Assembly (NCBI GenBank): GCA_034659915.1
Contig: JAYEID010000013.1
Location: 10,627-74,626 of the forward strand
Reading direction: 5' to 3'
DNA length: 64,000 nucleotides
Source of the DNA: Patescibacteria group bacterium
GTDB lineage: Bacteria > Patescibacteriota > WWE3 > JAUXAW01 > JAYEID01
Position 1 is the first letter of the stretch. Each line of letters begins with the position of its first letter. The notes beneath the pieces are model-generated. The model made no database searches, was not told the origin of the DNA, and saw only the letters and a list, made by a program, of their open reading frames with translations. This document shows positions 1 to 64,000 of this stretch, one piece after another. A program made the translations under genes and the position numbers.

Positions 1-7
1 ACATTAT

Positions 8-35
8 TTGGAGCTTAGGTATTAGAATTTAGTAT
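8..35 (+). promoter_or_regulatory. Conserved promoter-like module TTGGAG-16nt-TAGTAT upstream of dnaK
   Basis: TTGGAG (8-13), TAGTAT (30-35); the ATG at 48 has no SD, implying a very short leader. Confidence 0.4.
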
Positions 36-47
36 TTAAACATTATT

Positions 48-1973
48 ATGTCCAAGATTATTGGAATAGATCTAGGTACAACGAACTCAGTTATGGCTGT
101 AATGGAGGGTGGACAGCCAAAGGTGATTCCTAATGCGGAAGGAGACCGTTTAACTCCTTCTGTAGTTGATCCTGTGAAAAATATTGTAGGTGCGCAAGCA
201 AAGCGCCAGATGTTGGTTAATCCCAAAAACACTATTTACGCAATAAAGCGACTAATGGGTCGGAGGTTTGGTGATGATATGGTAACTAAGGCAATGGATA
301 TGGTTCCCTATAATATTGTGGAGGGAAAAAACAGCTTGGCTGTAGTGAAGGTGGAGGGGAAAGAATATACTCCGCAGGAAATTTCCGCAATGGTCCTTTC
401 TAAAATGAAGCGCGACGCCGAAGATTATTTGGGTGAAGAAATTTCGGAAGCAGTAATTACCGTTCCAGCCTATTTTGACGATTCTCAGCGAAACGCTACC
501 AAAGAGGCTGGTCAGATTGCTGGTTTTGAGGTAAAGCGAATTGTTAATGAGCCTACAGCTTCTAGTCTTGCTTATGGGTTGGCTGAGAAAGGCAATCAAA
601 AGATTGCAGTTTATGACCTTGGCGGGGGGACTTTTGATATTTCAATTCTTGAAATTGGTGAAGGAGTTTTTGAAGTACTTTCCACCAACGGTGATACCTT
701 TCTTGGTGGGGAGGATTTTGATGATCGAGTAATTGATTATCTTTTGGAAGAGTTTAAAAAGGAACAGGGTGTGGATCTTTCTACAGATGCGCAAGCAATG
801 CAGCGCCTTAAAGATGCGGCTGAGAAAGCAAAAATTGAGCTTTCCTCCAAACAAGAAACTAATGTAAACATACCCTACATTACAATGACCGATTCTGGTC
901 CCAAGCACCTGGATATTACCCTCACCCGTGCTAAGCTCGAGCAGCTTACTGATGATTTAGTTAAGAAAACTTTTGATCCTTGCCAAAAATCTCTGGATGA
1001 TGCCGGGCTTTCTTCGGAAGATATTGATGAAGTAATCCTGGTTGGTGGACAGACGCGTATGCCTAAGATTATTGAAGAGGTGACCGAGTTTTTTGGTAAG
1101 GAACCCCATAAAGGAGTGAATCCTGATGAGGTGGTAGGGGTTGGTGCGGCAGTGCAGGCGGGGGTGCTTAAGGGAGATGTGGAAGATGTTGTGCTCTTGG
1201 ATGTTACTCCGTTGACGCTGGGCATTGAGACTTTAGGTGGAGTAACAACCCCAATGATTGAACGAAATACTACTATTCCGACTTCCGCTTCTAAAACATT
1301 TTCTACAGCAGCAGATAATCAGACTTCTGTTGATATTCACGTCTTGCAGGGTGAAAGGGAAATGGCTGCAGATAATAAATCTTTAGGACGATTTATCTTG
1401 GACGGTATACCACCTGCACCGCGAGGAGTTCCCCAGATCGAGGTAACTTTTGATATTAATGCTGACGGTATTGTGGAAGTGAGTGCCAAAGATAAGGGAA
1501 CGGGTAAGGAGCAATCAATTAAAGTAAAAGGAGCAACAGGGCTTACTGAGGATGAGGTGGAGAAAATGAAACAAGAAGCTGAGGCACATGCAGAGGAAGA
1601 CAAGAAAAAGAGGGAAAAGGCAGAAGCGCGCAATCAAGCAGATAATGTAGCTTATACAGCGGAGCAAGCTTTGGAAAAAGCAGGTGATGAGGTGGATGAC
1701 GAAACAAAGGAAAAGATCAAAGGCATGGTAGAAGAACTTCGCGGTATGTTGGATAGTGCCAGCCCCGAGGAACTCAAGAGCAAATCCGAGGCTCTTTCTA
1801 AGGAGCTGCAAAAGATTGGAGAAGCGATTTATGGTTCGACAAGCTCACCACAGGGTGGTGAGCAAGCTAGTCCGGGTGGGGTTCAACCGGATGAGGAGGG
1901 AAGAATGTCCGGCGGTGATGAGAAGAAAGACGAAGACGAAGATGTTAAGGAAGGTGAAGTTGTAGACGAGTAA
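48..1973 (+). CDS. dnaK: Molecular chaperone DnaK (Hsp70)
   Basis: 641 aa; N-terminal [16 protein letters not shown] and the full Hsp70 ATPase and substrate-binding architecture; acidic C-terminus. Confidence 0.97.
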
Positions 1974-2281
1974 TGAAAGATGCAATTGTCGGGGCGTGCG
2001 GTATTTGCTGCAGCGCTTGCGAGTTACATGAAAAACTTGGGTGTTTTTGTAGTTCCGGAACAGAAAAACGAGCAAAAGAGAAAGTAGAATCCAATTGGAA
2101 TGGTAAAGGTGTCTTGTGTTTGGTTTGCAAATGCGCTGTGGAGCGTGGAGTTTCCTATTGTCCTCGAGACTGTGAAGATTTCCCTTGCGAGAAATTCAGA
2201 GAATGGGACTTTCCTTATGGTGAGGCTTATTTAGATATGCACAAGCGCCGACGTGAGGAGGCTGAATCGGGAGAGAAGTAA
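1973..2281 (+). CDS. Cys-rich small protein, DUF3795-like (putative metal-binding)
   Basis: 102 aa with ~14 Cys in CGxCCxxC ... CxxCxC ... CPRDCEDFPCEKF pattern typical of DUF3795; ATG overlaps the dnaK stop (TAATG), implying translational coupling. Confidence 0.55.
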   Translation: MKDAIVGACGICCSACELHEKLGCFCSSGTEKRAKEKVESNWNGKGVLCLVCKCAVERGVSYCPRDCEDFPCEKFREWDFPYGEAYLDMHKRRREEAESGEK

Positions 2282-2393
2282 AGAGGAGTGGATCCCTCGA
2301 CTTTGCTCAGGATTAGTTCGACTTGCGAAAAGTTCTGCTTCCGACAAATCGGAACCGAACTTTTTGAGTCTCACTAAATTTATCAATTGATAA

Positions 2394-2418
2394 AGGGCGC
2401 TCCTCGCCCTTTTTTTGT
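2394..2418 (+). terminator. Rho-independent terminator candidate after the dnaK/DUF3795 pair
   Basis: GGGCG-ctcct-CGCCC hairpin followed by TTTTTTT. Confidence 0.55.
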
Positions 2419-2632
2419 ATACTTAACTCATGGTTACAATCATCTTCGAATCGCACGGGACAACTTTTGATAATGAGAACGAGATTTCTTCCGGGCACGC
2501 GAATATTTAGTTATTTTCCCCCAACAAAAACTTTTACGTTGAAATTTTGCGGAACAATATATTGGCACGGCGACCCTGCCTTTTTGGTGGACAAGCGTCG
2601 TGCGTTTATGTTGGTTTTTTTATATTATAAGC

Positions 2633-2661
2633 TTCCAAAATTTTGCAATTGTTGGTAGAAT
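2633..2661 (+). promoter_or_regulatory. Sigma70-like promoter candidate for the NUDIX gene
   Basis: TTCCAA, 17 nt spacer, TAGAAT; about 50 nt upstream of the GTG start, which has an AAGGAGG RBS. Confidence 0.3.
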
Positions 2662-2709
2662 TAATTTGTAGGCAGGTACTTAGAAGAGATTTGGAAAGGA
2701 GGTTAGCCC

Positions 2710-3201
2710 GTGGGTATTGAAGGAAATGCAAATGTTTCGTGTGGGGTTATTGTCTCGCGGGGTGAACCCCGTATAGAAGAGTGGGAAGCCCTTTTTCTTG
2801 AAAGAGAGAATGGCAAGTTTTGTTTCCCTAGTGGGCATTGGGAGGTTGGAGAAGATTTACCGGCGTGTGCGGCAAGGGAATTCTGTGAGGAGACGGGATA
2901 TGAAGTGGCGCTCTTGGGTACGGTTGGAATATATACTCTCGAGCCCAAAACTGGTGGGGTCCCCTCACTAGGGGTAGTTTACTACGGTGTGCTGGGTGAG
3001 AAAGTAGGCGAACCGGAGGGCGGGCTGTGCTGGTTGGGTACTAAAGATATGCTTCTGATGCACGCTCTAAGACACGGTCTTTTTCTGCCGTGGCTGCACT
3101 TACTTGGCTTTTTCGAAAGCTGTGCCCGCTATCCAGCGTTTTTGCCTCTGGACATCTTTTCCTCAGGTAACCTTCCCCGCAATGAGCGGGAGATTGTTTG
3201 A
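2710..3201 (+). CDS. NUDIX hydrolase
   Basis: Nudix box GHWEVGEDLPACAAREFCEETGYEV (GX5EX7REUXEEXGU); GTG start preceded by AAGGAGG. Confidence 0.8.
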   Translation: MGIEGNANVSCGVIVSRGEPRIEEWEALFLERENGKFCFPSGHWEVGEDLPACAAREFCEETGYEVALLGTVGIYTLEPKTGGVPSLGVVYYGVLGEKVGEPEGGLCWLGTKDMLLMHALRHGLFLPWLHLLGFFESCARYPAFLPLDIFSSGNLPRNEREIV

Positions 3202-3282
3202 TAAAATCACTTTAAGATCCGTAACCCGGCGCTTATTTCGAGGACCGTCGGGTTCTTTCTTTTTTGTGATATAATTTTTCCA

Positions 3283-3624
3283 ATGAACATCGTTGCTTTT
3301 TTGTTTATACTTCTTGTTCGTGGGTTGGCGGTTTTTACTGCTTCTTATGTTATACCGGGTGTGGAGATAGCCTCTTTTGGGGTGGCAGTGATTACGGCGA
3401 TTGTTCTTGGGGTTCTCAATACTTTTCTCCGTCCGATTTTGATTTTCCTCACCTTACCTGTAAATATTTTAACTTTGGGGCTTTTTACCTTGGTTATAAA
3501 TATTTTAATTATTTTGCTTACTAGCAGGCTGGTTCCAGAGTTTAGTGTTTCTGGCTTGCTGCCCGCGTTAGTTTTTAGTATTATGTTGGTACTTACCAAT
3601 TGGTTTCTGAGTTTACTCGTCTAG
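3283..3624 (+). CDS. Small integral membrane protein, DUF360/phage-holin-4-like (YvlD-like)
   Basis: 113 aa, four predicted TM helices, motif LNTFLRPILIFLTLPVNILTLGLFTLVIN typical of the DUF360 family. Confidence 0.55.
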   Translation: MNIVAFLFILLVRGLAVFTASYVIPGVEIASFGVAVITAIVLGVLNTFLRPILIFLTLPVNILTLGLFTLVINILIILLTSRLVPEFSVSGLLPALVFSIMLVLTNWFLSLLV

Positions 3625-3626
3625 TT

Positions 3627-4172
3627 ATGGGTTCCAAAGAACACGGATTTTCACTTATTCCAATAATAATCATTGCCCTGGTTTTGGTTGGTGGGGTAGC
3701 CTTTGCGGTTAATTATATTGTGAGTACAGAGAAGGTCGCGGAAATCCCTAAAGAAGAAACGACGGTCACGGAAGAAGAAGAAGCAGCAGCAGCAGAAGAA
3801 GCAGGAGCAGAAAGAGAAGAAGAGGTAAAAAACCCGCGAGAAGTAGTTGAAGAATTTTACACTTGGTATATTTCTAATGAGGGCCGCCCTCTTTCCAGTG
3901 GGGCATATAAGGAAAGCCCTTACCTAGCTCCCAGTTTCAAAGAATATTTGGATGGCGGTTACGGTCGTGGGGCGGATCTTATTCTTTGTGCGCAAGATAT
4001 TCCACCAAGTTTTGAGGTGGAAGATGTTTCTATTTCGGGTAACACTGCGCGGGTTAATCTAAGACAAGCTTTTGGACCTAGCGGGAGGATTGTGCCGGTT
4101 GAACTTGAAAAGGTGGAAGGTGAATGGCTTATTTCCGATGTCCTTTGTGCCGATGTTGAAGATGTAGAGTAG
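3627..4172 (+). CDS. Membrane-anchored hypothetical protein (DUF3828-like C-terminal domain)
   Basis: N-terminal TM helix, an E/A-rich linker, then a C-terminal globular domain. The ORF track starts at 3600, overlapping the previous gene; the ATG at 3627 just after the upstream stop is the more likely start. Confidence 0.4.
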   Translation: MGSKEHGFSLIPIIIIALVLVGGVAFAVNYIVSTEKVAEIPKEETTVTEEEEAAAAEEAGAEREEEVKNPREVVEEFYTWYISNEGRPLSSGAYKESPYLAPSFKEYLDGGYGRGADLILCAQDIPPSFEVEDVSISGNTARVNLRQAFGPSGRIVPVELEKVEGEWLISDVLCADVEDVE

Positions 4173-4425
4173 GAAACCGGATAAATAAGAACTGTTATTT
4201 TGTACTACCCCAATTAAGAGAAGATCCCGAAGGGGTGAGCACAAATTGGACTGCAAAAGATGTAATTTTTGCCATTAACAGTGATCCCGAAACCTTTTGT
4301 GAATGGATGCAAGTTAGCTGCACCGAAGAAACAACGTCTGCGACCCTACCCCCCTTTGAGGGGTAGTTTTTTTTATTAGCTATGAATTAGTTCCTACCTC
4401 CTTTGAAAATTTTTGGATAATCCCC

Positions 4426-4869
4426 TTACAAATTTCTTTTGTTTCCGAGCCTGATATCTCTGTTGACGCTCGGGCAATGAGTAACGCAAGATTGTAAAGT
4501 GCTTCGTAACTTAGTGTCAGATCGAGACCATGAACCAGTAAGAAAATGTGGGTTAGGAGAACTGCAATTCTTTTGTTTCCATTTTGGAACTGGTGGCTCC
4601 TTATTAATTAGTTGATTAAAATACGCTGCGGCAGCATCGAGTATTGTGGGATTTAGATGTTTCTTTTCGTAAGTTTGTCTAACTGAGTTAAGAATACTTT
4701 CAAGTTTTCCGGGAATCCTTGAATCAAAAGGGGGAATTGGCTCATCAAATTGGATGAGGTGGTTAAACTGTTCAAAAATATTTTTGGATATTTTTTTTGT
4801 CTTATAAACTTTGTAATTATCAGGTTTGTTGGTATAATCATTTTTACAATAGAAAGGAGACAGTGCCAA
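4426..4869 (-). CDS. Hypothetical protein (147 aa), no confident family
   Basis: Complete ORF on the minus strand with an AAAGGAG RBS. There is a weak, degenerate resemblance to a Fido/Doc motif region (AAAY...NPHFLTGSWSR), which is not convincing. Confidence 0.4.
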   Translation of the reverse strand: MALSPFYCKNDYTNKPDNYKVYKTKKISKNIFEQFNHLIQFDEPIPPFDSRIPGKLESILNSVRQTYEKKHLNPTILDAAAAYFNQLINKEPPVPKWKQKNCSSPNPHFLTGSWSRSDTKLRSTLQSCVTHCPSVNRDIRLGNKRNL

Positions 4870-4938
4870 GCGGCCCGCGGGTTATCATATAAAATTCGTG
4901 TTGGCGAGTTCTCCGTTTATACATAAGGAGGGACGGCG

Positions 4939-5973
4939 ATGTCCAGGCGCAAAAACTCGTATGCGAGTTTTGGTAAGGGGGTAGATACACTTGAATCGTG
5001 GAGCTTTGAGGAACTAAAAAGGGCGGTGCAACTACCCGAAGATTTGTTGGAATGGGAGTCAACACCGTACCGCAAGGATCAGGCAAAAAGAGTTTTGCTC
5101 GGTGCTGCGCGAGAGTTACGCCTTGCCGCTCTTCGCGTTATAGCTGAGCAGATGAGACATGTAGCCCGTCGCGGGAGCCCCTCTTGGGCTGGTAGTTCCT
5201 ATTCCCCAGCTTTGCGCAACCGGGTACTCTTTTTATTGGAACAACTGTCCTCTGAGCAATTGCCACAGCCAACTGGGGGTCTGGTCTGGCAGCAAAGGTT
5301 CGCGATTGAGGAACTTGTTCTTAATGTGTTCGCTGATGAGTGTTTCGAAAGAACTCTGTACGGCGATAGCTTTGGTAGGGAATATTTTCATGTGTTTCAG
5401 CGGATTTGGGAATGTACGATAGCCTTGCCGGAGAAGCGCTATTCACCTACACGAGAGTTTGTTGAGCTGTACGATATGTTCTGGAGGAGATTTGTCGATA
5501 AAAGCAAAGCACCTCCTTTAGGTGCTCATATGGAAATGCTCCTTCGTAAGAGAGCTTACAGCAACACCTCAGAAGAGTTTTCGGAGGAGCTAAAAGAGTT
5601 CATTGACAGCGTGTGTGCGTGGTTAATTCGAGACGAAAAGAATGATGACCTGCTTCACTACATACGCCGTTATGGATTTTCGCAGACACGGCACGTACTC
5701 GAAAGACGTTTTTGGAAGATGCTCCTCAGGGCTGCGGAGCTGAGTGTGACAGATGACGAAGACCGCACTGCTTTTATGAAAATGCCTGTTCAGTGGGTAT
5801 TCGGGAATACAGAGGCTTGTAAGCACATCTCTAACCGGGTGGTTACCTCGTGGTGTGTAATGACAAGCCGCTCCATTGATGGCGCTGTGCGCGAGCCGTT
5901 CGAGGTTCCGCAATGGGTGAAGCGGACAAAGGTTTGGCTGGAATTTGAGAAGTGTGTGGAAACCTATACTTGA
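4939..5973 (+). CDS. Hypothetical protein (344 aa), Arg/Trp-rich, no recognised domain
   Basis: Long ORF with AAGGAGG RBS (4926-4932); local GC visibly higher than neighbouring genes; followed by a hairpin and T-run terminator at 6071-6118. Confidence 0.5.
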   Translation: MSRRKNSYASFGKGVDTLESWSFEELKRAVQLPEDLLEWESTPYRKDQAKRVLLGAARELRLAALRVIAEQMRHVARRGSPSWAGSSYSPALRNRVLFLLEQLSSEQLPQPTGGLVWQQRFAIEELVLNVFADECFERTLYGDSFGREYFHVFQRIWECTIALPEKRYSPTREFVELYDMFWRRFVDKSKAPPLGAHMEMLLRKRAYSNTSEEFSEELKEFIDSVCAWLIRDEKNDDLLHYIRRYGFSQTRHVLERRFWKMLLRAAELSVTDDEDRTAFMKMPVQWVFGNTEACKHISNRVVTSWCVMTSRSIDGAVREPFEVPQWVKRTKVWLEFEKCVETYT

Positions 5974-6070
5974 AGAAAACCTTACCAACCTAAACATATA
6001 CTTGAGCGTGCCTCTTGCGCGGCCGCCGTAAAGTACGCTCTTGACTGGGAGGTAAGGAGAACGTGACCTG

Positions 6071-6118
6071 AATGCTCTTCGAGCGCAGCATGCTTCGGAG
6101 AGCATTTTTCTTTTTTCT
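6071..6118 (+). terminator. Rho-independent terminator candidate
   Basis: AATGCTCTTCGAGC-gcagcat-GCTTCGGAGAGCATT hairpin followed by TTTTCTTTTTTC. Confidence 0.5.
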
Positions 6119-6435
6119 AAGGTTCCCTGAAAAGTTATGAAAACAGGTGACGTTCGTCATGCTTCTTCGTATTTAATAGAGGGTGTCTTCTTTCTTTTGT
6201 TCTTTTTTTGGTGGGTGGTTTTTGGTATTGTTTTGGAGAGGCGGGAAGGTAGGTGATTTCTACAACCCCATCCTTTTTCGGTAATAACTCCTGTATACCA
6301 TCCCTATAGCATTCTTTTTCCGAGACTTTGGTTTGCTTGGGGTGGCGGTTCGTTTGTGTTGTTCTTTTTTAGCGACTTTGCAACGGCCGGGAGATTTGGA
6401 GTTTAGTTTGGTTTAGGTAAGAAGCAAGGGGGTTT

Positions 6436-6729
6436 ATGATGGATAGCTGTGTAGATGATGTTTTGTTAGGATTTCGGCGCTGCTTGGGGAGAGTACCACT
6501 GAGAGAAGTGGAAGCTTTCTGTGTAACTCTTGAGGAATCGGATTCTTCCGGGGTTTTTGTGGAGAAGACCCCCCTCGGAAGGGAGTCTTTACTCTATCTG
6601 GTTGCTGAGATTTTGGAAGTTGATCCAGAGGTGCTACTTGTGGAGATGCGTAACTGGGTTGCGGATGTTCGTGCTATCCAGCATCTTAAGATGGAGGAAG
6701 CGGAGAGACGTCACCAGCCTTGTATTTAG
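6436..6729 (+). CDS. Small acidic hypothetical protein (97 aa)
   Basis: ORF with AAGGGGG RBS 7 nt upstream; followed by its own terminator (6757-6800). Confidence 0.45.
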
Positions 6730-6756
6730 TTTGTATTTAGGTTGGTTTTTCCTTTT

Positions 6757-6800
6757 AGGGGGTCTAGAATCGCGCTGGGTTCTAGATTCCCTTCTTTTTT
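6757..6800 (+). terminator. Rho-independent terminator
   Basis: GGGGGTCTAGAATC-gcgctgg-GTTCTAGATTCCC hairpin followed by TTCTTTTTTAT. Confidence 0.6.
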
Positions 6801-6823
6801 ATAATTGCAAAGAAGGTATTGTG

Positions 6824-7114
6824 ATGGTAGTATCAAAGATAGAAATGAGTTTAGAAAAAGAAAAAAAGCAAGAAATAATTGAAGAATTTAGTAACCACGA
6901 GGAAGATACGGGATCTGCCGAGGTGCAGATAGCTCTTCTTACTGAAAAGATTAGTAAGCTTTCTTCGCATCTTAAAGAGCACAAGAAGGATGAGCACTCG
7001 CGGAGAGGCTTGTTAGGAATGGTTGAAAGAAGAAGGAAACTGCTTCGTCATCTTGAAAAAGAAGACGAAAAGCGGTATAATGCTCTTGTTCAGAAGTTGA
7101 AATTAAGAAAGTAG
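6824..7114 (+). CDS. rpsO: 30S ribosomal protein S15
   Basis: [49 protein letters not shown] matches S15; AAGAAGG RBS 10 nt upstream of the ATG at 6824. An alternative start at 6842 (MSLEK...) matches S15 N-termini better. The ORF-track start at 6530 is a spurious extension. Confidence 0.9.
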
Positions 7115-7208
7115 GAATTAAGAGGTTCAATGGCATCAGTGGCGTCGGTAGGAATTTTCTACTGAGACTATTGGTTCTATTGACCTCTTTAGTTCCTCAA
7201 TAAGTTTT

Positions 7209-9329
7209 ATGTCCGAGATTGTGAAAAAAGAAATAGAATTAGCTGGAAGGACTTTGAGTCTGGAACACGGGCGTGTTGCGGAACGTGCAAATGGTGCTGT
7301 TATTGCCCAGTATGGTGATACCATGGTTTTGGTAGCAGCAACCATAGACGAACCGCGTGAAGGAATAAGTTACTTTCCTTTAAGGGTTGATTTTGTAGAG
7401 AGGCTTTATGCGGGGGGGATAATTAAGGGTTCCCGCTGGGTAAAGCGTGAGGGCCGTCCTTCTGATGAGGCTACTGTTACTGCACGGATGATTGACCGGT
7501 GTATTCGCCCCTTTTTCCCTGAAGGTATGCGTCATGATGTTCAGCTTCTTATTTTACCCCTTTCTGTTGATCAAGAAAACGATGCGGGACTTCTTGCTTC
7601 TGTCGGTGCTTCTGCGGCCCTTGCTATTTCCGATATTCCCTGGGAGGGTCCTATTGCTACTACCCGCGTTGGTTATTTAGAAAATGAAGATGAGTTCCTT
7701 TTGAATCCAACTAATGGCCAGCTTGATCAGAGTGTTATGGATCTTATTGTTTCGGCAACCGAAGAACGTGTAGTTATGTTGGAAGCAGATGCGGAGGAAG
7801 TTAGTGAAAAAAAGATTAAAGAGGGTATTGATTTTGCGCGATCTGGTCAAGATAAGATTATTGATCTTATTCACGAGATAAAGTCCGAAGTGGGTAAGGA
7901 GAAGTTAAGTTTGGAGGATTTGGGATTGGAGGAAGAGGAAGAAAGTGTGAAGCAGGCAAAGGAGGAAGTGTCCGATTACATTCGTGAGAATTTTATTGAG
8001 GAGATTTTGGAAGACGCTTTGGTTGATTCCGATGAATTGGAAAGGTACCGGAAGATTTTGTATGAGGAGTTCGAGGGCAGGCTCACAAAAAGCGATATGA
8101 GTAATCTGCTTAGTAAAGTTCTTAAAGAAGCGGTACGAGAAGATATTTTGAAAAATGAACGCCGTTTGGACGGTCGGGGGATTAAGGAAGTACGCCCCTT
8201 AGAAATGGAAATTGGGATGCTGCCCCGTACCCACGGTTCTGCGCTCTTTAAGCGCGGTTCCACGCAAGCATTAACTGTGGCTACTTTGGGTTCCCCTTCT
8301 TTGGAACAAATTTTTGAGAGTATGACTGGCGAATGGACTAAGCGTTATATTCACCATTATTCTTTCCCACCTTTCTCTGTGGGGGAAACAGCACCTCTCC
8401 ATGGTCCGGGTAGGCGGGAGATTGGCCACGGCTTGTTGGCAGAGCGTGCGCTGAGACCAGTTTTACCACCGCAGGAAGAATTTCCTTATACAATGAGACT
8501 AGTTTCGGAAATCCTTTCGTCTAACGGTTCTAGCTCAATGGCGGCTACTTGTGGTTCAACTTTAGCTCTTATGGATGCGGGTGTTCCTATCAAGACTCCT
8601 GTGGCCGGGATTGCCATGGGTTTGGTCGAAGGCCCCAAAGGCTCTTATAAGGTTGTTACGGATATGGCCGGTACGGAAGATTTCTTTGGCGATATGGATT
8701 TTAAGGTTACCGGAACACGAGACGGGGTTACTGCTATTCAGTTGGATGTAAAAAATGCAGGTTTAACCGATGAGATTATTGAGGACGCTCTACAAGGGGC
8801 ACGTGCTGCGCGGTTGGAGATTCTAGAGGATATGGCCAATGTTATCGGTGAACCAAGAAAGAGTTTGTCAGAATATGCACCCCAAATAACTAGTGTTCAG
8901 ATTGATCCGAAGAAAATTGGTAAAGTTATTGGTCCGGGGGGTAAGACTATTCGAAAAATTATTGAGGAAACCGGTGCACAGATTGATGTGGACGACGACG
9001 GTACAGTATCGATTACCGCAGACGGTTTGGAAAGTATGGAAAGCGCAAAGGAAATGATTGAGAATTTGGTTGAAGAGGTAGAAGTTGGGAAGATTTATGA
9101 AGGCAAAGTTACTCGTGTGGTTGACTTTGGTGCTTTCGTGGAGATTCTTCCTGGTCAGGAAGGTTTGGTGCATGTTTCGGAAATGGCTCACCGATTTGTA
9201 AAAGATCCTCACAATGTGTTGTCCGAAGGTGATGAGGTTGAGGTTAAGGTGACAGAGATAGATGATCGGGGTAGAATTAACCTTTCAATTAAAGCTCTAA
9301 AAGATAGACCTCACCGTGAGCGTAAGTAA
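7209..9329 (+). CDS. pnp: Polynucleotide phosphorylase (PNPase)
   Basis: 706 aa; two RNase PH domains, a KH domain (GKVIGPGGKTIRKI) and a C-terminal S1 domain; canonical rpsO-pnp arrangement. Confidence 0.97.
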   Translation: MSEIVKKEIELAGRTLSLEHGRVAERANGAVIAQYGDTMVLVAATIDEPREGISYFPLRVDFVERLYAGGIIKGSRWVKREGRPSDEATVTARMIDRCIRPFFPEGMRHDVQLLILPLSVDQENDAGLLASVGASAALAISDIPWEGPIATTRVGYLENEDEFLLNPTNGQLDQSVMDLIVSATEERVVMLEADAEEVSEKKIKEGIDFARSGQDKIIDLIHEIKSEVGKEKLSLEDLGLEEEEESVKQAKEEVSDYIRENFIEEILEDALVDSDELERYRKILYEEFEGRLTKSDMSNLLSKVLKEAVREDILKNERRLDGRGIKEVRPLEMEIGMLPRTHGSALFKRGSTQALTVATLGSPSLEQIFESMTGEWTKRYIHHYSFPPFSVGETAPLHGPGRREIGHGLLAERALRPVLPPQEEFPYTMRLVSEILSSNGSSSMAATCGSTLALMDAGVPIKTPVAGIAMGLVEGPKGSYKVVTDMAGTEDFFGDMDFKVTGTRDGVTAIQLDVKNAGLTDEIIEDALQGARAARLEILEDMANVIGEPRKSLSEYAPQITSVQIDPKKIGKVIGPGGKTIRKIIEETGAQIDVDDDGTVSITADGLESMESAKEMIENLVEEVEVGKIYEGKVTRVVDFGAFVEILPGQEGLVHVSEMAHRFVKDPHNVLSEGDEVEVKVTEIDDRGRINLSIKALKDRPHRERK

Positions 9330-9474
9330 AAGACTGCATAACTAATCTCCTTGAACATCTCTGAGGGTTCCCATAAACTAGTGACTAGATGTTAGCTTCT
9401 AAAAACTCTTCAAGTAGTAGTGGGATTGATTGGCAAGAATATTGTTTACTGGGCGGTAATTAATAACTCAATCT

Positions 9475-10572
9475 ATGTCCAAAGATAATAAAGATTTACA
9501 CCAGGAAATTCTTTTTCCCGAAATAGAGGAGCTGGCACATTTGGTAGAGGAAACTACACTCCCTCCTAAATTAGAGGATAAGTTGCAACGGATGGTGGAA
9601 AGTTTGCGGCGAATGGCAAGGTTTAGAACTTATACCTCGGAGTATGAATCTATATCTCGGTACATTGAGCTGGCTACAAAAATACCATGGGATGTTCGTA
9701 CTGAAGATAATTTAGATATAAAGAGAGCAAGAAAAATTTTAAATGCAAACCATTATGGTATGGAGAAAGTAAAAGAAAGAGTTTTGGAATACATAGCAGT
9801 TTTAAATTTGACTCAGGAGAAGAGAGGTCGAAAAATGGAACGAGCTACTGGTCCCTTAGCTTCTACCAAAGCATCTGTGTTGTGTTTCGTTGGCCTTCCT
9901 GGAATTGGTAAAACGTCAGTTGCTTATTCTATTGCAGAAGCTTTGGATCGGAAATTTGTCCGGGTTGCTATGGGTGGTGTGGCAAGTTCGGTGCATCTTA
10001 GAGGACGCTCCCGTGCCTACCCACAGTCAGAGGCTGGGCAGGTTGTAAAGGGACTAGTTCGTTGTGGGAGCAAAAATCCAGTTATACTTATGGATGAGAT
10101 AGATCGTATTTCGGAAGAAGCGCGGACAGAAGTAATGGGTGTCCTTTTAGAACTCTTGGATCCAGAGCAAAATGCGGCGTTTCAAGACCATTACTTGGAT
10201 TATCCCTTGGACTTATCTGAGGTTCTCTTTATTTGTACTGCAAACCACAAGAGAGGTATTGCTAATGCGGTATTGGACCGGTTAGAGGTTATTGAAATGC
10301 CTGCTTATACTGATGAAGAGAAGAAGGTTATTGGTCGCGATTACCTTTTACCTCGGGTTCTTGATGAGTGTGGTTTAGATTCAAGTCAAGTTGAAATTGA
10401 GGAAGAGCTTTGGTCAAGTATAATTCGCCCGCTTGGCTATGACGCTGGGATTAGGACCTTGGAGAGAACTATTCAGGGTATTTGTCGCAAAGCTGCTAAA
10501 GAGATTGTGGAAGAAGGTGTAAGTAAGGTAAAGATAACTGAGGATAATATTGATCAGTATTTACCTAAGTGA
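9475..10572 (+). CDS. Lon-like AAA+ ATPase lacking the S16 protease domain
   Basis: 365 aa; strong match to the Lon ATPase module (Walker A GLPGIGKTS, Walker B VILMDEIDR, ...LDRLEVIEMPAYTDEEK...GIRTLER). The gene ends before any Ser-Lys protease domain and lacks most of the Lon N-domain; the next gene is UDG. Confidence 0.8.
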   Translation: MSKDNKDLHQEILFPEIEELAHLVEETTLPPKLEDKLQRMVESLRRMARFRTYTSEYESISRYIELATKIPWDVRTEDNLDIKRARKILNANHYGMEKVKERVLEYIAVLNLTQEKRGRKMERATGPLASTKASVLCFVGLPGIGKTSVAYSIAEALDRKFVRVAMGGVASSVHLRGRSRAYPQSEAGQVVKGLVRCGSKNPVILMDEIDRISEEARTEVMGVLLELLDPEQNAAFQDHYLDYPLDLSEVLFICTANHKRGIANAVLDRLEVIEMPAYTDEEKKVIGRDYLLPRVLDECGLDSSQVEIEEELWSSIIRPLGYDAGIRTLERTIQGICRKAAKEIVEEGVSKVKITEDNIDQYLPK

Positions 10573-10593
10573 TAAAAATCTTGTGTTTTTCAT

Positions 10594-11196
10594 ATGTCTA
10601 GAATTTTGAGACAAGTTAGAAAACAAATACAAAGATGTGACAAGTGTCGTTTGGCTCGGACAAGAACTAATACCGTTCCTGGAGAAGGGCCCAAGGATGC
10701 AGAAGTAGCCTTTGTTGGGGAGGCTCCAGGTTATAATGAGGATAGGGAGGGACGACCATTTGTAGGAAAGGCAGGGAAGCTTTTGGATAAGTTGCTGCGT
10801 TCTGTTCAAATTAGTCGGAAGGATGTTTGGATTGGTAATGTGATTAAATGCCGACCACCAAATAATCGTAGTCCTCACGTTGATGAGTTGCGGGCTTGCG
10901 AGCCTTATCTTGACTTGCAGTTAAGGGAGATTAGTCCCAAAGTTGTCTGTACCTTAGGAAGGTATGCAACAGAGCATTTCCTGGGAGATATAAAAATTTC
11001 TGAGGTACATGGTACTCCTTTCAATGCAGGGAGATTTGTAGTCTTTCCCCTTTTTCACCCGGCAGCAGCTTTGCGGAGTAAAAATGTTAAACGTGAGCTC
11101 CAGGAGGATTTTCGCAAAATAACTGATTTATTGAATGGAGATTTGAAAGCAGAAGAAGTGAAGAACCAGGATGAAAACCAGATAAGTCTGTTTTGA
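10594..11196 (+). CDS. Uracil-DNA glycosylase, family 4
   Basis: Motifs GEGPxDAEVAFVGEAPGYNEDREGRPFVGKAGKLL and HPAAALR; an N-terminal Cys-containing segment (CDKC) typical of the thermophilic-type UDG. Confidence 0.8.
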   Translation: MSRILRQVRKQIQRCDKCRLARTRTNTVPGEGPKDAEVAFVGEAPGYNEDREGRPFVGKAGKLLDKLLRSVQISRKDVWIGNVIKCRPPNNRSPHVDELRACEPYLDLQLREISPKVVCTLGRYATEHFLGDIKISEVHGTPFNAGRFVVFPLFHPAAALRSKNVKRELQEDFRKITDLLNGDLKAEEVKNQDENQISLF

Positions 11197-11291
11197 ATAT
11201 TTATTTGAGTATTTTAACTTAGAAACACTTGAGCACCAATTTACTATATGTTTGTATGCTTTAGTGTTTTATGTTTTGATGACCTTTATTT

Positions 11292-13007
11292 ATGCCAAAG
11301 TTTAAGAAAATTGACAAAAAAACATTACGTTTTATACCTTTGGGGGGCTCTGGGCAGGTAACTCGAAATATGTTTGCTTATGAGTGTGGCAGGGATATTG
11401 TTATTTTGGATTGCGGTGTGGGTTTTCCTGATTTTGAAACACCGGGGGTTGATGCAGCTATTCCTGATATTTCTTATTTGGAGGAAGAGGGAAAGCTTTC
11501 TAATATTCGAGGTATTATTATTACCCACGCTCATTATGATCACTTTGGAGCTCTTCCCCATCTATTACCCAAATTAGATGCTCCTGTTTATGCATCAAAG
11601 CTAGCTTTGGAATTTGCTCGTGCTACTTTGGACGAGGCTGGAATAAAGAGTGATAAAAAACTTTTTGAGATTGATCCGGATAATGGCGCTTTTGACCTAG
11701 GTTGTTTTCATATTGAACCTTTCCGGGTATGCCACTCAGTACCCGACTCTTTGGGTTTTCTACTTTCTACTCCAATTGGGAATATTTTTCATGTTTCTGA
11801 TTACAAATTTGATTGGACTCCGGTCGATGGGCGCCTTTTTGACGTGCGCAAATTAAGCAAGCTTGCAGGGCAAGAAAAACCGATGCTATTAGCTTCAGAT
11901 TGCTTAGGAGCTAATACCGAAGGCTATACCCAATCCGAGAAAGTATTAACAGATTCAATAGAAAAGCTTATTAGCGAGGCAGAGCACCAAATTTTCTTTA
12001 CTACTGTTTCTTCTAACATTTCTAGAATTCAACAAGCTGTTTGGGCAGCAGTGCGACACGGCCGTAAGGTCTGCTTTCTTGGTCGGTCCATGGAACAAAG
12101 CGCTTTGGTTGCCCGAAAACTTGGCTATCTGGAAGTTGAGAAAAAGAATTTGGTTCACCCTAAGCAGGCTCGCCGGTTTGATCAGTCAAAGTTGGCTTAT
12201 GTTGTAGCCGGGTGTTATGGTCAGGTAGGTTCTAGTTTGGAACGCCTTGCGCGCGGTGAGCACAGTTTGGTAGAGCTTGAGGGGAAGGTAGCAGTTATTT
12301 TTTCCGGTGACCCAGAGCCTCCTGGATCCAAGGAAGCAGTGGATAAAGTGGTGGACCAGCTTATTATGAGGGGGGCGGAAGTTTCCTATTATAAAATTCA
12401 GGATAATATGCATGTTTCGGGGCACGGTTCTGCATTAGATATTCAAATGCTTATGGGGTTGGTGCAATCAAAGTATTTTGTTCCCATTGGAGGTATGCCG
12501 CGTCATATGCAGGCATATTCAAAATTAGCTCAGGAAATGGGGGTTCCCCGGGAAAATGTTTTTGAATTGCAGGCAGGCGAGTATTTAGAATTTTCTGAAA
12601 ATTGGAAGAAAGGGAAGGGAGGAAAGCCACCGGAGAAGGGGGAATTCCCCTTCCGGGATATTTTAGTAGATGGTACCAGAATTGGAGATGTAGGTGATGT
12701 TGTCTTGCGGGACCGACAGCTGTTAGCTGATGATGGTATTGTTGTTCTAATTGTTCCTATTGATCCTAAGACAGGTAATATTTCAGGTTCTGTTGAAATT
12801 GCTACTCGCGGGTTTGTTTATGTACGCAAATCTCGGCAAATAATTTCTGATCTGGTGGGCATTGTGAAAAGTACAGCAGGATCCGAACCTTCAAAGAAAG
12901 AGGATTGGGGGGAACTGAAAAAGCAGCTTAGTACTAATGTCTTAAATTATATCCAGCAAAAAACAGGTCGTACACCTCTTATTCTTCCTGTAATAGTGGA
13001 AGTGTAG
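11292..13007 (+). CDS. rnj: Ribonuclease J (metallo-beta-lactamase/beta-CASP RNase)
   Basis: HAHYDHFGALP (HxHxDH), a beta-CASP region and the C-terminal domain characteristic of RNase J; 571 aa. Confidence 0.9.
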   Translation: MPKFKKIDKKTLRFIPLGGSGQVTRNMFAYECGRDIVILDCGVGFPDFETPGVDAAIPDISYLEEEGKLSNIRGIIITHAHYDHFGALPHLLPKLDAPVYASKLALEFARATLDEAGIKSDKKLFEIDPDNGAFDLGCFHIEPFRVCHSVPDSLGFLLSTPIGNIFHVSDYKFDWTPVDGRLFDVRKLSKLAGQEKPMLLASDCLGANTEGYTQSEKVLTDSIEKLISEAEHQIFFTTVSSNISRIQQAVWAAVRHGRKVCFLGRSMEQSALVARKLGYLEVEKKNLVHPKQARRFDQSKLAYVVAGCYGQVGSSLERLARGEHSLVELEGKVAVIFSGDPEPPGSKEAVDKVVDQLIMRGAEVSYYKIQDNMHVSGHGSALDIQMLMGLVQSKYFVPIGGMPRHMQAYSKLAQEMGVPRENVFELQAGEYLEFSENWKKGKGGKPPEKGEFPFRDILVDGTRIGDVGDVVLRDRQLLADDGIVVLIVPIDPKTGNISGSVEIATRGFVYVRKSRQIISDLVGIVKSTAGSEPSKKEDWGELKKQLSTNVLNYIQQKTGRTPLILPVIVEV

Positions 13008-13032
13008 ATTAGTAGATTAGTAGACAGTAGTA

Positions 13033-13058
13033 AGTAGACCTGCCTGCCGGCAGGCAGG
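13033..13058. repeat. Short intergenic copy of the GC-rich palindromic element (perfect palindrome CCTGCCTGCCGGCAGGCAGG)
   Basis: Matches the 5' module of the intragenic copies at 18913 and 29191. Confidence 0.6.
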
Positions 13059-13322
13059 AGCTGGTAACACGTAAATCGTAATTAGATATCCGTTTTTAGC
13101 TTTTAGCAATTAACAATAAACAATTATTTTCTACCAAGACCTTGAGGGATTACGTACGCAAAACCTTACGGACTTTCAGGTTCAAGCCCTTGCCCGGTAT
13201 TCCTTGTCTCCAGTTACGAGGTTCCTGTTTCCAGCCTCTCTCATGCGCTTATGTTTTAACGGTGCTATTATTCTTCTACTAGATTGCACCCCACACCCTT
13301 TTTATGGTTAAATTAATACACG

Positions 13323-15605
13323 ATGGGAAAGAGAGGACGTCCCCGAAAAGTTAAATTTGAGTTAGAGAGAGATGCTGCACATTCTATTGCAGCAGTAGCA
13401 ATTTTGGCTTTATCTATTCTTACTCTTCTCTCCTTTTTTGGTCAGGCTGCAGGTTTTGGTTCTATGCTACAGAAGCTATTGAATCGTGTTTTTGGGTGGG
13501 GTGCTTTTTTAGTTCCTTTTATTCTTGCCCTTTCTAGCCTTATTCTTTTTCGCAAATTGAAATGGAAGATTATTCAGCCTCGGATACTTACGGGTTTGGT
13601 TCTTTTTTTGCTATCTTTTGATGGTACTGTTCATTTTTTCTTTTCTCCAGCTGTTGCTAAAGAGGAAGCTCTTATGGGCCAAGGAGGTGGAATGTTGGGG
13701 TATATTATTCAGAAATATCTTCGCACTTTTTTAGGTCCCTTTGGTGCTATTTTAATTTTGGCCTCATTTCTTTTAGTTTCTGTTTTGGTTATCTTTAATG
13801 CATCATTGGATGAAACCTTAGTATTTTTGGGTAATGTTTTAAGCGGGATAGGGAGATTTTTTGAAAACTTTGTTTTTAGAGGCACTTTGAAAGTTGTTCG
13901 GAAGCTTATTGGTCGGGAAGATGATTTGGAGGCTGAGGTTGTGGAAGGTAAAGAAGGTAGTTCTGAGTTGTCCTATGTGGGTGACGATGATGAGGAATCT
14001 GAAGGCGAGGTGGAGGAAGAGAAACAAGTTGAGAAAGTGCGGAGAGATGATTTGGTTGTTGTACAAGCTACTTATACTCCGCTTGGTGTAGAAGAGGATT
14101 CTGAGGATGTTGGGGAAGATGTAGAAAAAGCTCCATTGCGGCACGAAACTGTAGCAAATCTTCCGGAGAGTAAGAAAGAATGGGAGTATCCCCCACTAAG
14201 TATATTGGAAGATATACCTCCTTATAAGAAGGATCAGGAGGAGATGAAAGATGAGGCGCAGAAGATTGAAGATACTTTGGAGTCTTTTGGAATTAAAGCA
14301 AATGTTGCAGATGTAAAAATAGGACCTACTGTTACTCAATATGCTTTGGAAGCTGCTTCTGGTACAAAGCTTACAAAAATAACTACGCTCCATAAAGATC
14401 TTGCTATGGCTTTAGCCTCCTCTACTGGATCTGTGCGAATAGAGGCACCTATTCCAGGGAAGTCGTTAGTAGGTATTGAGGTACCCAATAAAAAGCCGGC
14501 AACGGTAGGGTTGAAGAGTGTGTTAACTTCCGAAGCAATGAAAAAATCTTCTTCTGTTTTGAGTGTGGCGCTTGGGAAGAATGTTTCCGGGCGGCCCCAA
14601 GTGGCTGATTTGGCTAGGATGCCTCACGTGTTAATTGCTGGTGCTACGGGGAGTGGTAAGTCAGTTCTTATTCACTCCTTCATCTGTTCATTGCTTTTTC
14701 GAACTACTCCAGAGGAGGTTCGACTGATTTTGGCAGACCCTAAGAGGGTTGAACTTTCAATTTATAGAGAAATTCCCCACCTTTTGACTCCTGTTATTTT
14801 GGATTCGGATAAGATGCTCCCTACTTTAGATTGGGCTGTGGAAGAGATGGAACGAAGATATAAACTCTTTCAAGATGCTGGGGCTAAAGATATTGATTCT
14901 TATAATGAAATTTCTGGTTTTCAGGCACTCCCTAAGATTGTTTTGGTTGTGGATGAATTAGCGGACTTGATGGCAGCAGCAGCGAACGAAGTTGAGAAAG
15001 CGGTTGTCCGGTTGGCCCAGATGTCAAGGGCTACCGGTGTTCACTTGGTTCTTTCCACACAGCGGCCTTCTACTGATGTTTTGACTGGGTTGATCAAGGC
15101 AAATATTCCTTGTCGGATAGCGCTGAATACAACCTCGGGAGTAGATTCACGGGTAATTATTGATCAGCCTGGGGCAGATAAGCTCTTGGGGCGCGGAGAT
15201 ATGCTGTACTTACCTCCTGAAGCGTCTACGCCCAAGCGAATTCAAGCTCCCTTTATTTCACTTATTGAAATTAAAGCCCTTGTTGATTTCCTACGAGAAG
15301 AGATGGAGGAAGAACCGGAGTTTGAGGAAAGTCTTCAGGAGGCTCAAGAGAAAATTAGCCAAAGGAACAAGTTGGCTGAGGAGGAGAATTTGGAAGGGCT
15401 TAGTGATGAGCTGTTCCCAGATGCTGTGGAGGTTGTTTGTCGTCATGATCGTGGTTCCGCTTCTCTTCTTCAGCGAAAGCTTTCTATTGGTTATGCGAGG
15501 GCTGCAAGGCTTTTGGATGCTCTAGAGGCTAAGGGCGTGGTTGGTCCTAAGGATGGTTCCAAACCCCGCGAACTTTTGGTTTCCGATCCCAGCGAAGTGC
15601 TGTAG
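13323..15605 (+). CDS. ftsK: DNA translocase FtsK/SpoIIIE
   Basis: N-terminal TM helices, an acidic linker, motor domain with Walker A GATGSGKSV, and a C-terminal gamma winged-helix domain. Confidence 0.92.
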   Translation: MGKRGRPRKVKFELERDAAHSIAAVAILALSILTLLSFFGQAAGFGSMLQKLLNRVFGWGAFLVPFILALSSLILFRKLKWKIIQPRILTGLVLFLLSFDGTVHFFFSPAVAKEEALMGQGGGMLGYIIQKYLRTFLGPFGAILILASFLLVSVLVIFNASLDETLVFLGNVLSGIGRFFENFVFRGTLKVVRKLIGREDDLEAEVVEGKEGSSELSYVGDDDEESEGEVEEEKQVEKVRRDDLVVVQATYTPLGVEEDSEDVGEDVEKAPLRHETVANLPESKKEWEYPPLSILEDIPPYKKDQEEMKDEAQKIEDTLESFGIKANVADVKIGPTVTQYALEAASGTKLTKITTLHKDLAMALASSTGSVRIEAPIPGKSLVGIEVPNKKPATVGLKSVLTSEAMKKSSSVLSVALGKNVSGRPQVADLARMPHVLIAGATGSGKSVLIHSFICSLLFRTTPEEVRLILADPKRVELSIYREIPHLLTPVILDSDKMLPTLDWAVEEMERRYKLFQDAGAKDIDSYNEISGFQALPKIVLVVDELADLMAAAANEVEKAVVRLAQMSRATGVHLVLSTQRPSTDVLTGLIKANIPCRIALNTTSGVDSRVIIDQPGADKLLGRGDMLYLPPEASTPKRIQAPFISLIEIKALVDFLREEMEEEPEFEESLQEAQEKISQRNKLAEEENLEGLSDELFPDAVEVVCRHDRGSASLLQRKLSIGYARAARLLDALEAKGVVGPKDGSKPRELLVSDPSEVL

Positions 15606-15670
15606 TTTTTGCGCCGGGGGTACGCGTTTTCAAGAACCGCGCGCCCGACTAGTGACTTTGGTGACTGCGC

Positions 15671-15760
15671 GCTTAGAGAAAAATTTGCTTTGGTCCGGGG
15701 TTAGTAGATAACTAATTGTAAGCAAATTTTTCTATGCTCTTGAAAACGGCACCCCCGCCA
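15671..15760. repeat. Diverged partial copy of the 172-nt element (3' module) downstream of ftsK
   Basis: GCTTAGAGAAAAATTTGCTTT...AAGCAAATTTTTCTATGCTCTTGAAAACGGCACCCCCGCC aligns with the 3' half of the 172-nt element plus the GGCACCCCCGCC boundary motif. It is flanked by ~45-nt direct repeats (15577-15625 and 15801-15850). Confidence 0.75.
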
Positions 15761-15867
15761 TGCTTACAGCGTGAAAGTATCTGTTCTTAATCTGATTAGC
15801 GTATTTTGATTTCCAATCCCAGCGAAGTGACGTAAATTTCGGGGGTCCGCCGGATTCGCGCGAGACT

Positions 15868-15985
15868 TTGACAGGCACCCCCCTTTCAGGGCCGCTCGCA
15901 CCGTTCAGCGTTGGAGAGTAGGAAAGAGAACCGCTCGCTTTGTGATCAAAACCCTTCATGGCGGGAGCCTGCCAAGTCCCTTTCC
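15868..15985. repeat. Intergenic repeat family B, copy 2 (upstream of rodZ-like)
   Basis: Shares GGCACCCC..CT.TCAGGGCCGCTCGC.CC ... CGCT.GCTTTGTGATCAAAA..CCCTTCA.GGCGGGAGCC.GCCAA with 53603-53760. Confidence 0.75.
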
Positions 15986-16030
15986 TTTTATCCGCGTAAA
16001 TCCGTATTAAATCTGCGAGAATCCTATTCT

Positions 16031-16768
16031 ATGAAATCTGTTGGCGAAATTCTAAAGAAAACACGTAAAAAACAAGGTTATTCTCTTTTAGAAGTTTCAG
16101 AAGAATTAAAAATCCACCCCCGGTTCCTAAAGGCGTTGGAAAGCGGGGATTATAATGTTTTTGCACACACTTTGCATGCAAAGGGTTTTTTGAAAAACTA
16201 TGCCGATTTTTTGGGATTAAATGTTTCTGAGGTTTTAGCTTTTTGGCGGCGTGAATATAAAGATTTTTCTGAGGAACCTGAAATTTGTGATGTTACTAAG
16301 CCTTTGGATCAACCTAGGGTTGTAATAACTCCAAAGAAACTTATTGCCTTTATATCTGCTTTCTTTGTGTTGGGGTTTTTAGCTTATGTCTTTTGGCAAT
16401 ACCGGTCTATTGCTGGTCCTCCGCGTTTGGAGGTGGTGGTACCCAAGCAAGATATGATAGTTTCGGAACCGCAAATAACTTTAAAGGGAAGTGCGGATCC
16501 AGCAGCCACACTTACTATTAACGGTCAGGAAGTTTTGTTGGGTGATGATGGTAGGTTTGCTTTTGATTATGTTCTTTCTGATGGTCCTAACACTTTGACC
16601 TTTACTGCAGTGAATGAGTTTGGAAAAGAAGCAGAGGTTACCCGTACTCTCATTTATGATCGTCCTAGGGATGTGACTTTGCCGCCTCCCGCATCAACGC
16701 CATCAGCTACTCCATCTGCTGAGCAAGAATCTACACCTTCTGCAATACCGGAGATGGATAGCGAATAG
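16031..16768 (+). CDS. rodZ: RodZ-like cytoskeleton protein (XRE-type HTH, TM helix, C-terminal beta domain)
   Basis: MKSVGEILKKTRKKQGYSLLEVSEELKIHPRFLKALESGDY HTH, one TM helix, a DUF4115-like C-terminus and a Pro/Ser/Thr tail. The ORF-track extension to 15911 overlaps a repeat element, so it is most likely not coding. Confidence 0.7.
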   Translation: MKSVGEILKKTRKKQGYSLLEVSEELKIHPRFLKALESGDYNVFAHTLHAKGFLKNYADFLGLNVSEVLAFWRREYKDFSEEPEICDVTKPLDQPRVVITPKKLIAFISAFFVLGFLAYVFWQYRSIAGPPRLEVVVPKQDMIVSEPQITLKGSADPAATLTINGQEVLLGDDGRFAFDYVLSDGPNTLTFTAVNEFGKEAEVTRTLIYDRPRDVTLPPPASTPSATPSAEQESTPSAIPEMDSE

Positions 16769-16933
16769 ATGCGGATAAGAAAGGAGGACTCTATCATTCT
16801 GATAGATTGGGGTTCCGGAGTGACGGTTAATTGGTAATTGTTAACTGTTGATGGTTAGTAGCTGGTGTGTTTTTAAAACAAGAACTCGTTGACAGTGAGA
16901 TGAATGTTTTTTAAACTGGAGGGAGGACTGCCC

Positions 16934-17221
16934 ATGGACACTAACACGCTTCTAATACTCATAATAGGTCTTCTTACCTGCAACCTTCTTTTTGTGGGTG
17001 TTTATATTGTTTTGGTTCTCAAAGAAGTCCGAAAATCAATAAAGCAGCTTAATGTTATTTTGGAGAATGTGGCAGAAGTTTCGGAATCTGTTTCTCGACC
17101 TTTGATTGGGGTTTCCAGTGCAGTTACAGGTATTGTAGAGGGTTTTAATCTTTTTCAGAAACTTAGATCCCTTGGCAGTCGAGATGCTTTGGAGGGAAAG
17201 GAGGTGTCCAATGAGCAATAA
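16934..17221 (+). CDS. Small membrane protein (DUF948/YtxG-like)
   Basis: GGAGGGAGG RBS before the ATG at 16934; one N-terminal TM helix and a coiled-coil tail; paired with the downstream YtxH-like gene. Confidence 0.45.
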   Translation: MDTNTLLILIIGLLTCNLLFVGVYIVLVLKEVRKSIKQLNVILENVAEVSESVSRPLIGVSSAVTGIVEGFNLFQKLRSLGSRDALEGKEVSNEQ

Positions 17222-17519
17222 CAATTCGGGAGAGAGTTTTGTAAAAGGACTTTTCATTGGTGCCCTTGGTGGTGCTATTTTGGGTGTTCTTTTTGCGCCG
17301 GATGAGGGTAGGGAAACGCGGAGAAAGCTTAAAGAAAAAGGCGAGGAGATCCAGAAAAAGGCAGAGCCATTTGTTGAAGAAGCGCGTGAAAGTGTAAAAA
17401 AAATAGCAGAAGACTTGGAGACTGCGTCAGGTCCGGCGAAAGAAGAAGCAAAAAAGAAATTGAAAGATTTGGAAGGAGAAATAGCTAAAACCAAGAAAAG
17501 ATTTTTTAAAGGTGTGTAG
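17211..17519 (+). CDS. YtxH-like protein
   Basis: GLFIGALGGAILGVLFAPDEGRETRRKL matches the YtxH signature; AAGGAGG RBS 7 nt before the ATG at 17211; overlaps the previous gene by 11 nt. Confidence 0.55.
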   Translation: MSNNNSGESFVKGLFIGALGGAILGVLFAPDEGRETRRKLKEKGEEIQKKAEPFVEEARESVKKIAEDLETASGPAKEEAKKKLKDLEGEIAKTKKRFFKGV

Positions 17520-17592
17520 AGCTTCCTCTAATTCTGTTTTTTTCTAGGCTCAGATAGAAAGATAGATGTTTGGTTAGTTTTGTCCTCAAAGC

Positions 17593-19629
17593 TTGCAACC
17601 ACCGCTTTTTTCCGTTATTCTTAAGAACACAGTGACAGCTAGAGAATTGATTGAAAAGTATATTTCCTTTTTTGAGGCGCGTGGTCATGTTGAGATTGCT
17701 GGGGCTTCCTTAGTACCAGAAAATGATCCTTCTGCACTTTTTATCTCTGCTGGTATGCACCCTCTAATTCCCTTCTTGTTGGGAGAAGAACACCCTGCTG
17801 GTAAGCGCTTAGTTAGCTTACAAAAATGTATTCGAACAAATGATATTGAGCAAGTAGGTGACGGGTTTCATCATACCTTCTTCTTAATGCTTGGAAACTG
17901 GTCTTTGGGTGATTATTTTAAAAAAGAGGCAATCTCTTTTAGTTTTGAATTTCTTACTTCTTCTGAGTGGTTAGGGTTAGCTCCGGAAAGGTTGTATGTT
18001 TCTGTTTTTGCTGGTGATGAGACTGCTTCCCGGGATAAGGAGTCAATTAAGTATTGGAAGTTAGAATTTAAGAAAGTAGGGATTAAGGCTGAGGTGGGTG
18101 AGAGGATATTCTTCTTTGGAAAAGAAGAAAACTGGTGGGGACCTGTAGGTGATACAGGACCTTGCGGACCTGATACAGAAATATTTTATGATATAGGCAA
18201 AGACCATTGTGGTCCTAATTGCGATCCCTCTTGTCAATGTGGGAAATATATTGAAATTTGGAATGATGTGTTTATGGAATTTAAAAGAATCCGCCGGTTG
18301 GCGGACCGCAAACCGCAAACCGTGAACCGTGAACCGCAAGATAAAGAGCGGAAGGCGGAGAGCGGTTCGCGGAATGCCGATTACGAATATGTTCCTTTAG
18401 AGCAGAAAAATGTAGATACGGGGATGGGTGTAGCTAGGGTTGTTGCAGTTACTAGCGGCTACGCAGATGATGATTATAAAACCGACCTTTTCCACCCTAT
18501 TATTTCCAAGATTGAAGACTTGTCTGGTAAAGAATACCAGCAATTAGAAGTTAACAATGAACAATCGTTAGTTAGTTCAATGCGCATTATTGCTGATCAT
18601 GTACGGGCAGCTGTTTTTGCTATCAGTGATGGTGTAGTACCTTCAAATACAGATCGAGGTTACGTGGTTAGGCGACTAATTCGCCGTGCTGTTCGTCATG
18701 GACATGCTTTAAACATCCAAGATAGCTTTTTGGGGCAAGTTGCAGAGGTTGTAATTGAGAATTATAAGGATCTTTTTCCTGGGTTGGAAAGTGAGGAGGA
18801 AACAATACTTACTGAGATTTCCGATGAGGAAAAAAGATTTGGTAAGGTTTTGCGGAGAGGTTTGAAGCATTTTGAAAAGTTGGTTGAACAAAAAGTTGGT
18901 GATGAAACGCTGCCGCACCTGCCTGCCGGCAAGGCAGGTTCCCCAGCCCCTGGGGCTGCGGCCAAAGAAGCCCCAGGGGCTTCTCCTGCGCTGGGCGAGC
19001 GAATTACCGGGGAAGAAGCCTTCGACCTTTACCAAACATATGGGTTTCCGTTGGAGTTAACCAAAGAGCTGGCAGAGGAAAGGGGTTTAGCGGTTGATAG
19101 AAAGGGGTTTGAAGAGGCCTACAAAAAGCACCAAGAGAAATCCCGTTCTGGTGCAGATAAGAAATTTAGTGGGGGTTTGGTAAGTGAATCTGAAGAAGTT
19201 ATAAAACTGCATACAGCTACCCATCTTTTGCACGAAGCTCTGCGCCAGGTATTGGGTGCTCATGTAAAGCAGGAAGGGTCGAACATTACTCCCCAAAGAT
19301 TGCGGTTCGATTTTTCCCATCCAAAAGCAATGACGGAGGAGGAGATTGGAGAAGTCGAAGCTCTAGTTAATGAAAAAATAGAGGAAGATTTGCCCGTGCG
19401 GAAAGAGACCATGTCATTAGAGGAGGCAAGGGAGCGGGGTGCTTTAGCGTTTTTTACAGATAAATATGGAGATGAGGTGAAAGTTTATTCTATTGGCGGA
19501 TTTTCAAAAGAAGTTTGCGCTGGTCCTCATGTTGATTCTACCGGGAAACTTGGTAAATTTGAGATAATAAAGGAAGAATCTGTGGGTCGCGGTAAACGGA
19601 GAATCCGTGCTATACTGAAAAAGGATTAG
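17593..19629 (+). CDS. alaS: Alanyl-tRNA synthetase, short form (catalytic, tRNA-binding and editing domains; no C-Ala domain)
   Basis: Class II AlaRS core (ARGHVEIAGASLVP...FISAGMHP...QKCIRTNDIE..GDGFHHTFFLMLGNWSLGDYFK) and an editing domain with HxxxH...CAGPH. The start is uncertain: TTG at 17593 or GTG at 17630 (MTARELIEKY). The gene carries an in-frame 78-nt GC-rich repeat at 18913-18990. Confidence 0.9.
   Translation: MQPPLFSVILKNTVTARELIEKYISFFEARGHVEIAGASLVPENDPSALFISAGMHPLIPFLLGEEHPAGKRLVSLQKCIRTNDIEQVGDGFHHTFFLMLGNWSLGDYFKKEAISFSFEFLTSSEWLGLAPERLYVSVFAGDETASRDKESIKYWKLEFKKVGIKAEVGERIFFFGKEENWWGPVGDTGPCGPDTEIFYDIGKDHCGPNCDPSCQCGKYIEIWNDVFMEFKRIRRLADRKPQTVNREPQDKERKAESGSRNADYEYVPLEQKNVDTGMGVARVVAVTSGYADDDYKTDLFHPIISKIEDLSGKEYQQLEVNNEQSLVSSMRIIADHVRAAVFAISDGVVPSNTDRGYVVRRLIRRAVRHGHALNIQDSFLGQVAEVVIENYKDLFPGLESEEETILTEISDEEKRFGKVLRRGLKHFEKLVEQKVGDETLPHLPAGKAGSPAPGAAAKEAPGASPALGERITGEEAFDLYQTYGFPLELTKELAEERGLAVDRKGFEEAYKKHQEKSRSGADKKFSGGLVSESEEVIKLHTATHLLHEALRQVLGAHVKQEGSNITPQRLRFDFSHPKAMTEEEIGEVEALVNEKIEEDLPVRKETMSLEEARERGALAFFTDKYGDEVKVYSIGGFSKEVCAGPHVDSTGKLGKFEIIKEESVGRGKRRIRAILKKD
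18913..18990. repeat. GC-rich palindromic repeat element inserted in-frame in alaS (copy 1)
   Basis: ~78 nt, ~90% identical to 29191-29269. Contains palindrome CCTGCCTGCCGGCAAGGCAGG and the inverted pair AGCCCCTGGGGCT / AGCCCCAGGGGCT. It is translated as PAGKAGSPAPGAAAKEAPGASPA. Confidence 0.85.
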
Positions 19630-19684
19630 CTTGAACTTGTTAATCAACTATTGCAAATTATTAGTTTAAAGCGCTATTGAAGTT

Positions 19685-20905
19685 ATGTTTCCTGCCATAA
19701 ATTTATTTAAAAGTAAGTCCTCCACTCCCTGTTATCTTTCTCTAGATGTTGGTTCTGGTTCTTGTAAAGCCCTTTCTTTTTCCTGTGTTGTTTTGGAGGG
19801 AGAAAGTGAGGAACGGAAAAGGATAAAAGCTTTAGGAGCGGGTAGTGTTTCCCAGAACTCTTCCGAGATGAGTATGGGTGTACCGGCGGATATTAAGGCG
19901 GTGACTAATCATATTGGAGATGCGGTAGACGAGGCTACTCTTCCTCTGGAGGGACTGAAAATTAAGAACAGAATTTTAGGGCTTTCAGGAGAGATGATTT
20001 CTTTCCTTACTACTAGAATGCGTTTAACTAGGGCAAATCCGGATAAGCCCATTTCAAAAAAAGAGATTGCCCGAATAGAAAGGAAAGCGCAACAAGCTGC
20101 ATTTCTTGAGGCGCATAAGGAGTTGGCAGCAAGAAAAGGTTACCAAGACCTTGATTTAGAAATAGTAGATTCAGCAATAACCGGAGTGGAGGTTGATGGG
20201 TTTCCTGCTACTGAGCCTGAGGGATTTAAGGGAGAGAAGGTGGAGCTTTCCTATTTTAATTCTTTTGCTCCTCAGGACCGACTCTATACTTTGGAATCTA
20301 TTCTTCGTAATTTGAAACTCAAACCACAATTGGTCACAGCTAGTATGTATGCACTTTTACATGCTTTATTGGAAAATTCTCCCAGTACAGGAGTTTCATC
20401 TGTTTTGATAGATATGGGAGCGGATAAAACAGATGTGGGTGTTGTTTTTGATAGTTCTATAGTTTCTAATCGCACACTTCCTATTGGTGGCCGGGATTTT
20501 ACAGAGGCTATCGCGCATAGTTTGGAAATTTCTTTTTCTGAAGCTGAAGGATTGAAACGCAATTATAGTGAAGATGGTGATGATAACGCTAGGATTCAGA
20601 GTGCGGTTGCTGATGTTTTAGAGGTGTGGTCACAGGGATTAATAGATGCATTAATGAATATTAAGGAGGTGAAAGCGTTTCCACCTCAAGTTAATATTTA
20701 TGGTGGTGGTGCGGAATTTAAGGTAGTGTTAGAGCATTTGAGATCTCTGTCTTGGAAACAGAATTTGCCGTTTCACAGCGATCCGCGCGTAAGTATTCTT
20801 AGGCCAGAGGATTTTGATTTTTTTGAGGATGAAACAGGTCAAGTAAGTAAGTCTGATTGGGTTGTACCTGTTGTTTTGAGTTGGTTTGGTTGTAAGGTTC
20901 TTTAG
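19685..20905 (+). CDS. Actin-like ATPase of the FtsA/PilM family
   Basis: LSLDVGSGSCKAL phosphate-1 motif and VLIDMGADKTDVGVV...LPIGGRDFTEAIA motifs of the FtsA/PilM/MreB superfamily; 406 aa. Confidence 0.7.
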   Translation: MFPAINLFKSKSSTPCYLSLDVGSGSCKALSFSCVVLEGESEERKRIKALGAGSVSQNSSEMSMGVPADIKAVTNHIGDAVDEATLPLEGLKIKNRILGLSGEMISFLTTRMRLTRANPDKPISKKEIARIERKAQQAAFLEAHKELAARKGYQDLDLEIVDSAITGVEVDGFPATEPEGFKGEKVELSYFNSFAPQDRLYTLESILRNLKLKPQLVTASMYALLHALLENSPSTGVSSVLIDMGADKTDVGVVFDSSIVSNRTLPIGGRDFTEAIAHSLEISFSEAEGLKRNYSEDGDDNARIQSAVADVLEVWSQGLIDALMNIKEVKAFPPQVNIYGGGAEFKVVLEHLRSLSWKQNLPFHSDPRVSILRPEDFDFFEDETGQVSKSDWVVPVVLSWFGCKVL

Positions 20906-20933
20906 TGTTTTGTTAGGTTGTTTGGTTTAGCTT

Positions 20934-22415
20934 ATGGCTAATATAACTCTTTCTGAAAAGCCAAATATCGTGTCTGTTCTAGAACAAGTAAAGGAGGCTT
21001 CTGCTTCTGAAGTGAAGCTTCTATTGCCTAAAGATACTAGTTATTGGAATGTTCTTGCGCTAAAGACTCTTTCCAGACAGGCGAAGGCTTATGGCAAAGA
21101 GTTGAAATTCGTAGCCCAAAATGAGCAGGGAAAGAGCTTGTTAGCTGCATTTCGAGGGGAACTACCATCGGCAAGAGGTGTGAAAGCAGCGAGTCCTTCT
21201 ATTTTGGACCAAGTCCTTATATTTTTTCAAGTTGCGCGATGGAAGGTTTTAGCTATTTTTGGTGGTTTGGTTTTATTTGTGGTTGCGGTTGTGTTTGTGA
21301 CGCTTTTTTACCTTTCTGAAGCAATAGTTACTGTTAACTTTAATACTTCTCCTCTAGTAAAGACAGCTGCTGTTAGTCTTGATCCTCAGGTTTCTGCACC
21401 AGAGATAGAGGGTATGGTTATTCCTGCAATTTCTGTAGATGTTCAGGAATCAGGGGTGTACGAAGTTGAGACTACAGGAGAAAAGGAAGTTGGAACTAAA
21501 GCAGAAGGGACAATAACAGCTTACAATTATGATACCAGTAATTCTAAGAGTTTTTCTGAGGATGACGAATTGATTACAGAAGAGGAAGGGCTTCGGTTTT
21601 TGTTAAATGAATCTATTGAAGTTGAGGAAGCTTCAGCTAGTGCGGAAGGCGCCGATAGGCTTATTAGTCCCGGAACTACAGAGGTTAAGGTTACAGCGGA
21701 GAAGATTGGGAGCAGTTACAACATTGCGAAGGGTACTAACCTTTATTTTGAAAGTTTGGATGATGATTTTTGGGATGATGTTTATGCGCGGGCTGCTGAA
21801 GATTTTTCTGGAGGGGAAAGTAGAACAGTTTCTGTGGCTACAGTCCAAGACCAAGAGCAGCTACTTGCTGAGGGGTTAGAGCAGATTAAGTCTAAGTGTT
21901 CGGAAAGTCTTTCTGGCAAGCTTTTAGAAGATCAGAAGTTAACAGGGAAAGCAGTAGTGGCAACTCCCCTGGAGCAAAGCTATACTCCCGCTATAGGCGA
22001 AGAGGCAGATAACTTGAGCCTATCTTTGAAAGTTAGGTGTAGTACTCTTGCTTATTCTGGAGGAGATTTAAACGATGTGTGGCAGGGTAGGCTTGCAGGT
22101 TTAGTTCCGGAAGGATTTGAGCTAAGAGATGATGATTTGGAGGTAAGTATCCTTACTGTTGAAAGGCCTCCGGAAGCACAAGGGCTTGTACTTCAGACAG
22201 AGGTTGAGACTAAGTTGGCTCCAAAAGTAGATGAAGAAAAAATTAGGGAAGATTTAGTTGGGAGATCTTTTTCTGATTTAGATGCTTATTTTTCAACCCT
22301 GCCAGATATTAATTCTTATGAATTGCAACTCAAGCCCCCAATTATTCCTGGAATATTGGGGAGATTTCCCCTTAATAAAGATAGAATACATGTTATTTTT
22401 GGGGATAATTCCTAG
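20934..22415 (+). CDS. Hypothetical single-pass membrane protein (493 aa) with a large extracytoplasmic domain
   Basis: A ~100-aa cytoplasmic N-terminus, one TM helix (LAIFGGLVLFVVAVVFVTLFY), then an acidic, Ser/Thr-rich domain; no family recognised; lies directly downstream of the FtsA/PilM-like gene. Confidence 0.5.
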   Translation: MANITLSEKPNIVSVLEQVKEASASEVKLLLPKDTSYWNVLALKTLSRQAKAYGKELKFVAQNEQGKSLLAAFRGELPSARGVKAASPSILDQVLIFFQVARWKVLAIFGGLVLFVVAVVFVTLFYLSEAIVTVNFNTSPLVKTAAVSLDPQVSAPEIEGMVIPAISVDVQESGVYEVETTGEKEVGTKAEGTITAYNYDTSNSKSFSEDDELITEEEGLRFLLNESIEVEEASASAEGADRLISPGTTEVKVTAEKIGSSYNIAKGTNLYFESLDDDFWDDVYARAAEDFSGGESRTVSVATVQDQEQLLAEGLEQIKSKCSESLSGKLLEDQKLTGKAVVATPLEQSYTPAIGEEADNLSLSLKVRCSTLAYSGGDLNDVWQGRLAGLVPEGFELRDDDLEVSILTVERPPEAQGLVLQTEVETKLAPKVDEEKIREDLVGRSFSDLDAYFSTLPDINSYELQLKPPIIPGILGRFPLNKDRIHVIFGDNS

Positions 22416-22418
22416 ATT

Positions 22419-22775
22419 TTATTTTTTTCCTCGCGAGAATTCAAAACCCTTTCCTTCCCTTAGTAAGTCTGTTTTGATTAGCTTGTCAATTAATCTTAGT
22501 GACTTTGCTGAGGATTGTTTTAGAGCATTGCTCATTTGAGCAATAGTGTTGTCGGAGACTTTAAGTGATTCTTTAATTTTGCTGTAGGAAGTATCACGAC
22601 GTAGTTCTTTTAGAATAGCTAGCCTTTTGCCTATTCGTTCTTTTTCGGTGGGGGAAAGAAGAAGGTTTAGAAGAATTCGGCTTTTTTCTGGGTCCTGGAT
22701 AGAGGCAAAAGCTTCCCCTAATTGGGTGATTAGTATTCTTTGTAGCCTTTCTTTTTCTGGTGTTATAGAATTCAT
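22419..22775 (-). CDS. TrpR-like DNA-binding protein (YerC/YecD family)
   Basis: 118 aa; the LLSPTEKERIGKRLAILKEL...SYSKIKESLKVSDNTIAQMS helix-turn-helix is typical of the Trp-repressor/YerC family. Confidence 0.6.
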   Translation of the reverse strand: MNSITPEKERLQRILITQLGEAFASIQDPEKSRILLNLLLSPTEKERIGKRLAILKELRRDTSYSKIKESLKVSDNTIAQMSNALKQSSAKSLRLIDKLIKTDLLREGKGFEFSRGKK

Positions 22776-23038
22776 TCGTTTTCTACTTTATAGACTAGAT
22801 CGCCCTCTCTAACCCTGTTTTCTACTTTTAATCCCACCGCATCCCCAGCTGAAGCCTCTTTAACTGGCTCCTTGTTTGCTTGCATAGAACCCACTTCTTG
22901 AGTGAAATCTGTAGTTGCGCCTTGAATGTGAATCTTGTCTCCTATTTTTAGTGTATCGGACAATTCCAAGACACCCACTCCAATATTGGTGTAGTAGTGT
23001 GTAATTTCTCCAACTTTAGTTTCCAAGATGTTCTTCAC
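22772..23038 (-). CDS. Small beta-barrel protein resembling EF-Tu domain 2 (translation-protein fold)
   Basis: 88 aa; GVGVLELSDTLKIGDKIHIQG...GDAVGLKVENRVREGDLV resembles EF-Tu/SelB domain II; its stop overlaps the start of the TrpR-like gene by 4 nt. Confidence 0.4.
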   Translation of the reverse strand: MKNILETKVGEITHYYTNIGVGVLELSDTLKIGDKIHIQGATTDFTQEVGSMQANKEPVKEASAGDAVGLKVENRVREGDLVYKVENE

Positions 23039-23223
23039 CTCCTTTATTAAGAGTAAGAGCAGATTTAAATAAATGTGTGGTAGGCATGTTTACATTGAGC
23101 AGGGTCAACATGAGGATAAACCTAACCTAATTTTAAAGTTAATGATGATAAATGTCAACCCCACAGTATTTTTTAAGTAGTTGTATATCTTAGACTCAAG
23201 CCACATGTTAGAATAAATAAGCA

Positions 23224-23628
23224 GTGTTACTAGGAATTGATTGGGGGAAAAGACGTATGGGAGTAGCTTATTCCAGTGGTAAGGTGGCTTCACCTTTGAA
23301 GGTTCTTGTGGTTAGGAATAAGTCGGAAGCAGTTGATGCGGTGATTAATCTTTGTGAGGAGCTAAGTGTTGATAAAGTAGTGGTAGGTGTGCCGTTAGAT
23401 TCTGAAGGCAACGAAACTGAACAAGCAAGGGAAATAAAAGAATTTGGAAAAATGCTGAGGAGGGATGGGGAGATGGAGGTTGTTTTTTGGAATGAGGCCC
23501 TTACCTCTAAGCAAGCTTTGTGGGGAAAAATTAGAAGTGGTCAGGGCAAAAAAAAGCGGAAAGACTTAGATGCAACTTCAGCTGCTTACATTTTGCAGAG
23601 CTATTTAGATTCTCGTACTTCATCCTAA
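23224..23628 (+). CDS. ruvX: Holliday-junction resolvase-like RuvX/YqgF
   Basis: MLLGIDWGKRRMGVAYSSG and the downstream acidic-residue pattern of the YqgF RNase H-like family. Confidence 0.85.
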   Translation: MLLGIDWGKRRMGVAYSSGKVASPLKVLVVRNKSEAVDAVINLCEELSVDKVVVGVPLDSEGNETEQAREIKEFGKMLRRDGEMEVVFWNEALTSKQALWGKIRSGQGKKKRKDLDATSAAYILQSYLDSRTSS

Positions 23629-23673
23629 CAATAAATTAGTTTATTAATATTTAAAAAGTCCGGGCGAGATATT

Positions 23674-24393
23674 ATGAAGTATCTTTTGATTGCGGATATT
23701 CATGGCAATAATACTGCTTTGAAGGCTGTTTTTGAAAATGCAACAAGTTTTGATGAGGTATTGGTATTGGGTGATTTTGTTGGTTACGGACCTAGACCAA
23801 ATAAGTGTGTGGAAACTATTCAGCAACACAAGATTCGTGCTGTGAAAGGTAATCACGATGCTGCTGTTTTGGGGAACATAGACCTTTCATGGTTCAATAC
23901 TGCTACTCGTGACGCACTTGAGATAACTCAGAAGTTGCTTTCCAGAAAGACTTGGTTGTTTTTAAAGAAACTGCCTTTAACACGTGTAATTGATAATCAG
24001 CTTACACTTGTTCACGGCAGTCCCCGAAAACCTCTAACTGAGTACATCAGGGGTGAATATTCAGTTAAAGCTAATGTGGGCTATTTAAGTACTTTTATTA
24101 CGTTAGTAGGGCACACCCATGTTCCTACAGTTTATGAAAATTCAGATAACAATATTAAGAAATTGAGAACAGCCGACATTAAATTGGACTCAGACTCACA
24201 GTATATTGTAAACCCAGGTAGTGTCGGTCAACCTCGAGACGGAGATCCCAGAGCTAGTTATGCTTTGCTAGATTTGGATTCTGACAAGTTGATTTTTAAG
24301 CGAGTTACATATGATATCCAAAGTGTTCAAAAAGAAATGCGTAGCCTTGGGTTTCCCAACCCTCTGCAAAGGCGCCTTTCCCATGGAATTTAG
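23674..24393 (+). CDS. Calcineurin-like metallophosphoesterase (YfcE-like)
   Basis: DIHGN ... GDFVGYGP ... GNHD ... GHTH motifs. Confidence 0.8.
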   Translation: MKYLLIADIHGNNTALKAVFENATSFDEVLVLGDFVGYGPRPNKCVETIQQHKIRAVKGNHDAAVLGNIDLSWFNTATRDALEITQKLLSRKTWLFLKKLPLTRVIDNQLTLVHGSPRKPLTEYIRGEYSVKANVGYLSTFITLVGHTHVPTVYENSDNNIKKLRTADIKLDSDSQYIVNPGSVGQPRDGDPRASYALLDLDSDKLIFKRVTYDIQSVQKEMRSLGFPNPLQRRLSHGI

Positions 24394-24433
24394 GTAGAAA
24401 GGGGCCCCACTTTCAATTTAGTGTTGTTGATGA

Positions 24434-24655
24434 TTAGCGGGGCCCCCTTCTAAGACTTTCTAGTGGTCGTTGAAGAGCTGCCCAATGGGCTAGGAACTTA
24501 AAGTCTTCTTCTCGAATTTTGCCTGAGTAATATAAACGACACTGGATTTGCAGGCTTTTCTTTCTCCTTTCTTTTGTTTTTGAGAGTTTTATACACTCTT
24601 CGCAAAGTTTTATTAGGCGTGCTCGTGTACCTGGTAGCTTTTTTAGGTCAATCAC
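24434..24655 (-). CDS. Hypothetical small basic protein (73 aa)
   Basis: ORF only, with no homology signal; may be non-coding. Confidence 0.2.
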   Translation of the reverse strand: MIDLKKLPGTRARLIKLCEECIKLSKTKERRKKSLQIQCRLYYSGKIREEDFKFLAHWAALQRPLESLRRGPR

Positions 24656-24875
24656 ATTTCCTCCAAGTCGTATTTTTAGGGCGTGTTTGGGTGCGCGTGC
24701 TCCTTATCTTACTAGATAAAACGGGTTTATGCACTTTTGTCACAGGAGTTAGATTTGCTAGGATTAAGGAGTTACATATAAATCTACTTATTTAGTTGGA
24801 TGCTCCAGTGAAGGAGCTGCTTTGGGGAAAGGGTTTGCAGCCTGTTTTATGAGTTTTGGCAAGGGTACAGTTTAG

Positions 24876-25790
24876 TTGAGAAAGAGTAAGATGCTAAAGA
24901 TTGTTTGGTCCGAGGAATATTTAAAATATAAGTTTGGTCCTAATCATCCTTTTTGGCCGGAACGGGGACGAGTTTTTCTTGATCTGATTGATGAAGCTGG
25001 GCTTAGGTATGATCTAGCGGAACCGGAAAAAGCTAGTGATAGCGATGTTCTTCTTGTTCATGTACAAGGTTATTTGGATGGGGTTAAGAAATTGTATCAA
25101 GAAGGAGGGAGCCTTTCTCCTGATACCCCACTTTATTCAGGTGTTTTGGAAGCTGCTTACTATTCTGTGGGGGGTTCGATTCTTGCTGCTCGTTTAGCTC
25201 TTTCTGGTGAGAAAGTTATTAATCCTCTTGGAGGTTGGCACCATGCAAAGACAGCTCGCGGTGGGGGTTTTTGTATCTTTGCTGATCACGCAATTGCAAT
25301 TCGAAAGTTGCAACAAGAAAGTGTTATTGAAAAAGCAATGGTTTTTGATTTGGATGCACATGCAGGAAATGGTACCCAAGAAATTTTTTATAGCGATCCT
25401 GCGGTTTTTAATATTTCACTGCATCAAGATCCACACACTTTATATCCTGGAACTGGGTTTGCTCACCAACGTGGACAAGGAGAGGGTAAGGGCTTCAATC
25501 TTAATGTCCCACTTTCTCCCGGAGCAACGGGGTCTAGGTATCTAGAAGAGTTGGACAGTGTTTTACCGTTACGGGGAGAATATCAGCCGGATTTGACGTT
25601 TCTTATTTTGGGAGTGGATACTTATAAGGAAGATCCTTTAACTCAGTTGGGTTTGGAAGAGGATGATTACTTTAAGATTGGAAAACGGTTTAATGAGTTT
25701 CGGAATCTGGCTGTACTTTTTGCTGGCGGCTATTCTAAGAAAACACCAGAACTGTGGCTGAATTTTATCCGAGGGCTTATGTTAAAATAA
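24876..25790 (+). CDS. Histone deacetylase-family amidohydrolase (AcuC/HDAC-like)
   Basis: GGWHHAKTARGGGFCIFADHAIA, DLDAHAGNGTQEIF and GGY motifs of the arginase/deacetylase fold. Confidence 0.85.
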   Translation: MRKSKMLKIVWSEEYLKYKFGPNHPFWPERGRVFLDLIDEAGLRYDLAEPEKASDSDVLLVHVQGYLDGVKKLYQEGGSLSPDTPLYSGVLEAAYYSVGGSILAARLALSGEKVINPLGGWHHAKTARGGGFCIFADHAIAIRKLQQESVIEKAMVFDLDAHAGNGTQEIFYSDPAVFNISLHQDPHTLYPGTGFAHQRGQGEGKGFNLNVPLSPGATGSRYLEELDSVLPLRGEYQPDLTFLILGVDTYKEDPLTQLGLEEDDYFKIGKRFNEFRNLAVLFAGGYSKKTPELWLNFIRGLMLK

Positions 25791-25794
25791 ATTT

Positions 25795-26559
25795 GTGAAG
25801 GTGTCTCTGTGGCTGGTATTTTTAATTGCCTTAGCTTTTTTGGGGGGTTCTGTGTTTGTTGCTTTGAGAAATAGGGGTATTGTTAAAGACGATAGTGCTG
25901 ACGATATAGTAGATAGTGTTTCATTAAGTTCTGAAATGAAACAAAAGAATTCTGAAAAGATAAAGCTTCCTGATCCGCGAACCTCAAGCGAAATTTCAGT
26001 AGAGGAAGCTATTGCAAAAAGGCGTTCGCGGCGAGAGTTTACTTCCCAACCATTGAGTGCGGGACAAATTTCCCAAATTCTTTGGGCAGTGCAAGGCATA
26101 ACTGGTGAAAGTTCGGGACACCGAGCAGCTCCTTCGGCTGGAGCTTTGTACCCTTTGGAAGTTTACATGGTGGCTAAGAGTGGTGGGGTTTCTGGTTACC
26201 AAGCCGGAGTTTATCATTACTTACCTCTTGAGCATTCAGTAGAAAAGATTGGGCAAAAAGACTTAGCTCGCGATTTGGCAGCGGCTGCTTTGGGCCAATC
26301 TTTTATTGCCGATGCTCCTATCTCGTTAGTCATAACAGCGAAATATTCGCGCGTGACTAATAAATATGGTGAGCGGGGAAGGCAGTATGTACATATGGAA
26401 GCAGGGCATGCTGCTCAGAATGTTTATTTACAAGTTGAGACTTTAGGTTTGGGTACTGTAGTGGTTGGTGCATTTGATGGTGAACGGATTGTTGAACTTC
26501 TCCAAATTCCTGCAGAACACGAACCTCTTTACGTTATGCCGATTGGTAATCTCAAATAA
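25795..26559 (+). CDS. SagB/ThcOx-type dehydrogenase (nitroreductase superfamily) with an N-terminal TM helix
   Basis: RRSRREFTSQPLSAGQISQILWAVQGITG...PSAGALYPLEVY...YVHMEAGHAAQNVYL match the SagB-type nitroreductase domain; GTG start. Confidence 0.7.
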   Translation: MKVSLWLVFLIALAFLGGSVFVALRNRGIVKDDSADDIVDSVSLSSEMKQKNSEKIKLPDPRTSSEISVEEAIAKRRSRREFTSQPLSAGQISQILWAVQGITGESSGHRAAPSAGALYPLEVYMVAKSGGVSGYQAGVYHYLPLEHSVEKIGQKDLARDLAAAALGQSFIADAPISLVITAKYSRVTNKYGERGRQYVHMEAGHAAQNVYLQVETLGLGTVVVGAFDGERIVELLQIPAEHEPLYVMPIGNLK

Positions 26560-26775
26560 CTGCCCCCTTTCAATTTTGATGTATTATTAGTTTAGTTCGC
26601 TAGCCCGCTTCGCGACTTGTGTCGACACCGGTGCAAGGCGAGCTGGTGGATTGGCATCCTGTTAGTTATTTACTTATGAATTTAAAAACTTCGCAACAAG
26701 CTCTGTCTTTTTTTTACGGAAGAGGGAAATCCTTTTTGGGTTTTTTACAAAACTTCCACGGGAAATATTTATCCT

Positions 26776-27447
26776 TTGGAAGTGGGTTATGGAGAAATTA
26801 GTTCTGGCAATGTTCCCTATGATAAAAAAGTAACAGTAGAGGCATGTAAAACAGGCTGTGCTCTTTTCGGCAAAGGTGGTGGCTGTCCGCCGTATTCTCC
26901 GGATTTTCAACAAATTAAAAAGAAATTTCCTTATGCACAAGCAATTTATTCTCGCCTTTATACTCGTTACTACCCGCCAAAAGTGGCCCGCGCAAGTTTT
27001 TATATCCGCTGGAATTTCGTTAAGGCGCTAATGGAAAGAAAAATTGCAAATGTGGGTTATTTTTTAAGGGAACAGTTGGGAGGTTTTTTCTTGTCAGCGG
27101 GTCCTTGCCACGGCTGCGGCAACAAAACTTGTGCCTTTAAAGAAGGTGAAAAGAAATGTAGAAAGCCAGAAAAGAGAGTGTTTTCGCTGGAATCAACAGG
27201 AGTTTTGGCAAATGAGTTAGTGGAAAAATTGTTTGGGTTTAGGCTCTTGTGGTTTGATAAAGAGCGTGAGGATTATATTCCCGAATATATGGTAAACGTA
27301 ATTTTACTGATGACCAAGAACAGCGTACCAGAGAATTTGTTGGGTGATTGTGTGCGCGAATATTACCAAAATATACCCGGTGCTTATTTTCCCGTTACTG
27401 ATGAGGAGAGAGAAAACATACTTGGAAGGAATTGGGAGGATAGATGA
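26776..27447 (+). CDS. Cys-rich predicted metal-binding protein (DUF2284-like)
   Basis: Motifs CKTGCALFGKGGGCPPY and GPCHGCGNKTCAFKEGEKKC; the TTG start is uncertain, and an upstream ORF in another frame (26619-26801) overlaps it. Confidence 0.45.
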   Translation: MEVGYGEISSGNVPYDKKVTVEACKTGCALFGKGGGCPPYSPDFQQIKKKFPYAQAIYSRLYTRYYPPKVARASFYIRWNFVKALMERKIANVGYFLREQLGGFFLSAGPCHGCGNKTCAFKEGEKKCRKPEKRVFSLESTGVLANELVEKLFGFRLLWFDKEREDYIPEYMVNVILLMTKNSVPENLLGDCVREYYQNIPGAYFPVTDEERENILGRNWEDR

Positions 27448-27495
27448 GAAGGGTGTTGTTTCATTAATTTAGTGTATTGATATACCGAAGGGGGT

Positions 27496-27810
27496 GTGAC
27501 TTTTGTGACGAAAATATCTCGATATGGTTTAAAAGGAGAGCAAAAAGAAAAATTTATTAAGGAGCTTTGGGATCTTTTTGCGTCCTTTGAAGATGCTGAA
27601 GCAGCCAAAAACTTTCTTGCACATTATTTAACATCTGCTGAAGTAATTATTTTTGCCAAAAGATGGCAAGCGCTCAAGTGCCTTGCGAAAAAACAATCTT
27701 ATGGTGAAATCGGAAAGAAGCTAAAAATGAGTTCGACAACTCTTTCTCGTTATAGCAATCGTATGCGGGCAAATAATAAGTTTTGCGATGAGGTAGCTCG
27801 ACGCTTGTAG
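27496..27810 (+). CDS. TrpR-like DNA-binding protein (YerC/YecD family), second paralog
   Basis: LTSAEVIIFAKRWQALKCLAKKQSYGEIGKKLKMSSTTLSRYS HTH; the GTG at 27505 fits the AAGGGGG RBS better than the GTG at 27496. Confidence 0.6.
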   Translation: MTFVTKISRYGLKGEQKEKFIKELWDLFASFEDAEAAKNFLAHYLTSAEVIIFAKRWQALKCLAKKQSYGEIGKKLKMSSTTLSRYSNRMRANNKFCDEVARRL

Positions 27811-27974
27811 AAGAGCTGCGGGGTGGTATACCATTAATTTAGTTTATTGATACACTAGCTGGGGAGCTACGAATTAGAAGTCTGGAGAAGATATGGATGT
27901 TTTATCATGGACGTTTTATTAAAGGATTTCTATTTTTGTAATAGGACACTAGGATCTTGTGGTAGTATTTCAGC

Positions 27975-28706
27975 ATGACTCCGGAAGAATTTGTTCAAAA
28001 AGTAGTTTTTAGCTATGAACAAGGAGAGGGTGTTTTTATGGATAAGGTTAATGCAGAGGATCACTTACCTTCCAATGCTAGTGCTTTGTCCAAAGCACTT
28101 TTCCTTTTTTATGTAATTCAGTTGGATTACGCAACAAGGTCGCAGAGGTTGTATGCTAATGCGAGGAGTTTGGTTGAAGAGAATTCACGTGCGTTCAGCC
28201 CTTATTATATTTCCAGTTTGGATAACGAAGAATTGAGGGAATTACTTGATAAGTTGTCTCCTCGTTATAGCAACGAAGCAGCCCGGCGCTATAAAGTAAA
28301 CTCTTTGAAACTTCTTGAAGAATATTCTGGGGATCCCCGAATAATTTTTGAAAGCTACGGCCAGGCAGTTAAGGTGCTGGGAAGGGTTAAGGAGTTTCGC
28401 GGGTTTGGGCCCAAGATTGGTAATTTTTTTGTTCGGGCTATGGTTAATACCTTTGGTTATGAATATGATGACGTTGAGGAGTTGCTGCCTCCAGTGGATA
28501 TACATGATGTACGCATTGCTTATTTATTAGGTTTTGTGAATAATGCTGAGATGACAGGGGCAAATGTGAATAGGGTAAAAGAACTTTGGGGCTCCGCGTG
28601 TAAAAACGCCGGTGAAAGTTGGTTGGTTTTTGACAGGGCTTTATGGCTTTTGGGTTCAGAGGGTAAACCCGGTTCCAAAGATGATGTTCTAAATCTTATT
28701 AGGTAA
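27975..28706 (+). CDS. HhH-GPD superfamily protein (putative DNA glycosylase)
   Basis: Helix-hairpin-helix GFGPKIGNFFVRAM followed by PPVDIHDVRIAYLLG (VDxH, Asp-containing GPD-like segment). Confidence 0.55.
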   Translation: MTPEEFVQKVVFSYEQGEGVFMDKVNAEDHLPSNASALSKALFLFYVIQLDYATRSQRLYANARSLVEENSRAFSPYYISSLDNEELRELLDKLSPRYSNEAARRYKVNSLKLLEEYSGDPRIIFESYGQAVKVLGRVKEFRGFGPKIGNFFVRAMVNTFGYEYDDVEELLPPVDIHDVRIAYLLGFVNNAEMTGANVNRVKELWGSACKNAGESWLVFDRALWLLGSEGKPGSKDDVLNLIR

Positions 28707-28708
28707 AA

Positions 28709-29416
28709 ATGTCTGTTGTCGCACGAAGTTTTTATAAGGGAAAGACTACGAGTATTGCTAAAAACCTTTTGGGAAAGGTTTTGGTTCGCCACGTAAAGCC
28801 CACGGAGAGTGGGTCACGTGCCACCGAAGTTGAGAATGAAATAAACAAGAAAGGAATAATCGTAGAGACGGAGGCTTATTTAGGACCGGAGGATAAGGCT
28901 TGCCATTCCTTCAGAGGGAAGACAGAAAGAACGGAGGTAATGTTTGGACCGGCGGGGCATGCTTATGTTTATTTGGTTTACGGAATTCATTATATGTTTA
29001 ATATTGTGACTGAGGCTCCGGGAGAAGCTGTTTTGGTTCGAGCACTTGAACCCCTTGGTGGTGAATTTGGTAAACGCATTGCTTCCGGTCCGGGTAAACT
29101 GACAAAGTGGCTTAATATTGATAAAAGCTTCAACGGTTGGGATTTGACCAAGGGGGAGGGGTTGTGGATTTCCCATGAGCCGCGATCTTCGCCGTACCTG
29201 CTTGCCGGCAAGGCGGGTTCCCCAGCCCATGGGGCTGCGGCCAGAGAAGCCCCAGGGGCGTCTCTTGCGGCGGAGGATTTAGACCACGGAAATTTCGAAA
29301 TTTCTTCCGCAAAAAGAGTTGGTGTAGATTACGCCGAAGAGTGGTCGGAAAAACCGCTTCGTTTTTTCATCAAAGATAATCCCGCTGTTTCTACAGCGCA
29401 GGACTCCTTATGTTAA
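28709..29416 (+). CDS. 3-methyladenine DNA glycosylase (MPG/AAG family)
   Basis: VETEAYLGPEDKACHSFRGKTERTEVMFGPAGHAYVYLVYGIHYMFNIV matches the MPG family; carries the in-frame GC-rich repeat at 29191-29269. Confidence 0.8.
   Translation: MSVVARSFYKGKTTSIAKNLLGKVLVRHVKPTESGSRATEVENEINKKGIIVETEAYLGPEDKACHSFRGKTERTEVMFGPAGHAYVYLVYGIHYMFNIVTEAPGEAVLVRALEPLGGEFGKRIASGPGKLTKWLNIDKSFNGWDLTKGEGLWISHEPRSSPYLLAGKAGSPAHGAAAREAPGASLAAEDLDHGNFEISSAKRVGVDYAEEWSEKPLRFFIKDNPAVSTAQDSLC
29191..29269. repeat. GC-rich palindromic repeat element inserted in-frame in the MPG glycosylase gene (copy 2)
   Basis: Same element and same translated frame as copy 1 (LAGKAGSPAHGAAAREAPGAS). Confidence 0.85.
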
Positions 29417-30331
29417 GTGATCAAAGCGCCAAAGGCCTACCTCTCGTGCCTTTTGTACCGCGTTTTTAAACTCTTCCTTAGTAATTGTGCGAGAAAGTTT
29501 GGGGTAATTGGATGCATTGTGTGTGGGGCGATACTGGTCCATAATATTTACGTAAGTATTTTTCGAAATTTTTTTGGCGAGGAAGTTCATCACTTGCTTT
29601 GTTCCTGCAATATTGTTGGGTAAGATTAAGTGCCGGACCAAAAGACCTTTTTTAGCAATTCCTTCATCATTTATTTTTAGGTCTCCCGCTTGATGGTGCA
29701 TTTCCTTTATAGCTTTGCGTGCTGTGTCCCAATAATCTGGTACTCCCGAATATTTTTCCCCCATTTTATTTTCCGAATATTTGATATCTGGCATGTAAAT
29801 AGCGATAACCCCTTCCAACAGTTTTAGTGTTTCAGGACGGTCGTAGCCTCCTGTGTTGTAGACGAGAGGGAGATTTAAGCCATCTTTTTTCGCAAGTGAA
29901 AGCGCTTTCAAAATTTGGGGCACCCAGATGGAGGGGGAGACGAGGTTGATATTGTGACAGCCTTGTTTTTGTAACTTGAGCATTGTTTGTGCTAATTCTT
30001 GAATAGTGATAACTTGCCCCATTCTTTGTTGAGAAATCCTAAAGTTTTGGCAGTACACACAGGAGAGGTTACAAGAAGTGAAGAAAATGGTTCCGGAACC
30101 GTTGTGACCCACAAGACATTTTTCCTCACCAAAGTGGGGGTGAGCAGAAGATATTACTGGAGCTTCCCTCATACCACAGATCCCGGTAGGTGCGTTTTTA
30201 TCGGTCCGGCTAACTCCACATTCCCAAGGACAAATTTGGCATGGAGCTAATAATTCTTGTCCCCTTTCAATTTTATGCTTCCAATCCTTTTTGGAAAGTG
30301 ACAGATATTTTGGTTTCATCATTTTTATCAT
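29408..30331 (-). CDS. Radical SAM protein (PflX/PflA-like activating-enzyme family)
   Basis: CNLSCVYCQN radical-SAM cluster motif and an N-terminal CQICPWEC; 307 aa. Confidence 0.8.
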   Translation of the reverse strand: MIKMMKPKYLSLSKKDWKHKIERGQELLAPCQICPWECGVSRTDKNAPTGICGMREAPVISSAHPHFGEEKCLVGHNGSGTIFFTSCNLSCVYCQNFRISQQRMGQVITIQELAQTMLKLQKQGCHNINLVSPSIWVPQILKALSLAKKDGLNLPLVYNTGGYDRPETLKLLEGVIAIYMPDIKYSENKMGEKYSGVPDYWDTARKAIKEMHHQAGDLKINDEGIAKKGLLVRHLILPNNIAGTKQVMNFLAKKISKNTYVNIMDQYRPTHNASNYPKLSRTITKEEFKNAVQKAREVGLWRFDHLT

Positions 30332-30357
30332 AGCAAATAACCTGTTTTTTAGTAGTT

Positions 30358-30387
30358 TGGCTTTTAGTATGGAAAATTAGTATAATG
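30358..30387 (+). promoter_or_regulatory. Sigma70-like promoter candidate for the yjbQ-mscL unit
   Basis: TTGGCT, 18 nt spacer, TATAAT (30382-30387); about 28 nt upstream of the GTG at 30415. Confidence 0.4.
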
Positions 30388-30414
30388 CGAAGACAACTGT
30401 GTTAAAATAAATTT

Positions 30415-30833
30415 GTGAAGGAACTAGAGTTTGAGACAAATCGAAAGTACCAGCTAATAGACATAACTTCGGAGGTAGAGGAGGTCGTTGTTAATGCTGG
30501 TGTAGAAGAAGGTCTGTGTCTTGTTTTTGTGCCCACGCCACAGCAGCAATAATTTTGGAAGAAAATGAAAGCGGATTGAAGCAGGACTTTGTTAAGTTCT
30601 TTAAGAACTTAGCAGAGAAAGAAGGCTGGAAACATGATTGTATTGATGACAACGCCTCAGCGCATTTATTGGCAGGGTTTATTGGACAGTCTCGTGTTTT
30701 ACCAATTTCCGAAGGTGAGCTTGTACGCGGTACTTGGCAAAATATTTTTCTTGTGGAGTTAGACGGCCCACGCAGATTGCGGCGTGTTTGTATTTCTATT
30801 CAACCCGGAAATGGAAAGTATCAAAGAATTTAA
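30415..30833 (+). pseudogene. YjbQ/UPF0047-family gene interrupted by a 1-nt frameshift at a CCC homopolymer (30532-30534)
   Basis: N-terminal part (ELEFETNRKYQLIDITSEVEEVVVNAGVEEGLCLVFVP) reads in frame +1 from the GTG at 30415 and stops at 30549. The rest (HATAAIILEENESGL...GTWQNIFLVELDGPRRLRRV) continues in the frame of ORF 30516-30833. Inserting one C in CCC restores VFVPHATAAI. Confidence 0.6.
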
Positions 30834-31149
30834 GAAAAACAATAAATTCCTTAGCGAGTTCTTCTCCTTTCTAAAGGAGTATAAGATTATTGGGTTGGGT
30901 ATAGCTGTTGTTGTTGGTGGGGCTGTGCGGGACCTTTCTACTTCTTTAGCTGAAGATATAATTATGCCTATTGTTGAGGTTTTGATCCCTGGTGGTGGCT
31001 GGCGGGAAGCGGTGCTAAAGATTGGTCCGGTTCAGTTATCTATCGGCAGCTTTTTGGGTTCAGTTATTGATTTTCTAATTATTGCATTAGTAGTTTTTAT
31101 TTTCTACAAATTTATTTTAGGGAAAGAAGAGATTGATAAGGTTGGTTAG
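30811..31149 (+). CDS. mscL: Large-conductance mechanosensitive channel MscL
   Basis: MESIKEFKKNNKFLSEFFSFLKEYKIIGLGIAVVVGGAVRDLSTSLAEDIIMP matches MscL TM1; the ORF-track start at 30784 is an extension overlapping yjbQ. Confidence 0.85.
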   Translation: MESIKEFKKNNKFLSEFFSFLKEYKIIGLGIAVVVGGAVRDLSTSLAEDIIMPIVEVLIPGGGWREAVLKIGPVQLSIGSFLGSVIDFLIIALVVFIFYKFILGKEEIDKVG

Positions 31150-31395
31150 TTAGAGAGGTTAGCAAACCCCTAAGTTTCTCAACAGTTTTTGTTGAAACAC
31201 CTTCCCAAAGCCCTTTTATCTGTTTCCTGTTTTTAGCTTCCGGCTTCTATACTTTAGTACTTAAAATTTTGAATTTGAAATTTAGAAATTGAAGTCCGTC
31301 TTAATTTTTGTATTAACAGAGTTCGGGTTTTACCGAGACCATTGCTGTAAACATCTGCCTGTGTTATCATCTTTTCCTAGAAAGGCAATTTTATT

Positions 31396-32694
31396 ATGAT
31401 CCAAACGGAATTTTCAGCAGCATTGAACCAAGTTTGTGCTGAACGAGGTTTAGAGCCAGAAAAAGTATTAGAAGCGGTAGAAGAAGCCCTTCTTACAGCT
31501 TATCTTAAAGATCATCCCGAGGTGGAAAGTGAGTCCGAATCCTTTGAAGTTAAATTGGATCCGGAAACAGGTGAGGCACGTATTTTGAAGGAGGGTGATG
31601 ATGTGACACCTTCGGGGTTTGGACGCATTGCAGCTCAGACAGCAAAGCAAATTATTTTTCAGAGAGTTCGCGAGGCAGAGAAGGAGGCTTTAGCAGGGGA
31701 ATATGAGAAAAAAATAGGTGCTATTGTGAATGGTTATATTTTTAGGAAGGATAAAGGTGTAGTTGTTTTGGATCTGGAGCGTACTCAGGGAATTATGCCT
31801 CCGGGAGAGCAGGTTCCGGGCGAGAATTATTCTTTGAACCAGCAGCTCAAGGTTTTGGTAGCTGAGGTGCGCGAAGGTCCGCGAGGTCCTGAAGTAATAG
31901 TTTCTAGATCTAGACCTGAGTTTGTGAAACAGCTTTTTGTATTGGAAGTTCCAGAAATAGATTCCGGTACGGTAGTGATAGAGGCAGTGGCGAGAGAAGC
32001 AGGGCAAAGGACCAAGATTGCAGCTTCTTCTGCAAGTAAAAATGTGGATCCTGTAGGTTCTTTGGTAGGTCAAAAAGGCGTACGTGTTCAATCTGTGATT
32101 AGGGAATTAGGTCATGAGAAGATTGATATTATTGAGTATAGTGCAGATCCAGCCCGGTTTATTGCTAATGCCCTTTCTCCGGCAGATGTAACAAGTGTAG
32201 TTTTGGATGAAGAAACAGAAACAGCAACCGTTTCTGTTCCAGAGGACCAGCTATCTTTGGCAATTGGTAAAGGTGGTCAAAATGTGAGGTTAGCCGCTAA
32301 ATTAACAGGTTGGCGTATTGATATTCGTGGTCCTGAGGGCCAGCCGTTGGGTAGTGGTGTTGAAGGTGCTACAAGTTTAGAGGTGTTGGACCTTCCTACT
32401 CGAGTGGAAAATTGTTTGGAGGAAGCAGGGTTTTCTACAGTCGAAGAATTAGCTTCTCTGTCCGAGGAGGAGTTAAGTGAAATGGAGGGAATTGGGGCTA
32501 AATCTATTGAGAAAATTGTGAAAGCTTTAGAAACAGCAGATTTAGAGGAAGCGGGGGAAGAGGATAAAGAAAGTGAAGATGAGGATAGTGAAAATGTGCT
32601 TGAAGAGGAAATAGAGGAAGAAGGTGTTGAGGAGGAAAGGGAACCGGAGGACGAGGAGGAAAAGGAAAAAGATGTGGAAAAGCAGGAAAATTAA
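31396..32694 (+). CDS. nusA: Transcription termination/antitermination factor NusA
   Basis: N-terminal domain, S1, two KH domains (GQKGVRVQSVIRELG; GKGGQNVRLAAKLTG), a C-terminal HhH-like segment and an acidic tail. Confidence 0.92.
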   Translation: MIQTEFSAALNQVCAERGLEPEKVLEAVEEALLTAYLKDHPEVESESESFEVKLDPETGEARILKEGDDVTPSGFGRIAAQTAKQIIFQRVREAEKEALAGEYEKKIGAIVNGYIFRKDKGVVVLDLERTQGIMPPGEQVPGENYSLNQQLKVLVAEVREGPRGPEVIVSRSRPEFVKQLFVLEVPEIDSGTVVIEAVAREAGQRTKIAASSASKNVDPVGSLVGQKGVRVQSVIRELGHEKIDIIEYSADPARFIANALSPADVTSVVLDEETETATVSVPEDQLSLAIGKGGQNVRLAAKLTGWRIDIRGPEGQPLGSGVEGATSLEVLDLPTRVENCLEEAGFSTVEELASLSEEELSEMEGIGAKSIEKIVKALETADLEEAGEEDKESEDEDSENVLEEEIEEEGVEEEREPEDEEEKEKDVEKQEN

Positions 32695-32807
32695 ACCAGG
32701 TAAGGAATAAACCTTTTTGGACACAGGTAAAAAAGTTAAATTAGGCAGGATTAATTAGGTCAATTTTAAGAAATTGTTGTGAATTGTAAATACGTTAGCA
32801 AAATCAA

Positions 32808-34265
32808 ATGTCAGAAGAAAGCCCCGCCAAAAATTTGGTTCCGCGTCCCCCTGTGGTTACTCTTCTTGGCCATGTAGACCATGGCAAAACCTCTCTTTTG
32901 TCAAGAATTAAAGATCAAGATCTAACTCTCAAAGAGTTTGGTGGTATTTCTCAACACACTAATGCATACCAAGTAACTACAGAATTTGAGGGAGAAGAGA
33001 AGAAAATTACTTTTATTGATACTCCTGGGCATGCTGCTTTTTCGAAAATGCGGTCTCGCGGTGGACAAATTGCTGATCTTGTCATTCTTGTGGTAGCAGC
33101 AGATGACGGTGTCCAACCTCAGACTAAGGAGGCTGTTCAATTTGCGCGGGAAGCAGGTGTAGAAATAATGGTCGCATTGAACAAAATAGATTTAGATCAC
33201 GCTCGACCAGAGGAAGTAAAACAAGAACTCACTGAACTTGGATTGAATCCTGAAGATTGGGGCGGTACTACAACAATTATTGAAACTTCTGCTATAAGTG
33301 GAAAGGGTGTGGAGGAGCTTTTGGAAATGATCTTGCTTTGGGCAGAAACTACTGGGTTAGTGGCTGATATTGAAGCTCCCTTTGATGGTGTAATTGTTGA
33401 ATCGCATTTAGACCCTCGTTGTGGACCAGTAGCAACTGTGCTGGTGCGAGAAGGGATGTTGAAGAAAAGTATGGTAGTTTATGCTGGTGAAACAGAAGCT
33501 AAGGTTAAAGCAATGTTTCTAGGTAAAGAAGGTGTGGAAAAAGCGATGCCTGCTGATCCCGTGGAGGTGTTGGGTTTTAAAGATGTACCTACAGTAGGAA
33601 GTCCAGTTTCGGAAGAGAAGGTGCAGCACGAGAAGGGGAGGAGAAAGATGCTGATTGATTTAAATAAGAAGGATGAAAAGACCCTAAATTTGGTGCTTAA
33701 AGCAGATGCGGTGGGAACAGCACAAGCGGTAGAAGCTTCGGTAGAAAATATTAGCATGGGAGATTTTAAAACGCAGATTGTACACTGTGGAGTGGGAAGT
33801 ATTACGGAAAATGATATTCGCTTGGCTGCGGATTCTGATGCATATGTTCTTGCTTTTAACACCAGTTTTTCCTTAGGTGCGGAGAATCTTGCGGAGGAGT
33901 TGGGTGTTCCAGTGGCAAAGTTCAATATTATTTATAAGTTGATTGAAAGAGTTAACGACCTGCTTGAGGAAAAGAAAAGGGAATATGAAGGTCAGCTTCC
34001 GGGTATGGGTCAGGTTATTAAGGTTTTTACTCTCCCCCTTTCTGATGACAAGATAGCTGGTTCCAGACTCTTAGCTGGTTCGATGGAGGTGGGAGACCGA
34101 GTAAAGATTACTAGAGATGCTGATGAAGTTCATAAAGCGCGAATTAAATCTATAGAGAGTAAAAGGGAGGAAGTTGAAAAAGCAGTGAAAGGTCAGGAAG
34201 TTGGCCTTTACCTCAAGCCCCAGTTCAAAAACATTAAAGTAGGAGATGTTATTGAGGTAATTTGA
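32808..34265 (+). CDS. infB: Translation initiation factor IF-2 (minimal form, 485 aa)
   Basis: G domain [20 protein letters not shown]; the C-terminal beta-barrels; nusA-infB synteny. Confidence 0.9.
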
Positions 34266-34269
34266 TTAA

Positions 34270-34340
34270 GAATTAGTAACTGGTAACTTGTTACAGGTTA
34301 AGAGTTAAAATGGGTTGTTACTAGTTACGAGTCTCGTGTT
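34270..34340. repeat. Palindrome-rich convergent intergenic region (likely bidirectional terminator)
   Basis: AGTAACTGGTAAC (34275-34287) pairs with GTTACTAGTTAC (34317-34328); internal palindromes GTAACTTGTTAC and ACGAGTCTCGT; lies between convergent infB and the dnaJ-like gene. Confidence 0.4.
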
Positions 34341-34439
34341 ACCAATTTCTATTTTCCTCCTTTCCGCACAATTTTGTTATACCAACACCTATTAACTAAC
34401 TAGTAATGTTTCTTCTGTAGTAATTCTCTGGCAAGCTGC

Positions 34440-35393
34440 TTAGGATTTCCTCAGTTTTTTTAACAAATCTCGTTCTTTTTTCGATAAGCTTTTTGGAATT
34501 CTAATATTTATTTTTACATAAGCGTCCCCCCTACCCCGTCCGTGAAGATAAGGCATACCTTTTCCTCTAAGGCGAAAAACATCTCCAGGTTGGGTGCCGG
34601 CAGGAATTTTTAGTTTGGATATTTCCACGGCGTTAGGCTTTTGGGGGTCAACGACCTTGACCGGGACTTCGGTTCCCAGCATAGCGTCAATTGCTGAAGT
34701 TTCCTTTTCAATATAGATGTCCGACCCTCGTAATGTGATTCCGGGTGGTGTTTGTACTCTTACACGCACATAAAGGTCGCCTTGCGGGAGTTTGTGACCT
34801 TCTCTATCCCGTGCTTGTCCGCCCGCCCCGGCAAATTTTAGTTCCAACCCATCCCGTGCTCCTTCGGGAATTCGGATTTTTATCTCCCGCCCGTTGTAAT
34901 TAATTTTCTCCTGAGTTCCTTTTACAGCCTTGGGAAAATCTATAGTGATTTCCGCACGTAGGTCTTTTCCCTTTCTTTTACGACGGAACCCGCTAAAGGG
35001 AGACCCACCGCCAAAAAAAGTTGAAAATGCGTCCCCGAAAAGATCTTCAAAATCAATATCCTCTCCGCCGCTGGTATAGGTGTAAGTAAACGGCCCTTGC
35101 CGTCTGCCCCCTGAGGTTTGACCAAACCCAAAGGGCCCGCCGCCGCCAAATCCTTGTCCAAAACCTCCGGTTTCCGAAAAAGCCGCATCGCCAAACTGGT
35201 CATAGGCTTGTTTCTTTTTAGGATCTGACAAAACTTGGTAAGCTTCGTTTATCTTTTTGAAGCGTTCTTCGTCCTTCTCACTAGATTTTGCATCTGGGTG
35301 ATACTTCTTAGCCTTTTCCCGGTAAGCTTTCTTTATTTCCTCTTGATTTGCATTTTTTGACACGCCTAAAATGTCATAATAGTTTTTAGCCAT
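34440..35393 (-). CDS. J-domain co-chaperone (DnaJ/CbpA-like, no zinc-finger domain)
   Basis: J domain YYDILGV...[14 protein letters not shown]; G/F-rich region; C-terminal substrate-binding domains; no CxxCxGxG repeats. Confidence 0.8.
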
Positions 35394-35569
35394 TGCTTTT
35401 AAATTTTAACAAGAAACGCCCCAATTTTTAAGTGGTGGTAGCGGTTTTCCTATAGAAGAAATTTGGCTTTGGTATAATAAAGTCAGGTTACTGAGTAGTA
35501 TTGGGTTGGGATGTTGATTGTCTACCTTGCGTATTTAATCTTTTGGTTTTCAATTGGGTATGATAGGAT

Positions 35570-36604
35570 GTGCTGGTAGAAAAAAAAAGAATGTCTAAGT
35601 TTTTAAAAGTTACAATCTTCTTCCTCTTTTTACTTCCCATTTTGTTTTTTGGGGCTCGTGCTTATTATAAATTTGCCTTAAATCGGGAAGCGCAAATAGA
35701 TACTCCTAAGACTATAATTATTGAACCCGGGATGGGAATTTCTGAGATTGCAACACTTTTAAGTGATCAGGGTGTTATTAATTCCGAAGTTCTTTTTATA
35801 ATTTATGTCAAGCTTAATCACGGGAGCGCAAAATTACAGGCTGGCGAGTATCAAATTCCTGCTGACTTAAACTTGAAAGAGGTGGTTGAGCTATTGCAGC
35901 ATGGTACATTTGATATTAACCTCACTTTTTTGGAAGGGTGGCGTCGGGAGCAAATGGCAGAGTACTTACAAAAGGACCCACGTGCTCGAGGATTGGAGAA
36001 TATTTCTGGTGATGAGTTTTTGGCTTTGACCCAAGGCGAAGAAGGTTATTTATTTCCAGATACGTACCGTATTCCAAGAGATACTAGTACAAAAGAGCTG
36101 GTAGATCTAATGCGTAAAACTTTTGCGGAGAAAGTTGGAGAGGATCTTAGAGAAGATGCCAAAGAGACAGGTTTGTCCTTTCCAGAAGTGATTGTTTTGG
36201 CTTCTGTAGTGGAAAGAGAAGTACCTTCTGCTGAAGACCGTTCCAAAGTTGCGGGTATTTTGATTAAGAGGTTGCAAAATAATTGGCCCTTGGAAGCAGA
36301 TGCGACTGTTCAATACGCGGTGGCGAATGTTAGGTGTGGTGAGGGTAGTTTGGAGTGTGAGAATTGGTGGCCAAATCAACTAACTAAGACTGATTTGGCA
36401 TTAGATGATCCCTATAATACTCGAAAACATAAAGGTCTTCCTCCCGCTCCAATTTGCAATCCGGGCATTGATTCTATAAAGGCAGTGGTTAATTACGAAA
36501 AATCTCCGTATTGGTTTTATCTTTCTGATAAAGAGGGAAATACGCACTACTCTAAAACCCTTGACGAGCACCAGCAGAAGGTGTTAAAGTACTTGAGCGG
36601 CTAA
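35570..36604 (+). CDS. mltG: Endolytic murein transglycosylase MltG (YceG-like)
   Basis: N-terminal TM helix, YceG-like domain with LASVVEREV...LQ...DATVQYA motifs. Confidence 0.8.
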   Translation: MLVEKKRMSKFLKVTIFFLFLLPILFFGARAYYKFALNREAQIDTPKTIIIEPGMGISEIATLLSDQGVINSEVLFIIYVKLNHGSAKLQAGEYQIPADLNLKEVVELLQHGTFDINLTFLEGWRREQMAEYLQKDPRARGLENISGDEFLALTQGEEGYLFPDTYRIPRDTSTKELVDLMRKTFAEKVGEDLREDAKETGLSFPEVIVLASVVEREVPSAEDRSKVAGILIKRLQNNWPLEADATVQYAVANVRCGEGSLECENWWPNQLTKTDLALDDPYNTRKHKGLPPAPICNPGIDSIKAVVNYEKSPYWFYLSDKEGNTHYSKTLDEHQQKVLKYLSG

Positions 36605-36656
36605 AGGTTATTCCTTGCTGAGCTAAGGTAAATATTGATGTTTAATAGGTGGCCAG

Positions 36657-36690
36657 ACGGGCGCAAACCTGATTTGCGCTTGCTTTTTTA
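36657..36690 (+). terminator. Rho-independent terminator after mltG
   Basis: GGGCGCAAA-cctga-TTTGCGC hairpin followed by TTGCTTTTTTA. Confidence 0.55.
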
Positions 36691-36745
36691 TTGTTTACCT
36701 TAGAAATAATTTTGGAATTATTTTAGACAGAAACTCCTCTACTTT

Positions 36746-39700
36746 ATGCGGCATTATTTTGACCAAAAAAGAAGTATCTTGCCCCTTCCAGATTTAACTT
36801 CGCACCAACAGGATTCTTTTTCCTGGTTTAAGGGAGAAGGAATTGCAGAAATATTGGAAGAAATTAATCCTATTGAGGACCAAACTGGGCGTGGGTGGAA
36901 GCTTTATTTTGAAGACCCAAGGTTTGAAGAACCGGAAGTTACTGCGCAGGAAGCAATGAAACGGGGTCTTGTTTACTCCTCTCCTTGGTACTTAACTGCA
37001 AGGTTGGTTGAAGAAGAAAGTGGGAAAGAAAAGAAAAAAGACATTTTTATGGGAGATTTTCCTGAAATGACGGAACGAGGGACTTTTATTATTAATGGTG
37101 TACAGCGCGTGGTTGTGGGACAGCTTACACGTTCGGAGGGCGTACATTTTTCAGGAGAGATCGACCCTTCCACAGGTAATAATCTAACTACAGTTAAGGT
37201 GATACCCAAAAACGGTGCTTGGTTAGAATTTTCAACTTATAAAAGAGATGAGCTTGTTGTTTCTATTAATAGAAGTCGGAAATTTCCGGTAACTACGCTA
37301 CTTCGCGCTTTTGGTGTGGGCAATGATAAGGAAATGCTAGAGATTTTTGATGACGTAGATACGGATCCAAACCGCAAGTTTATTCCCACAACATTGGAGG
37401 CTGACGAAACCCCCAATTATGAAGAAGCAATTTTGGAGTTGTTTAGAAAAGTTCGCCCTGGTGAGCGGGTGATTTTGAAAAATGCTGAAGATTTGTTTAC
37501 GCAGATGTTTAGGGATCCGCAACGGTTTGATTTGGGAGCTCCAGGACGGTTTTTGCTTAACCAGCGTTTGGGACTTGATTATCCGTTGGATAATGACCGC
37601 TATCGGCTTTTGACAAAAGAGGATCTTATTCAGATTGTTAGGAGAATGATTCGGTTAAACAATGGTGAGGGTGATTATATTGATACTGATCACCTTAGTA
37701 ATAGACGAGTGAAGAGAATTGGAGAGCTAGCCCAAGCCCAACTTCGGACTGGATTCTTGCAAATGTCTAGAAATATTCAGGGAAGGATGAGTATACAGCC
37801 TCGAGGTGAGTTTCCTTCTCCAAAAAAGCTTATTTCAGCTCGCCCGGTAAGTGCTCGGATTCTTAGTTTTTATGCTTCAAGCCAATTGGCTCAGTTCCAC
37901 GATCAAAATAATCCTTTAGCCTTTCTTTCTCACCTTAGACGCCTTACAGTAAAAGGTCCCGGTGGTCTTACTCAGCGGAGTGCTTCTATTTCTGTCCGGG
38001 ATGTGCACCCCTCGCATTATGGGAGAATTTGCCCCATTGAAACTCCGGAAGGTGCCAATATTGGTTTTACTACTCACATGGCTTTGTATGCAAGAATAAA
38101 CGAACTTGGTTTTCTGGAGGCACCTTACCGGAAAGTAATTGAAGATGAAAAAGGAATGAAGGTTACGGAAGAAATTGAATACCTACCTTCTTGGGAGGAA
38201 GAAGAACACTTTATTACTAGTGCATCTGTGGATTTAGATGAGAATGGCTATATTGTGTCTGAGCGCGTTCCGTTGCGAAAAGAAGGCAGATTTTTCTCTG
38301 GTTCCAGAGAACCAGTAGAGTATATTGATGTAACACCTACCCAGTTAGTTGGAGCTGCTGCTTCTAGTGTGCCTTTTTTGTCGCACGACGATCCCAACCG
38401 GGCCTTAATGGCTTCCAATATGTCACGTCAGGCTGTTCCTCTGATTAAGCCTGAGTCTCCCATTGTTGGTACTGGATTAGAGAAAGACCTAGCGTTAAAT
38501 TCAGGTGCTATGGTTATAGCTCAAAGTAAGGGAAAGGTGATTTATGTAGACTCCAAGCAAATTAAGGTGCAGACCAAAGACGGCATTGAAGAGTACGAAC
38601 TTACCAAATTTAAAAAATCAAATAACGACACCTGTCTAAATCAGGTGCCCCGGGTTTCTGTTGGTGATAAAGTTAAAAAAGGTGACCTTCTTGCAGATGG
38701 GTCCTCAACTGACTATGGGGATTTGGCTTTGGGTACTAATTTGAAAATTGCGTATGTTTCTTTTAAAGGGCTAAACTACGAAGATGCTTTTGTTGTTTCA
38801 AGACGGTTGGTGGAAGAAGATGTTCTTACCTCTATTCATATTTCAGAATACGAAACTTCAGTTTTAGAGACCAAGTTGGGACCAGAACAGGTAACTCGGG
38901 ATATCCCAAATGTTTCAGAGGAGGCACTTCGAAACTTGGGGGAGGACGGCATTGTTGCTGTTGGTTCAGAAGTTAAATCGGGAGATATTTTGGTAGGAAA
39001 GATTGCGCCTAAAGGAGAAAGTGAACTTTCGGCAGAAGAGAGGTTGCTCCGATCTATTTTTGGTGAAAGAGCGCGGGATGTCCGGGACAATTCGTTACGA
39101 ATGCCTCACGGGGATTATGGTACAGTGGTTGGAATAAAGGTATTAACTGATGAAAATTCTGATTTGGAGCCGGGGGTGTTGCGGAAAATTCAAGTTAGAG
39201 TTGCTCAAAGAAGGAAATTAGCTGTGGGCGATAAATTAGTTGGGAAACACGGTAATAAAGGTGTAGTTGCGGCAATTTGGCCTGAGGAAGACATGCCTTA
39301 TTTGGAGGATGGTACTCCTGTTGATATTATTATGAGTTCTTGCTCGGTTATTTCTCGAATGAATACTGGTCAATTACTTGAAACTCATCTTGGTGCAGCT
39401 GGAGCCAAATTAGGTAAGAGATATGCTGTACCTCCTTTTTCTAAGTTTGATCCTGAGCAACTTCGTGCGGAGCTTGAAGCTGCTGGTCTTTCCAAAGATG
39501 GTAAACAGGTCCTTTACGATGGTTTTACAGGGGAGGCGTTTGAGCAGAAGGTAGTGGTTGGTAACTCCTATATTTTGAAATTAGAGCATTTGGTTGAGGA
39601 TAAGATACACGCCCGATCTACCGGGCCTTATGCACTTATTACTCAGCAGCCACTGGGGGGTAAGGCTCAATTTGGTGGTCAACGGTTTGGTGAGATGGAA

Positions 39701-39910
39701 GTATGGGCTTTGGAGGCGTATAGTGCTGCGGATATGTTACACGAAATGTTGACTATTAAATCTGATGATATAGTTGGACGCGGCCGTGCGTATAAGGCAT
39801 TAATTCAGGGGCAAGAAGTTCCAGAACCAACATTGCCGGAATCGTTTAAGCTTTTGGTTCGCGAGCTAAATGGTTTGGGTTTGGATATTGAAGGAGTAAA
39901 CAAAGAATAA
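36746..39910 (+). CDS. rpoB: DNA-directed RNA polymerase subunit beta
   Basis: 1054 aa with canonical RpoB motifs throughout. Confidence 0.97.
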   Translation: MRHYFDQKRSILPLPDLTSHQQDSFSWFKGEGIAEILEEINPIEDQTGRGWKLYFEDPRFEEPEVTAQEAMKRGLVYSSPWYLTARLVEEESGKEKKKDIFMGDFPEMTERGTFIINGVQRVVVGQLTRSEGVHFSGEIDPSTGNNLTTVKVIPKNGAWLEFSTYKRDELVVSINRSRKFPVTTLLRAFGVGNDKEMLEIFDDVDTDPNRKFIPTTLEADETPNYEEAILELFRKVRPGERVILKNAEDLFTQMFRDPQRFDLGAPGRFLLNQRLGLDYPLDNDRYRLLTKEDLIQIVRRMIRLNNGEGDYIDTDHLSNRRVKRIGELAQAQLRTGFLQMSRNIQGRMSIQPRGEFPSPKKLISARPVSARILSFYASSQLAQFHDQNNPLAFLSHLRRLTVKGPGGLTQRSASISVRDVHPSHYGRICPIETPEGANIGFTTHMALYARINELGFLEAPYRKVIEDEKGMKVTEEIEYLPSWEEEEHFITSASVDLDENGYIVSERVPLRKEGRFFSGSREPVEYIDVTPTQLVGAAASSVPFLSHDDPNRALMASNMSRQAVPLIKPESPIVGTGLEKDLALNSGAMVIAQSKGKVIYVDSKQIKVQTKDGIEEYELTKFKKSNNDTCLNQVPRVSVGDKVKKGDLLADGSSTDYGDLALGTNLKIAYVSFKGLNYEDAFVVSRRLVEEDVLTSIHISEYETSVLETKLGPEQVTRDIPNVSEEALRNLGEDGIVAVGSEVKSGDILVGKIAPKGESELSAEERLLRSIFGERARDVRDNSLRMPHGDYGTVVGIKVLTDENSDLEPGVLRKIQVRVAQRRKLAVGDKLVGKHGNKGVVAAIWPEEDMPYLEDGTPVDIIMSSCSVISRMNTGQLLETHLGAAGAKLGKRYAVPPFSKFDPEQLRAELEAAGLSKDGKQVLYDGFTGEAFEQKVVVGNSYILKLEHLVEDKIHARSTGPYALITQQPLGGKAQFGGQRFGEMEVWALEAYSAADMLHEMLTIKSDDIVGRGRAYKALIQGQEVPEPTLPESFKLLVRELNGLGLDIEGVNKE

Positions 39911-39972
39911 CCTTGATGGCAGAACTTTAGCAGGCACCTCGCCCGTAGAAAGTTTCCGGTTGCGGAACGCGT

Positions 39973-40144
39973 CGGTGCTACACGCTTTCAAGAGCCCTTG
40001 TACTACATAGAGTACAGGGCAGGCCGTGCTTAGGATTGAGCGCGTTTACCCCGAACCCTGCGTGGTTTGGGGCTTAGAGAAAAATTTGCTTTTAGTTTAT
40101 TGTTAATTGATAGGTTATTGTGGGCAAATTTTTCTATGCTCTTG
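39973..40144. repeat. 172-nt structured intergenic repeat, copy 1 (between rpoB and rpoC)
   Basis: 100% identical to 50854-51025; internal hairpins (CTTGTACT/AGTACAGG; CCCCGAACC/GGTTTGGGG with a G-U pair) and a long-range inverted repeat TTAGAGAAAAATTTGC / GCAAATTTTTCTATGC. Confidence 0.9.
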
Positions 40145-40227
40145 GAAACGGTACCCCCGCCGCGCTCGACTCTGTTTATTAATCGTCCTGCTGATAGCTG
40201 ACTGCGGAAAGCTGTTAGCAGATTATT

Positions 40228-43200
40228 ATGTCTAACGACTTATCACAGTTCGAAAAATTTGATGCATTAAAAATAACTTTGGCTAGTCCCCAAGAGGTTC
40301 GTTCTTGGTCTCACGGGGAGGTTACAGAGCCAGAGACTATTAATTACCGTACTTTTAGGGCGGAGAAGGATGGTTTGTTTTGTGAGAAGATTTTTGGTCC
40401 AACAAAAGATTTTGAATGCTATTGCGGTAAATACAAAAAAATTCGCTTCAAAGGTGTTATTTGTGACAAATGTGGGGTTGAGGTTACCCGGAGAAGGGTA
40501 CGCCGGGAGCGAATGGGACATATTGAACTTGCTTCCCCTTGTGGTCACGTGTGGTTCTTTGGTACTGTGCCTTCTAAAATGGCTCGGCTGTTGGGCATGC
40601 GTTCTCGTGACCTTAAAGCTGTTATTTATTACTCAAAGTATTTAATTTTGAGTGTGGACGAAGATGAGCGAGAAAAAGTAGTTTCTGTTTTGGAAAAAGA
40701 TTTGGAGAAAGAAAAGGAGCAACTTCGCGAGGAAACTGAGGCAGAGATTGAAAAGATTGAAAACCAGATTGAGGAAAGAGCAGAAGAAGCTGATAGCGAG
40801 GAGGAAAGGGAGGAAATTCTCTTTTCGGGACGGAAAGAAATTGCACAACTTCGCGATGATTTGGTTACCAAGAAAAACAATTTAGAAAAGAAGTATGATG
40901 TTCTTTCAGCCCATTTAGAAGAAATTGAACCTCTTTCTGTTATTGGTGAGGCTGAGTATCGAAGTTTGCAAAAATATTTAGATAAGTTTTCGCAGGTTGG
41001 GATTGGAGCTCCGGGAGTTAAACGGGTATTAGAAGAGTTGAATACAGAAGAAATTGCCACGGAGCTGCGAGAAAAATTAAGAGAAACTAGTTCTAAGAGT
41101 AAAAGAAAGAAATACACTAGGCGCCTTAAAGCTGTTGAGCAATTTAATCGTTCTGATGTAGAACCAGCGTGGATGATTTTGGATGTTTTGCCTGTGATTC
41201 CTCCCGAACTGCGACCAATGGTCCAATTGGAGGGGGGACGATTTGCAACTTCTGATCTAAACGACCTTTACCGGGCTGTAATAAATCGAAATAATCGGTT
41301 GAAAGAATTGCTAGAATTAGGCGCGCCCGAACTTATTTTAAAAAATGAGCGGAGAATGCTTCAGGAAGCAGTGGATGCTCTAATTGATAGCAGCCGCTCG
41401 CGTCGGCGCCGCTACCGTGGGCAGAAAAAGCTCCGTTCTCTTTCAGATCTTATAAAAGGTAAACAGGGTCGGTTTAGAAGGAATTTACTTGGTAAGCGCG
41501 TAGATTATTCAGGGCGCTCAGTTATTGTAGTTGGTCCCGAGCTCAAAATTTCCGAGTGTGGTGTTCCAAAAGAAATGGCTTTAGAGCTTTTTAAGCCTAT
41601 GGTAATTAGGGAAGTATTGGCAGAGGGGCTAGCGCCTAATGTAAAGATGGCTAAGGAATTTATTAAACAGGAGCCACCTGAAGTGTGGGATATTTTGGAG
41701 CGGGTAGTTGAGGGTTGGCCTGTTCTTCTGAATCGGGCACCCACCTTGCATCGCTTGGGAATTCTTGCCTTTTATCCAAAACTTCTAGATGGTAAAGCGT
41801 TGAGTATTCACCCTTGTGTCTGTGCCGGTTATAATGCAGACTTTGACGGCGATCAAATGGCTGTTCATGTTCCTCTTTCTAAAGAAGCAAAAAGAGAAGC
41901 AGAAGAAATTATGCTTTCGACCAAAAACCTGCTTAAGCCAGCTTCGGGCAGCCCAGTAGTATCACCTTCCAAGGATATGGTCTTGGGTCTGTATTGGTTA
42001 ACAAGAGGACAGGGAGAGTTAGCTGAGGATAAGTTTTACTACTTAGAAGAGGCAAAAGTTGCTTGGGGAGAGGGCTACCTTAAGTTAAGACAGTTAACTA
42101 GGATTGAAATTGATGGAGTAGTTAGGGAAACTACTTTGGGTCGTGCTTTAGTAAATGAGAAAATTCCTAACAGCTTGGGATACGTAAACAAGGTAATGGA
42201 TAAAGATGTAGTCAAAGATGTTTTGAATCGTTGTTTGGAAGAGGAAGGTGAGGAAAGAACCGTTCAGTTGGTGGATGATTTGAAGTCTCTTGGATTTAAG
42301 TATGCTACTGAGTCAGGTATATCTATGGGTATCTTTGATACAGATGTACCAATTGATAAGCAAGAGAAGATTGAGGAGGCTGAGGAAAAAGTAGCAGAAA
42401 TTGAACACAACTTCCGGCGCGGGCTTTTGACTGAGGGTGAGATGCGGAGGCTTTCGCAGGAAATATGGCTGGATTTGACAAACGAATTAGAAGAGCTGAC
42501 CTGGAATTCGATGCGGAAGGAAAACCCAATGCGGATCTTGATTGAATCTGGTGCGCGCGGTTCTCCCGACCAGGTTAAGCAAATTTCAGGAATGAAGGGT
42601 TTGGTTGTTGATCCTACTGGTAAGATTGTAGAGTTGCCAACCAAATCTAACTATTTTGAAGGACTTTCCGAGTTTGAATATTTTGCAGGGGCTCGTGGTG
42701 CACGTAAAGGTTTGGCTGACACAGCGCTGAAGACGGCTGATGCTGGGTACCTCACACGGCGCCTCGTGGATGTTTGTCAGGAAGTTCTTGTTCGGGAAGA
42801 GGACTGTGGTACCCGAGCAGGTTTGGAAATTTCACGTGATGATGGTGAAGAGTTTGGTAGCTTTGCTTCAAGGTTAGAAGGGCGCGTAGCTGCAGACACA
42901 GTAAAAGATTCTGATGGTAATATTCTGGCTCGGCGTAATGACTTGATAGATAAGAGAAAGGCGGAAGAAATTGCAGAACAAGGACCCGATAGTGTGTTAC
43001 TGCGGTCCCCTATGACGTGTGAAACACCGTATGGTATCTGTCAAAAGTGCTATGGTTGGGATTTGGGCTGGCGCCAATTAGTGGAGTTGGGCTCACCCGT
43101 GGGTGTTATTGCTGCTCAATCAATTGGAGAGCCTGGCACTCAGCTGACACTACGAACTTTCCACTTTGGTGGTATTGCTAAAGAGGATATTACTCGTGGG

Positions 43201-43896
43201 CTCCCCCGTGTAACTCAACTATTTGAAGCACGCACCCCTAAAGTGTTGGCAGCAATGACGGAATTTGGTGGTAAGGTGAGTATTGAGGAGTTGGAAGAGG
43301 GGACTACTGTTGTTACTGTTACTTCTGAGGAGGGTGAGGCTGAGGAGTATCGAGTACCACCTACCCGAGAGGTTAGGGTTGAAGATGGTGATGTTGTTCC
43401 TGCTGGTTATGCCCTATCCTTGGGTTATCTTGATCCTGAAGAAGTTTTGGAAACGCTTGGACTTCGGGATGCTCAGAAATATATGCTTTCCGAAATCAAG
43501 AAGGTATACGCTTCCCAGGGTGTGGATTTGGATTCAAAACATGTTGAGGTTGTACTTCGACAAATGGTTTCTCAGGTTAAGATTGTTGAGGCTGGGGATA
43601 CGAACTTATTACCTGGGGAGGTTGTATCGCGGGAGCGCCTTGCTCAAGAAAACAAAAAAGCTCGCGAGGCAGATGGTAAGAAGGCAGAGGCGCAGCAATT
43701 GATTCTTGGTATTACTAAAGTCTCGTTGAATACTGAGTCGTGGCTTTCAGCAGCATCTTTCCAGGCAACGCGAAGAGTGCTTACTGATTCAGCAGTAAAG
43801 GGGGCTACTGATGTTTTACGAGGACTTAAGGAAAATGTAATTGTTGGGAAAAAAATTCCAATTGAGCCAGAAATTTATAAGGAAGAAAAAGAATAA
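40228..43896 (+). CDS. rpoC: DNA-directed RNA polymerase subunit beta'
   Basis: 1222 aa; zinc-binding CxxC...CxxC N-terminus, NADFDGD catalytic motif, and the trigger-loop and bridge-helix regions. Confidence 0.97.
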   Translation: MSNDLSQFEKFDALKITLASPQEVRSWSHGEVTEPETINYRTFRAEKDGLFCEKIFGPTKDFECYCGKYKKIRFKGVICDKCGVEVTRRRVRRERMGHIELASPCGHVWFFGTVPSKMARLLGMRSRDLKAVIYYSKYLILSVDEDEREKVVSVLEKDLEKEKEQLREETEAEIEKIENQIEERAEEADSEEEREEILFSGRKEIAQLRDDLVTKKNNLEKKYDVLSAHLEEIEPLSVIGEAEYRSLQKYLDKFSQVGIGAPGVKRVLEELNTEEIATELREKLRETSSKSKRKKYTRRLKAVEQFNRSDVEPAWMILDVLPVIPPELRPMVQLEGGRFATSDLNDLYRAVINRNNRLKELLELGAPELILKNERRMLQEAVDALIDSSRSRRRRYRGQKKLRSLSDLIKGKQGRFRRNLLGKRVDYSGRSVIVVGPELKISECGVPKEMALELFKPMVIREVLAEGLAPNVKMAKEFIKQEPPEVWDILERVVEGWPVLLNRAPTLHRLGILAFYPKLLDGKALSIHPCVCAGYNADFDGDQMAVHVPLSKEAKREAEEIMLSTKNLLKPASGSPVVSPSKDMVLGLYWLTRGQGELAEDKFYYLEEAKVAWGEGYLKLRQLTRIEIDGVVRETTLGRALVNEKIPNSLGYVNKVMDKDVVKDVLNRCLEEEGEERTVQLVDDLKSLGFKYATESGISMGIFDTDVPIDKQEKIEEAEEKVAEIEHNFRRGLLTEGEMRRLSQEIWLDLTNELEELTWNSMRKENPMRILIESGARGSPDQVKQISGMKGLVVDPTGKIVELPTKSNYFEGLSEFEYFAGARGARKGLADTALKTADAGYLTRRLVDVCQEVLVREEDCGTRAGLEISRDDGEEFGSFASRLEGRVAADTVKDSDGNILARRNDLIDKRKAEEIAEQGPDSVLLRSPMTCETPYGICQKCYGWDLGWRQLVELGSPVGVIAAQSIGEPGTQLTLRTFHFGGIAKEDITRGLPRVTQLFEARTPKVLAAMTEFGGKVSIEELEEGTTVVTVTSEEGEAEEYRVPPTREVRVEDGDVVPAGYALSLGYLDPEEVLETLGLRDAQKYMLSEIKKVYASQGVDLDSKHVEVVLRQMVSQVKIVEAGDTNLLPGEVVSRERLAQENKKAREADGKKAEAQQLILGITKVSLNTESWLSAASFQATRRVLTDSAVKGATDVLRGLKENVIVGKKIPIEPEIYKEEKE

Positions 43897-43968
43897 AGTA
43901 GTATAAAGGATTTTGGAGAGGTACTTTTTCTTACGTACCCTTGCTAGGGTGCGTCTTTTTATGCTTTT

Positions 43969-43993
43969 TGTTATAATATAGGTAGTAACTACC
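43969..43993 (+). promoter_or_regulatory. Extended -10 promoter candidate (TGtTATAAT) plus palindrome GGTAGTAACTACC upstream of rpsL
   Basis: TG at 43969-70, TATAAT at 43972-43977; palindrome at 43981-43993; rpsL ATG at 44040. Confidence 0.4.
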
Positions 43994-44039
43994 AAATGAT
44001 AGGTTTAGATGTTTTTTATTGGCTTAAATTTGTCAAGCA

Positions 44040-44498
44040 ATGCCAACTATTCAACAACTTGTCCGAAAAGGACGCAAAAAACCAAAAAAGGAAAAGAGCA
44101 CTCCAGCGTTGGGGGATATTTATTCTTCTCTTAACAGAGAAAGGAAGGAGTTAGAGGCACCTTTTAAGAGGGGTGTAGTTTTAGACGTTCGAACAAGGGC
44201 TCCTAAGAAACCTAACTCTGCGCTTAGGAAAGTTGCTCGAGTACGCCTTTCAAATGGAAAAGAGGTCACTGCTTACATTCCGGGTGAGGGGCATAACATT
44301 ACAGAGCACGCTGTGGTTTTGGTTCGGGGTGGGCGTGTTCAGGACCTTCCTGGTATTAAATATACAATTGTTCGGGGGCATTATGATGTAGCGGGGGTGG
44401 AAGGGCGAGTAACATCGCGCTCTAAGTATGGAACAAAGGAAAGCGGGGAGATTGGTGGCGCAACTGTGACGGGGGGAGAAGAGTCTGCGGAAGTATGA
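44040..44498 (+). CDS. rpsL: 30S ribosomal protein S12 (with ~14-aa internal insertion and C-terminal extension)
   Basis: [13 protein letters not shown]...[55 protein letters not shown]. Confidence 0.95.
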
Positions 44499-44592
44499 TT
44501 TAACTAGATTGTTATCTTGCTAGCCAGTTAGCCAGCTATCTTGTTAAGTGTTAAGGAGTTAAAGGATATACAATAGATATACGGTAGATATG

Positions 44593-44670
44593 CAATTGTT
44601 CATCTATTGTTTATCGCGATTCTGATCGCAGTTTAACGGCAACTTCTGAGTTGCATTTTACGAGTGTTTA
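44593..44670 (+). ncRNA. Conserved intercistronic structured element (rpsL-rpsG), copy 1
   Basis: CAATTGT...CGCGATTCTGATCGCAGTTTAACG shared with 56461-56535; hairpin GCGAT-tctg-ATCGC and a second hairpin GCAACT-tctg-AGTTGC whose stem covaries with GCAGTT-tccg-AACTGC in copy 2. Confidence 0.5.
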
Positions 44671-44731
44671 GTGAGTTTATCTAGTAGTTAAGTTATGATT
44701 ATTTTATCGATTACCTTTTTGGCTTAAAGTC

Positions 44732-45196
44732 ATGCGTGGAAAAAAAGCAAAAAAGCGAGAAAAAGAAGAAGATTTGCTCTATAATTCTGAGCTTGTGACT
44801 CGGCTAATTAATCAGGTTATGGAAAGTGGTAAGAAAAATGTAGCAGAGGAAATAGTTTATGGGGCACTAGAACGCCTTTCTGAGGATAGGAACGAGGCGC
44901 TCAACCTTTTGGAGCAAGCTGTAAGTAATGTTGTTCCTGATGAGGAAGTTCGTTCTCGGCGGGTGGGAGGTGCAACCTATCAAGTTCCCATTCCTCTAAA
45001 GCGGGATCGGGCTGTGACCTTGGCAATTCGTTGGATAGTTGATGCAGCAAAGAAAAGGAGCGGCGAGCCGATGGTGGTGAGTCTTACTTATGAGCTCCAG
45101 GATGCTCTTCGCGGTGAAGGAACGGCAGTAAAGAAGCGAGAGCAAGTACACCGTACTGCGGACGCAAACCGTGCTTTTGCCCATTTTCGATGGTAG
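44732..45196 (+). CDS. rpsG: 30S ribosomal protein S7
   Basis: S7 family sequence; str-operon synteny. Confidence 0.95.
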   Translation: MRGKKAKKREKEEDLLYNSELVTRLINQVMESGKKNVAEEIVYGALERLSEDRNEALNLLEQAVSNVVPDEEVRSRRVGGATYQVPIPLKRDRAVTLAIRWIVDAAKKRSGEPMVVSLTYELQDALRGEGTAVKKREQVHRTADANRAFAHFRW

Positions 45197-45322
45197 TTTT
45201 CTTTTGATAAGGAACTCTGCTGCGGTGGGCAATCTTGCGCTAAAGCCTTTTCTACAGTATAATTCCTGTATACAAGGGGTCAGGTCTCCTCTATAAATAT
45301 CTGGGAGGTGTCTCTTATCAAG

Positions 45323-45350
45323 AAAACCTTTGCAAGGTTTTTATTTTTTT
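45323..45350 (+). terminator. Weak hairpin and T-run (attenuator or terminator candidate) between rpsG and fusA
   Basis: AAAACCTT-tgc-AAGGTTTT followed by TATTTTTTT. Confidence 0.3.
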
Positions 45351-45432
45351 GCTTATATTGCAAGCACGAGGTACTTTTGCCTGTTGGGTATGGTTCCAGA
45401 AAAACTGTAGGTTATTATTTTTTATTATTATT

Positions 45433-47532
45433 ATGTCTGAACAAGAAGAATACCCGTTAGAGAAAATTAGAAATATTGGGATTATTGCCCACATTGATGC
45501 TGGTAAAACCACTGCTACTGAACGTATTCTTTATTACAGCGGCAAAACTTATAAGATTGGTGACATTGATGAGGGTACTACGCAAATGGATTGGATGGAG
45601 CAGGAACGCGAGCGCGGTATTACAATCCAATCTGCTGCTACTACTACCTTTTGGACTCCTCTTCGTTTTGAGGGAGCGGAGGAACATACCCACCGGATAA
45701 ATATCATTGATACTCCTGGCCACGTAGATTTTACAGCTGAAGTAGAGCGTTCTTTGCGTGTTCTTGATGGCGCTGTGGTTGTTTTTGACGGTGTGGCTGG
45801 TGTTGAACCGCAGTCAGAAACAGTTTGGCGCCAAGCTGATAAGTATGAAGTGCCGCGAGTTTGTTTTATTAATAAAATGGATAAAACTGGGGCAGACTTT
45901 TACAATTCAGTAGAAACTATTAAGGATCGACTTGGTGCTCGAACTGCTATAATTCAGCTCCCAATTGGATCTGAAAGTGATTTTGAAGGTGTGGTAGATT
46001 TAATTGAGATGCGTGCTCTTTATTGGGAAGGTGGTCTAGGAGAGAAGGTTAGATACGGTGAAATCCCTTCGGGTTTAGAGGAAAGAGCTAAGGAAAAGAG
46101 AAATGATCTTTTGGAAATGGCGGCGGAGCAAAGTGAACAGCTTTTTGAACATTATTTGGAAAATCAAGATCTTACTCCTGATGAGATTAGGAATGGTCTT
46201 CGAATAGGTACGTTAAATGGTGATTTTGTTCCTGTAATGTGCGGAAGCGCGCTTCGTAATCGCGGTATTCAACCTCTGCTTGATTCTATTGTTGATTATC
46301 TCCCCTCCCCTTTAGATGTTCCACCTATTACTGGTGTTAATCCAGAAACAAATGAAGAAGAAGTTCGGGAGGCAGATCCGAATGGGCCTTTTGCTGCATT
46401 GGCGTTTAAGATCCAAACTGATCCCTATGTTGGTCGGCTTTGCTATTTTCGTGTTTATTCTGGAACGTTGGATGCTGGTGACGAGGTTTTGAATGCTTCT
46501 AAGGATGAGAAAGAACGGATGGGAAGGATTTTATTAATGCACGCAAATACCCGCGAGGAAATTGATAAAACATCGGCGGGGAAGATTGGCGCAACTGTAG
46601 GTCTTAAGAATACCTTTACGGGTGATACTCTTTGCGATAAGGAAAGCCCTATTGAGTTAGAGAAAATATCGTTTCCGGAGCCAGTTATCTCAGTAGCTAT
46701 TGAACCAAAGACCCGTGCAGATCAGGAAAAGTTGGGTAAAGCACTTAGGCGTCTTTCTGAGGAAGACCCTACTTTTGAAATTAGAGCAAACAAAGAGACG
46801 GGAGAAACTTTAATTTATGGTATGGGTGAGTTGCATTTAGAGATTTTGGTTGAACGGATGAAGCGTGAGTTTGGGGTTGAAGCTAAGATTGGTAAACCGA
46901 GGGTTGCGTATCGAGAGACTATTCGTAACACTGCAGAAGCTGAGGGTGAGTATATTCGCCAATCTGGAGGTCGCGGGCAGTATGGGCATTGTTTTCTTCG
47001 TTTGGAACCTTTGGCACAAGGAGAGGGTTTTGAGTTTGAGAATGAAATTAAGGGCGGTACAATTCCGCGCGAATTTATTCCTGCTGTAGAAAAAGGTGCA
47101 GTTGAAGCGCGAGATAAAGGTATTTTGGCAGGGTACCCTATGGTTGACATTAAAGTTACTGTTTTTGATGGGAGTTATCACGAAGTTGATTCTTCTGAGG
47201 CAGCTTATAAGATTGCAGCTTCTCAAGCCTTCCAGAAAGCTGCTAAGCAAGCAAGGCCTGTTCTTTTAGAACCTATAATGCAGGTAGAAGTTGTAACTCC
47301 TGATGAGTATTTAGGTTCAGTGGTAAGCGATCTTTCTTCTAAACGAGCGAAGATCAGGAAAACATGGGTTCAAGGTAACTCTCGTCGTATTTCAGCTGAG
47401 GTTCCCTTAGCTGAAATGTTTGGATATGCGACGCGGATTCGTTCCTTGACAAAGGGGCGCGCAACCTTTACAATGGAGCCTAGCCATTATGAGGAAGTTC
47501 CTCAAAATGTAGCTGAAGAATTAATTAGCTAA
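45433..47532 (+). CDS. fusA: Elongation factor G
   Basis: [27 protein letters not shown]...; 700 aa; the ORF-track start at 45349 is an upstream extension. Confidence 0.96.
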
Positions 47533-47690
47533 CATATCTGATAGTTGTAAGTTGGTGTTTTGTTGTTGGTTAGGCTAGCAACAAGAAACTAACTTTTGCT
47601 TGTTTTTATTTGTTTAGATTGTTAACTGCAGTGGTCTGGTACATCCAAGACGCGCGGATGCACTAGCTCGCAGCAGTGAAAGGAGGCCGT

Positions 47691-48875
47691 ATGGCTAAAG
47701 AAAAGTTTGAGAGAACTAAACCCCATGTTAATGTGGGTGCTATTGGTCACGTTGACCATGGCAAAACTACTCTTCTTGCTGCGATGACTAAAGTTCTTAG
47801 CGAGAAGGGTTTATCGGATGAGGTGCCCTTTGAGGATATTGATAAAGCTCCTGAGGAACAAGAAAGGGGTATCACAATTGCTATTTCTCATGTGGAGTAT
47901 GAAACTGAGAATAGGCACTATGCCCACATTGATTGTCCTGGTCACGCAGACTATGTGAAGAATATGATTACTGGTGCTGCTCAGATGGATGGGGCTATTC
48001 TAGTAGTGGCTGCGGACGATGGTCCAATGCCTCAGACTAGGGAGCATATCCTTCTTGCGCGTCAGGTGAATGTACCGGCAATGGTTGTTTTCTTGAATAA
48101 GACTGATTTAGTTGAGGATGAAGAACTTCTAGATTACGTAGAAGAAGAAGTAAGGGATCTTCTTAACCAGTATGAATTTCCTGGGGACAAAATTCCTGTT
48201 ATTCGCGGTTCTGCTGAACAAGCCTTGCAGGGCGATGAAAAGGCCAAGGAGCAGGTTTATAAACTTGTTCAAGCTTTGGATGATTATATTCCCGAGCCTG
48301 AGCGAGAACTTGATAAGCCATTTCTAATGCCTGTGGAGGACGTATTTTCCATTGAAGGCCGTGGTACTGTTGCAACTGGAAGGATTGAACGCGGAACTGT
48401 TGATTTGAAGGACGAAGTTGAGATTATAGGTATTAAAGAAACAGAGGAAAGTGTTGTTACTGGTATTGAGATGTTTAGGAAGCAGATGGATAGTGCTCAA
48501 GCCGGCGACAACGTTGGTATTCTTCTTCGAGGTATTAATAAGGACGATATTGAGCGTGGGCAGGTTCTGGCCGAGCCGGGAACTGTTACTCCTCACACTG
48601 AGTTTGAAGCAGAGGTTTATATTCTTACTAAGGAAGAGGGCGGGCGTCATACTCCCTTCTTTTCAGGATACCGTCCACAGTTTTACATTCGGACTACGGA
48701 TGTGACTGGTGAGGTGGAACTGCCTGAGGATGTGGAAATGGTAATGCCTGGCGACAATGTAAAAATGAAGGTAAAACTAATTACTCCGATTGCTATGGAA
48801 GAGAACTTGCGTTTTGCTATTCGTGAGGGTGGAAAAACTGTAGGAGCAGGTGTTGTTTCGAAAGTAATTAAATAA
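47691..48875 (+). CDS. tuf: Elongation factor Tu
   Basis: [28 protein letters not shown]...; AAGGAGG RBS at 47679-47685. Confidence 0.97.
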
Positions 48876-48937
48876 TAATTACGAGGTTAGGAACGAAGTG
48901 CTAAGAATAGGGTGTGGCCTGCCCAAGGTGCATTGCA

Positions 48938-49249
48938 ATGGTTAAAGGTAATAAAATTAGAGTACGCTTAAAAGCTTATGATCATCGAGTAATTGATCAA
49001 TCAGCAGAGAAGATTGTGGATGTGGCAATAAGGACGGGAGCAAGAGTTTCGGGGCCAGTACCCCTGCCAACTGAGATTGAGCGTTGGACAGTTTGTGCTA
49101 GTCCTCATGTTGATAAGCGCTCGATGGAACAGTTTGAGCGGCGCACGCACAAGAGACTAGTTGATATTTTGGAGCCGACTCCAAAAACTTTAGATGAGCT
49201 TTCTCATCTCAACCTTCCTGCGGGTGTGGGAATTGAGATTGAAGGCTAG
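48938..49249 (+). CDS. rpsJ: 30S ribosomal protein S10
   Basis: [45 protein letters not shown]... Confidence 0.93.
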
Positions 49250-49430
49250 GTTTTTCTATTTATTTTTTTTTTGGAAGATGGGATTGTTTAGGTTAATTTC
49301 AAAAATAAACCTCAAGAATATTGTATTCATGGGAATAGACATTTTTGATTCATAAGAAGATTTGGTATAAATTTCGTCTCTTGCGTGGGCGCCAAATCGG
49401 CGTCTTTTTTAATGCCAAAATAAGGGAAAA

Positions 49431-49856
49431 ATGGAAGTAAAAGCAAAGAAACTAAACATGAGTAGAATTTTTACTAAGGGAGGTGCTCCCCAGCCAGTTA
49501 CTCTTGTCAAGGTTGATGATCTTGAAGATTTTGAAGTGGGTGACTTAGTTGTCGTTTCGGGAAAGACTAAAGGTAAGGGGTTTGCTGGTGTTATAAAGCG
49601 GTGGGGGTTTAAAGGTGGTCCGCGAACACACGGCCAGTCAGATCGAGAGCGTGCTCCAGGTTCTATTGGTGGTACTACTGACCCAGGTCGAGTATGGCCC
49701 GGGAAAAAAATGCCAGGGAGGATGGGAGGAAATAATATAACTGTGAAGGGATTGGAGATATTAGAAATTGACGAGGAAAATAATATTTTAAAGATAAAAG
49801 GCTCGATTCCTGGACCTCGGGGTAATGAGGTTACTATTACAAAAAAAGAAAGGTAG
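49431..49856 (+). CDS. rplC: 50S ribosomal protein L3, shortened form (141 aa)
   Basis: N-terminus MSRIFTKGGAPQPVTLVKV joins directly onto the conserved C-terminal core GKTKGKGFAGVIKRWGFKGGPRTHGQSDRERAPGSIGGTTDPGRVWPGKKMPGRMG; about 60 residues present in E. coli uL3 (approx. 35-95) are absent. Confidence 0.85.
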   Translation: MEVKAKKLNMSRIFTKGGAPQPVTLVKVDDLEDFEVGDLVVVSGKTKGKGFAGVIKRWGFKGGPRTHGQSDRERAPGSIGGTTDPGRVWPGKKMPGRMGGNNITVKGLEILEIDEENNILKIKGSIPGPRGNEVTITKKER

Positions 49857-49879
49857 CACTTTTTGTTTGTTGATTTGTT

Positions 49880-50533
49880 ATGAAAGTAAGTATTTTTAAT
49901 ACAAAAGGAGAAGAATTAAAGACTCTAGCAACACTTGCACCAGAGATTTTTGAGGTAGAGCCAAAAGAAGAGCTTCTAGCTCGGTACGTTCGGACCTATC
50001 AACATAACCAAAGGCAAGGTACTGTTAAAACAAAGAATCGGAAGGATGTTTCTGGTGGTGGTCGCAAACCGTGGCCGCAAAAAGGTACTGGGCGAGCGCG
50101 CCATGGGTCAATTCGTTCACCGCTTTGGGTTGGTGGTGGTACTGTGTTTGGTCCGCAACCGCGGGATTGGGGGTTGAAGCTTCCAAAGAAAATGCGAAGA
50201 AAAGCTTTATTTATGGCATTGTCTGATAAAGTGCAGGAAGATGGCGTTGTTGTTTTGAACAAGTTAACACTATCAAAAATAAGCACAAAGGAAATAAATA
50301 GGATTATTGAGAATGTTTTGGGGGAAAAGCTGGAAATTGTCGGTAAAATCTTGATAGTTTTACCTGGTAGTGGTGAAGAAGAAAATGTTTATCTTTCGGC
50401 GCGGAATATTCCCAATGTGCAGTGTGTTCCTGTTCAGAGTTTAAACGCGTACCTGGTATTGGAAGCAGATAAGATAATTTTTACTAAGAACAGCTTGTCT
50501 TTGCTGGAGGATATATTTTTTGCTAAGGGTTAA
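49880..50533 (+). CDS. rplD: 50S ribosomal protein L4
   Basis: [29 protein letters not shown]. Confidence 0.95.
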
Positions 50534-50535
50534 TT

Positions 50536-50832
50536 ATGAAAAAGTACCGAGAGATTTTGAAAAAACCTATTGTAACTGAGAAGACTTTGCGGTTGGCGCG
50601 TGAAAATAATGACTATACTTTTGAGGTTGCATTAAAAGCTTCCAAGGGAGCTATTAAAGAAGCTGTTGAGGAAATGTTTAATGTTGAGGTAGAGGATGTT
50701 CGAACTTTGAAAAGAGCTGCTAAGAATAAAAGGGTTTGGGGAACGTGGAGATACACGCGAAAAGGTCCGTGGAAAAAAGCAGTTGTCAAATTGGCAGAAG
50801 GTGACGAAATCGAAGGTTTTGGGATTGAATAG
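50536..50832 (+). CDS. rplW: 50S ribosomal protein L23
   Basis: L23 family, 98 aa; synteny. Confidence 0.92.
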   Translation: MKKYREILKKPIVTEKTLRLARENNDYTFEVALKASKGAIKEAVEEMFNVEVEDVRTLKRAAKNKRVWGTWRYTRKGPWKKAVVKLAEGDEIEGFGIE

Positions 50833-50853
50833 TAGGTAGTATTGTGGATGCGC

Positions 50854-51025
50854 CGGTGCTACACGCTTTCAAGAGCCCTTGTACTACATAGAGTACAGGG
50901 CAGGCCGTGCTTAGGATTGAGCGCGTTTACCCCGAACCCTGCGTGGTTTGGGGCTTAGAGAAAAATTTGCTTTTAGTTTATTGTTAATTGATAGGTTATT
51001 GTGGGCAAATTTTTCTATGCTCTTG
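50854..51025. repeat. 172-nt structured intergenic repeat, copy 2 (between rplW and rplB)
   Basis: Identical to 39973-40144. Confidence 0.9.
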
Positions 51026-51185
51026 ATCCCCGCCGCATCTTCGAGTTTGGGGGGTTACAACTTGAAAGATTCCGTTCTAATTCGCGTAAATTCGTTTTAG
51101 ATTAGTGTGAATTCGTGTGGGTTCCGGAAACAATGCGATCACATTTCTTTTATCGATTAACTGTCAAAGCTGTCTAGTTGATATT

Positions 51186-52010
51186 ATGAAAAAGTATAAA
51201 CCGACATCCCCGGGGCGACGGCACCGTGTGGATATAGATAAAAGTAAATTATCTAAAAAAGGACCGGAAAAGAAGCTTTCTTCTGGTGTTAAAGAGAAGG
51301 CTGGTCGTTCAGGTGGTAAAATTTCTGTTCGCCACAAAGGGAGTCGGGTAAAAAGGAAATTTAGGAATATTGATTTTAAAAGGAAGAAAAGAAGTATTCC
51401 CGGTGAGGTAGTTTCTTTGGAATATGATCCTAATCGGAGTGCGCATATTGCACTAATAAAATACGCGGATGGTGAAAAAAATTATATAATTGCACCTCAT
51501 GGCTTAGAAGTCGGAGAAAAAATTGTGGCAGGGGAAGATGTGGAGGTTAAAAGGGGTAATGCTATGCCTCTAGCTAATGTTCCTTTAGGAGAAGAGGTAC
51601 ACAATGTGGAGCTCCATCCTGGCGGTGGGGGGCAAATGGTTAGATCTGCTGGTACCAGTGCTCGGGTTATTGCCAAACCTGGTAAATATGTGCACTTGAA
51701 AATGCCTTCTGGTGAGGTCCGAAAGGTTTTGTCTTCTTGTTATGCTACCGTAGGTGGTGTGTCCAATCCTGATTGGGAAAATAAGAATTGGGGTAAGGCT
51801 GGTCGTAAGCGCCACTTAGGTATTAGACCAACGGTAAGGGGTTCGGCTATGGCTCCGGATGCTCACCCTCATGGTGGTGGAGAAGGAAGGACTGGGGAAG
51901 GGATGCCTTCTCCTAAGACTCCTTGGGGAAAGAAAACTCGTGGTAAGAAAACCCGAAAACGAAAACATACGGATAAGTACATAGTAAAAGATAGGCGGGA
52001 GAAGAAATAA
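51186..52010 (+). CDS. rplB: 50S ribosomal protein L2
   Basis: MKKYKPTSPGRRHRV...; GGGGQ...HPHGGGEG motifs; the ORF-track start at 51117 is an extension. Confidence 0.96.
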   Translation: MKKYKPTSPGRRHRVDIDKSKLSKKGPEKKLSSGVKEKAGRSGGKISVRHKGSRVKRKFRNIDFKRKKRSIPGEVVSLEYDPNRSAHIALIKYADGEKNYIIAPHGLEVGEKIVAGEDVEVKRGNAMPLANVPLGEEVHNVELHPGGGGQMVRSAGTSARVIAKPGKYVHLKMPSGEVRKVLSSCYATVGGVSNPDWENKNWGKAGRKRHLGIRPTVRGSAMAPDAHPHGGGEGRTGEGMPSPKTPWGKKTRGKKTRKRKHTDKYIVKDRREKK

Positions 52011-52068
52011 GCATTTTTAAAAGCACCAAACATCAAATACCAAGTTCCAGAAGTTTGTTATTTGAAGT

Positions 52069-52096
52069 TTGGAGTTTGGAATTTAAAATTTAGTAT
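52069..52096 (+). promoter_or_regulatory. Conserved promoter-like module TTGGAG-16nt-TAGTAT upstream of rpsS
   Basis: Same architecture and spacer-sequence family as modules upstream of dnaK (8-35) and rplV (52447-52474). Confidence 0.4.
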
Positions 52097-52113
52097 TTAG
52101 AATTTAAAAAATT

Positions 52114-52407
52114 ATGTCTAGATCAACAAAAAAAGGTCCTTATGTGGACCCGAGACTATTGGAAAAAGTTAAAAAAGCAAAAAAGACTAGCTCTCAGGAG
52201 CCGATAAAAACATGGGCGCGAGGTAGTAATATAAGCCCAGAAATGGTGGGTGTAACTATAGCTGTTCATAATGGGCGGGAGCATGTGCCTGTTTTTATTA
52301 CTGAGGCTATGGTGGGCCACAAATTAGGTGAGTTTGTGCCAACTCGTACTTTCCGTAAGCACGGGAAGAAGGGTGTCAAATCAACCCTTTCCGAAGGCCG
52401 TGTTTAA
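52114..52407 (+). CDS. rpsS: 30S ribosomal protein S19
   Basis: S19 family ([29 protein letters not shown]). Confidence 0.95.
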
Positions 52408-52446
52408 GGGAGAATTTCGAAATTCGAATCTCGAAATCCAAAATAT

Positions 52447-52474
52447 TTGGAGCTTAGGATTTAGAATTTATGAT
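52447..52474 (+). promoter_or_regulatory. Conserved promoter-like module TTGGAG-16nt-TATGAT upstream of rplV
   Basis: ATTTGGAGCTTAGG.ATTTAGAATTTA is shared almost verbatim with positions 6-29 upstream of dnaK. Confidence 0.4.
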
Positions 52475-52484
52475 TTAAATTATT

Positions 52485-52823
52485 ATGGTTGTTTATGCTC
52501 GAAGCAAAAGTTTACCAATATCTCCGCAGAAGATGAACTTGGTTTTGGATTTAATTCGGGGAAAAGATATTGCAGAAGCAAGGAAGATACTTACTTTTTC
52601 TACAAAGAAGGCAGCCGGTCTTGCTAAGAAGGCTTTGAATTCAGCTGTAGCAGATGCTAAGCACAATGAGGGTTTAAGAGAAGATGAGCTAAAAATAGTG
52701 GAAGCCCGAGCAGATAAGGCTCCTACTTTGAAGCGGATCCGGCCTAGAGCTAGGGGGCGTGCTGATAGAATTTTAAAAAGACGTACACATCTTACCATTG
52801 GTGTAGGGACGGAAGAAGGATAA
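52485..52823 (+). CDS. rplV: 50S ribosomal protein L22
   Basis: L22 family, 112 aa. Confidence 0.93.
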
Positions 52824-52958
52824 TCGCAGGTTTTTTTGTCTGTGTAAATCCTTGTTTATACAGTTAACACTTTATTGGTAGTTGCGCATTTATTGATAAT
52901 TTATTTGTTTTGAATTTCCGCGGATATGTAGATTCGCGTTAATTCTACGAGGTTAAAT

Positions 52959-53591
52959 ATGGGTCAAAAAACACATCCGATTGGATTTAGATTAGGGACA
53001 ACTTCAGATTGGAAATCACAGTGGTTCGAGGAAGATCCAGAAGCCTATGCGGAAAAAGTTTTGGAAGATAGGAAGATTAGAGAGTTTATTCGGGAGAATG
53101 TTGGTAGGGCTGGTGTTAGCGAGATACGAATTGAACGATCTCTGGATGATATTAAAGTAACTATTAAGGTTGCTCGACCAGGTATGGTAATTGGGCGTGG
53201 TGGTTCTAGAATTGAACTTTTGCGCGACGGTTTAGAAGATATTTGTAGTAAAAAACCAGAGATCTCGGTTGAGGAGGTCAAGACTCCCGCACTTTCTGCT
53301 AGGTTAATTGCTGAAAATATAGCTCGGCAAATTGAACGACGCCGCTCCCCCATTGGAGTTATGAACTCGCAAGCTAGCAAAGCAATTTATAAAGGGGCAA
53401 AGGGAATAAAGATTCAAGTACGAGGGCGGTTATATGGTAGCCAGTATGCGCGGAAAGCAGAGGTTACTGAAGGTTCAGTTCCTTTGCAAACAATTCGTGC
53501 AAGTATTGATTATGCTTTTGATGAAGCAAGAACTAAGTATGGGAAAATCGGGGTTAAAGTTTGGGTTTATTTGGGAGAAGAGGAAATATAA
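52959..53591 (+). CDS. rpsC: 30S ribosomal protein S3
   Basis: KH domain and the S3 C-terminal domain. Confidence 0.96.
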   Translation: MGQKTHPIGFRLGTTSDWKSQWFEEDPEAYAEKVLEDRKIREFIRENVGRAGVSEIRIERSLDDIKVTIKVARPGMVIGRGGSRIELLRDGLEDICSKKPEISVEEVKTPALSARLIAENIARQIERRRSPIGVMNSQASKAIYKGAKGIKIQVRGRLYGSQYARKAEVTEGSVPLQTIRASIDYAFDEARTKYGKIGVKVWVYLGEEEI

Positions 53592-53602
53592 TATGAAAAG
53601 AC

Positions 53603-53760
53603 TTTGGCGGGCACCCCGCCTCTCAGGGCCGCTCGCGCCTGTCGAAGTTTAAGTCTGATTTGGTTAAGCGCTTGCTTTGTGATCAAAAGTCGAATGGTGT
53701 CAGTGAATAATTGTAGCGACTTTTGATCAAAACCCTTCAAGGCGGGAGCCAGCCAACGTC
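53603..53760. repeat. Intergenic repeat family B, copy 1 (between rpsC and rplP), with a nested hairpin insertion
   Basis: Same modules as 15868-15985, plus a ~45-nt insert forming TGATCAAAAGTCG...CGACTTTTGATCA (53680-53730), flanked by direct repeat GATCAAAA. Confidence 0.75.
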
Positions 53761-53850
53761 TTGTTAGATTCTTAGTTTGGAGTTTTTGATTTGTTGTTTA
53801 TTTGAAATTTGTAATTTGTTCCGCCGGCCGGCGGATTGGAATTATTAACT

Positions 53851-54270
53851 ATGTTGTATCCAAAAAAGAAGAAATATAGAAGAGAATTTAGAGGAACTCT
53901 TAAAGGTGTTGCTCAACGAGGGACAACACTGGCTTTTGGTGATTATGGTTTAAAAGCCTTGGGTAATGGTTGGATAACTATGCGCCAAATAGAAGCAGCA
54001 CGGAGGGCTATAGTTCATTCTACCAAGAGAAGTGGGAAAATGTGGATAAGGATTTTTCCAGATAAGCCTGTTACAGCTAGACCTGCGGGAATGAGAATGG
54101 GTCGGGGTAAGGGTCCTGTTGACCATTATGTGGCGCCAGTTAAGGCTGGAAGAATTCTGTTTGAGTTGGGAGGATTAGATGAGGGTGCTGCTCGAGAAGC
54201 TTTGCGGCGTGCTGCTAACAAGCTTCCAACTAAGACAGAAATAGTTACTCAAGAGGATTTTGTAGTTTAA
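53851..54270 (+). CDS. rplP: 50S ribosomal protein L16
   Basis: MLYPKKKKYRREFRG...; start at 53851 rather than the ORF-track start at 53836. Confidence 0.94.
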   Translation: MLYPKKKKYRREFRGTLKGVAQRGTTLAFGDYGLKALGNGWITMRQIEAARRAIVHSTKRSGKMWIRIFPDKPVTARPAGMRMGRGKGPVDHYVAPVKAGRILFELGGLDEGAAREALRRAANKLPTKTEIVTQEDFVV

Positions 54271-54285
54271 ATTTTTTAAAATAAA

Positions 54286-54492
54286 ATGACGAAGGCGCAA
54301 GAATTACGACAAGAAAGTAAAGAAAGTTTGGAAAAGAAATTAAAGGATTTGCAAAAAGAGTTAATGAATTTACAGATGGAGCACCGAACTGATGGGTTGG
54401 TGGATACTACCGTTTTAAGTAAAAAGAGAAGGGAAATAGCAAAGATAAAAACAGTGTTACGAGAAAAAGAGGTTTTAGCTCAGATTGAGTAA
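54286..54492 (+). CDS. rpmC: 50S ribosomal protein L29
   Basis: L29 family, 68 aa, coiled-coil. Confidence 0.9.
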   Translation: MTKAQELRQESKESLEKKLKDLQKELMNLQMEHRTDGLVDTTVLSKKRREIAKIKTVLREKEVLAQIE

Positions 54493-54509
54493 GCAGCTGA
54501 TTAACTATT

Positions 54510-54875
54510 ATGTTGCAGCCAGGATCTATTCTAAAAGTAGCTGACAATTCCGGAGCAAAGGAGCTAAAGGTTATTACTATTATTGGTTCCAAAAACTGGG
54601 CAGAGGTTGGGGATGTGGTGTCGGGTTCTGTTCAAGGTGTGACTTCGGGCGAAAGCGAGGTTTCGGACCACGAGGTAGTGAGAGCAGTTGTGGTTCGTAC
54701 TAAGAAGGAGAAAAGGCGTAAGGACGGTTCTTATATTCGTTTTGATGACAATGCTTGTGTTATCTTGGACAAGCGGGGCCTCCTCTTGGGAACACGGGTT
54801 CTTGGTCCGGTTGCTCGTGAAGTTCGAAAATCCGGCTTTGTAGATGTTGCATCCAAAGCGCCGGAAGTTATTTGA
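54510..54875 (+). CDS. rplN: 50S ribosomal protein L14
   Basis: VADNSGAKE...AVVVRTKKEKRRKDGSYIRFDDNACV...GTRVLGPVAREVR. Confidence 0.95.
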   Translation: MLQPGSILKVADNSGAKELKVITIIGSKNWAEVGDVVSGSVQGVTSGESEVSDHEVVRAVVVRTKKEKRRKDGSYIRFDDNACVILDKRGLLLGTRVLGPVAREVRKSGFVDVASKAPEVI

Positions 54876-54900
54876 TTTGTAATTAAATTCCGATTTTAGT

Positions 54901-55140
54901 ATGCCAAAGAAAACTCTAGAAGGAAAAGTTATTTCTGACAAAATGGATAAAACTGTGGTGGTTGAAGTTATGCGGACATACCACCACCCGCGCTATAAGA
55001 AGCGCGTTGAGAAACACAAGAAGTATAAGGCTCATGATTCGTTGGGAGCTAAAGTGGGAGATGTTGTGCAAATAGAGGAATGTCGTCCTCTTAGTAAGGA
55101 TAAACACTTTAAGGTGATTAGGATACTCGCGGATTCTTAA
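54901..55140 (+). CDS. rpsQ: 30S ribosomal protein S17
   Basis: GKVISDKMDKTVVVEV...HDSLGAKVGDVVQIEECRPLSKDKHFKV; lies after rplN, the reverse of the usual order. Confidence 0.93.
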   Translation: MPKKTLEGKVISDKMDKTVVVEVMRTYHHPRYKKRVEKHKKYKAHDSLGAKVGDVVQIEECRPLSKDKHFKVIRILADS

Positions 55141-55250
55141 ATTTGGTGGAGATCCAATAAGCATATTCTATTAACAACCTATTTGTTGCCTAATTGCGGA
55201 CAGTAGTTTGAAAGCTTTTCGCAGATGGAATCTGCGGGAGTTAGCATTAA

Positions 55251-55559
55251 ATGAAAATACATTCTGGTGATAAGGTAAAAATAATTTCTGGTAAAGACCG
55301 TAGTAAGACTGGTACTGTAGAAAAGGCTTACCCGAAAAAGGGTAAGGTTTTGGTGCCAGGAATACATGTAGTTAAAAAACATGTACCACCTACTGAAGAT
55401 AAACCTGAGGGTGGTTACATTGAAAAGTCATTGCCAATTGATGTTTCCAACGTTATGTTAATTTGTTCCAATTGTGGAGAACCCACAAGAGTTGGATTCT
55501 CTTTTGAGGGAGGTCGAAAGTTACGTAAGTGTAAAAAGTGCGGTTCCATGTTGAGTTGA
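55251..55559 (+). CDS. rplX: 50S ribosomal protein L24 with a C-terminal Cys4 zinc-ribbon
   Basis: KOW domain MKIHSGDKVKIISGKDRSKTGTV; C-terminus CSNCGEPTRVGFSFEGGRKLRKCKKCGSML with CxxC...CxxC. Confidence 0.9.
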   Translation: MKIHSGDKVKIISGKDRSKTGTVEKAYPKKGKVLVPGIHVVKKHVPPTEDKPEGGYIEKSLPIDVSNVMLICSNCGEPTRVGFSFEGGRKLRKCKKCGSMLS

Positions 55560-55569
55560 AGTTTAAATT

Positions 55570-56115
55570 ATGAATCTTGAAGAGCGATTTGAAAAAGAAA
55601 TAGTCCCAGAGCTGCAGGAGAATTTGGATATATCTAATATTTTGGCTGTGCCGCGCCCCAAGAAAGTTGTGGTTAATATGGGTATTGGTGAGGCGAAAGA
55701 TGATAAAGATTTGTTAGAGGAGGCAAGGCGGGAATTAGCTCAGATAACGGGGCAAGTTCCAAATGTTCGGCGTGCCAAGCATTCGGAAGCAGGTTGGGGT
55801 ATTACTAAAGGTGATCCAATTGGGTTAGCTGTTACCTTACGTGGTACTCGAATGTGGTCTTTCTTGGACAAAATTGTGAAAGCAGCCTTGCCGCGAGTTA
55901 GGGATTTCCAAGGAGTGAAAAAAACTGCTTTTGATGGGCACGGTAATTATTCGTTAGGTTTTAAGGACCATACTATCTTTCCAGAAATGGATGCGGATGA
56001 AGTGGATAGGTCCAAAGGGTTACAAGTAACAATTGTTACCAGTACTGAAAGTGACCAAGAGGGTTATGCATTATTGAGCGCCCTAGGATTCCCATTTATA
56101 GAAGAGGAATCTTAA
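55570..56115 (+). CDS. rplE: 50S ribosomal protein L5
   Basis: L5 family, 181 aa. Confidence 0.95.
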
Positions 56116-56230
56116 GATTGGCCTTAATGGCTTCAGTGGTATCAGTAGATTCAATAGTTTTTATCCGGCTCCTGAATCTATTGAAGCCCTTGAGGCTCTT
56201 GAAGCTCTTTTGTTTCCGAAGGAAGCTATT

Positions 56231-56416
56231 ATGGCGAGAAAAGCATTAGAAGAAAAGCAAAGAAAAGAGAAAAAGTATGATACGCGTGATTATACGCGTT
56301 GTAAGCTTTGTGGTCGATCGCGTGGTTACATGAGAGATTTTGGCATGTGTCGAATTTGTTTTAGAGAGCTGGCTTTAAAAGGAGAATTGCCTGGCGTAAA
56401 AAAAGCCAGTTGGTAA
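56231..56416 (+). CDS. rpsZ: 30S ribosomal protein S14, type Z (zinc-binding)
   Basis: 61 aa [12 protein letters not shown]...[23 protein letters not shown] with the C4 motif. Confidence 0.92.
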
Positions 56417-56460
56417 TTGCAATTGTAATGCAGTGGTAATATGGTGGTAAAACAGTAAAA

Positions 56461-56535
56461 CAATTGTATTACTATCGTTTTACGCGATTCTGATCGCAGT
56501 TTAACGCAGTTTCCGAACTGCATTTAACGTGAGCG
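56461..56535 (+). ncRNA. Conserved intercistronic structured element (rpsN-rpsH), copy 2
   Basis: See copy 1; compensatory base changes keep the second hairpin. Confidence 0.5.
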
Positions 56536-56547
56536 TAGCGAGCTATT

Positions 56548-56940
56548 ATGGATACTATTGCGAATATGTTAACAAAAATAAAAAATGTGCAAGCAGTAAG
56601 GAAGCCAAAGGTAGAGATTCCTTATTCCCAAAATCGAGAAGCAATAGCTAGCGTTCTGGAAGAGTATGGGTATCTTTCTAAAGTTCGAGTTTATAAGCCG
56701 AAGGGGAAAAGGTTTAAAATGCTTTCGCTGGATCTGAAGTATCTTGATGGGGATCCATTTATTTCTAAGGTGAGAAAGATTTCTAAGCCTGGGCAGAGAA
56801 TATATTCCTCGGCGGAAGATTTACCGCTGGCTTTGGGCGGCAAAGGTTTAGTAATAGTATCTACTTCTCAGGGAGTTATGAGCGCGAAAGAGGCTAAGAA
56901 ACGGAACCTTGGTGGGGAGATTATTTGTGAAGTGTGGTAG
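56548..56940 (+). CDS. rpsH: 30S ribosomal protein S8
   Basis: MDTIANMLTKIKNVQ... S8 family. Confidence 0.95.
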   Translation: MDTIANMLTKIKNVQAVRKPKVEIPYSQNREAIASVLEEYGYLSKVRVYKPKGKRFKMLSLDLKYLDGDPFISKVRKISKPGQRIYSSAEDLPLALGGKGLVIVSTSQGVMSAKEAKKRNLGGEIICEVW

Positions 56941-57198
56941 TGACAAACGCGAATCTACACAAATTAAAAGCGAACGAACGCTAATGGAAAAGGAAAGAAG
57001 TAGCAGATTTTCTCGTCCCTGGAAGCCCGCGCTCCTTGTAATGTCCATTTCGAGTTCCGACACTGGTCGAAATGAGAAATCTCAAGAGTAAATAACTATT
57101 GTTTTATGTGGGTCTGCCCGCGATTTAGTGAGGAGTTCTGACGACGAACAATTAACGTGGCTTCTTAGCCACAAATTACGCGCTTTTGGCGCATTATT

Positions 57199-57756
57199 AT
57201 GTCTAGAATAGGTATACAGCCAATACAAATTCCAGAAAAAGTAAGTGTAGAGATTAAACACAATCAGGTGTTAGTTTCTGGTCCAAAAGGGACTGTTGTT
57301 GTTCCTTTTCGGCCTGAAGTTGGGGTGGAGTTGGAGGGGGATCAGCTGGTTGTAAGGAGAAAATCCTCCTCTCGGTTTGCGCGGGCTTTGCATGGTACTG
57401 TGAGAGCTACTCTTGCCAATGCAGTGGAGGGTGTTCAGGAGTTGCACGAGAAAAACCTTGTTTTAAAGGGTTTGGGTTATCGGGCAAGAAAACAAAAGGA
57501 TCAGCTTGTTCTAGATGTTGGTTTTTCTCATCCTGTTAGTTTTAATATTCCCCAAGATCTGCAAGTGACGGTAGAGGGAAGGAGCGAGATTTCGATAAAG
57601 GGGGCTGATAAAGCTGAGGTGGGAAAATTTGCTTCGGAAGTTCGTAGTGCTCGACCCCCAGAACCTTACCAGGGTGAGGGAATACGTTACAAAGGCGAGA
57701 AAATTAGAAGAAAGCCAGGTAAGGCTGCTAAGATGGGGGAGGGTTTTGGTGCGTAA
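57199..57756 (+). CDS. rplF: 50S ribosomal protein L6
   Basis: MSRIGIQPIQIPEKVSVEI... L6 family. Confidence 0.95.
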   Translation: MSRIGIQPIQIPEKVSVEIKHNQVLVSGPKGTVVVPFRPEVGVELEGDQLVVRRKSSSRFARALHGTVRATLANAVEGVQELHEKNLVLKGLGYRARKQKDQLVLDVGFSHPVSFNIPQDLQVTVEGRSEISIKGADKAEVGKFASEVRSARPPEPYQGEGIRYKGEKIRRKPGKAAKMGEGFGA

Positions 57757-57779
57757 TAGTTTAGTAGGTTTTAATAAAA

Positions 57780-58130
57780 ATGATAGTTAAGCATTATAAG
57801 GACAAAAAAGAAAGACGGAGGCAGCGAATTCGGGGCAAGATTCAGGGAACATCCCAGAAGCCGCGCCTTTCAGTTTTTAAGTCAAATAAGCATATTTATG
57901 CTCAGTTGATAGACGATACTGTTGGTGAAACTCTTGTATCGGCATCGGATAATGATTTGGAAGTAAGTGGGAAAAATAAGGAAGTTGCTCGAAAAGTTGG
58001 TCAGGAGTTGGCGAAAAAAGCAAAGAAGAAGGGGATTGAGGAGGCTGCCTTTGATCGTAGTGGTTATCCTTTCCATGGTCGGGTAAGGGCTGTGGCAGAG
58101 GGAGCCCGGGAAGGAGGTTTAAAGTTCTAA
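57780..58130 (+). CDS. rplR: 50S ribosomal protein L18
   Basis: L18 family, 116 aa. Confidence 0.93.
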
Positions 58131-58139
58131 TTTATTATT

Positions 58140-58616
58140 ATGGAAGAAAGAAATCAGAAGGAACAAAAAGAGTTTGAAGAAAAAGTGCTTGAGATTCGAC
58201 GTGTTTCTAAAAAGACAGAGGGAGGTAACCGTTTTAGGTTTACAGCCTTGGTAGTAGTTGGAGATCGTAAAGGTAGGGTAGGAATGGCTTTGGGGAAGGC
58301 TCCGGGGGTAAGACCAGCTATAGACAAAGCTACTTCTAAGGCAAAAAAGAATCTGCAAAAAGTTGTTTTGGAGAATGGTACTATCCCCTTTGAGATTAGG
58401 GTAAAGGAGGGCGCTGCTGATATTTTGCTTCGCCCCGCACCGGCAGGAACTGGAATCTCGTTGGGAGGTGCAGCACGGACAATTGCGGAGTTAGCTGGAA
58501 TTCAAGATATTACTGGAAAGATTTTAGGTACTAGGAATAAATATTCTAATGCTCTAGCAATGTTTAAAGCTTTAGAGAGGATTAGAGAACTCTCTCGTAA
58601 ATATGAAACTAAATAA
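58140..58616 (+). CDS. rpsE: 30S ribosomal protein S5
   Basis: S5 dsRBD and C-terminal domain. Confidence 0.95.
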   Translation: MEERNQKEQKEFEEKVLEIRRVSKKTEGGNRFRFTALVVVGDRKGRVGMALGKAPGVRPAIDKATSKAKKNLQKVVLENGTIPFEIRVKEGAADILLRPAPAGTGISLGGAARTIAELAGIQDITGKILGTRNKYSNALAMFKALERIRELSRKYETK

Positions 58617-59016
58617 GTTACCAAAAATTAAAAAAGGGAAGAAAAAGCGGGTGGGACGTGGGTATGGTAGTGGTAAGGGAGGTCATACTACGGGCCGCGG
58701 TCAAAAGGGTCAGAAGGCGCGATCGGGGGGGACAGCAAAGAAGCCACGAGACTATGGTAAGGAAAAGGGTTTTGAACCACCAACCAGGAAAGAACCTGCA
58801 ATTTTAAACGTTTCTAGCTTAAATGTGTTTTCAGATGGTGCAGATGTAAATCCCGATACTTTGGTGGAGGTTGGTTTACTGGAGAGAATTCCAAAAGACG
58901 GTGTTAAAGTTTTAGGTAAAGGTGTTTTGGAAAAGAGTTTATCTGTTGAAGGTATGGAGGTGTCAAAAAAGGCAAAAGAAAAAATAGAGGCGGCAGGAGG
59001 TGCAGTTAAAAATTGA
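58603..59016 (+). CDS. rplO: 50S ribosomal protein L15
   Basis: MKLNKLPKIKKGKKKRVGRGYGSGKGGHTTGRGQKGQKARSGG; overlaps the rpsE stop; there is no rpmD (L30) between S5 and L15. Confidence 0.94.
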   Translation: MKLNKLPKIKKGKKKRVGRGYGSGKGGHTTGRGQKGQKARSGGTAKKPRDYGKEKGFEPPTRKEPAILNVSSLNVFSDGADVNPDTLVEVGLLERIPKDGVKVLGKGVLEKSLSVEGMEVSKKAKEKIEAAGGAVKN

Positions 59017-59067
59017 TAATTTATGGGAAAAGCTTTGGAATTTGCGTAAAAACTGCTTAAGAATTAA

Positions 59068-60342
59068 ATGCTAGAGAAAATAAGTACAGTATTTAAAATA
59101 AAGGACCTTCGTCGAAAAATTCTTTTTACCCTTTTTATCCTTGTTGTTTTCAGATTGGCAGCTAGTATCCCAGTGCCTGGTGTAGATAGAGCAGCTTTAC
59201 AACAACTTTTTCAAGCTAGTGAGTTGTTGGGTCTTTTGGATATGTTTTCTGGGGGAACGATGCAGCAGTTTTCTATTGTAACCTTAGGTCTGAACCCATT
59301 TATAAATGCTTCTATTATTATGCAGTTGCTTACCGTGGTTTTTCCCAAACTGGAAGAACTTTCCAAAGAAGGAGATTACGGAAGAGCAAAAATTGAGCAA
59401 TACACAAGATTTTTAACTGTGCCCCTAGCGCTTGTCCAGGGATTTGGAATGTATAGTTTGTTTAGACGGCAGGGCGTGTTACCCGCAGTTTCGATCTTTG
59501 CTTTGATTTTGTTAATTGTAACATTGGTTTGTGGCACAATGTTTTTAGTTTGGTTAGGGGGTTTGATTTCAGAATATGGACTTGGAAACGGCACTTCCGT
59601 AGTTATCTTGGCTGGTATTTTGAGCCGAGTACCTTTGAATGTAGTTCAGATCACCTCTACTTTGCGAGGAACTGATGCCTTTGCTTTTCTTGCGTACTTG
59701 GCATTTATTTTGGCGAGTTTTGCTTTGGTGGTTGTGGTTAGTGAAGGAACCAGGCGGGTGCGAGTGGAATATGCGCGAAGGTCGCGGGGCAATACTTCGA
59801 CAGGGGTGCAAAATTATATCCCATTAAGAGTTAACCAAGCAGGCATGATTCCTATTGTGTTTGCAGTTTCCCTGACTCTAATTCCCTCACTGATTGGTCA
59901 GTATATAGGGGATACTTCCCTTCCCTTGCTTGGCTCTGTCTTGGGTACTTTAACAAATATTTTCAATCCTGATTCTCCAGTCTATAACTTGCTTCTTTTT
60001 TCTTTAGTGGTTGCATTTACGTATTTTTATACTGCTGTTACTTTTGACCCAGCAAAGATTGCTGATGATATAAAGAAGCGCGGCGGTTTTATTCCTGGCA
60101 TTAGACCAGGTAAAGCCACAGAAAGTTACTTGGAATGGGTATTAGTTAGAATAACATTGGTGGGAGGTGTTTTCTTAGGCTTAATGGCAATATTGCCAAG
60201 TCTTCTACGCGCGCTTACTGGTATATCAGGTACTATTATTCAAGGTTCTGGATTGCTAATTGTTGTTTCTGTAGTATTAGATATTTTGAAAAAGGCTGAG
60301 GCGCGAATGGTAATGAGTGATTATGACGGCTTTTTAGATTAA
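59068..60342 (+). CDS. secY: Preprotein translocase subunit SecY
   Basis: 424 aa, 10 TM helices, SecY signatures. Confidence 0.96.
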
Positions 60343-60389
60343 CTTGTTGTTGTGCGTATGCTCTTCCTGAAAGGAGGTTGTAAATAAAA

Positions 60390-60659
60390 TTGATACTAGA
60401 TAAAGCTAAAAGACTCTATAATTTAAAAAAGAAAGCAGATAAGATGAAGAAGAAGATGCGCAAGATTGAAGTGGATACCCAAGTTGGCAATGTACGGGTT
60501 GTGATGCGGGGTGACCAGAGTGTGAAATTAATAGAAATAGATGGTAAAAGAGTAGAAAATGTGGAAAAGGCCCTAAACAAAGCATCGAACAGGATTCAGA
60601 AAAAGGTAGCAAAGCAAATGCAGGGGCAAATGGGGGATTTGGGAATACCGGGATTGTGA
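60390..60659 (+). CDS. ybaB: YbaB/EbfC-family nucleoid-associated protein
   Basis: KKADKMKKKMRKIEVDTQVGNVRVVMRGDQSVKLIEID matches the YbaB core; TTG start with AAAGGAGG upstream; placed unusually between secY and adk. Confidence 0.65.
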   Translation: MILDKAKRLYNLKKKADKMKKKMRKIEVDTQVGNVRVVMRGDQSVKLIEIDGKRVENVEKALNKASNRIQKKVAKQMQGQMGDLGIPGL

Positions 60660-60931
60660 TGTTTAACCTGTCTCACTGCTTTTTGGCATGCTAGTTATTT
60701 TTAGTAGTGTTAAGTGTAGTAAAGATTAGTAAAGTAGTTGTAAAGTGTTGAGGAGAATTGTTGCTTTTTTAACTCGTTAAGAGTTAAAGAGTTAAGGGTT
60801 AAAAAGAGGGAGAAAGCTAGGTTTGAATACTTAACTTTTTAACAGTTTAACGCGAGCTCTTGCGAGCACTTAACGATTGTGGAATTAGTTTTAGAATTAT
60901 TGAGAAGTTGCCTTAATGGCCCGCTTTACCT

Positions 60932-61471
60932 ATGAACATAGTGATTATAGGCCCACCGGGGTCGGGAAAATCTACTCAGGCAGATCTTTTAGCTAAGGAA
61001 TTGGGTGTTCCCCATATTTCTACTGGGATTATTTTTCGTGAAATTGCGGATCGGGATTCAGGATTAGCACGAAGTGTAGAAAATTATTTGGAAAAGGGCG
61101 AATTTGTGCCTGACGAAGTTGTGATGAAGGTTTTAGAGGAGGAACTGCCTAGAGAAAAGTACCGACAAGGTTTTGTTTTGGAAGGCTACCCCCGAAACAT
61201 TTGGCAGGCAAAAAACGCACCTTTTCAGCCGGACAAGGTTTTTTATTTGGATGTTTCGGATGAGGAAAGTATGCACCGCCTGTTGAAACGTGGTCGTGAG
61301 GACGATACAGAAGAAATAATCGAAAAACGGTTGGCTGATTATCATCAGCAGACAGAGCCGGTTCTATCTTTTTATAGTGAGAAGGGGGTTTTAGAGCCTG
61401 TGGATGGTGAGCAAAAAATTGAGGAGATTTTTGAAGACTTAAAAGGTTATTTTAGTAATGATAAAGATTAA
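60932..61471 (+). CDS. adk: Adenylate kinase (short, zinc-less lid)
   Basis: IIGPPGSGKSTQ P-loop; 179 aa. Confidence 0.93.
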   Translation: MNIVIIGPPGSGKSTQADLLAKELGVPHISTGIIFREIADRDSGLARSVENYLEKGEFVPDEVVMKVLEEELPREKYRQGFVLEGYPRNIWQAKNAPFQPDKVFYLDVSDEESMHRLLKRGREDDTEEIIEKRLADYHQQTEPVLSFYSEKGVLEPVDGEQKIEEIFEDLKGYFSNDKD

Positions 61472-62249
61472 GTCAAAGAAAGATATTGAAAAGATGGCAA
61501 AGGGCGGTCTGATTACTGCTAAAGCACGCGAAGAGGTATTAAAAGCTGCTGTTCCCGGTGTAAAGACGGCGGATTTGGAGGAATTGGCTGTAAATAGAAT
61601 TAAAGAGTTGGGCGGGGAGCCCGGTTTTATGAAGGTTCCCGGTTATGATTGCGCTACCTGCATTAACCTTAATGCGGGTTTGGTTCACGGAGTACCATCC
61701 GAAAACGTAACAGTAGAAGAAGGTGATGTTTTTACCGTGGATTTAGGTACTTTTTATAAGGGTTTTCACACCGATGCCGCTTGGAGTATTGTAGTCGGAA
61801 ATCGGCGTACCGCGTTCCGCGGACTGCAGGAAAAGGAGCATAAAGAGAAGAAAAGGTTTTTGGAGGTGGGGGAGGAGGCGTTGGAAAGGGCGACGGAGCA
61901 GTGTGTTCCGGGGAATTTTGTGGGGGATATTTCCCATGCAATTCAGGAAACAGTTGAAGGTGCCGGTTATAATGTGATTCGGGCTTTGGTTGGACACGGT
62001 GTTGGCGAAGAGTTGCACGAGGGACCGCAAATTCCTTGTTTTGGCAAACCGGGCGAAGGGTCAATGTTAGAAGAGGGTTTAGTTTTAGCTGTAGAGATAC
62101 TTTATGCAGAAGGTGGTCCTGCTATTGAAACTTTAGACGATGGTTGGACAATAAAGACCAAGGACAACTCACTTTCGGCACTTTTTGAAAATACAATTGC
62201 AGTCACTGAGGGTGGTTCTCGAGTGCTAACACCAAACCCCAAATTTTAA
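61458..62249 (+). CDS. map: Methionine aminopeptidase, type I
   Basis: Pita-bread fold with the metal-binding residue pattern (D..D..H..E..E); overlaps the adk end by 14 nt. Confidence 0.93.
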   Translation: MIKIKSKKDIEKMAKGGLITAKAREEVLKAAVPGVKTADLEELAVNRIKELGGEPGFMKVPGYDCATCINLNAGLVHGVPSENVTVEEGDVFTVDLGTFYKGFHTDAAWSIVVGNRRTAFRGLQEKEHKEKKRFLEVGEEALERATEQCVPGNFVGDISHAIQETVEGAGYNVIRALVGHGVGEELHEGPQIPCFGKPGEGSMLEEGLVLAVEILYAEGGPAIETLDDGWTIKTKDNSLSALFENTIAVTEGGSRVLTPNPKF

Positions 62250-62330
62250 TGTTATTAGTACTCCAGGCTTGCGCCTTATGGGTTCTTATGATAAGATAAG
62301 CACTGAGACTCCCATAGGGGAGTGCTTATT

Positions 62331-62549
62331 ATGCCAAAAAAAGATTTGGTAAAAAAACGTGGTACAGTTGTTAAATCTTTGCCTAATGCAACTTTTGAGG
62401 TTGAGTTGGAAGATGGTTCTAAGGTTTTGGCTCACACATCGGGAAAGATGCGTCGATATAAGATTAATATTCTGCCTGGAGATGAGGTTGATTTAGAAAT
62501 GAGTAAGCATGATTTGAGCAAGGGTAGAATTGTTTATCGATACAAGTAG
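62331..62549 (+). CDS. infA: Translation initiation factor IF-1
   Basis: [54 protein letters not shown]1-like OB fold. Confidence 0.93.
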
Positions 62550-62557
62550 TGAATGGA

Positions 62558-62606
62558 TTATCACGGAATTTAATAAGGATTATCACTGAAATTCCGTGAT
62601 TTTTTT
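62558..62606 (+). terminator. Rho-independent terminator or attenuator between infA and rpmJ
   Basis: 12-bp perfect stem ATCACGGAATTT / AAATTCCGTGAT with a 17-nt loop, followed by TTTTTTT; also three copies of GATTATCAC (two direct, one inverted) at 62553-62630. Confidence 0.55.
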
Positions 62607-62633
62607 GATATTTTTCGGTGATAATCTCTTTTT

Positions 62634-62747
62634 ATGAAAGTAAGGTCGAGCGTTAAGAAAATTTGTAAAAAATGCAAAATTGTCCGGCGAAAGGGCAGGG
62701 TGTATGTAATTTGTGAAAATCCGAAGCACAAGCAACGTCAAGGCTAA
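62634..62747 (+). CDS. rpmJ: 50S ribosomal protein L36
   Basis: [37 protein letters not shown] (37 aa, C-x2-C-x12-C-x4-H zinc ribbon); absent from the ORF track because of its size. Confidence 0.9.
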
Positions 62748-62828
62748 GATGCGGAGAATGCGGAAGCAGAACGGAGAACACGGATTTTTCAGTGTTATCA
62801 GTTTCTTATCAGTTTTATCAGTGTAACC

Positions 62829-63212
62829 ATGGCTAGAATAGCAGGTGTTGAAATACCAGGTAACAAAAAAATAAAAGTCGCTCTTACCAATATCAAGGGT
62901 ATTGGCAGGTCAGCTGCTGAGGATATTTTGGATAAGGTTGGTGTTGATAAAGAACTCCGAACTAAGGAGGTCTCAGCTGATGACTTGGCAAAAATAAGAG
63001 CAGAAATTGATAATAGTTACACTGTAGAAGGTGTACTGACAAGGCAAGTTCGTTTAAATATTAAAAGACTTAAGGACATTGGCTCTTACCGTGGTATGAG
63101 ACACGAGCGAGGATTGCCTGTGCGAGGTCAGCGCACTAAGACCAACGCGCGTACTCGTAAGGGGAGGAAACAAACTGTTGGCGGGACTGGTACAGTTCGA
63201 GAAAAACACTAA
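62829..63212 (+). CDS. rpsM: 30S ribosomal protein S13
   Basis: [26 protein letters not shown]... Confidence 0.95.
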
Positions 63213-63296
63213 GAGGAACTATCAATTTCCAATTATCAATTTTAAATTGGTTGACATTACGAGCTACCAGTTACTGGTTACTAATTACTAATTTTT

Positions 63297-63698
63297 ATGG
63301 CTAAGAAAAAGAGGAATTCAAGAAATAAAAAAAAGAAAAGTCGCAGAAAGTTTCCTGCTGAGGGAAAAGCTTATATTACTGCTACCTTTAATAATACTTT
63401 GATTACCGTTACCACACCTTCTGGAGATAAGGTGTGTAGTGCCAGTGCAGGAACAGCGGGTTTTAGAGGTACTAGAAAGTCTACGCCGTTTGCAGCTTCT
63501 CAGGCAGCTCGTCAGGCTGCGGAAGAAGCTACCAACAAAGGTGTGAAGGAGGTGCATGTTTTTGTCAAGGGTCCGGGAATGGGAAGAAATACAGCTATAA
63601 AATCCTTAGAAGCTGGGGGGTTGGAGGTGTTAAGTATTAAGGATATAACACCCATTCCGCACAACGGCTGCAGACCGAAGAAAAGAAGAAGGGTGTAG
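63297..63698 (+). CDS. rpsK: 30S ribosomal protein S11
   Basis: S11 family ([22 protein letters not shown]...). Confidence 0.95.
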
Positions 63699-63809
63699 TG
63701 ATAAGCACCAACTTCCAAATAAATAGCAAGCGCCAAATTACAAGATACAAACGAAGCTTTGTTTGTGTTTTGTAAATTGGAATTTGTGTTTTATTTGTAA
63801 TTTCGACTT

Positions 63810-64000
63810 ATGTCTCGTTATACTGGACCAAAATGTAAAATTTGCCGCCGTGAGGGGGAAAAACTTTTTCTCAAGGGGGAGAAGTGTGAAACTCGTAAGT
63901 GTCCCCTTTTCCGGCGTCAACAAGCCCCTGGCCAGCACGGAGATTCTCGGCGTCGTGTGAGTGAATATGGGCAGCAGCTCCGTGAAAAGCAAAAGCTAAA
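63810..64000 (+). CDS. rpsD: 30S ribosomal protein S4 (5' partial; runs off the window)
   Basis: [44 protein letters not shown]... N-terminal zinc-finger region of S4; no stop before position 64000. Confidence 0.85.

Follow-up and report, generated by a model that had tools for sequence, protein, structure and literature searches.

The TTGGAG-containing module that precedes dnaK, rpsS and rplV in the window (the whole 64-kb stretch of Patescibacteria DNA analysed here) is a degenerate heptamer array, TTTGGAG/CTTAGGA/TTTAGAA/TTTAKKA/TTTAAA, running into the usual start context of this lineage (ATT-ATG, in many cases ATTATT-ATG), which lacks a Shine-Dalgarno (SD) sequence. The module was shown to be the 3' arm of a 75-100 nt palindromic cassette occupying the entire intercistronic spacer, and the cassette was shown to be duplicated between spacers of the genome, with fast turnover between relatives. 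The cassette is a member of the intergenic heptanucleotide tandem repeats found close to start codons (TAACTGA, STRR, Nostoc TTTTGAA), a class that is still poorly understood, and the TTGGAG module is probably not a promoter. The explanation that best accommodates these observations, which we favour tentatively, is a co-transcribed intercistronic hairpin followed by an A/U-rich leader.

Across the whole 64 kb, the pattern TTGGAG-N16-TAKKAT occurs three times (positions 8, 52069 and 52447) against 0.09 expected, a count reached in none of 100 shuffles, and every match lies immediately 5' of a gene (dnaK, rpsS and rplV), in keeping with the expectation of the preliminary description that the motif would not be equally common in coding DNA. 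The sequences it had reported before these genes were all recovered in place, as was a weaker fourth copy before rplP, starting at 53776, and a repeat finder grouped 5-40, 52066-52101 (75%) and 52444-52479 (89%) as one family. Its distance of 13-17 nt from the second hexamer to the ATG has to be corrected to 12 (dnaK), 17 (rpsS) and 10 nt (rplV). The similarity it noted between the dnaK and rplV copies is real but not confined to 42 nt, as the grpE-dnaK and rpsS-rplV spacers are homologous end to end (53/63 aligned positions identical, z 7.7), with the rpsS copy more diverged from both (z 4.2-4.5). The spacer between the hexamers, described as periodic and of ATTTAGA type, is indeed periodic, but is actually a true period-7 tandem array according to TRF (period-7 rows at 52061-52109 and 53800-53819; period 14/21 at 52052-52109 and 52454-52481). 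Likewise, the proposed regulatory cassette is duplicated, but the duplicated unit is the whole palindromic spacer rather than a -35/spacer/-10 block.

An A-rich heptamer array begins no more than about 15 nt past the upstream stop codon and is followed by a short loop and then the complementary T-rich array, and it is this start of the complementary array right after the upstream stop that identifies the unit as a whole-spacer palindromic cassette. The arrays described below are all on the + strand. The grpE-dnaK copy is truncated by the window edge, its 3' part (1..47) comprising a T-type array at 7-41 (TTTGGAG CTTAGGT ATTAGAA TTTAGTA TTTAAAC) and the start context ATTATT at 42-47, with the dnaK ATG at 48; an identical public contig (L001) has grpE and a 74-nt spacer upstream, and the 5' arm upstream of the window (…GAAATTC GAAATCA TAAATTC GAAGCTC CAAAAAA) overlaps the last grpE codons. 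The rplB-rpsS cassette (52011..52113) fills the entire 103-nt spacer, with an A-type arm at approximately 52020-52048 (CACCAAA CATCAAA TACCAAG TTCCAGA) and a T-type arm at 52061-52109 (TTTGAAG TTTGGAG TTTGGAA TTTAAAA TTTAGTA TTTAGAA TTTAAAA), and ends AATT-ATG. The rpsS-rplV cassette (52408..52484) fills the entire 77-nt spacer, with an A-type arm at 52412-52444 (GAATTTC GAAATTC GAATCTC GAAATCC AAAAT), a T-type arm at 52446-52478 (TTTGGAG CTTAGGA TTTAGAA TTTATGA TTTAAA) and ATTATT at 52479-52484 directly before the rplV ATG. In the rpsC-rplP spacer, the weaker T-type array (53776..53820; TTTGGAG TTTTTGA TTTGTTG TTTATTT GAAATTT GTAATTT) is separated from the rplP ATG at 53851 by a GC hairpin, CCGCCGGCCGGCGG. 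Elsewhere in the window there are a short array at 6395..6420 (TTTGGAG TTTAG TTTGG TTTAGG), 41 nt from an ATG at 6436; a three-unit T-type array at 11260..11280, 11 nt from the start of an RNase J-like gene at 11292; a six-unit T-type array at 31253..31294 (TTTAGTA CTTAAAA TTTTGAA TTTGAAA TTTAGAA ATTGAAG), 101 nt upstream of a gene start at 31396; and an A-type, i.e. complementary, array at 63220..63247 in the rpsM-rpsK spacer, 7 nt past the rpsM stop codon.

The arrays, which were also detected by regular expression as 3-7 contiguous 7-nt units, are confined almost wholly to intergenic DNA, where autocorrelation peaked at lags 7, 14 and 21, with period 3 alone in coding DNA. Six + strand arrays were found in the window against 1.06 ± 1.03 expected, all six of them intergenic, and across the window and four relatives 23.6 kb of intergenic DNA yielded 18 T-type arrays, whereas 102 kb of coding DNA yielded one. 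Fifteen of these 18 are closer to a start than to a stop codon; distances from array end to start codon were 4, 6, 11, 18 and 30 nt for the regex arrays of the window, and 3 to 101 nt overall. The A-type arm faces the upstream stop and the T-type arm the downstream start in 26/30 arrays (p = 6e-5), although all genes in these loci are co-oriented, and transcription polarity is therefore inseparable from replication polarity. The A-minus-T skew of the spacer ends gave a weak trend in 58/94 (p = 0.02), too weak to serve as a measure of polarity, and the array-specific count was used in its place. Separately from these arrays, further dispersed repeat families were seen by the repeat finder to fill spacers in the window, one of them at 99% identity.

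In all three copies (dnaK, rpsS and rplV) TTTGGAG is complementary to an upstream arm, and the predicted grpE-dnaK hairpin, GCUCCAAA/UUUGGAGC, is more stable than shuffled sequence (z -3.2), the remaining two window hairpins being modestly so (z -1.4 and -1.7). The sense strand folded better than the antisense in 27/30 spacers, but this excess was lost under a dinucleotide-shuffle control (-1.3 kcal/mol, p = 0.32, 30 spacers); the comparison was accordingly discarded as a sign of RNA-level selection, the difference being explained by G+T-rich composition, and nothing specific to one strand speaks for selection on RNA structure. Rfam gave no match at gathering threshold over the whole window, and none at E <= 1 over 39900-64000.

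In relatives whose S19 is 76-87% identical, the orthologous spacers at the rplB-rpsS and rpsS-rplV junctions are built from other units (AAATGTC/GACATTT, GTAAAGC/GCTTTAC, TAATTAGAA). Every one of these spacers is predicted to fold over its full length into a single hairpin (z -1.6 to -4.8), leaving 10-20 nt of unpaired A/U sequence ahead of the AUG. A hairpin of this kind is present at both junctions in all five genomes, with the exception of rpsS-rplV in L129. Spacers are gained and lost between relatives along the operon, the length at one junction ranging from -17 to >400 nt (the L4-L23 spacer, for example, measures 2/2/109/319/25 nt), and two strains compared over 9 kb differ by a single indel, one tandem-repeat unit gained or lost. 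In L011, and in the rplB-rpsS spacer of L128, a normal SD comes after the hairpin, and the T-arm is therefore not needed there as a ribosome-binding site. Exact-protein look-ups beyond the window returned only short Logan contigs identical to it and no array variation between two strains, while a metagenome scan with L22 returned only proteins of 50-62% identity from ordinary bacteria, with rpsS-rplV spacers of 5-25 nt and an SD, a result usable just as a baseline. The organism itself occurs in sequencing runs SRR26901925 and SRR26901928.

A scan of a genome collection with the ordered 25-mer pattern returned 43 loci, with 21/44 matches inside extended arrays, approximately 12 ending 3-20 nt upstream of a same-strand ATG and some lying between convergent genes. 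The matches span several phyla, including genomes of ~60% GC, and a similar hairpin layout is predicted in Dehalococcoidia, Verrucomicrobia, Acidobacteriota and Patescibacteria, with 3/7 of the cross-phylum spacers that were folded not significant. The downstream genes in other phyla share no common function (ftsZ, dnaE-like, map, tsf, gltD-like, permease, lipoprotein), and the suggested enrichment for a gene class was therefore not seen among them. Scans of viral contigs gave no matches for either the pattern or its reversed control and hence no phage link; with both counts at zero, these scans provide no calibration.

The assignment to the class of heptanucleotide repeats follows from features that the cassettes share with it: at least three contiguous 7-nt units, an intergenic position, and ends near SD-less start codons in ribosomal-protein operons. 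The closest described counterparts are the TAACTGA repeats of marine Beggiatoaceae, Cyanobacteria and Bacteroidetes (MacGregor 2015), which end a few nucleotides before start codons, occur within ribosomal-protein operons without an SD and have been proposed to act in translation (PMC4679880). As here, they are tandem 7-nt units (2-6 or more copies) adjacent to mostly SD-less starts, upstream of genes with no shared function (including fusA, L3, S4 and pnp in ribosomal-protein operons, as with the S10/spc arrays described here) and with a patchy distribution across phyla. The unit here is instead TTTRGAR, degenerate and graded from G-rich to A-rich, the host is a member of the Patescibacteria (CPR) and the arrays form inverted pairs that give spacer-spanning hairpins, whereas the TAACTGA repeats of BOGUAY comprise 169 direct sets and one indirect. 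A degenerate unit paired with an inverted array thus departs from the described families of direct repeats only. Cyanobacterial heptamers (STRR of Calothrix, GGGGAYT, and (TTTTGAA)3 and GAC(C/T)AAT x8 of Nostoc PCC 7120; PMC4692102; 10.1101/2022.06.06.494920) are similarly contiguous and lie within 30-100 nt of the start codon or promoter of many genes that are unrelated to one another, and the TTTTGAA of Nostoc barely differs from the units TTTGAAG/TTTAGAA seen here; they are, however, mostly perfect direct repeats, and the G-rich ones form quadruplexes, which the A/T-rich unit cannot. For Xanthomonas GGGAATC, inverted arrangements with stem-loop potential have been described, as found here. 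A literal literature search for the sequence gave irrelevant matches only.

The cassettes also resemble REP/BIME and MITE-like elements in being short intergenic palindromes with several similar copies per genome, often within operons, and in being alike over the full element with inverted-repeat arms, but differ in having arms made of tandem heptamers. REP hairpins in operons influence mRNA stability. Inspection by eye of the dnaK, rpsS and rplV cassettes revealed no direct duplication at their flanks, and the combination of similar layout and unrelated sequence in relatives fits local generation better than the spread of a single element. Start-adjacent heptamer repeats have been noticed for decades in cyanobacteria, Beggiatoaceae, Bacteroidetes and Xanthomonas, without an assigned function. 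What is added here is their occurrence in a Patescibacteria (CPR) genome and four relatives, inside the normally compact S10/spc operon; their arrangement as inverted pairs giving spacer-spanning hairpins, with polarity fixed relative to the flanking genes; and the recurrence of one specific ordered array in many phyla, often abutting an ATG.

Under the preferred reading of a hairpin and leader, the cassette would be transcribed within the operon mRNA, co-transcription being assumed from the operon organisation. The inner G/C-containing units (TTTGGAG with CTCCAAA) would nucleate a hairpin between the two cistrons, and the outer A/U-only units together with ATTATT would stay weakly structured and U/A-rich over the 10-25 nt directly 5' of the AUG. 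With a hairpin and a weakly structured leader in the mRNA, any effect would be post-transcriptional and not on transcription initiation. The leader could offer an A/U-rich platform for SD-independent loading of the 30S subunit, of the S1 type, or the intercistronic stem could insulate the neighbouring cistrons, or be processed and stabilise them. RNase III, RNase J and PNPase are retained in CPR bacteria (PMC12641178). The arrays themselves may have arisen by replication slippage and copying between spacers. If the cassettes do act on mRNA, they would help to explain operon expression in lineages with ~87% of their genes SD-less and cistrons 80-400 nt apart.

A strong rival, less probable but a serious possibility, is that the cassettes are neutral or selfish spacer DNA without a function of their own, generated by polymerase slippage (which favours heptamers) together with palindrome-generating template switching or the mobilisation of a tiny hairpin element, and persisting there because initiation that is SD-independent and uncoupled can accommodate them. 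The presence or absence of spacers at the same junction among relatives, over the range of lengths given above, is what would be expected of a dispensable element, and the wholly different repeat units of relatives, the single-unit indel between strains, the several other dispersed repeat families in the window spacers, the functionally unrelated downstream genes of other phyla and the folding signal that disappears after shuffling are all in line with it. Further, over-representation of heptamer simple sequence repeats has been ascribed to polymerase slippage (PMC4692102), and a PF01797 Y1 transposase gene of IS200/IS605 type adjoins the operon in L129. Neutrality would not, however, predict the polarity of 26/30 arrays or array ends 3-20 nt before the ATG, unless insertion or slippage is itself polar, nor the persistence of the hairpin at rplB-rpsS and rpsS-rplV (L129 rpsS-rplV excepted) despite sequence turnover, nor the recurrence of the same ordered 25-mer in several phyla, ~60% GC genomes included, and a streamlined CPR genome is a surprising place for long spacers. 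Were the neutral account correct, the cassettes would illustrate clearly how repeats can invade the essential operons of streamlined genomes.

The promoter reading of the preliminary description, which takes each module for an internal promoter of the sigma-70 type (-35 TTGGAG, 16-nt spacer, -10 TAGTAT/TATGAT) giving very short-leader or leaderless mRNAs for dnaK, rpsS and rplV, now appears unlikely. Both hexamers do occur at 16-nt spacing in 3/3 copies, and the rpsS copy comprises two overlapping 9/12 sigma-70-like matches, but the dnaK and rplV copies match at 7/12 and 8/12 consensus positions, below the 9/12 criterion of a standard scan, TTGGAG agrees with TTGACA at 3/6, and there is no TG-extended -10 of the kind found at the best promoter-like sites in the window. 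The clearest of those sites are TGnTATAAT, and none has a TTGGAG -35, contrary to the idea of a consensus shared with other promoters. Nor are the hexamers kept at the orthologous spacers of L126-L129, and the resemblance stems mostly from the 7-nt periodicity, since 22 = 3x7+1: (TTTAGAA)n and (TTTAAAA)n yield a pair of sigma-70-like hexamers whichever 7-nt register is read, and 25% of random arrays drawn from the observed units reached a promoter-like score, against 7% of composition-matched 42-mers. A/T-rich heptamer arrays thus mimic sigma-70 promoters by construction, and promoters called from motifs in genomes of this kind have to be checked against a control for periodicity, although for the same reason these inherently promoter-like arrays could genuinely fire. 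The array-to-ATG distance of 3-101 nt and the lack of a fixed-distance -10 peak in a positional scan of gene starts are unexpected for promoters, as are a complementary arm found after stop codons and copies between convergent genes. The ctxAB promoter of Vibrio cholerae offers a precedent, with a T-rich heptamer array (TTTTGAT heptads) right upstream of the gene and an effect of heptad copy number on expression, although these heptads are located 5' of the core promoter, work by recruiting transcription regulators and have no complementary arm or palindrome, unlike the intercistronic arrays here (10.1101/2021.05.14.444153). In Nostoc, deletion of the recO heptamers left basal promoter activity unchanged, in data that concern LexA and NtcA binding near a promoter and not intercistronic spacers (10.1101/2022.06.06.494920).

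The absence of an SD-like sequence before dnaK, rpsS and rplV was confirmed, and SD-independent initiation at these genes is supported, but the step from there to leaderless or near-leaderless mRNA does not hold, as an SD-like sequence precedes only 8/61 window genes, those without one including some just 2-23 nt from the upstream neighbour, and with the SD rare throughout its lack is no sign of a leaderless mRNA. A -10-to-ATG gap of 10-17 nt would moreover give a 3-10 nt leader, neither leaderless nor SD-led. Two other genes of the window (3283 and 27975) do have a leaderless look, with 6-7 nt between TGnTAnnAT and the ATG, an observation in favour of the promoter reading. The start context A(-3) T(-2) T(-1) is common to the window and two relatives, and ATTATTATG occurs eight times against 0.5 expected, including before rpoC, rplF and rpsE, genes without an array.

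An improbable reading makes the array a multivalent target of some sequence-specific trans-acting factor that co-regulates the downstream genes, a factor that could be an RNA-binding protein (S1, cold-shock or CsrA-like) or a DNA-binding nucleoid or regulatory protein. The composite TTTR/TTTGGAGYTTRG…TTARAATTTA recurs across phyla beyond simple periodicity, GGAG and AGGA cores repeat at 7-nt spacing, with GGA/GGAG suiting the RNA-binding options, and similar candidates have been put forward for TAACTGA repeats (PMC4679880); the unrelated units at the same junctions in relatives and the lack of a common function downstream argue against it. A broader proposal, also unlikely, is that TTTR/TTTGGAG-CTTAGGA-TTTAGAA-TTTA with its complement is a specific tiny palindromic module kept in at least eight phyla through recognition by a universal partner, and so a general signal for SD-independent ribosome loading or intercistronic processing. 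The phyla would be CPR, Chloroflexota, Verrucomicrobiota (~60% GC), Bacteroidota, Acidobacteriota, Planctomycetota, Cyanobacteria and gammaproteobacterial MAGs, the partner would be the 30S subunit with S1, a cold-shock-type protein or RNase III, and the module would have been overlooked because it resembles low-complexity DNA.

Two readings were rejected on anatomy. That the hairpin is an intrinsic terminator or attenuator of the upstream gene is very improbable: the A-rich 5' arm and U-rich 3' arm resemble a bidirectional terminator layout and some copies elsewhere sit between convergent genes, but the stems are weak, A/U-rich and followed by UUAGG… with no U-tract, a terminator scan reported none of the cassettes, and ending transcripts inside the essential S10 operon would demand a promoter at each site, itself weakly evidenced. 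An RNA thermometer (fourU/ROSE) before dnaK was rejected because there is no SD, the AUG is predicted to lie outside the main cassette stems and the same cassette also precedes rplV; the dnaK AUG takes part in at most a marginal helix, of 4 bp in the MFE structure and 3 bp in the centroid.

Exactly three matches to TTGGAG-N16-TAKKAT were found in the 64-kb window, at 8, 52069 and 52447, against an expectation of 0.09 from shuffled sequences, none of which reached three. The observation made in the preliminary description is real and non-random: the three module sequences are present where it located them, in every case directly 5' of dnaK, rpsS and rplV (gene identities were taken from Pfam labels on identical public contigs). 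The copies were placed in one family of 75-89% identity by a repeat finder, and the weaker relative reported before rplP was confirmed, starting at 53776; the gap from second hexamer to ATG, previously given as 13-17 nt, measured 12 nt for dnaK, 17 nt for rpsS and 10 nt for rplV. The module is composed of heptamers. The dnaK copy, which is cut off by the window edge, divides into TTTGGAG, CTTAGGT, ATTAGAA, TTTAGTA and TTTAAAC, the rplV copy into TTTGGAG, CTTAGGA, TTTAGAA, TTTATGA and TTTAAA, and the rpsS copy into TTTGAAG, TTTGGAG, TTTGGAA, TTTAAAA, TTTAGTA, TTTAGAA and TTTAAAA, and periods of 7, 14 and 21 were independently recovered at these sites by Tandem Repeats Finder. The "-35, 16 nt, -10" geometry arises because the hexamer starts, 22 nt apart, are separated by three 7-nt units plus one nucleotide.

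In the public contig identical to the window (L001), which reaches further upstream, grpE lies ahead of dnaK across a 74-nt spacer; within this spacer, AAGCTCCAAA exactly reverse-complements the module's TTTGGAGCTT. TTTGGAG forms the 3' side of a hairpin in 3/3 copies, opposite a 5' arm consisting of complementary A-rich heptamers in tandem, which starts just after the upstream stop codon, and the last grpE codons and stop codon are themselves supplied by the cassette's 5' arm. The grpE-dnaK and rpsS-rplV spacers align along their whole length (53/63 positions identical, z 7.7), indicating that the repeated unit is a spacer-filling palindromic cassette of ~75-100 nt rather than a promoter-sized block; the earlier proposal of a duplicated cassette thus stands, with the whole palindromic spacer as the unit duplicated within the genome.

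These arrays are restricted to intergenic DNA, which makes up ~17-20% of the window and whose autocorrelation has maxima at lags of 7, 14 and 21, with the codon period alone seen in coding DNA. All six T-type (T-rich) arrays of at least three units on the + strand of the window are intergenic (expected 1.06 +/- 1.03) and none was found in its coding sequence on that strand. Over five loci, comprising the window, whose MAG bears the label Patescibacteria group bacterium, and the contigs of four relatives (L126-L129, 76-87% S19 identity; WWE3 is also among the organism's relatives, at ~70%), there were 18 T-type arrays in 23.6 kb of intergenic DNA versus 1 in 102 kb of coding DNA. The arms are also polarised, with 26 of 30 arrays over the five loci having A-type (A-rich) units nearer the upstream stop and T-type units nearer the downstream start (p = 6e-5), although this could reflect replication rather than transcription because every gene there points the same way.

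Ordinary bacteria have an rpsS-rplV spacer of 5-25 nt with a Shine-Dalgarno (SD) sequence, whereas S10/spc operon spacers in the window and the four relatives extend to tens to hundreds of nucleotides. The orthologous rplB-rpsS and rpsS-rplV junctions of the relatives are built from different units (AAATGTC/GACATTT, GTAAAGC/GCTTTAC, TAATTAGAA and TTTAAAA/TTTGTAA), yet each is still predicted to fold into a single hairpin running the length of the spacer (z -1.6 to -4.8), leaving a single-stranded A/U-rich tail of 10-20 nt before the AUG. Spacer length at the same junction varies enormously across the five loci (2/2/109/319/25 nt for L4-L23; 9/32/414/46/81 nt for L18-S5), and the sole indel between the window and a second strain (L002; 99.85% identity over 8.9 kb) is one 11-nt unit gained or lost at 6720-6744, where TTGTATTTAGG is tandemly repeated at the 3' end of ORF 6436-6729. 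Together, these comparisons indicate that the layout recurs without conservation of sequence and that the elements are gained and lost. In the window (54286-55559) and in L126-L128 the ribosomal protein genes run L29-L14-S17-L24, with the usual L29-S17-L14-L24 kept in L129; no L30 lies between S5 and L15, which overlap by 14 nt.

The sequence at gene starts is a genome-wide feature. The terminal ATTATT is not module-specific, and ATTATTATG occurs 8 times versus 0.5 expected, 6/8 at gene starts, including those of rpoC, rplF and rpsE, all lacking an array. Start codons in general are preceded by A(-3) T(-2) T(-1), in the window and two relatives alike, with C favoured at +5 across the 61 window starts. 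SD-independent initiation, as originally suggested, is supported, with an SD-like sequence in only 8/61 window genes; a strong AAGGAGG does precede EF-Tu (47691) and a few more, and an SD is also missing from genes whose upstream neighbour lies 2-23 nt away. Its absence before the arrays is consequently uninformative and gives a promoter or leaderless reading no support. Two apparently leaderless genes, at 3283 and 27975, have TGnTAnnAT and 6-7 nt before the ATG.

The most probable explanation, though held with somewhat less than even confidence, is that the cassette acts post-transcriptionally. It would be co-transcribed within the operon mRNA, its inner G/C-containing units forming the stem and its outer A/U units, with ATTATT, providing an unstructured U/A-rich platform 5' of the AUG; it might help to load 30S subunits independently of an SD and/or act as a stem between cistrons that provides insulation or undergoes processing. 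RNase III, RNase J and PNPase are kept in CPR bacteria (PMC12641178), and the window encodes RNase J and PNPase genes. The main weakness of this explanation is that an apparent sense-strand folding preference of the spacers was lost after composition control, which leaves selection on RNA without direct support; spacer turnover is also as compatible with a neutral or selfish element as with a post-transcriptional cassette. Such an element is a less probable but serious alternative.

The preliminary description had interpreted the modules as promoters of dnaK, rpsS and rplV giving leaderless or near-leaderless mRNAs, which is largely unsupported and now improbable. TTGGAG matches TTGACA at only 3/6 positions; the dnaK and rplV copies match 7/12 and 8/12 positions of the sigma-70 consensus, neither being reported by a standard scan, and the rpsS copy contains two overlapping 9/12 matches 14 nt apart. 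A sigma-70-like pair arises in every register of pure (TTTAGAA)n or (TTTAAAA)n, and a promoter-like score was obtained for 25% of random arrays drawn from the observed units versus 7% of composition-matched 42-mers. Those sites in the window that look most like promoters are extended -10 elements (TGnTATAAT at 3267, 4830, 35470 and 43969), none with TTGGAG as its -35, and no -10 peak was seen at a set distance from start codons. In Nostoc, basal promoter activity stayed the same when the heptamers before recO were deleted (10.1101/2022.06.06.494920). An array bound by a factor is slightly less probable again, and a terminator hairpin is very improbable.

The element belongs with the closest described class, the tandem heptamer repeats found between genes near start codons. 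In Beggiatoaceae, Cyanobacteria and Bacteroidetes, TAACTGA repeats stop a few nucleotides 5' of start codons without an SD, occur inside ribosomal protein operons, precede genes without functional pattern and are patchy across phyla (PMC4679880); the class also includes the STRR and GGGGAYT repeats of cyanobacteria and GGGAATC of Xanthomonas (PMC4692102), and (TTTTGAA)3 and GACYAAT x8 of Nostoc (10.1101/2022.06.06.494920). The present arrays share tandem 7-mers, intergenic location, start-codon proximity and lack of an SD, but differ in unit sequence, unit degeneracy, host lineage and, chiefly, in being paired and inverted to make spacer-filling hairpins. The cassette also resembles dispersed REP/MITE-type palindromes, although target-site duplication and a cognate transposase are not established, and it had no Rfam match. 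L129 carries an IS200/IS605-type Y1 transposase gene (PF01797) just 3' of the spc operon (19646-19960), a possible mobilising enzyme of hairpin elements. L128 (1949-2478) and L129 (1331-2007) have toxin-antitoxin genes (HicA-like; PIN/MazE) among or next to their str/S10 operon genes.

A scan of GTDB (one genome per species) with TTTGGAGYTTRGNNNTTARAATTTA revealed 43 loci, against a chance expectation estimated from composition at ~0.5 to at most roughly 10. Matches included CPR groups, Dehalococcoidia, Planctomycetota, one cyanobacterium, Verrucomicrobiota (four at 59-62% GC and a fifth, Rubritalea, at 53%), Bacteroidota (including a Mucilaginibacter isolate) and a 3.4-Mb Acidobacteriota contig; viral contigs gave none. 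About half lie within extended arrays, many sharing the junction TTTR|TTTGGAGYTT; ~12 end 3-20 nt 5' of a same-strand ATG, several fall between convergent genes, and a few inside ORFs appear to be chance. Of seven cross-phylum spacers folded, four show the hairpin layout again, from Dehalococcoidia (z -5.2, with a normal SD after the hairpin), Haloferula (z -3.3), Patescibacteria (z -4.8) and Acidobacteriota (z -2.2), and the other three give no significant hairpin. The genes 3' of these arrays are unrelated housekeeping genes sharing no function. This recurrence of one ordered array and the fixed polarity are the parts worth further attention. In a JALVIH01 MAG and a Microgenomates MAG (contigs L004, L016, L024, L040 and L041), the same TTTGGAGCTTAGGATTTAGAATTTA array is followed by GTGCTTTCTT and a (CTAGTTC)n array able to pair with the first via G-U wobbles, a longer conserved composite with at least 7 copies in one MAG.

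Further repeats were observed in the window. A G+C-rich palindromic repeat of ~79 nt (copies 91% identical; 18912-18990, 29191-29269 and L001 1-30, the grpE end) lies in-frame within an AlaRS-like ORF (17593-19629), ORF 28709-29416 and grpE, adding a peptide such as LPAGKAGSPAPGAAAKEAPGASPA to host proteins and recalling Rickettsia palindromic elements, which insert into ORFs. A 176-nt element without an Rfam match is 99% identical between the rpoB-rpoC (39969-40144) and rplW-rplB (50850-51025) spacers, with a partial copy at 15679-15764; its spacer is predicted to fold compactly, as a junction of several hairpins (z -5.1), and the element includes TGCTCTTGGAAAC/TGCTCTTGAAAAC, which may loosely resemble the boxA antitermination motif. 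The rpsO-pnp spacer (7115-7208) folds at -44.2 kcal/mol on the sense strand versus -18.9 for shuffles (z -8.2; antisense z -3.2) and may be a pnp leader hairpin, by analogy with the RNase III-cleaved E. coli pnp leader. A second spacer type has two small tetraloop-like hairpins with AAATTAC(G)/TTTAACG between them, then AWTATT-ATG, at 56480-56547 (before rpsH), 57150-57198 (before rplF), 44593-44638 and L126 1901-2069, occupying different junctions in the window and L126; repeat family D14 joins 44593-44638 and 56461-56506. The 305-nt spacer 15606-15910 (region 15574-15975) is a mosaic of dispersed repeat families D2, D13, D16 and D17, one of whose repeats, TTTTGATCAAAACCCTTCAAGGCGGGAGCCAGCCAA, appears again at 53721-53756, just 5' of the weak heptamer array before rplP.

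Follow-up and report, generated by a model that had tools for sequence, protein, structure and literature searches.

What occupies the stretch between conserved membrane-protein genes and rpsO–pnp in a reduced Patescibacteria genome, and did it arrive there as a unit? The question was raised by three open reading frames (ORFs) in a 64,000-nucleotide stretch of DNA from a Patescibacteria group bacterium (the window, whose positions are used as coordinates throughout), which the original prediction had taken for horizontally acquired cargo, possibly a toxin/immunity or anti-phage system. All three ORFs were found where they had been placed, at 4426–4869 (minus strand, 147 amino acids, TTG start), 4939–5973 (plus strand, 344 amino acids) and 6436–6729 (plus strand, 97 amino acids). 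Their flanks were also as described, with a PF04020 membrane protein (E = 2.7e-28) and a 190-amino-acid transmembrane protein on one side, and rpsO (PF00312, E = 6.6e-34) and pnp on the other. The reading that we favour, with slightly better than even confidence, is that this stretch comprises chromosomal genes specific to the lineage, some of them decaying and others maintained, and that the largest of these genes is preceded by an RNA leader acting as a translational switch.

Gene X and its family

The 344-amino-acid protein (MEA2020446.1, U9M98_01880), the product of what we refer to here as gene X (4939–5973, plus strand), belongs to a very rare and unannotated family of all-alpha proteins. 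A search of 1.84 billion (1.84e9) cluster representatives returned seven credible matches, the query's own protein included, and about ten members are known in collections of billions of proteins. The claim that both the 344- and the 97-amino-acid proteins are uncharacterised was borne out, as neither has a match in Pfam, NCBIfam, PADLOC, PHROG or the PDB; a search of PADLOC-DB 2.0 with the X protein and six further family members likewise returned no family. Identity to the window protein is 69% for the homologue in L001, 36% for that in L006 and approximately 25% for that in L008, and the pI varies across the family from 5.0 to 9.4. Comparison with L001 gave a dN/dS of 0.20, indicating that X is a real gene under purifying selection. 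The residues that are invariant in the family include W182, F185, D223, W228, F258, W259, P283 and R311; most of them are aromatic or hydrophobic, and their role may be a purely structural one.

AlphaFold with Foldseek, which had been proposed as a check on this protein, returned a confident all-alpha model (AlphaFold2; pLDDT 84.1, pTM 0.83, 17 helices) and no significant structural neighbour in the PDB or in BFVD (viral). The top Foldseek matches, none of them significant, were to ATRIP, CRM1, Pumilio domains and designed repeat proteins, and comparison with helical-repeat structures gave a best E-value of 0.11 and TM-scores of at most 0.31. The model's resemblance to the alpha-solenoids (HEAT, ARM and PUF-like) appears to be one of general all-helical architecture; unlike these, X has no sequence repeat and falls in no Pfam repeat family. 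X is modelled as a soluble all-alpha protein, with a confidently predicted fold that matches nothing solved.

Gene X is predicted to have a strong sigma-70-type promoter and a terminator of its own. The promoter block (4798–4838, plus strand; TGTCTTATAAACTTTGTAATTATCAGGTTTGTTGGTATAAT) scored 10/12 in a promoter scan and comprises a -35 element TTGTAA (4811–4816), a 16-nt spacer with TG and a -10 element TATAAT (4833–4838), which together constitute an extended -10 promoter. This block is nearly unchanged in L001 and L006 despite protein identities of 69% and 36% respectively. A Shine–Dalgarno (SD) site, AAGGAGGG, was read from the sequence at 4925–4932 (plus strand), and the gene is followed by an intrinsic terminator at 6071–6118 (plus strand; hairpin at 6071–6107, then a U-run) with a folding dG of -24.3 and a z-score of -3.6.

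The leader upstream of gene X

Between the promoter and the ribosome-binding site of X lies a candidate structured RNA leader of 63 nt (4854–4916, plus strand); from the promoter consensus we infer both the transcription start and the existence of this RNA. The predicted fold has three helices, P1 (4856–4860 with 4910–4914), P2 (4865–4869 with 4901–4905) and a P3 hairpin of variable sequence (4876–4883 with 4893–4900), and an invariant 5' bulge GCGGCC at 4870–4875, for which the family form is GCGGCY. The motif precedes seven of the ten X-family genes, always on the sense strand and 10–25 nt upstream of the SD site. It is absent before the family genes of L005, L006 and L011, showing that the leader is not obligatory.

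The leader is conserved before family members whose proteins are only 22–36% identical, and the three tandem and diverged X paralogs in L010 have each retained a leader, with P3 sequences that differ. By comparison with L001, the window leader differs at seven of its 63 positions, with all three changes in P3 keeping the pairing; the synonymous sites of X differ at 54% between the same two loci. Analysis with RNAalifold gave 18 pairs, seven of them with changes on both sides, and such double compensatory changes are present in all three helices. Paired cells made up 88.9% of the leader alignment, versus 34–50% when the partners were slid. The covariation score, in which kinship was ignored, was 0.347 versus 0.19; none of 500 shuffles reached the observed score, and a plain MAFFT alignment gave the same result. 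The score was obtained from seven instances representing about four independent lineages, given that three are the L010 paralogs and that the window and L001 are close. With so few lineages, we regard this covariation as suggestive; the documentation of the covariation tool also cautions that related sequences may beat shuffles without any structure.

A covariance model built on the leader scored 60.9–78.7 bits on the seven instances and at most 19.5 bits elsewhere, first in 265 kb comprising the whole window and 22 unrelated loci, and then in 80 viral loci chosen beforehand because they contain the two invariant strings. The fold is specific to the sense strand on account of ten G-U cells. 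The z-scores for single-sequence folding were not significant (-1.4 and -0.3). The leader was unmatched in Rfam 15 (4227 families) when the whole window was searched at the gathering score and when 4100–7300 was searched at E up to 5; a search of 4835–4950 at E up to 10 gave only an 8-bit antisense lncRNA chance match, and the leaders of L001 and L007 had no match either. What we take to be a resemblance between the 5' half of the leader and class II tRNAs, in their acceptor and D-arm, receives no support from Rfam or ARAGORN. A leader peptide is disfavoured by length differences of 1–2 nt and by the lack of a conserved start codon. Compensatory changes at a constant position and on a constant strand are the features expected of a structured cis-regulatory element and, as judged from the aligned sequences, the leader has them.

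Possible roles of the leader

The leader probably controls the translation of X, as suggested by its predicted alternative folds. The 3' strand of P1 (UUCUCC) is complementary to the SD site of X at 4925–4932, and the alternative helix between the two appears in both unconstrained and constrained folds. Across the seven leaders, the energy difference between the P1 state and the SD-sequestered state ranges from -5.8 to +2.4 kcal/mol, and in five of them the unconstrained minimum free energy structure is the sequestered one. Because the SD sequence is fixed, the SD/anti-SD helix cannot covary, and the case for the putative switch comes from energy calculations.

In the mechanism that we propose, the 3' strand of P1 would serve as an anti-SD (UCUCC or CCUC). 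In the open state its partner would be the 5' strand of P1, which is SD-like, and ribosomes would have access to their binding site; in the closed state it would pair with the real SD, 10–15 nt downstream, and the ribosome-binding site would be blocked. A factor binding the invariant bulge and P2 would then shift the balance between the two states, and this would most likely be a protein, perhaps X itself, much as with the ribosomal-protein and ThrRS leaders; a small molecule is less likely. The arrangement has parallels among translational riboswitches and autoregulatory leaders (those of ribosomal proteins and the thrS operator), with which the X leader shares its position directly upstream of the SD, its invariant unpaired bases flanked by covarying helices, and a closing-helix strand that is complementary to the SD and gives rise to two exclusive folds. 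Unlike the known leaders, it has no Rfam match and its seven examples all precede one rare gene family. A further step, which we consider possible and on balance improbable, would be that the leader and X constitute an undescribed regulatory pair apparently confined to Patescibacteria, either with X as an RNA-binding autoregulator or with the leader as a new riboswitch class.

Taken by itself, the proposal of a new riboswitch class for a small molecule or ion is an unlikely one. The pocket would consist of the GCGGCY bulge together with the pairs that close P2 and P3, and the ligand would stabilise P1 and so expose the ribosome-binding site of X, which in turn would act on the ligand or respond to it. 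This would be in keeping with the invariant unpaired nucleotides between covarying helices, with a location immediately 5' of the SD and an SD-complementary 3' strand of P1 (as in many translational riboswitches), with the retention of a leader by each of the three L010 paralogs despite their different P3 sequences, and with the lack of a matching Rfam family. However, X has no recognisable enzymatic or transport domain that would hint at a ligand, the conserved core is small (one irregular hairpin with approximately 15 nucleotides that never vary), representatives are few and three family genes have no motif at all.

We also think it improbable that the leader has no regulatory role, being either ancestral sequence conservation or a 5' stem-loop that protects the mRNA, with the SD complementarity a by-product of purine-rich sequence. 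Stabilising 5' hairpins are common on mRNAs, and the small sample, the non-significant single-sequence z-scores and the documented ability of related sequences to beat shuffles would all be compatible with such an origin. Against this, the motif is kept at 22–28% protein identity (70% for DnaK), and even the two closest members are about halfway to saturation at synonymous sites. Double compensatory changes are found in all three helices. A mere protective hairpin would need no invariant six-base bulge, and in each of the seven leaders the two alternative folds have nearly equal energies.

Neighbouring genes and the history of the segment

The statement that no family could be assigned to any of the three ORFs is true of the 344- and 97-amino-acid proteins and fails for the 147-amino-acid ORF. 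Read as listed, this ORF has no profile match; three-frame translation, profile searches and tblastn identify it as an artefact of the one-frame reading of a dead Doc (Fic-fold) toxin gene, a pseudogene at 4380–4806 (minus strand, stop at 4380–4382). An FDEPIPPF block is encoded at 4726–4749 and the catalytic motif HQFQNGNKR at 4569–4595, in a frame that differs from that of the N-terminal half; a +1 frameshift at about 4594–4607 splits this half from the HxFxxGNKR motif. The reconstructed Doc protein of 143 amino acids scored 35.9 bits on Pfam Fic PF02661 (cut-off 24) and 50.7 bits on TIGR01550 DOC_P1 (cut-off 38.65), and matched PHROG 577 'Doc-like toxin' with an E-value of 1.5e-17. The Fic protein of L008 aligned to the window in two frames, -2 and -3 (tblastn; 46% and 43% identity, joint E = 1e-19). 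Homology to Doc stops at about 4797–4806, where it abuts the X promoter block (4798–4838), and the pseudogene sequence is identical in two further assemblies, L155 and L156.

Doc phosphorylates EF-Tu, and the window remnant resembles Doc of phage P1 (Phd-Doc) in its Fic/Doc core with an HxFx(D/N)GNKR motif. Unlike Phd-Doc, the window copy is frameshifted and has no start codon, ribosome-binding site or antitoxin. No credible start or ribosome-binding site was found for it; the sole in-frame start is the TTG at 4869, which has no SD and falls within the conserved promoter–leader region of X. An antitoxin sought in 4100–7000 by tblastn with the 57-amino-acid antitoxin of L008 and the 93-amino-acid antitoxin of L006 was not found. 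A working Phd-Doc type II toxin–antitoxin module was rejected on account of the frameshift, the lack of a usable start and the missing antitoxin, and this copy is not expected to be active. The orthologous Fic gene of L008 is intact (151 amino acids), with an overlapping 57-amino-acid acidic partner upstream in the usual layout of an antitoxin–toxin operon.

Decay is also evident in the adjoining membrane-protein gene (3600–4172, plus strand, 190 amino acids), a truncated ortholog of a 327-amino-acid transmembrane protein of L001 that carries a Germane domain (PF10646). Residues 1–197 of the L001 protein align through the stop at 4170–4172 (tblastn, 56% identity, E = 6e-66), and the alignment continues beyond it with in-frame stops ('VE*ETG*IRTVILYYPN*EKIPKG*'). 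A different frame accommodates the last 44 residues of the L001 protein (52% identity, E = 2e-11), window 4257–4352 corresponds to L001 1109–1205 at 81% (blastn), and the middle, L001 residues 198–282, is deleted. By these comparisons the gene has lost its Germane domain, with decayed remnants of both domain ends persisting at 4173–4362 (plus strand; about 4173–4253 and 4229–4360, from tblastn and blastn against L001). A hairpin with a T8 run at 4346–4374 (plus strand; 7 pairs, 5 of them G-C, in a terminator scan; dG -11.8 and a weak z of -1.8) is the leftover terminator of the former Germane-domain gene.

On the other side of X, the gene for the small acidic protein (MEA2020447.1, U9M98_01885; 6436–6729, plus strand; pI 4.7) likely starts at a second ATG at 6439, which would give 96 amino acids, as in its relatives, in place of 97. 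A 91%-identical ortholog is found upstream of rpsO in L002, L003 and L004, 12 synonymous and 10 non-synonymous changes give a dN/dS of 0.23, and the difference in length preserves the reading frame. The sequence comparisons establish this as a real and separate gene that is narrowly distributed, in close relatives only, and under selection. A search for co-occurrence of the 344- and 97-amino-acid genes had been proposed; given that the latter persists upstream of rpsO in genomes where X is absent, the two genes are not a pair, and no relative of the small protein was found near X homologues at other loci. Its intrinsic terminator lies at 6757–6800 (plus strand; a 15-bp stem in a hairpin at 6757–6792, then a T-run; dG -23.2, z -5.1) and, as had been proposed, both this and the terminator of X are real, each with a fold energy that none of 200 shuffles equalled. 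The T-rich non-coding stretch is also present, in the gap at 5974–6435, of which the approximately 317 nt after the X terminator (6119–6435) have an AT skew of about -0.35. From 6253 onwards this spacer is conserved in sister contigs that have no X, with window 6253–6729 corresponding to L002 6270–6740 at 90.4%. A 39-amino-acid hydrophobic ORF without an SD lies inside the spacer at 6137–6256.

The segment is indeed variable between close relatives. In the sister contig L002 (87–90% nucleotide identity), 66 unrelated bases replace window 4208–6252, as they do in L003 and L004; all three keep the 96-amino-acid gene. In the more distant L001, X lies downstream of the orthologous transmembrane–Germane gene, and in L008 and L009 an antitoxin and Fic operon is divergent from X in a dnaK–NUDIX neighbourhood; between L008 and the window, DnaK is 70%, Fic versus Doc 43–46% and X approximately 25% identical. 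The presence of X at the same position in such distant relatives (L001 and L008) indicates that the sister strain lost the segment, and on this synteny X is placed as ancestral at its present position and not as recent cargo.

Gene X is GC-richer than its surroundings, as had been noticed, with a GC content of 0.493 by comparison with a mean of 0.434 (sd 0.026) for the 41 long ORFs of the window (z +2.3), and its GC3 of 0.515 is the highest among them (mean 0.360, sd 0.049). The claim that the whole segment is GC-elevated did not stand: window 4208–6252 has a GC content of 0.451 (z 0.6), with 0.370 for the Doc part, and the largest tetranucleotide deviation in the segment (z 2.2) has comparable values elsewhere in the window. 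As the GC content of X exceeds that of the genes beside it wherever a locus includes such genes, the excess is a family trait and not the signature of an island. Examination for mobility revealed no integrase, transposase ORF, tRNA (ARAGORN) or flanking repeats and no significant junction homology, and searches of phage, plasmid and IMG/VR collections returned no X homologue. Recent horizontal acquisition is therefore contradicted by the synteny of X in L001 and L008, the family-wide GC excess and the lack of mobility genes. Two findings that the original prediction had named as counting against it were made in part, since the 344- and 97-amino-acid genes are syntenic in relatives and the 147-amino-acid ORF falls in an ordinary family.

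A toxin remnant inside the segment does agree with the suggestion of a toxin/immunity function, although the gene is dead and has no antitoxin. The Fic domain of this remnant matches the candidate defence models PDC-S23 and PDC-S04 (PADLOC-DB 2.0), and X is head-to-head with a toxin–antitoxin operon in three of the six contexts with enough upstream sequence; such operons adjoin the X homologues of L008 and L009 (Fic) and of L006 (PIN beside a weak Phd/YefM-like protein). This adjacency may reflect old synteny or an insertion hotspot, and need not imply functional coupling. Even together with the presence or absence of 4208–6252 between close strains, the top GC3 of X and the tandem diverged paralogs of L010, a pattern common in conflict systems, these observations leave it very unlikely that the segment is a horizontally acquired toxin/immunity or anti-phage system formed by the 344- and 97-amino-acid proteins, with or without the 147-amino-acid ORF, when set against the conserved neighbourhood and GC excess of X, the lack of mobility genes, of homologues in phage, plasmid or IMG/VR collections and of PADLOC or PHROG matches for either protein, the occurrence of each gene without the other and the inactivated Doc with its missing antitoxin.

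Few Patescibacteria have been cultured, and the genes specific to their lineages are for the most part opaque. For the genomes of candidate phyla in general, this locus provides two cautions, in that an orphan-looking ORF was really a frameshifted Doc toxin and an apparent 'island' was really differential gene loss in a reduced genome. What is maintained here is a member of a family that is tiny among billions of proteins, with a fold matching nothing solved, and its leader is a short conserved structured RNA that apparently balances the ribosome-binding site between open and closed states, a finding whose weight is limited by the small number of examples. Were the leader and X to form a regulatory pair with X as autoregulator, X would be a new kind of all-alpha RNA-binding protein, repressing or activating its own translation via GCGGCY; were the leader a riboswitch, its ligand would point to the function of the orphan X family. 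In either case, a cis-regulatory RNA tied to a lineage-specific gene would offer a handle that can be tested in vitro without culturing the organism.

Gene order and pseudogenes of the segment

The source is a metagenome-assembled genome of the Patescibacteria (CPR). The segment of interest, 4426-6800, is preceded by dnaK (48-1973), a Cys-rich DUF3795-like ORF (1973-2281), a NUDIX gene (2710-3201), a PF04020 membrane protein gene (3283-3624) and a gene for a 190-aa transmembrane protein (3600-4172); it is followed by rpsO (6824-7114), pnp (7209-9329) and, downstream of pnp, genes for a Lon-like AAA protein, UDG and RNase J. ARAGORN found no tRNA in the whole 64 kb, which also lacks any match to an Rfam family. 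The ORF at 1973-2281 encodes a Cys-rich protein of 102 aa and begins with an ATG that overlaps the stop codon of dnaK; it scores 18.8 bits against DUF3795, below the cut-off of 22.6, and is conserved in sister contig L002 (78% nucleotide identity).

The ORF listing placed the three genes of the original prediction where they had been reported: a 147-aa ORF (4426-4869, minus strand); a 344-aa gene, here called X (4939-5973, plus strand; product MEA2020446.1, locus tag U9M98_01880); and a 97-aa gene (6436-6729, plus strand; product MEA2020447.1, locus tag U9M98_01885). As listed, none has a Pfam or NCBIfam match. Both proposed terminators fold far beyond shuffled controls (6071-6107 plus U-run, z -3.6; 6757-6792 plus U-run, z -5.1) and the spacer between them is T-rich, as described. 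This spacer holds a 39-aa ORF (6137-6256, plus strand; MKTGDVRHASSYLIEGVFFLLFFFWWVVFGIVLERREGR) with one very hydrophobic stretch that recalls type I toxins or small membrane peptides. No Shine-Dalgarno (SD) site precedes it, and it lies almost wholly inside the part absent from L002; its hydrophobicity may be explained by T-richness alone.

The 147-aa ORF, previously assigned to no family, is a frameshifted Doc/Fic toxin gene. Three-frame translation of the minus strand showed that the halves of Doc sit in different frames: the listed ORF is the N-terminal half (FDEPIPPFDSRIPGKLESIL...), and the catalytic motif HQFQNGNKR with the C-terminal half lies in another frame, running down to a stop at 4380-4382. 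Doc was visible only after the frames were joined; the reconstructed 143-aa sequence scored 35.9 bits against Pfam Fic (curated cut-off 24), 50.7 bits against TIGR01550 "death-on-curing family toxin" (cut-off 38.65) and E 1.5e-17 against PHROG 577 "Doc-like toxin". The intact 151-aa Fic protein of L008, a contig from a distant genome, matched two frames of the window by tblastn (46% and 43% identity, joint E 1e-19), with the frame junction at 4594-4607. Homology to Doc begins at about 4797-4806, abutting the conserved promoter block of X; the sole start in frame, a TTG at 4869, lacks a ribosome-binding site, and no antitoxin remnant is detectable. The same sequence recurs in two assemblies from other sequencing runs (L156, 100% identical; L155, 99.85%), so the frameshift is unlikely to be an assembly slip. 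The source population is also present in runs SRR26901925 and SRR26901928. We conclude that the 147-aa ORF is a pseudogene of a Doc toxin and no orphan protein. Neither Doc nor antitoxin remnants were found in the related contigs L001, L002, L005-L007, L010 and L011.

Decay extends to the neighbouring membrane-protein gene, whose 190-aa product corresponds to a 327-aa ortholog with a C-terminal Germane domain in the more distant contig L001. Alignment with this ortholog passes the stop codon at 4170 and enters a region containing in-frame stops; its final 44 residues turn up at 4229-4360 in a different frame (E 2e-11), and its residues 198-282 (about 85) are deleted in the window. The stretch 4173-4362 is a pseudogenised Germane domain of which both ends are left, and the hairpin with T-run at 4346-4374 is the former terminator of this gene. 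The stop at 4170 is common to the window and L002.

Ancestral presence and sister-lineage loss

The segment had been proposed as acquired cargo. It is variable: sister contigs L002, L003 and L004 (87-90% nucleotide identity to the window) lack 4208-6252, and in them the membrane-protein gene is followed by 66 unrelated bases, a 96-aa gene, rpsO and pnp. The cause, though, is deletion instead of gain. L001 serves as the outgroup: its membrane protein and that of the window share 64% identity, compared with 89% for L002. In L001 an X ortholog (P0002, 70% identical) comes immediately after the membrane-protein gene and has the same promoter and leader. In a far more distant genome (L008/L009; DnaK 69.7% identical) a 309-aa X-family member is arranged head-to-head with an intact operon of antitoxin and Fic, this Fic being orthologous to the window's Doc, and dnaK and NUDIX genes are again nearby. 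The placement of X in L001 and L008/L009 argues that presence of the segment is ancestral and that the sister lineage deleted it. At the L002 deletion junction, microhomology and retained sequence were not above shuffled expectation.

Composition agrees with ancestral presence followed by deletion in the sister lineage. The GC elevation proposed for the whole segment was not borne out (GC 0.451, z 0.6), and the Doc remnant, at GC 0.370, is rich in AT. Only X is richer in GC than its surroundings, as had been noted (GC 0.493, z +2.3; its GC3 of 0.515 exceeds that of all other ORFs among 41), and the homologues of X likewise surpass their neighbours in GC wherever a locus has neighbouring genes. 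Recent acquisition is unlikely given the ancestral position of X, the loss in the sisters and the absence of any mobility gene, tRNA or junction repeat. The segment combines genes in decay (Doc and the Germane domain) with lineage-specific genes that are maintained, and is not a recently imported toxin/immunity cassette; the original prediction is partly confirmed as an observation and partly supported in its interpretation.

The 97-aa gene encodes an acidic protein (pI 4.7) that, as predicted, matches no family; it has no PDB match either. The second ATG, at 6439, is the probable start. Compared with L002 it carries 12 synonymous and 10 non-synonymous changes (dN/dS 0.23) and a length difference that is in frame; judged by these substitutions, it is under purifying selection. 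The gene is known only in close relatives, always upstream of rpsO. A suggested co-occurrence with the 344-aa gene failed, since the 97-aa gene is present with or without X and no relative of its product was found near other X genes; it is independent of X. An 11-nt tandem duplication (6719-6741; TTGTATTTAGT TTGTATTTAGG) spans its stop codon and is single-copy in L155, and the spacer to rpsO is 94 nt in the window versus 248 nt, with different hairpins, in L002. Across 1-11200, synonymous divergence from L002 is strongly uneven among genes (97-aa gene 0.20, transmembrane gene 0.32, pnp 0.41, dnaK and rpsO about 1.3, lon and udg saturated), which suggests recombination mosaicism between lineages.

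The X family and its toxin-antitoxin neighbours

X is a real gene (dN/dS 0.20 versus L001), and its product proved as uncharacterised as predicted: X-family members have no match in Pfam, NCBIfam, PADLOC or PHROGs, and the X profile found nothing below E 0.97 among PDB sequences. A word-indexed search of 5.8 billion clusters returned X itself and P0002 only. Exhaustive HMMER scanning of 1.84 billion representatives gave eight hits, one of them a junk repeat and six of them beyond X's own representative (P0004, P0005, P0006, P0007, P0008 and P0010; 21-36% identity). A word-based profile search for further members returned 3, a scan of genome contigs only the already known L006 contig, and none was found in phage, plasmid and IMG/VR collections. 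The DNA pattern DxxCAW-84 nt-RFW gave 22 metagenome hits, none of them an X-family member. Contig L010 carries three tandem X paralogs, parted by spacers of about 560-595 nt (2776-3367, 4415-4972, 6026-6605).

Invariant positions of the family are mostly aromatic (W182, F185, D223, W228, F258, W259, P283 and R311); C226, R257, G246 and T250 are nearly invariant, and pI spans 5.0 to 9.4. AlphaFold with a two-sequence alignment was unusable (pLDDT 47.5); adding the six distant homologues gave AlphaFold2 eight sequences and a confident all-alpha model with 17 helices (pLDDT 84.1, pTM 0.83). The window and L155 differ by two substitutions in 8.9 kb, at 5461 and 5743, both inside X and both non-synonymous (V175I and S269G).

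A toxin-antitoxin operon lies head-to-head with X in three of the six contexts having enough upstream sequence, counting the window's Doc remnant as one; the others are Fic with a 57-aa partner in L008/L009 and PIN with a 93-aa protein (weak Phd/YefM match) in L006. There is none in L001, L005 or L010. The Doc-X pairing is old, being common to the window and L008; that L006 has another toxin family speaks against a functional link specific to the toxin. Across the six contexts, the layout may reflect conserved synteny, a hotspot or coupling; literature on RNA motifs and toxin-antitoxin systems in Patescibacteria yielded nothing specific. In L008, the 197 nt that part the X homologue from the divergent antitoxin-Fic operon contain a perfect palindrome, TGACCAC-TG-GTGGTCA (about 9886-9902), a likely operator with no equivalent in the window. 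L006/L012 (CAYTXD010000244.1) is a 2-kb contig labelled 'Candidatus Micrarchaeota archaeon' with a bacterial sigma-70-type promoter block at 797-837, near-identical to window 4798-4838; it is probably a mis-binned Patescibacteria contig.

A candidate structured RNA leader upstream of X

Comparison of the upstream regions of all X-family genes identified a motif of ~60 nt in the promoter-to-SD interval of the window (4854-4916, plus strand; promoter 4798-4838, SD 4925-4932), L001, L007, L008/L009 and each of the three L010 paralogs. It is absent before the X genes of L005, L006 and L011; the promoter block itself is almost unchanged in L001 and L006. The strings CCAAGCGGC(C/U) and (G/A)UGUUGG are invariant, and RNAalifold predicted three stacked helices: P1, GGAGA/UCUCC (GAGGC/GCCUC in L010); P2, (G/A)CCAA/UUGG(C/U), followed by a six-base 5' bulge, GCGGCY; and P3, an 8-bp hairpin whose sequence varies by lineage with pairing kept (for example CGCGGGUU/AAUUCGUG, CACGCGGU/ACCGUGUG and CACGACGG/CCGUUGUG). 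Both sides change in 7 of the 18 pairs, 88.9% of cells are paired versus 34-50% with partners slid by 1-3 columns, and the covariation score was reached by none of 500 shuffles; these statistics were alike on plain MAFFT and model-fitted alignments. Because of ten G-U cells, the fold is specific to the sense strand. The leaders of the window and L001 differ at 7 of 63 positions, and pairing survives all three of the changes within P3; at synonymous sites of X the difference is 54%.

With a covariance model, the seven instances scored 60.9-78.7 bits; in a 265-kb search that took in the whole window and 22 unrelated metagenome loci, no other site exceeded 13 bits. Among 80 viral loci preselected for CCAAGCGGC...RTGTTGG, the best score was 19.5 bits, a level of chance matches. 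Rfam 15 gave no match, even when the leader alone was searched with E up to 10, and membership of a tRNA-like class was rejected, ARAGORN and Rfam finding nothing. A leader peptide could be read from a 9-codon GUG ORF present in the window and L001 only, but length differences of 1-2 nt and the lack of a conserved start codon argue against it. The L010 spacers share further conserved blocks besides the 63-nt motif, including a 10-bp stem (CAUUGGAGGG...CCCUUCAAUG) enclosing about 45 nt, and the L010 leaders may be larger and more complex.

P1 has an SD-like 5' strand and, as its 3' strand, an anti-SD sequence. In unconstrained folds of the full leaders, five of seven have the anti-SD strand paired with the real SD and two form P1; constrained folds differ between the two states by -5.8 to +2.4 kcal/mol in all seven. 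These modelled folds suggest the layout of a translational switch, in which a factor bound at P2 and the invariant bulge would tip the balance towards P1 and so free the ribosome-binding site. We rank a protein effector first, then a small-molecule ligand, then no regulatory role; on the model of ribosomal-protein and thrS leaders, that protein could be X.

The leader formed no part of the original prediction and is what is worth pursuing here: on consistent evidence from seven sequences, it is a candidate new cis-regulatory RNA tied to a very rare all-alpha protein family.

Follow-up and report, generated by a model that had tools for sequence, protein, structure and literature searches.

A duplicated ftsK 3' end beside a structured intergenic repeat in a Patescibacteria genome: probably a recombination scar and not a target-site duplication

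The ftsK-rodZ region and its direct repeat

We analyzed a stretch of 64,000 nt (the window) from a metagenome-assembled genome (MAG) of a Patescibacteria group bacterium (GCA_034659915.1, contig JAYEID010000013.1, positions 10,627-74,626 of the forward strand). In window coordinates, the region around the 3' end of ftsK contains the following features:

13323-15605, plus strand: ftsK, 760 aa (open reading frame list; Pfam FtsK_4TM, FtsK_alpha, FtsK_SpoIIIE, FtsK_gamma)
15574-15625, plus strand: repeat copy 1, comprising the last 10 ftsK codons and TAG stop, a linker of 9 nt and the initial 11 nt of the 5' arm of the family-A element
15615-15757, plus strand: complete family-A element (RNA fold -64 kcal/mol, z = -4.9; arm search; inverted repeat I1, 14/14)
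15758-15803, plus strand: tail 1, the linker between the family-A element and repeat copy 2
15804-15850, plus strand: repeat copy 2, comprising a decaying, non-coding ftsK end, a linker of 4 nt and, at 15840-15850, 11 nt of a 5' arm of the A type
15864-15976, plus strand: decayed family-B hairpin element, matching 53599-53756, with the closing arms kept and the inner hairpin lost
15977-16030, plus strand: tail 2, rodZ-proximal, with GCGTAAAT-type modules, orthologous in 4/4 relatives
16031-16768, plus strand: downstream HTH_25 (RodZ-like) gene (Pfam PF13413, 1.9e-18; gene calls)

Homologues of the ftsK product are annotated as DNA translocase FtsK of Patescibacteria, and the protein ends in LLVSDPSEVL*. 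Tail 2 aligned to its counterparts in relatives with scores of 21-23, compared to 8 +/- 1.6 for shuffled sequences (0/1000). Tail 1 resembles the stretch 51055-51103, downstream of another family-A copy in the rplW-rplB spacer, and its similarity to tail 2 was marginal (p about 0.09). Scans of the ftsK-rodZ spacer found no promoter-like site and one weak terminator-like hairpin, which overlaps the ftsK stop. No tRNA or tmRNA gene that might serve as an integration target was present. A minus-strand ORF predicted by the gene caller at 15732-15959 was without a Pfam match and is likely to be a spurious call.

An earlier note on this DNA, made from the letters alone, had reported a duplication of about 45 nt of the ftsK 3' end. 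The duplication is real, and its coordinates had been given correctly within 3 nt. Without gaps, 15574-15609 matches 15804-15839 at 30 of 36 positions, with a spacing of 230 nt, and a 5-nt gap carries the repeat on to 15625 and 15850, respectively. In the gapped alignment, copy 1 reads TTTTGGTTTCCGATCCCAGCGAAGTGCTGTAGTTTT, TGCGC, CGGGGGTACGC, and copy 2 reads TTTTGATTTCCAATCCCAGCGAAGTGACGTAAATTT-----CGGGGGTCCGC. The similarity is far above chance. The local-alignment score of 46 compares to 16.9 +/- 2.1 in 2000 shuffles (maximum 31). When 86 ftsK loci from relatives were used as an empirical null, the window scored 42 and the highest value elsewhere was 28; among 121 gene ends in the window, the ftsK end scored 42 and the next-best end 29.

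The clade consensus CTTTTGATTTCCGATCCCAGCGAAGTGCTGTAA is the origin of both copies, which have diverged from each other by 17%, plus one indel. Copy 1 carries two derived changes relative to this consensus (I>V, TAA>TAG) and copy 2 carries four, three of them giving D>N and L>T. Copy 2 has a pseudo-stop TAA at 15833-15835; its translation would be ILISNPSEVT*, with in-frame stop codons just upstream. The 11 nt at the start of the P1 5' arm of the element (CGGGGGTNCGC) occur only at 15615 and 15840 within the 64 kb, and between the element's 3' arm and copy 2 lie 46 nt outside any hairpin. A comparison of 15574-15803 with 15804-16030 confined the likeness to the first ~52 nt (global score 30 vs. 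25 +/- 6.5), and an extension past this point was not significant (p about 0.25).

Mis-assembly does not account for the arrangement. Concatenation of two strain variants of the ftsK-rodZ region might be considered for a MAG, and strain mosaicism does occur in this clade, but we give it next to no probability because two runs assemble the repeat identically and the copies share so little exact sequence. Logan contigs from SRR26901925 (8283 nt) and from a different run, SRR26901928 (3109 nt), match the MAG contig identically across the repeat. The longest exact run common to copies 1 and 2 is 14 nt, which leaves no k-mer path to a mis-join.

The family-A element downstream of ftsK

The earlier note placed a partial element between the two copies. 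An element is indeed present, and it proved to be a complete member of the family, shorter than the others, with both closing arms. Its parts are:

15615-15635: P1 5' arm
15639-15672: variable hairpin P2
15673-15676: TTAG
15677-15733: P3 hairpin
15734-15737: ATGC
15738-15757: P1 3' arm

The family layout consists of a closing stem P1 of 20-30 bp, a variable middle, the motif TYAG, a hairpin of 12-14 bp, ATG, and the 3' arm. The same architecture was found in 10 copies from 5 genomes, three of them in the 64-kb window and seven in about 30 kb of relatives, and P1 is formed by imperfect arms of 20-30 nt (terminal inverted repeats) in 10/10. Family-A elements are 143-203 nt long, non-coding, without a conserved ORF, and GC-rich in a genome of 42% GC; their fold z-scores range from -4.9 to -6.7. 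The conserved ATG that follows P3 might open a small ORF, but this was rejected on inspection (one relative, L083, reads ATG TCT TGA there). MAFFT mis-aligned the subfamilies when run on seven copies, and arms and hairpins were instead placed by anchored searches.

In P3, 108/108 cells are paired, and across three sequence types 9/12 positions carry changes in both partners. The types behave like subfamilies, so that few independent covariation events underlie these counts. G-U pairs number 56 on the plus strand vs. 27 on the other, yet 3/10 copies fold at least equally well on the minus strand. All ten copies lie in gene orientation. This bias and the G-U excess hint at an RNA-level role, but are suggestive only. 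The element would be transcribed together with its flanking genes, and the P1 helix of 20-30 bp would then be well suited as an RNase III or 3'-end-stabilising structure.

Rfam searches gave no match for the whole window at gathering thresholds, and no relevant match at E<=10 for the regions 15550-16050 and 39900-40240. A pattern for the type-1 hairpin (GCTTAGAGAAAAA N30-60 ATTTTTCTAT) returned seven AT-rich chance matches from JGI metagenomes, none with the element architecture, and none from viral contigs. A literature search on repeat elements or MITEs in Patescibacteria yielded nothing relevant.

The ftsK site in related genomes

The MAGs of relatives (n=4) were GCA_964581885.1, GCA_964476415.1, GCA_964581615.1 and GCA_964467235.1. 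At four ftsK loci with FtsK 78-88% identical to that of the window (L082, L083, L084 and L086), an A-type element lies directly past the ftsK stop, the ftsK end is single, and the 5' arm is of a homologous type (C.GGGGT.ACGC...CAAGA). The ftsK-rodZ spacer of these relatives, which the earlier note had suggested comparing, thus offered no empty site, and the duplication test at their ftsK ends gave scores of 15-21, compared to 42 in the window. The more distant L002 (76%) has only a simple terminator hairpin past ftsK, with neither element nor duplication. Because 4/4 relatives carry a homologous element at this site without the duplication, the element is ancestral here and older than the duplication, which was shown to be specific to the window lineage.

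A scan of the genome collection with the FtsK C-terminus found 80 loci, of which one was moderately close (L002) and none had the element or the duplication. A pre-duplication allele was not found: the nearest FtsK among 5.8 billion proteins is 88% identical, and an exact-protein look-up of RodZ returned only the same arrangement, in the second run.

The ftsK gene is visibly mosaic among these lineages. Identity between the window and L082 is about 0.8-0.88 over most of the gene, identity to L083 reaches 0.92-0.93 at alignment positions 1561-1800, and over the last 36 nt the window is closest to L086 (0.86; L082 0.64). Modules P1 and P3 are also shuffled between lineages at the ftsK site, L083 combining a window-like P1 with a type-2 P3. 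The linker between stop and arm is 9 nt in copy 1 and 4 nt in copy 2, compared to 11-17 nt in relatives, and both copies have a T at site 15 (ATCCC), against all relatives.

Other copies and gain and loss of the repeats

Elsewhere in the window, we identified the following copies:

39965-40167, plus strand: family-A copy in the rpoB-rpoC spacer
50847-51039, plus strand: family-A copy in the rplW-rplB spacer, with a 10-nt deletion in the 3' arm
53601-53760, plus strand: intact family-B copy in the rpsC-rplP spacer

The two family-A copies in the rpoB-rpoC and rplW-rplB spacers are completely identical over 172 nt. For family B, the fold gave z = -4.0 for the intact copy and -0.9 for the decayed copy downstream of ftsK. 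The repeats stand a few nucleotides past the stop codons of ftsK, rpoB, rplW, rplB and rpsC, and spacers in the ribosomal-protein operon are enlarged by them from about 20 nt to 250-430 nt. We also observed a related GC-rich repeat family in frame inside proteins.

In the rplW-rplB spacer, the window and L099 have an A copy and L095 has other content; in L097 and L098 this spacer is empty and 21 nt long. Some sites that lack the element in the window hold A copies in relatives: upstream of alaS in L084, and between rplB and rpsS in L099. These presence/absence differences, together with the 172-nt-identical pair, support the view that family A is evolutionarily mobile and comes and goes between related genomes. 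The earlier note's conclusion that the family is or was mobile therefore stands, but not on the ground given there, the ftsK duplication as direct evidence. Direct repeats flank 0/9 of the other A copies in the 5 genomes, where flank-to-flank alignments scored at the level of shuffles, and they are also absent from the 172-nt-identical, hence young, copies of the window. Family A is a structured, MITE/REP-like resident intergenic repeat confined to a narrow Patescibacteria clade.

Origin of the duplication

The repeat is probably a scar left by recombination or duplication, whether formed in situ or imported, and not a target-site duplication. A local duplication mediated by the element, which the earlier note had offered as its second option, is viable, as the duplication is real and adjoins the element. 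The explanation that we favor, at somewhat less than an even chance, is a one-off local duplication in situ, by illegitimate (microhomology-level) recombination or by template switching during replication, beside the long hairpin. The ancestral order would have been ftsK, stop, family-A element, further spacer modules and rodZ, as in all sampled relatives, and the immediate ancestor would read ftsK, A, tail 1, and then directly GGATTCGCG, B. A segment of ~52 nt, consisting of the ftsK stop region and the start of the 5' arm, would have been re-copied beyond the hairpin. The upstream copy would have been kept in frame with ftsK and under selection, and the downstream copy, being non-coding, would be decaying, consistent with its three nonsynonymous changes and the 5-nt indel. 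The two changes of copy 1, despite selection, also fit an imported copy.

As to the molecular route, we infer either a direct template switch across the stem, or a tandem duplication of 230 nt that took in the ftsK end, element and tail, followed by loss of most of the deletion-prone second hairpin. A simple whole-unit tandem duplication was rejected, as the units are homologous only over the first ~52 nt; with no significant likeness past this point, the tandem route would need a second event, a deletion of ~170 nt. At the left junction, the tail module of the rplW-rplB spacer reads TTTTAGATT, compared to TTTTGATT at the ftsK end, which may possibly reflect a microhomology of 8 nt at best. 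The direct template-switch route finds no clear microhomology at the right junction.

A less probable but substantial alternative to duplication in situ is import through homology-facilitated illegitimate recombination, or through unequal exchange of diverged alleles. A fragment from a closely related donor strain, with the ftsK 3' part, stop, intact A element and tail, would have recombined homologously inside ftsK and been joined illegitimately just upstream of the last 32 nt of the resident gene. The resident ftsK end (copy 2), a degraded A remnant and the B element would have been pushed downstream, and the recipient allele would read ftsK, ATTT, CGGGGGTCCGCC, B, with no intact A. A single event suffices in this case, and the end of similarity after ~52 nt is explained without extra events. 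The mosaic ftsK, with identities to L082, L083 and L086 that vary along the gene, and the shuffled P1 and P3 modules are in line with such exchange, as is the retention of the ancestral A7 and TAA in copy 2 against the unique G7 and TAG of copy 1; such recombination has been documented in E. coli and in naturally competent bacteria (PMC3240628). However, import requires a resident allele without an intact A element after ftsK, unlike the 4/4 sampled relatives. In addition, the copies share derived features (the T at site 15 and the short linkers), which calls for a donor closer than every database genome, and neither a donor nor a recipient allele was found.

The earlier note had taken the arrangement for the footprint of an insertion whose target duplication is unusually long, a reading that we consider improbable and largely refuted. 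The A element and its 46-nt tail (15610-15803) would have been inserted into the last ftsK codons at staggered cuts about 36 nt apart, with gap repair restoring an intact gene end upstream. The family is gained and lost between relatives, the duplicated 36 nt adjoin the interval with the element, the reading frame of ftsK is neatly preserved, and the likeness of tail 1 to the stretch after another A copy means that element and tail could be one unit. The repeat nevertheless enters the element's own 5' arm by the 11 nt found in only these two places, and a target duplication cannot contain inserted sequence. Target-site duplication is also opposed by the ancestral element without duplication in four relatives and by the lack of flanking repeats at all nine other copies. 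Bacterial transposable elements generate short target duplications, of the order of 2-15 bp. Finally, 17% divergence and an indel would imply an old insertion, yet an element already stood at this site.

Integrases that insert into gene ends classically leave a duplicated gene 3' end whose second copy is diverged, and the duplicated ftsK end has this form. An integrative element targeting the ftsK 3' end could have brought a replacement gene end, with a core common to attL and attR, and later deletion would have reduced the DNA between the att-like copies to ~200 nt. We nonetheless regard such a remnant as very improbable. Neither between the copies nor in their vicinity does an integrase or other foreign gene occur, and the interval is made up of the native A element and spacer modules alone; the minus-strand ORF 15732-15959 lacks any Pfam match, the viral-contig pattern scan for the element was empty, and the repeat takes in the arm of the resident element.

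Significance

In itself, the duplicated ftsK end is a minor scar of an ordinary kind and no demonstration of transposition. Its value lies in the context, a narrow clade of Patescibacteria with families of GC-rich, branched hairpin repeats after essential genes. Patescibacteria have streamlined genomes of about 1 Mb. If the repeats are signals for RNA processing or stability, they bear on how genomes with very few regulators organize gene expression. Should they be purely selfish, repeat proliferation is tolerated within the most conserved operons of reduced genomes. A more far-reaching idea, which we offer as a long shot, is that families A and B and the in-frame GC-rich repeat are undescribed structured mobile elements of ultra-small Patescibacteria genomes. 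Such elements might spread via a transcript or single-strand intermediate and recombination, with no classical transposase and with swapping of P1, P2 and P3, and might act as operon "punctuation" (processing or stabilising) after ftsK, rpoB and rplW. The ftsK-end duplication would then be a by-product of occasional co-copying of the upstream flank.

Comparison with known systems

MITEs are defined as non-coding, multi-copy elements of <500 bp with terminal inverted repeats of about 4-30 bp and direct repeats flanking young copies (PMC10969869); the same review does not state the lengths of these direct repeats and describes MITEs as usually AT-rich. Family A agrees in length, non-coding nature, copy number, terminal inverted repeats and presence/absence polymorphism at orthologous sites. 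It differs by the lack of short flanking direct repeats in young copies and by being GC-rich in a genome of 42% GC.

Like the CREE/NEMIS elements of Neisseria, and also ERIC and RUP/BOX, family A is short, non-coding, intergenic, co-transcribed, and present in several copies per genome. It further shares with them the long imperfect terminal inverted repeats that fold into one long hairpin, presence/absence differences between relatives, and nested or decayed copies. CREE hairpins are bound and cleaved by RNase III and change the expression of neighbouring genes (PMC2649163); a similar role would be expected of the P1 helix. Unlike CREE, for which it is TA, family A has no short fixed target duplication. 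It is set apart from these repeats also by a multi-way junction (TYAG ... ATG) with swappable, covarying P1, P2 and P3 modules, the uniform gene orientation, the lack of a known cognate transposase, and the lack of Rfam similarity.

Family A also resembles REP/REPIN sequences, which RAYT (HUH Y1) transposases mobilise, and the hairpin-dependent ssDNA transposition of the IS200/IS605 type: these are extragenic hairpin repeats without target duplications, with a strand or orientation bias, just downstream of genes. REPINs are simple doublets of a palindrome of 20-40 nt, whereas family A is branched and 143-203 nt long. No RAYT or TnpA gene was seen in the 64 kb examined, and no conserved tetranucleotide target was identified.

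The ftsK repeat itself resembles integrase att duplications in having diverged last codons downstream of intervening DNA and an intact gene, but without integrase or cargo and with ~200 nt of native spacer modules in between. It is unlike a simple tandem duplication, in that its units cannot be aligned past 52 nt and the junction microhomology would be <=8 nt. It is like local duplications that arise at palindromes through illegitimate recombination or template switching, and like the products of homology-facilitated illegitimate recombination (PMC3240628), in its length of tens of nucleotides, its arbitrary ends, and its position beside structured sequence. As in such cases, the gene stays whole through one copy while the other decays, and no transposase is needed.

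The 3' end of ftsK recurs downstream of the gene

The 3' end of ftsK was found again, as a diverged direct repeat, in the spacer separating the gene from its RodZ-like neighbor, a spacer that is unusually long at 425 nt. The window has a GC content of 42% and stems from a Microgenomates-like Patescibacteria MAG, and the FtsK homologues carry the name "Patescibacteria group bacterium". The features of the locus, in window coordinates, are:

13323-15605, + strand: ftsK
15615-15757, + strand: complete element of family A, a hairpin-forming intergenic repeat (fold, arm search)
15840-15850: 11-nt start of an A-type arm, after the second repeat copy
15864-15976: decayed copy of family B, a second hairpin family (fold z = -0.9)
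15977-16030: 54-nt "tail" upstream of rodZ, clearly orthologous to rodZ-proximal sequence in all relatives
16031-16768, + strand: HTH_25 (RodZ-like) gene, next after ftsK

Copy 1 (15574-15609, the end of ftsK itself) and the non-coding copy 2 (15804-15839) are identical at 30 of 36 positions and spaced 230 nt apart. In a gapped local alignment the repeat continues across a 5-nt indel to 15625 and 15850, gaining CGGGGGTACGC and CGGGGGTCCGC, respectively. It scores 46, compared with 16.9 +/- 2.1 and a maximum of 31 in 2000 shuffles. In an empirical null, for which each gene end was aligned to its downstream 800 nt, the ftsK end of the window scored 42; the next-best among 121 window gene ends scored 29, and the highest value among the other loci in a set of 86 ftsK loci was 28. 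By all these measures, the duplication described in the earlier note exists. Mis-assembly is a very unlikely source, because the arrangement is unchanged in Logan contigs (assemblies of sequencing runs) from SRR26901925 (8283 nt) and a second run, SRR26901928 (3109 nt), and because the longest stretch over which the copies match exactly is no more than 14 nt.

In copy 1, the stop codon of ftsK is overlapped by a small terminator-like hairpin at 15590-15610 (CAGCG AAG TGCTG then TAGTTTTTG); the counterpart of its stem in copy 2 is broken. On the minus strand, a public gene caller placed a 75-aa ORF at 15732-15959, across copy 2 and the B element. Without any Pfam match and situated in repeat DNA specific to this lineage, this ORF is probably spurious.

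The ftsK site is occupied in all close relatives

Among 5.8 billion proteins, the closest FtsK sequences share 88, 82, 80 and 78% identity with that of the window, and the contigs of four relatives (loci L082, L083, L084/85 and L086/87) were compared at the ftsK site. Gene order around ftsK is the same in all four. Immediately 3' of the ftsK stop, each carries an A-type element whose 5' arm is homologous (C.GGGGT.ACGC...CAAGA), and in none is the ftsK end duplicated (gene-end scores 15-21). The element is therefore older than the split of these lineages, and only the window lineage has the duplication. The empty ftsK-rodZ site that the earlier note proposed to look for was thus absent, L082, L083, L084 and L086 all being element-occupied. 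At the more distant locus L002, only a terminator-like hairpin, without an A element, follows ftsK.

L084 keeps, at 5290-5341, what is left of a 5' arm of the window type (CTGGGGTACGCATTTCCAAGACCC), located after the ftsK stop and before a complete element belonging to another subtype; this indicates that elements at this site were replaced one after another or nested.

The element between the copies is complete

The A element between the copies, previously called partial, retains both arms of its outer helix P1 from 15615 to 15757. A 21-nt 5' arm, pairing with a 20-nt 3' arm, is followed by P2 (a small GC-clamped hairpin), TTAG, P3, ATGC and the 3' arm. P3 is a perfect 14-bp hairpin (15677-15733), and the whole folds at -64 kcal/mol (z = -4.9).

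With an anchored descriptor made up of TYAG, an 11-bp stem, a loop and ATR, all hits at 11/11 pairs were true copies; about 1.4 weaker chance matches are expected per shuffled window. Ten copies were collected: three in the window, one at each ftsK site of L082, L083, L084 and L086, one upstream of alaS in L084, and two in the relative's locus L099 (rplW-rplB and rplB-rpsS spacers). The L082 copy, whose P3 has a bulge, was placed by hand. The other two window copies, which match each other perfectly across 172 nt, are:

39965-40167: longer family-A copy, rpoB-rpoC spacer
50847-51039: longer family-A copy, rplW-rplB spacer

The architecture is common to all ten. P3 occurs in three versions unrelated in sequence (AGAAAAATTTGC/GCAAATTTTTCT, AGATCGAAAGCC/GGCTTTCGATCT and TGAAGATTTTGC/GCAAAATCTTCA); pairing holds in 108/108 cells, and across the versions both sides have changed at 9 of 12 positions. 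P1 varies in sequence and is always 20-30 bp long. L084 holds two versions (type 2 at ftsK, type 1 at alaS), and versions have recombined between sites, L083 combining a window-like P1 with a type-2 P3. All ten copies run in the direction of the flanking genes, usually starting 7-14 nt past the upstream stop codon, and G-U pairs are about twice as frequent on the + strand (56) as on the minus strand (27).

Origin of the duplication

To the earlier note, the repeat looked like the footprint of an A element inserted with an unusually long target duplication, or like a local duplication that the element had mediated. The first of these origins is highly improbable. It would need a stagger of 36-52 nt, far beyond the range known for bacterial transposable elements. 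Moreover, the repeat reaches 11 nt into the 5' arm of the element itself. A search of both strands of the 64 kb, with up to 1 mismatch, located these 11 nt, CGGGGGTNCGC, at two places only, both right after an ftsK-end copy, and in the relatives the site already held an A element. Flanking direct repeats were found at none of the nine other A copies in five genomes, two young identical copies included; a review of MITEs describes young copies as flanked by direct repeats and says nothing further on these repeats (PMC10969869). An integrase-att remnant and an assembly artefact, even taken together, are more improbable still.

Our tentative preference, at somewhat less than an even chance, is duplication in situ. 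It fits the intact A element that follows ftsK in every relative, and it fits two features that both copies share and that are derived with respect to all relatives, namely the very short linker from stop to arm, and ATCCC. In one version, a template switch across the hairpin base would have copied about 50 nt a second time; in the other, a tandem duplication of 230 nt would have arisen and then lost the greater part of its second hairpin. Similarity of the two 230-nt units past the first ~52 nt is not significant. The left junction coincides with tail-module sequence (TTTTAGATT in the paralogous rplW-rplB spacer vs TTTTGATT in ftsK), a likeness that could represent microhomology. Site-by-site comparison gave the clade consensus ...CTTTTGATTTCCGATCCCAGCGAAGTGCTGTAA as the common ancestor state of both copies. 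Of the four changes private to copy 2, three would produce D>N and L>T, which would be expected of a copy freed from selection; copy 1 has two private changes (I>V and TAA>TAG).

Rather unlikely, but well ahead of target duplication, is homology-facilitated illegitimate recombination in which the incoming DNA came from a closely related strain; the mechanism has been described (PMC3240628). A single event would suffice, and this origin agrees with the clear mosaicism of ftsK. Compared with L082, L083, L084 and L086, the gene (13323-15605) is a recombination mosaic: L082 is nearest over most of its length, alignment positions 1561-1800 (240 nt) match L083 at 0.92-0.93 and L082 at 0.76-0.77, and L086 is nearest in the last 36-60 nt. 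The ftsK-end duplication is probably an ordinary recombination scar; the sequence compared amounted to 64 kb of this genome and roughly 30 kb of DNA from close relatives.

Other repeats and long spacers

Further repeats in the window include:

53601-53760: intact family-B copy, rpsC-rplP spacer (fold z = -4.0)
18912-18990: 79-nt in-frame repeat in alaS (17593-19629)
29191-29269: 79-nt in-frame repeat in ORF 28709-29416

Family B has a long closing stem (TTGGCGGGCACCCCGCC... / ...GGCGGGAGCCAGCCAA), and its 3' arm is also found in the ftsK-rodZ spacers of L084 and L086. ACTTTRRCRGGCACCYCGCC lies a few nucleotides past the rpoB and rpsC stop codons (39924-39947 and 53601-53620); its occurrence in the rpoB-rpoC spacer, ahead of the A element, has no obvious partner arm. 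A third repeat, CAATTGTT.ATCTATTGTTTA.CGCGATTCTGATCGCAGTTTAACG, is present in two window spacers (44593-44638 and 56461-56506), and similar sequence fills the rplW-rplB spacer of L095, a relative's locus (about 4920-5000), a spacer that in the window contains an A element. Immediately upstream of gene starts (15977-16030 and 51070-51110) stand arrays of "ATC.GCGTAAAT"-like modules, which all four relatives keep at the rodZ site. These arrays could serve as promoters or operators, or they could be a piece of the repeat system. In the S10/spc ribosomal-protein operon (50833-57198), spacers of 103-432 nt are very long for a streamlined genome; matching sites in L097/L098, from a relative, measure 21 nt (rplW-rplB) and 99 nt (rpsC-rplP).

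The GC-rich, palindromic 79-nt repeat, whose two copies are 91% identical, sits in frame within two unrelated genes and encodes LPxLxAGKAGSPAxGAAAxEAPGASxA. In ORF 28709-29416 it divides a methylpurine-DNA glycosylase domain (PF02245) into two stretches. It is similar to the Rickettsia palindromic elements within coding sequences, here in a Patescibacterium.

Mobility and relation to known elements

The rplW-rplB spacer measures 356 nt with an A copy in the window, 257 nt in L099, where the A copy belongs to another subtype, and 274 nt with unrelated repeat content in L095; in L097/L098 it is empty, at 21 nt. Because presence and absence differ between relatives at this site, family A is mobile in the evolutionary sense. 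The mobility proposed in the earlier note is thus upheld by gain and loss in this spacer, but not by the ftsK-end duplication offered as its evidence.

We infer that family A is a MITE/REP-like repeat co-transcribed with its neighbors. Its long P1 helix may act on the level of RNA, whether as a target for RNase III or in the protection of 3' ends, a role documented for Neisseria Correia elements (PMC2649163). We found nothing on the family-A element in the literature, and Rfam has no family for it and no matches to the B element or the surrounding spacer modules. The A element resembles prokaryotic MITEs in size, inverted repeats, multiple copies and polymorphism, but lacks their flanking duplications (PMC10969869). 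It further differs from typical MITEs in being GC-rich inside an AT-rich genome, in its conserved branched junction, in the exchange of modules between copies, and in an orientation that is strictly that of the genes.
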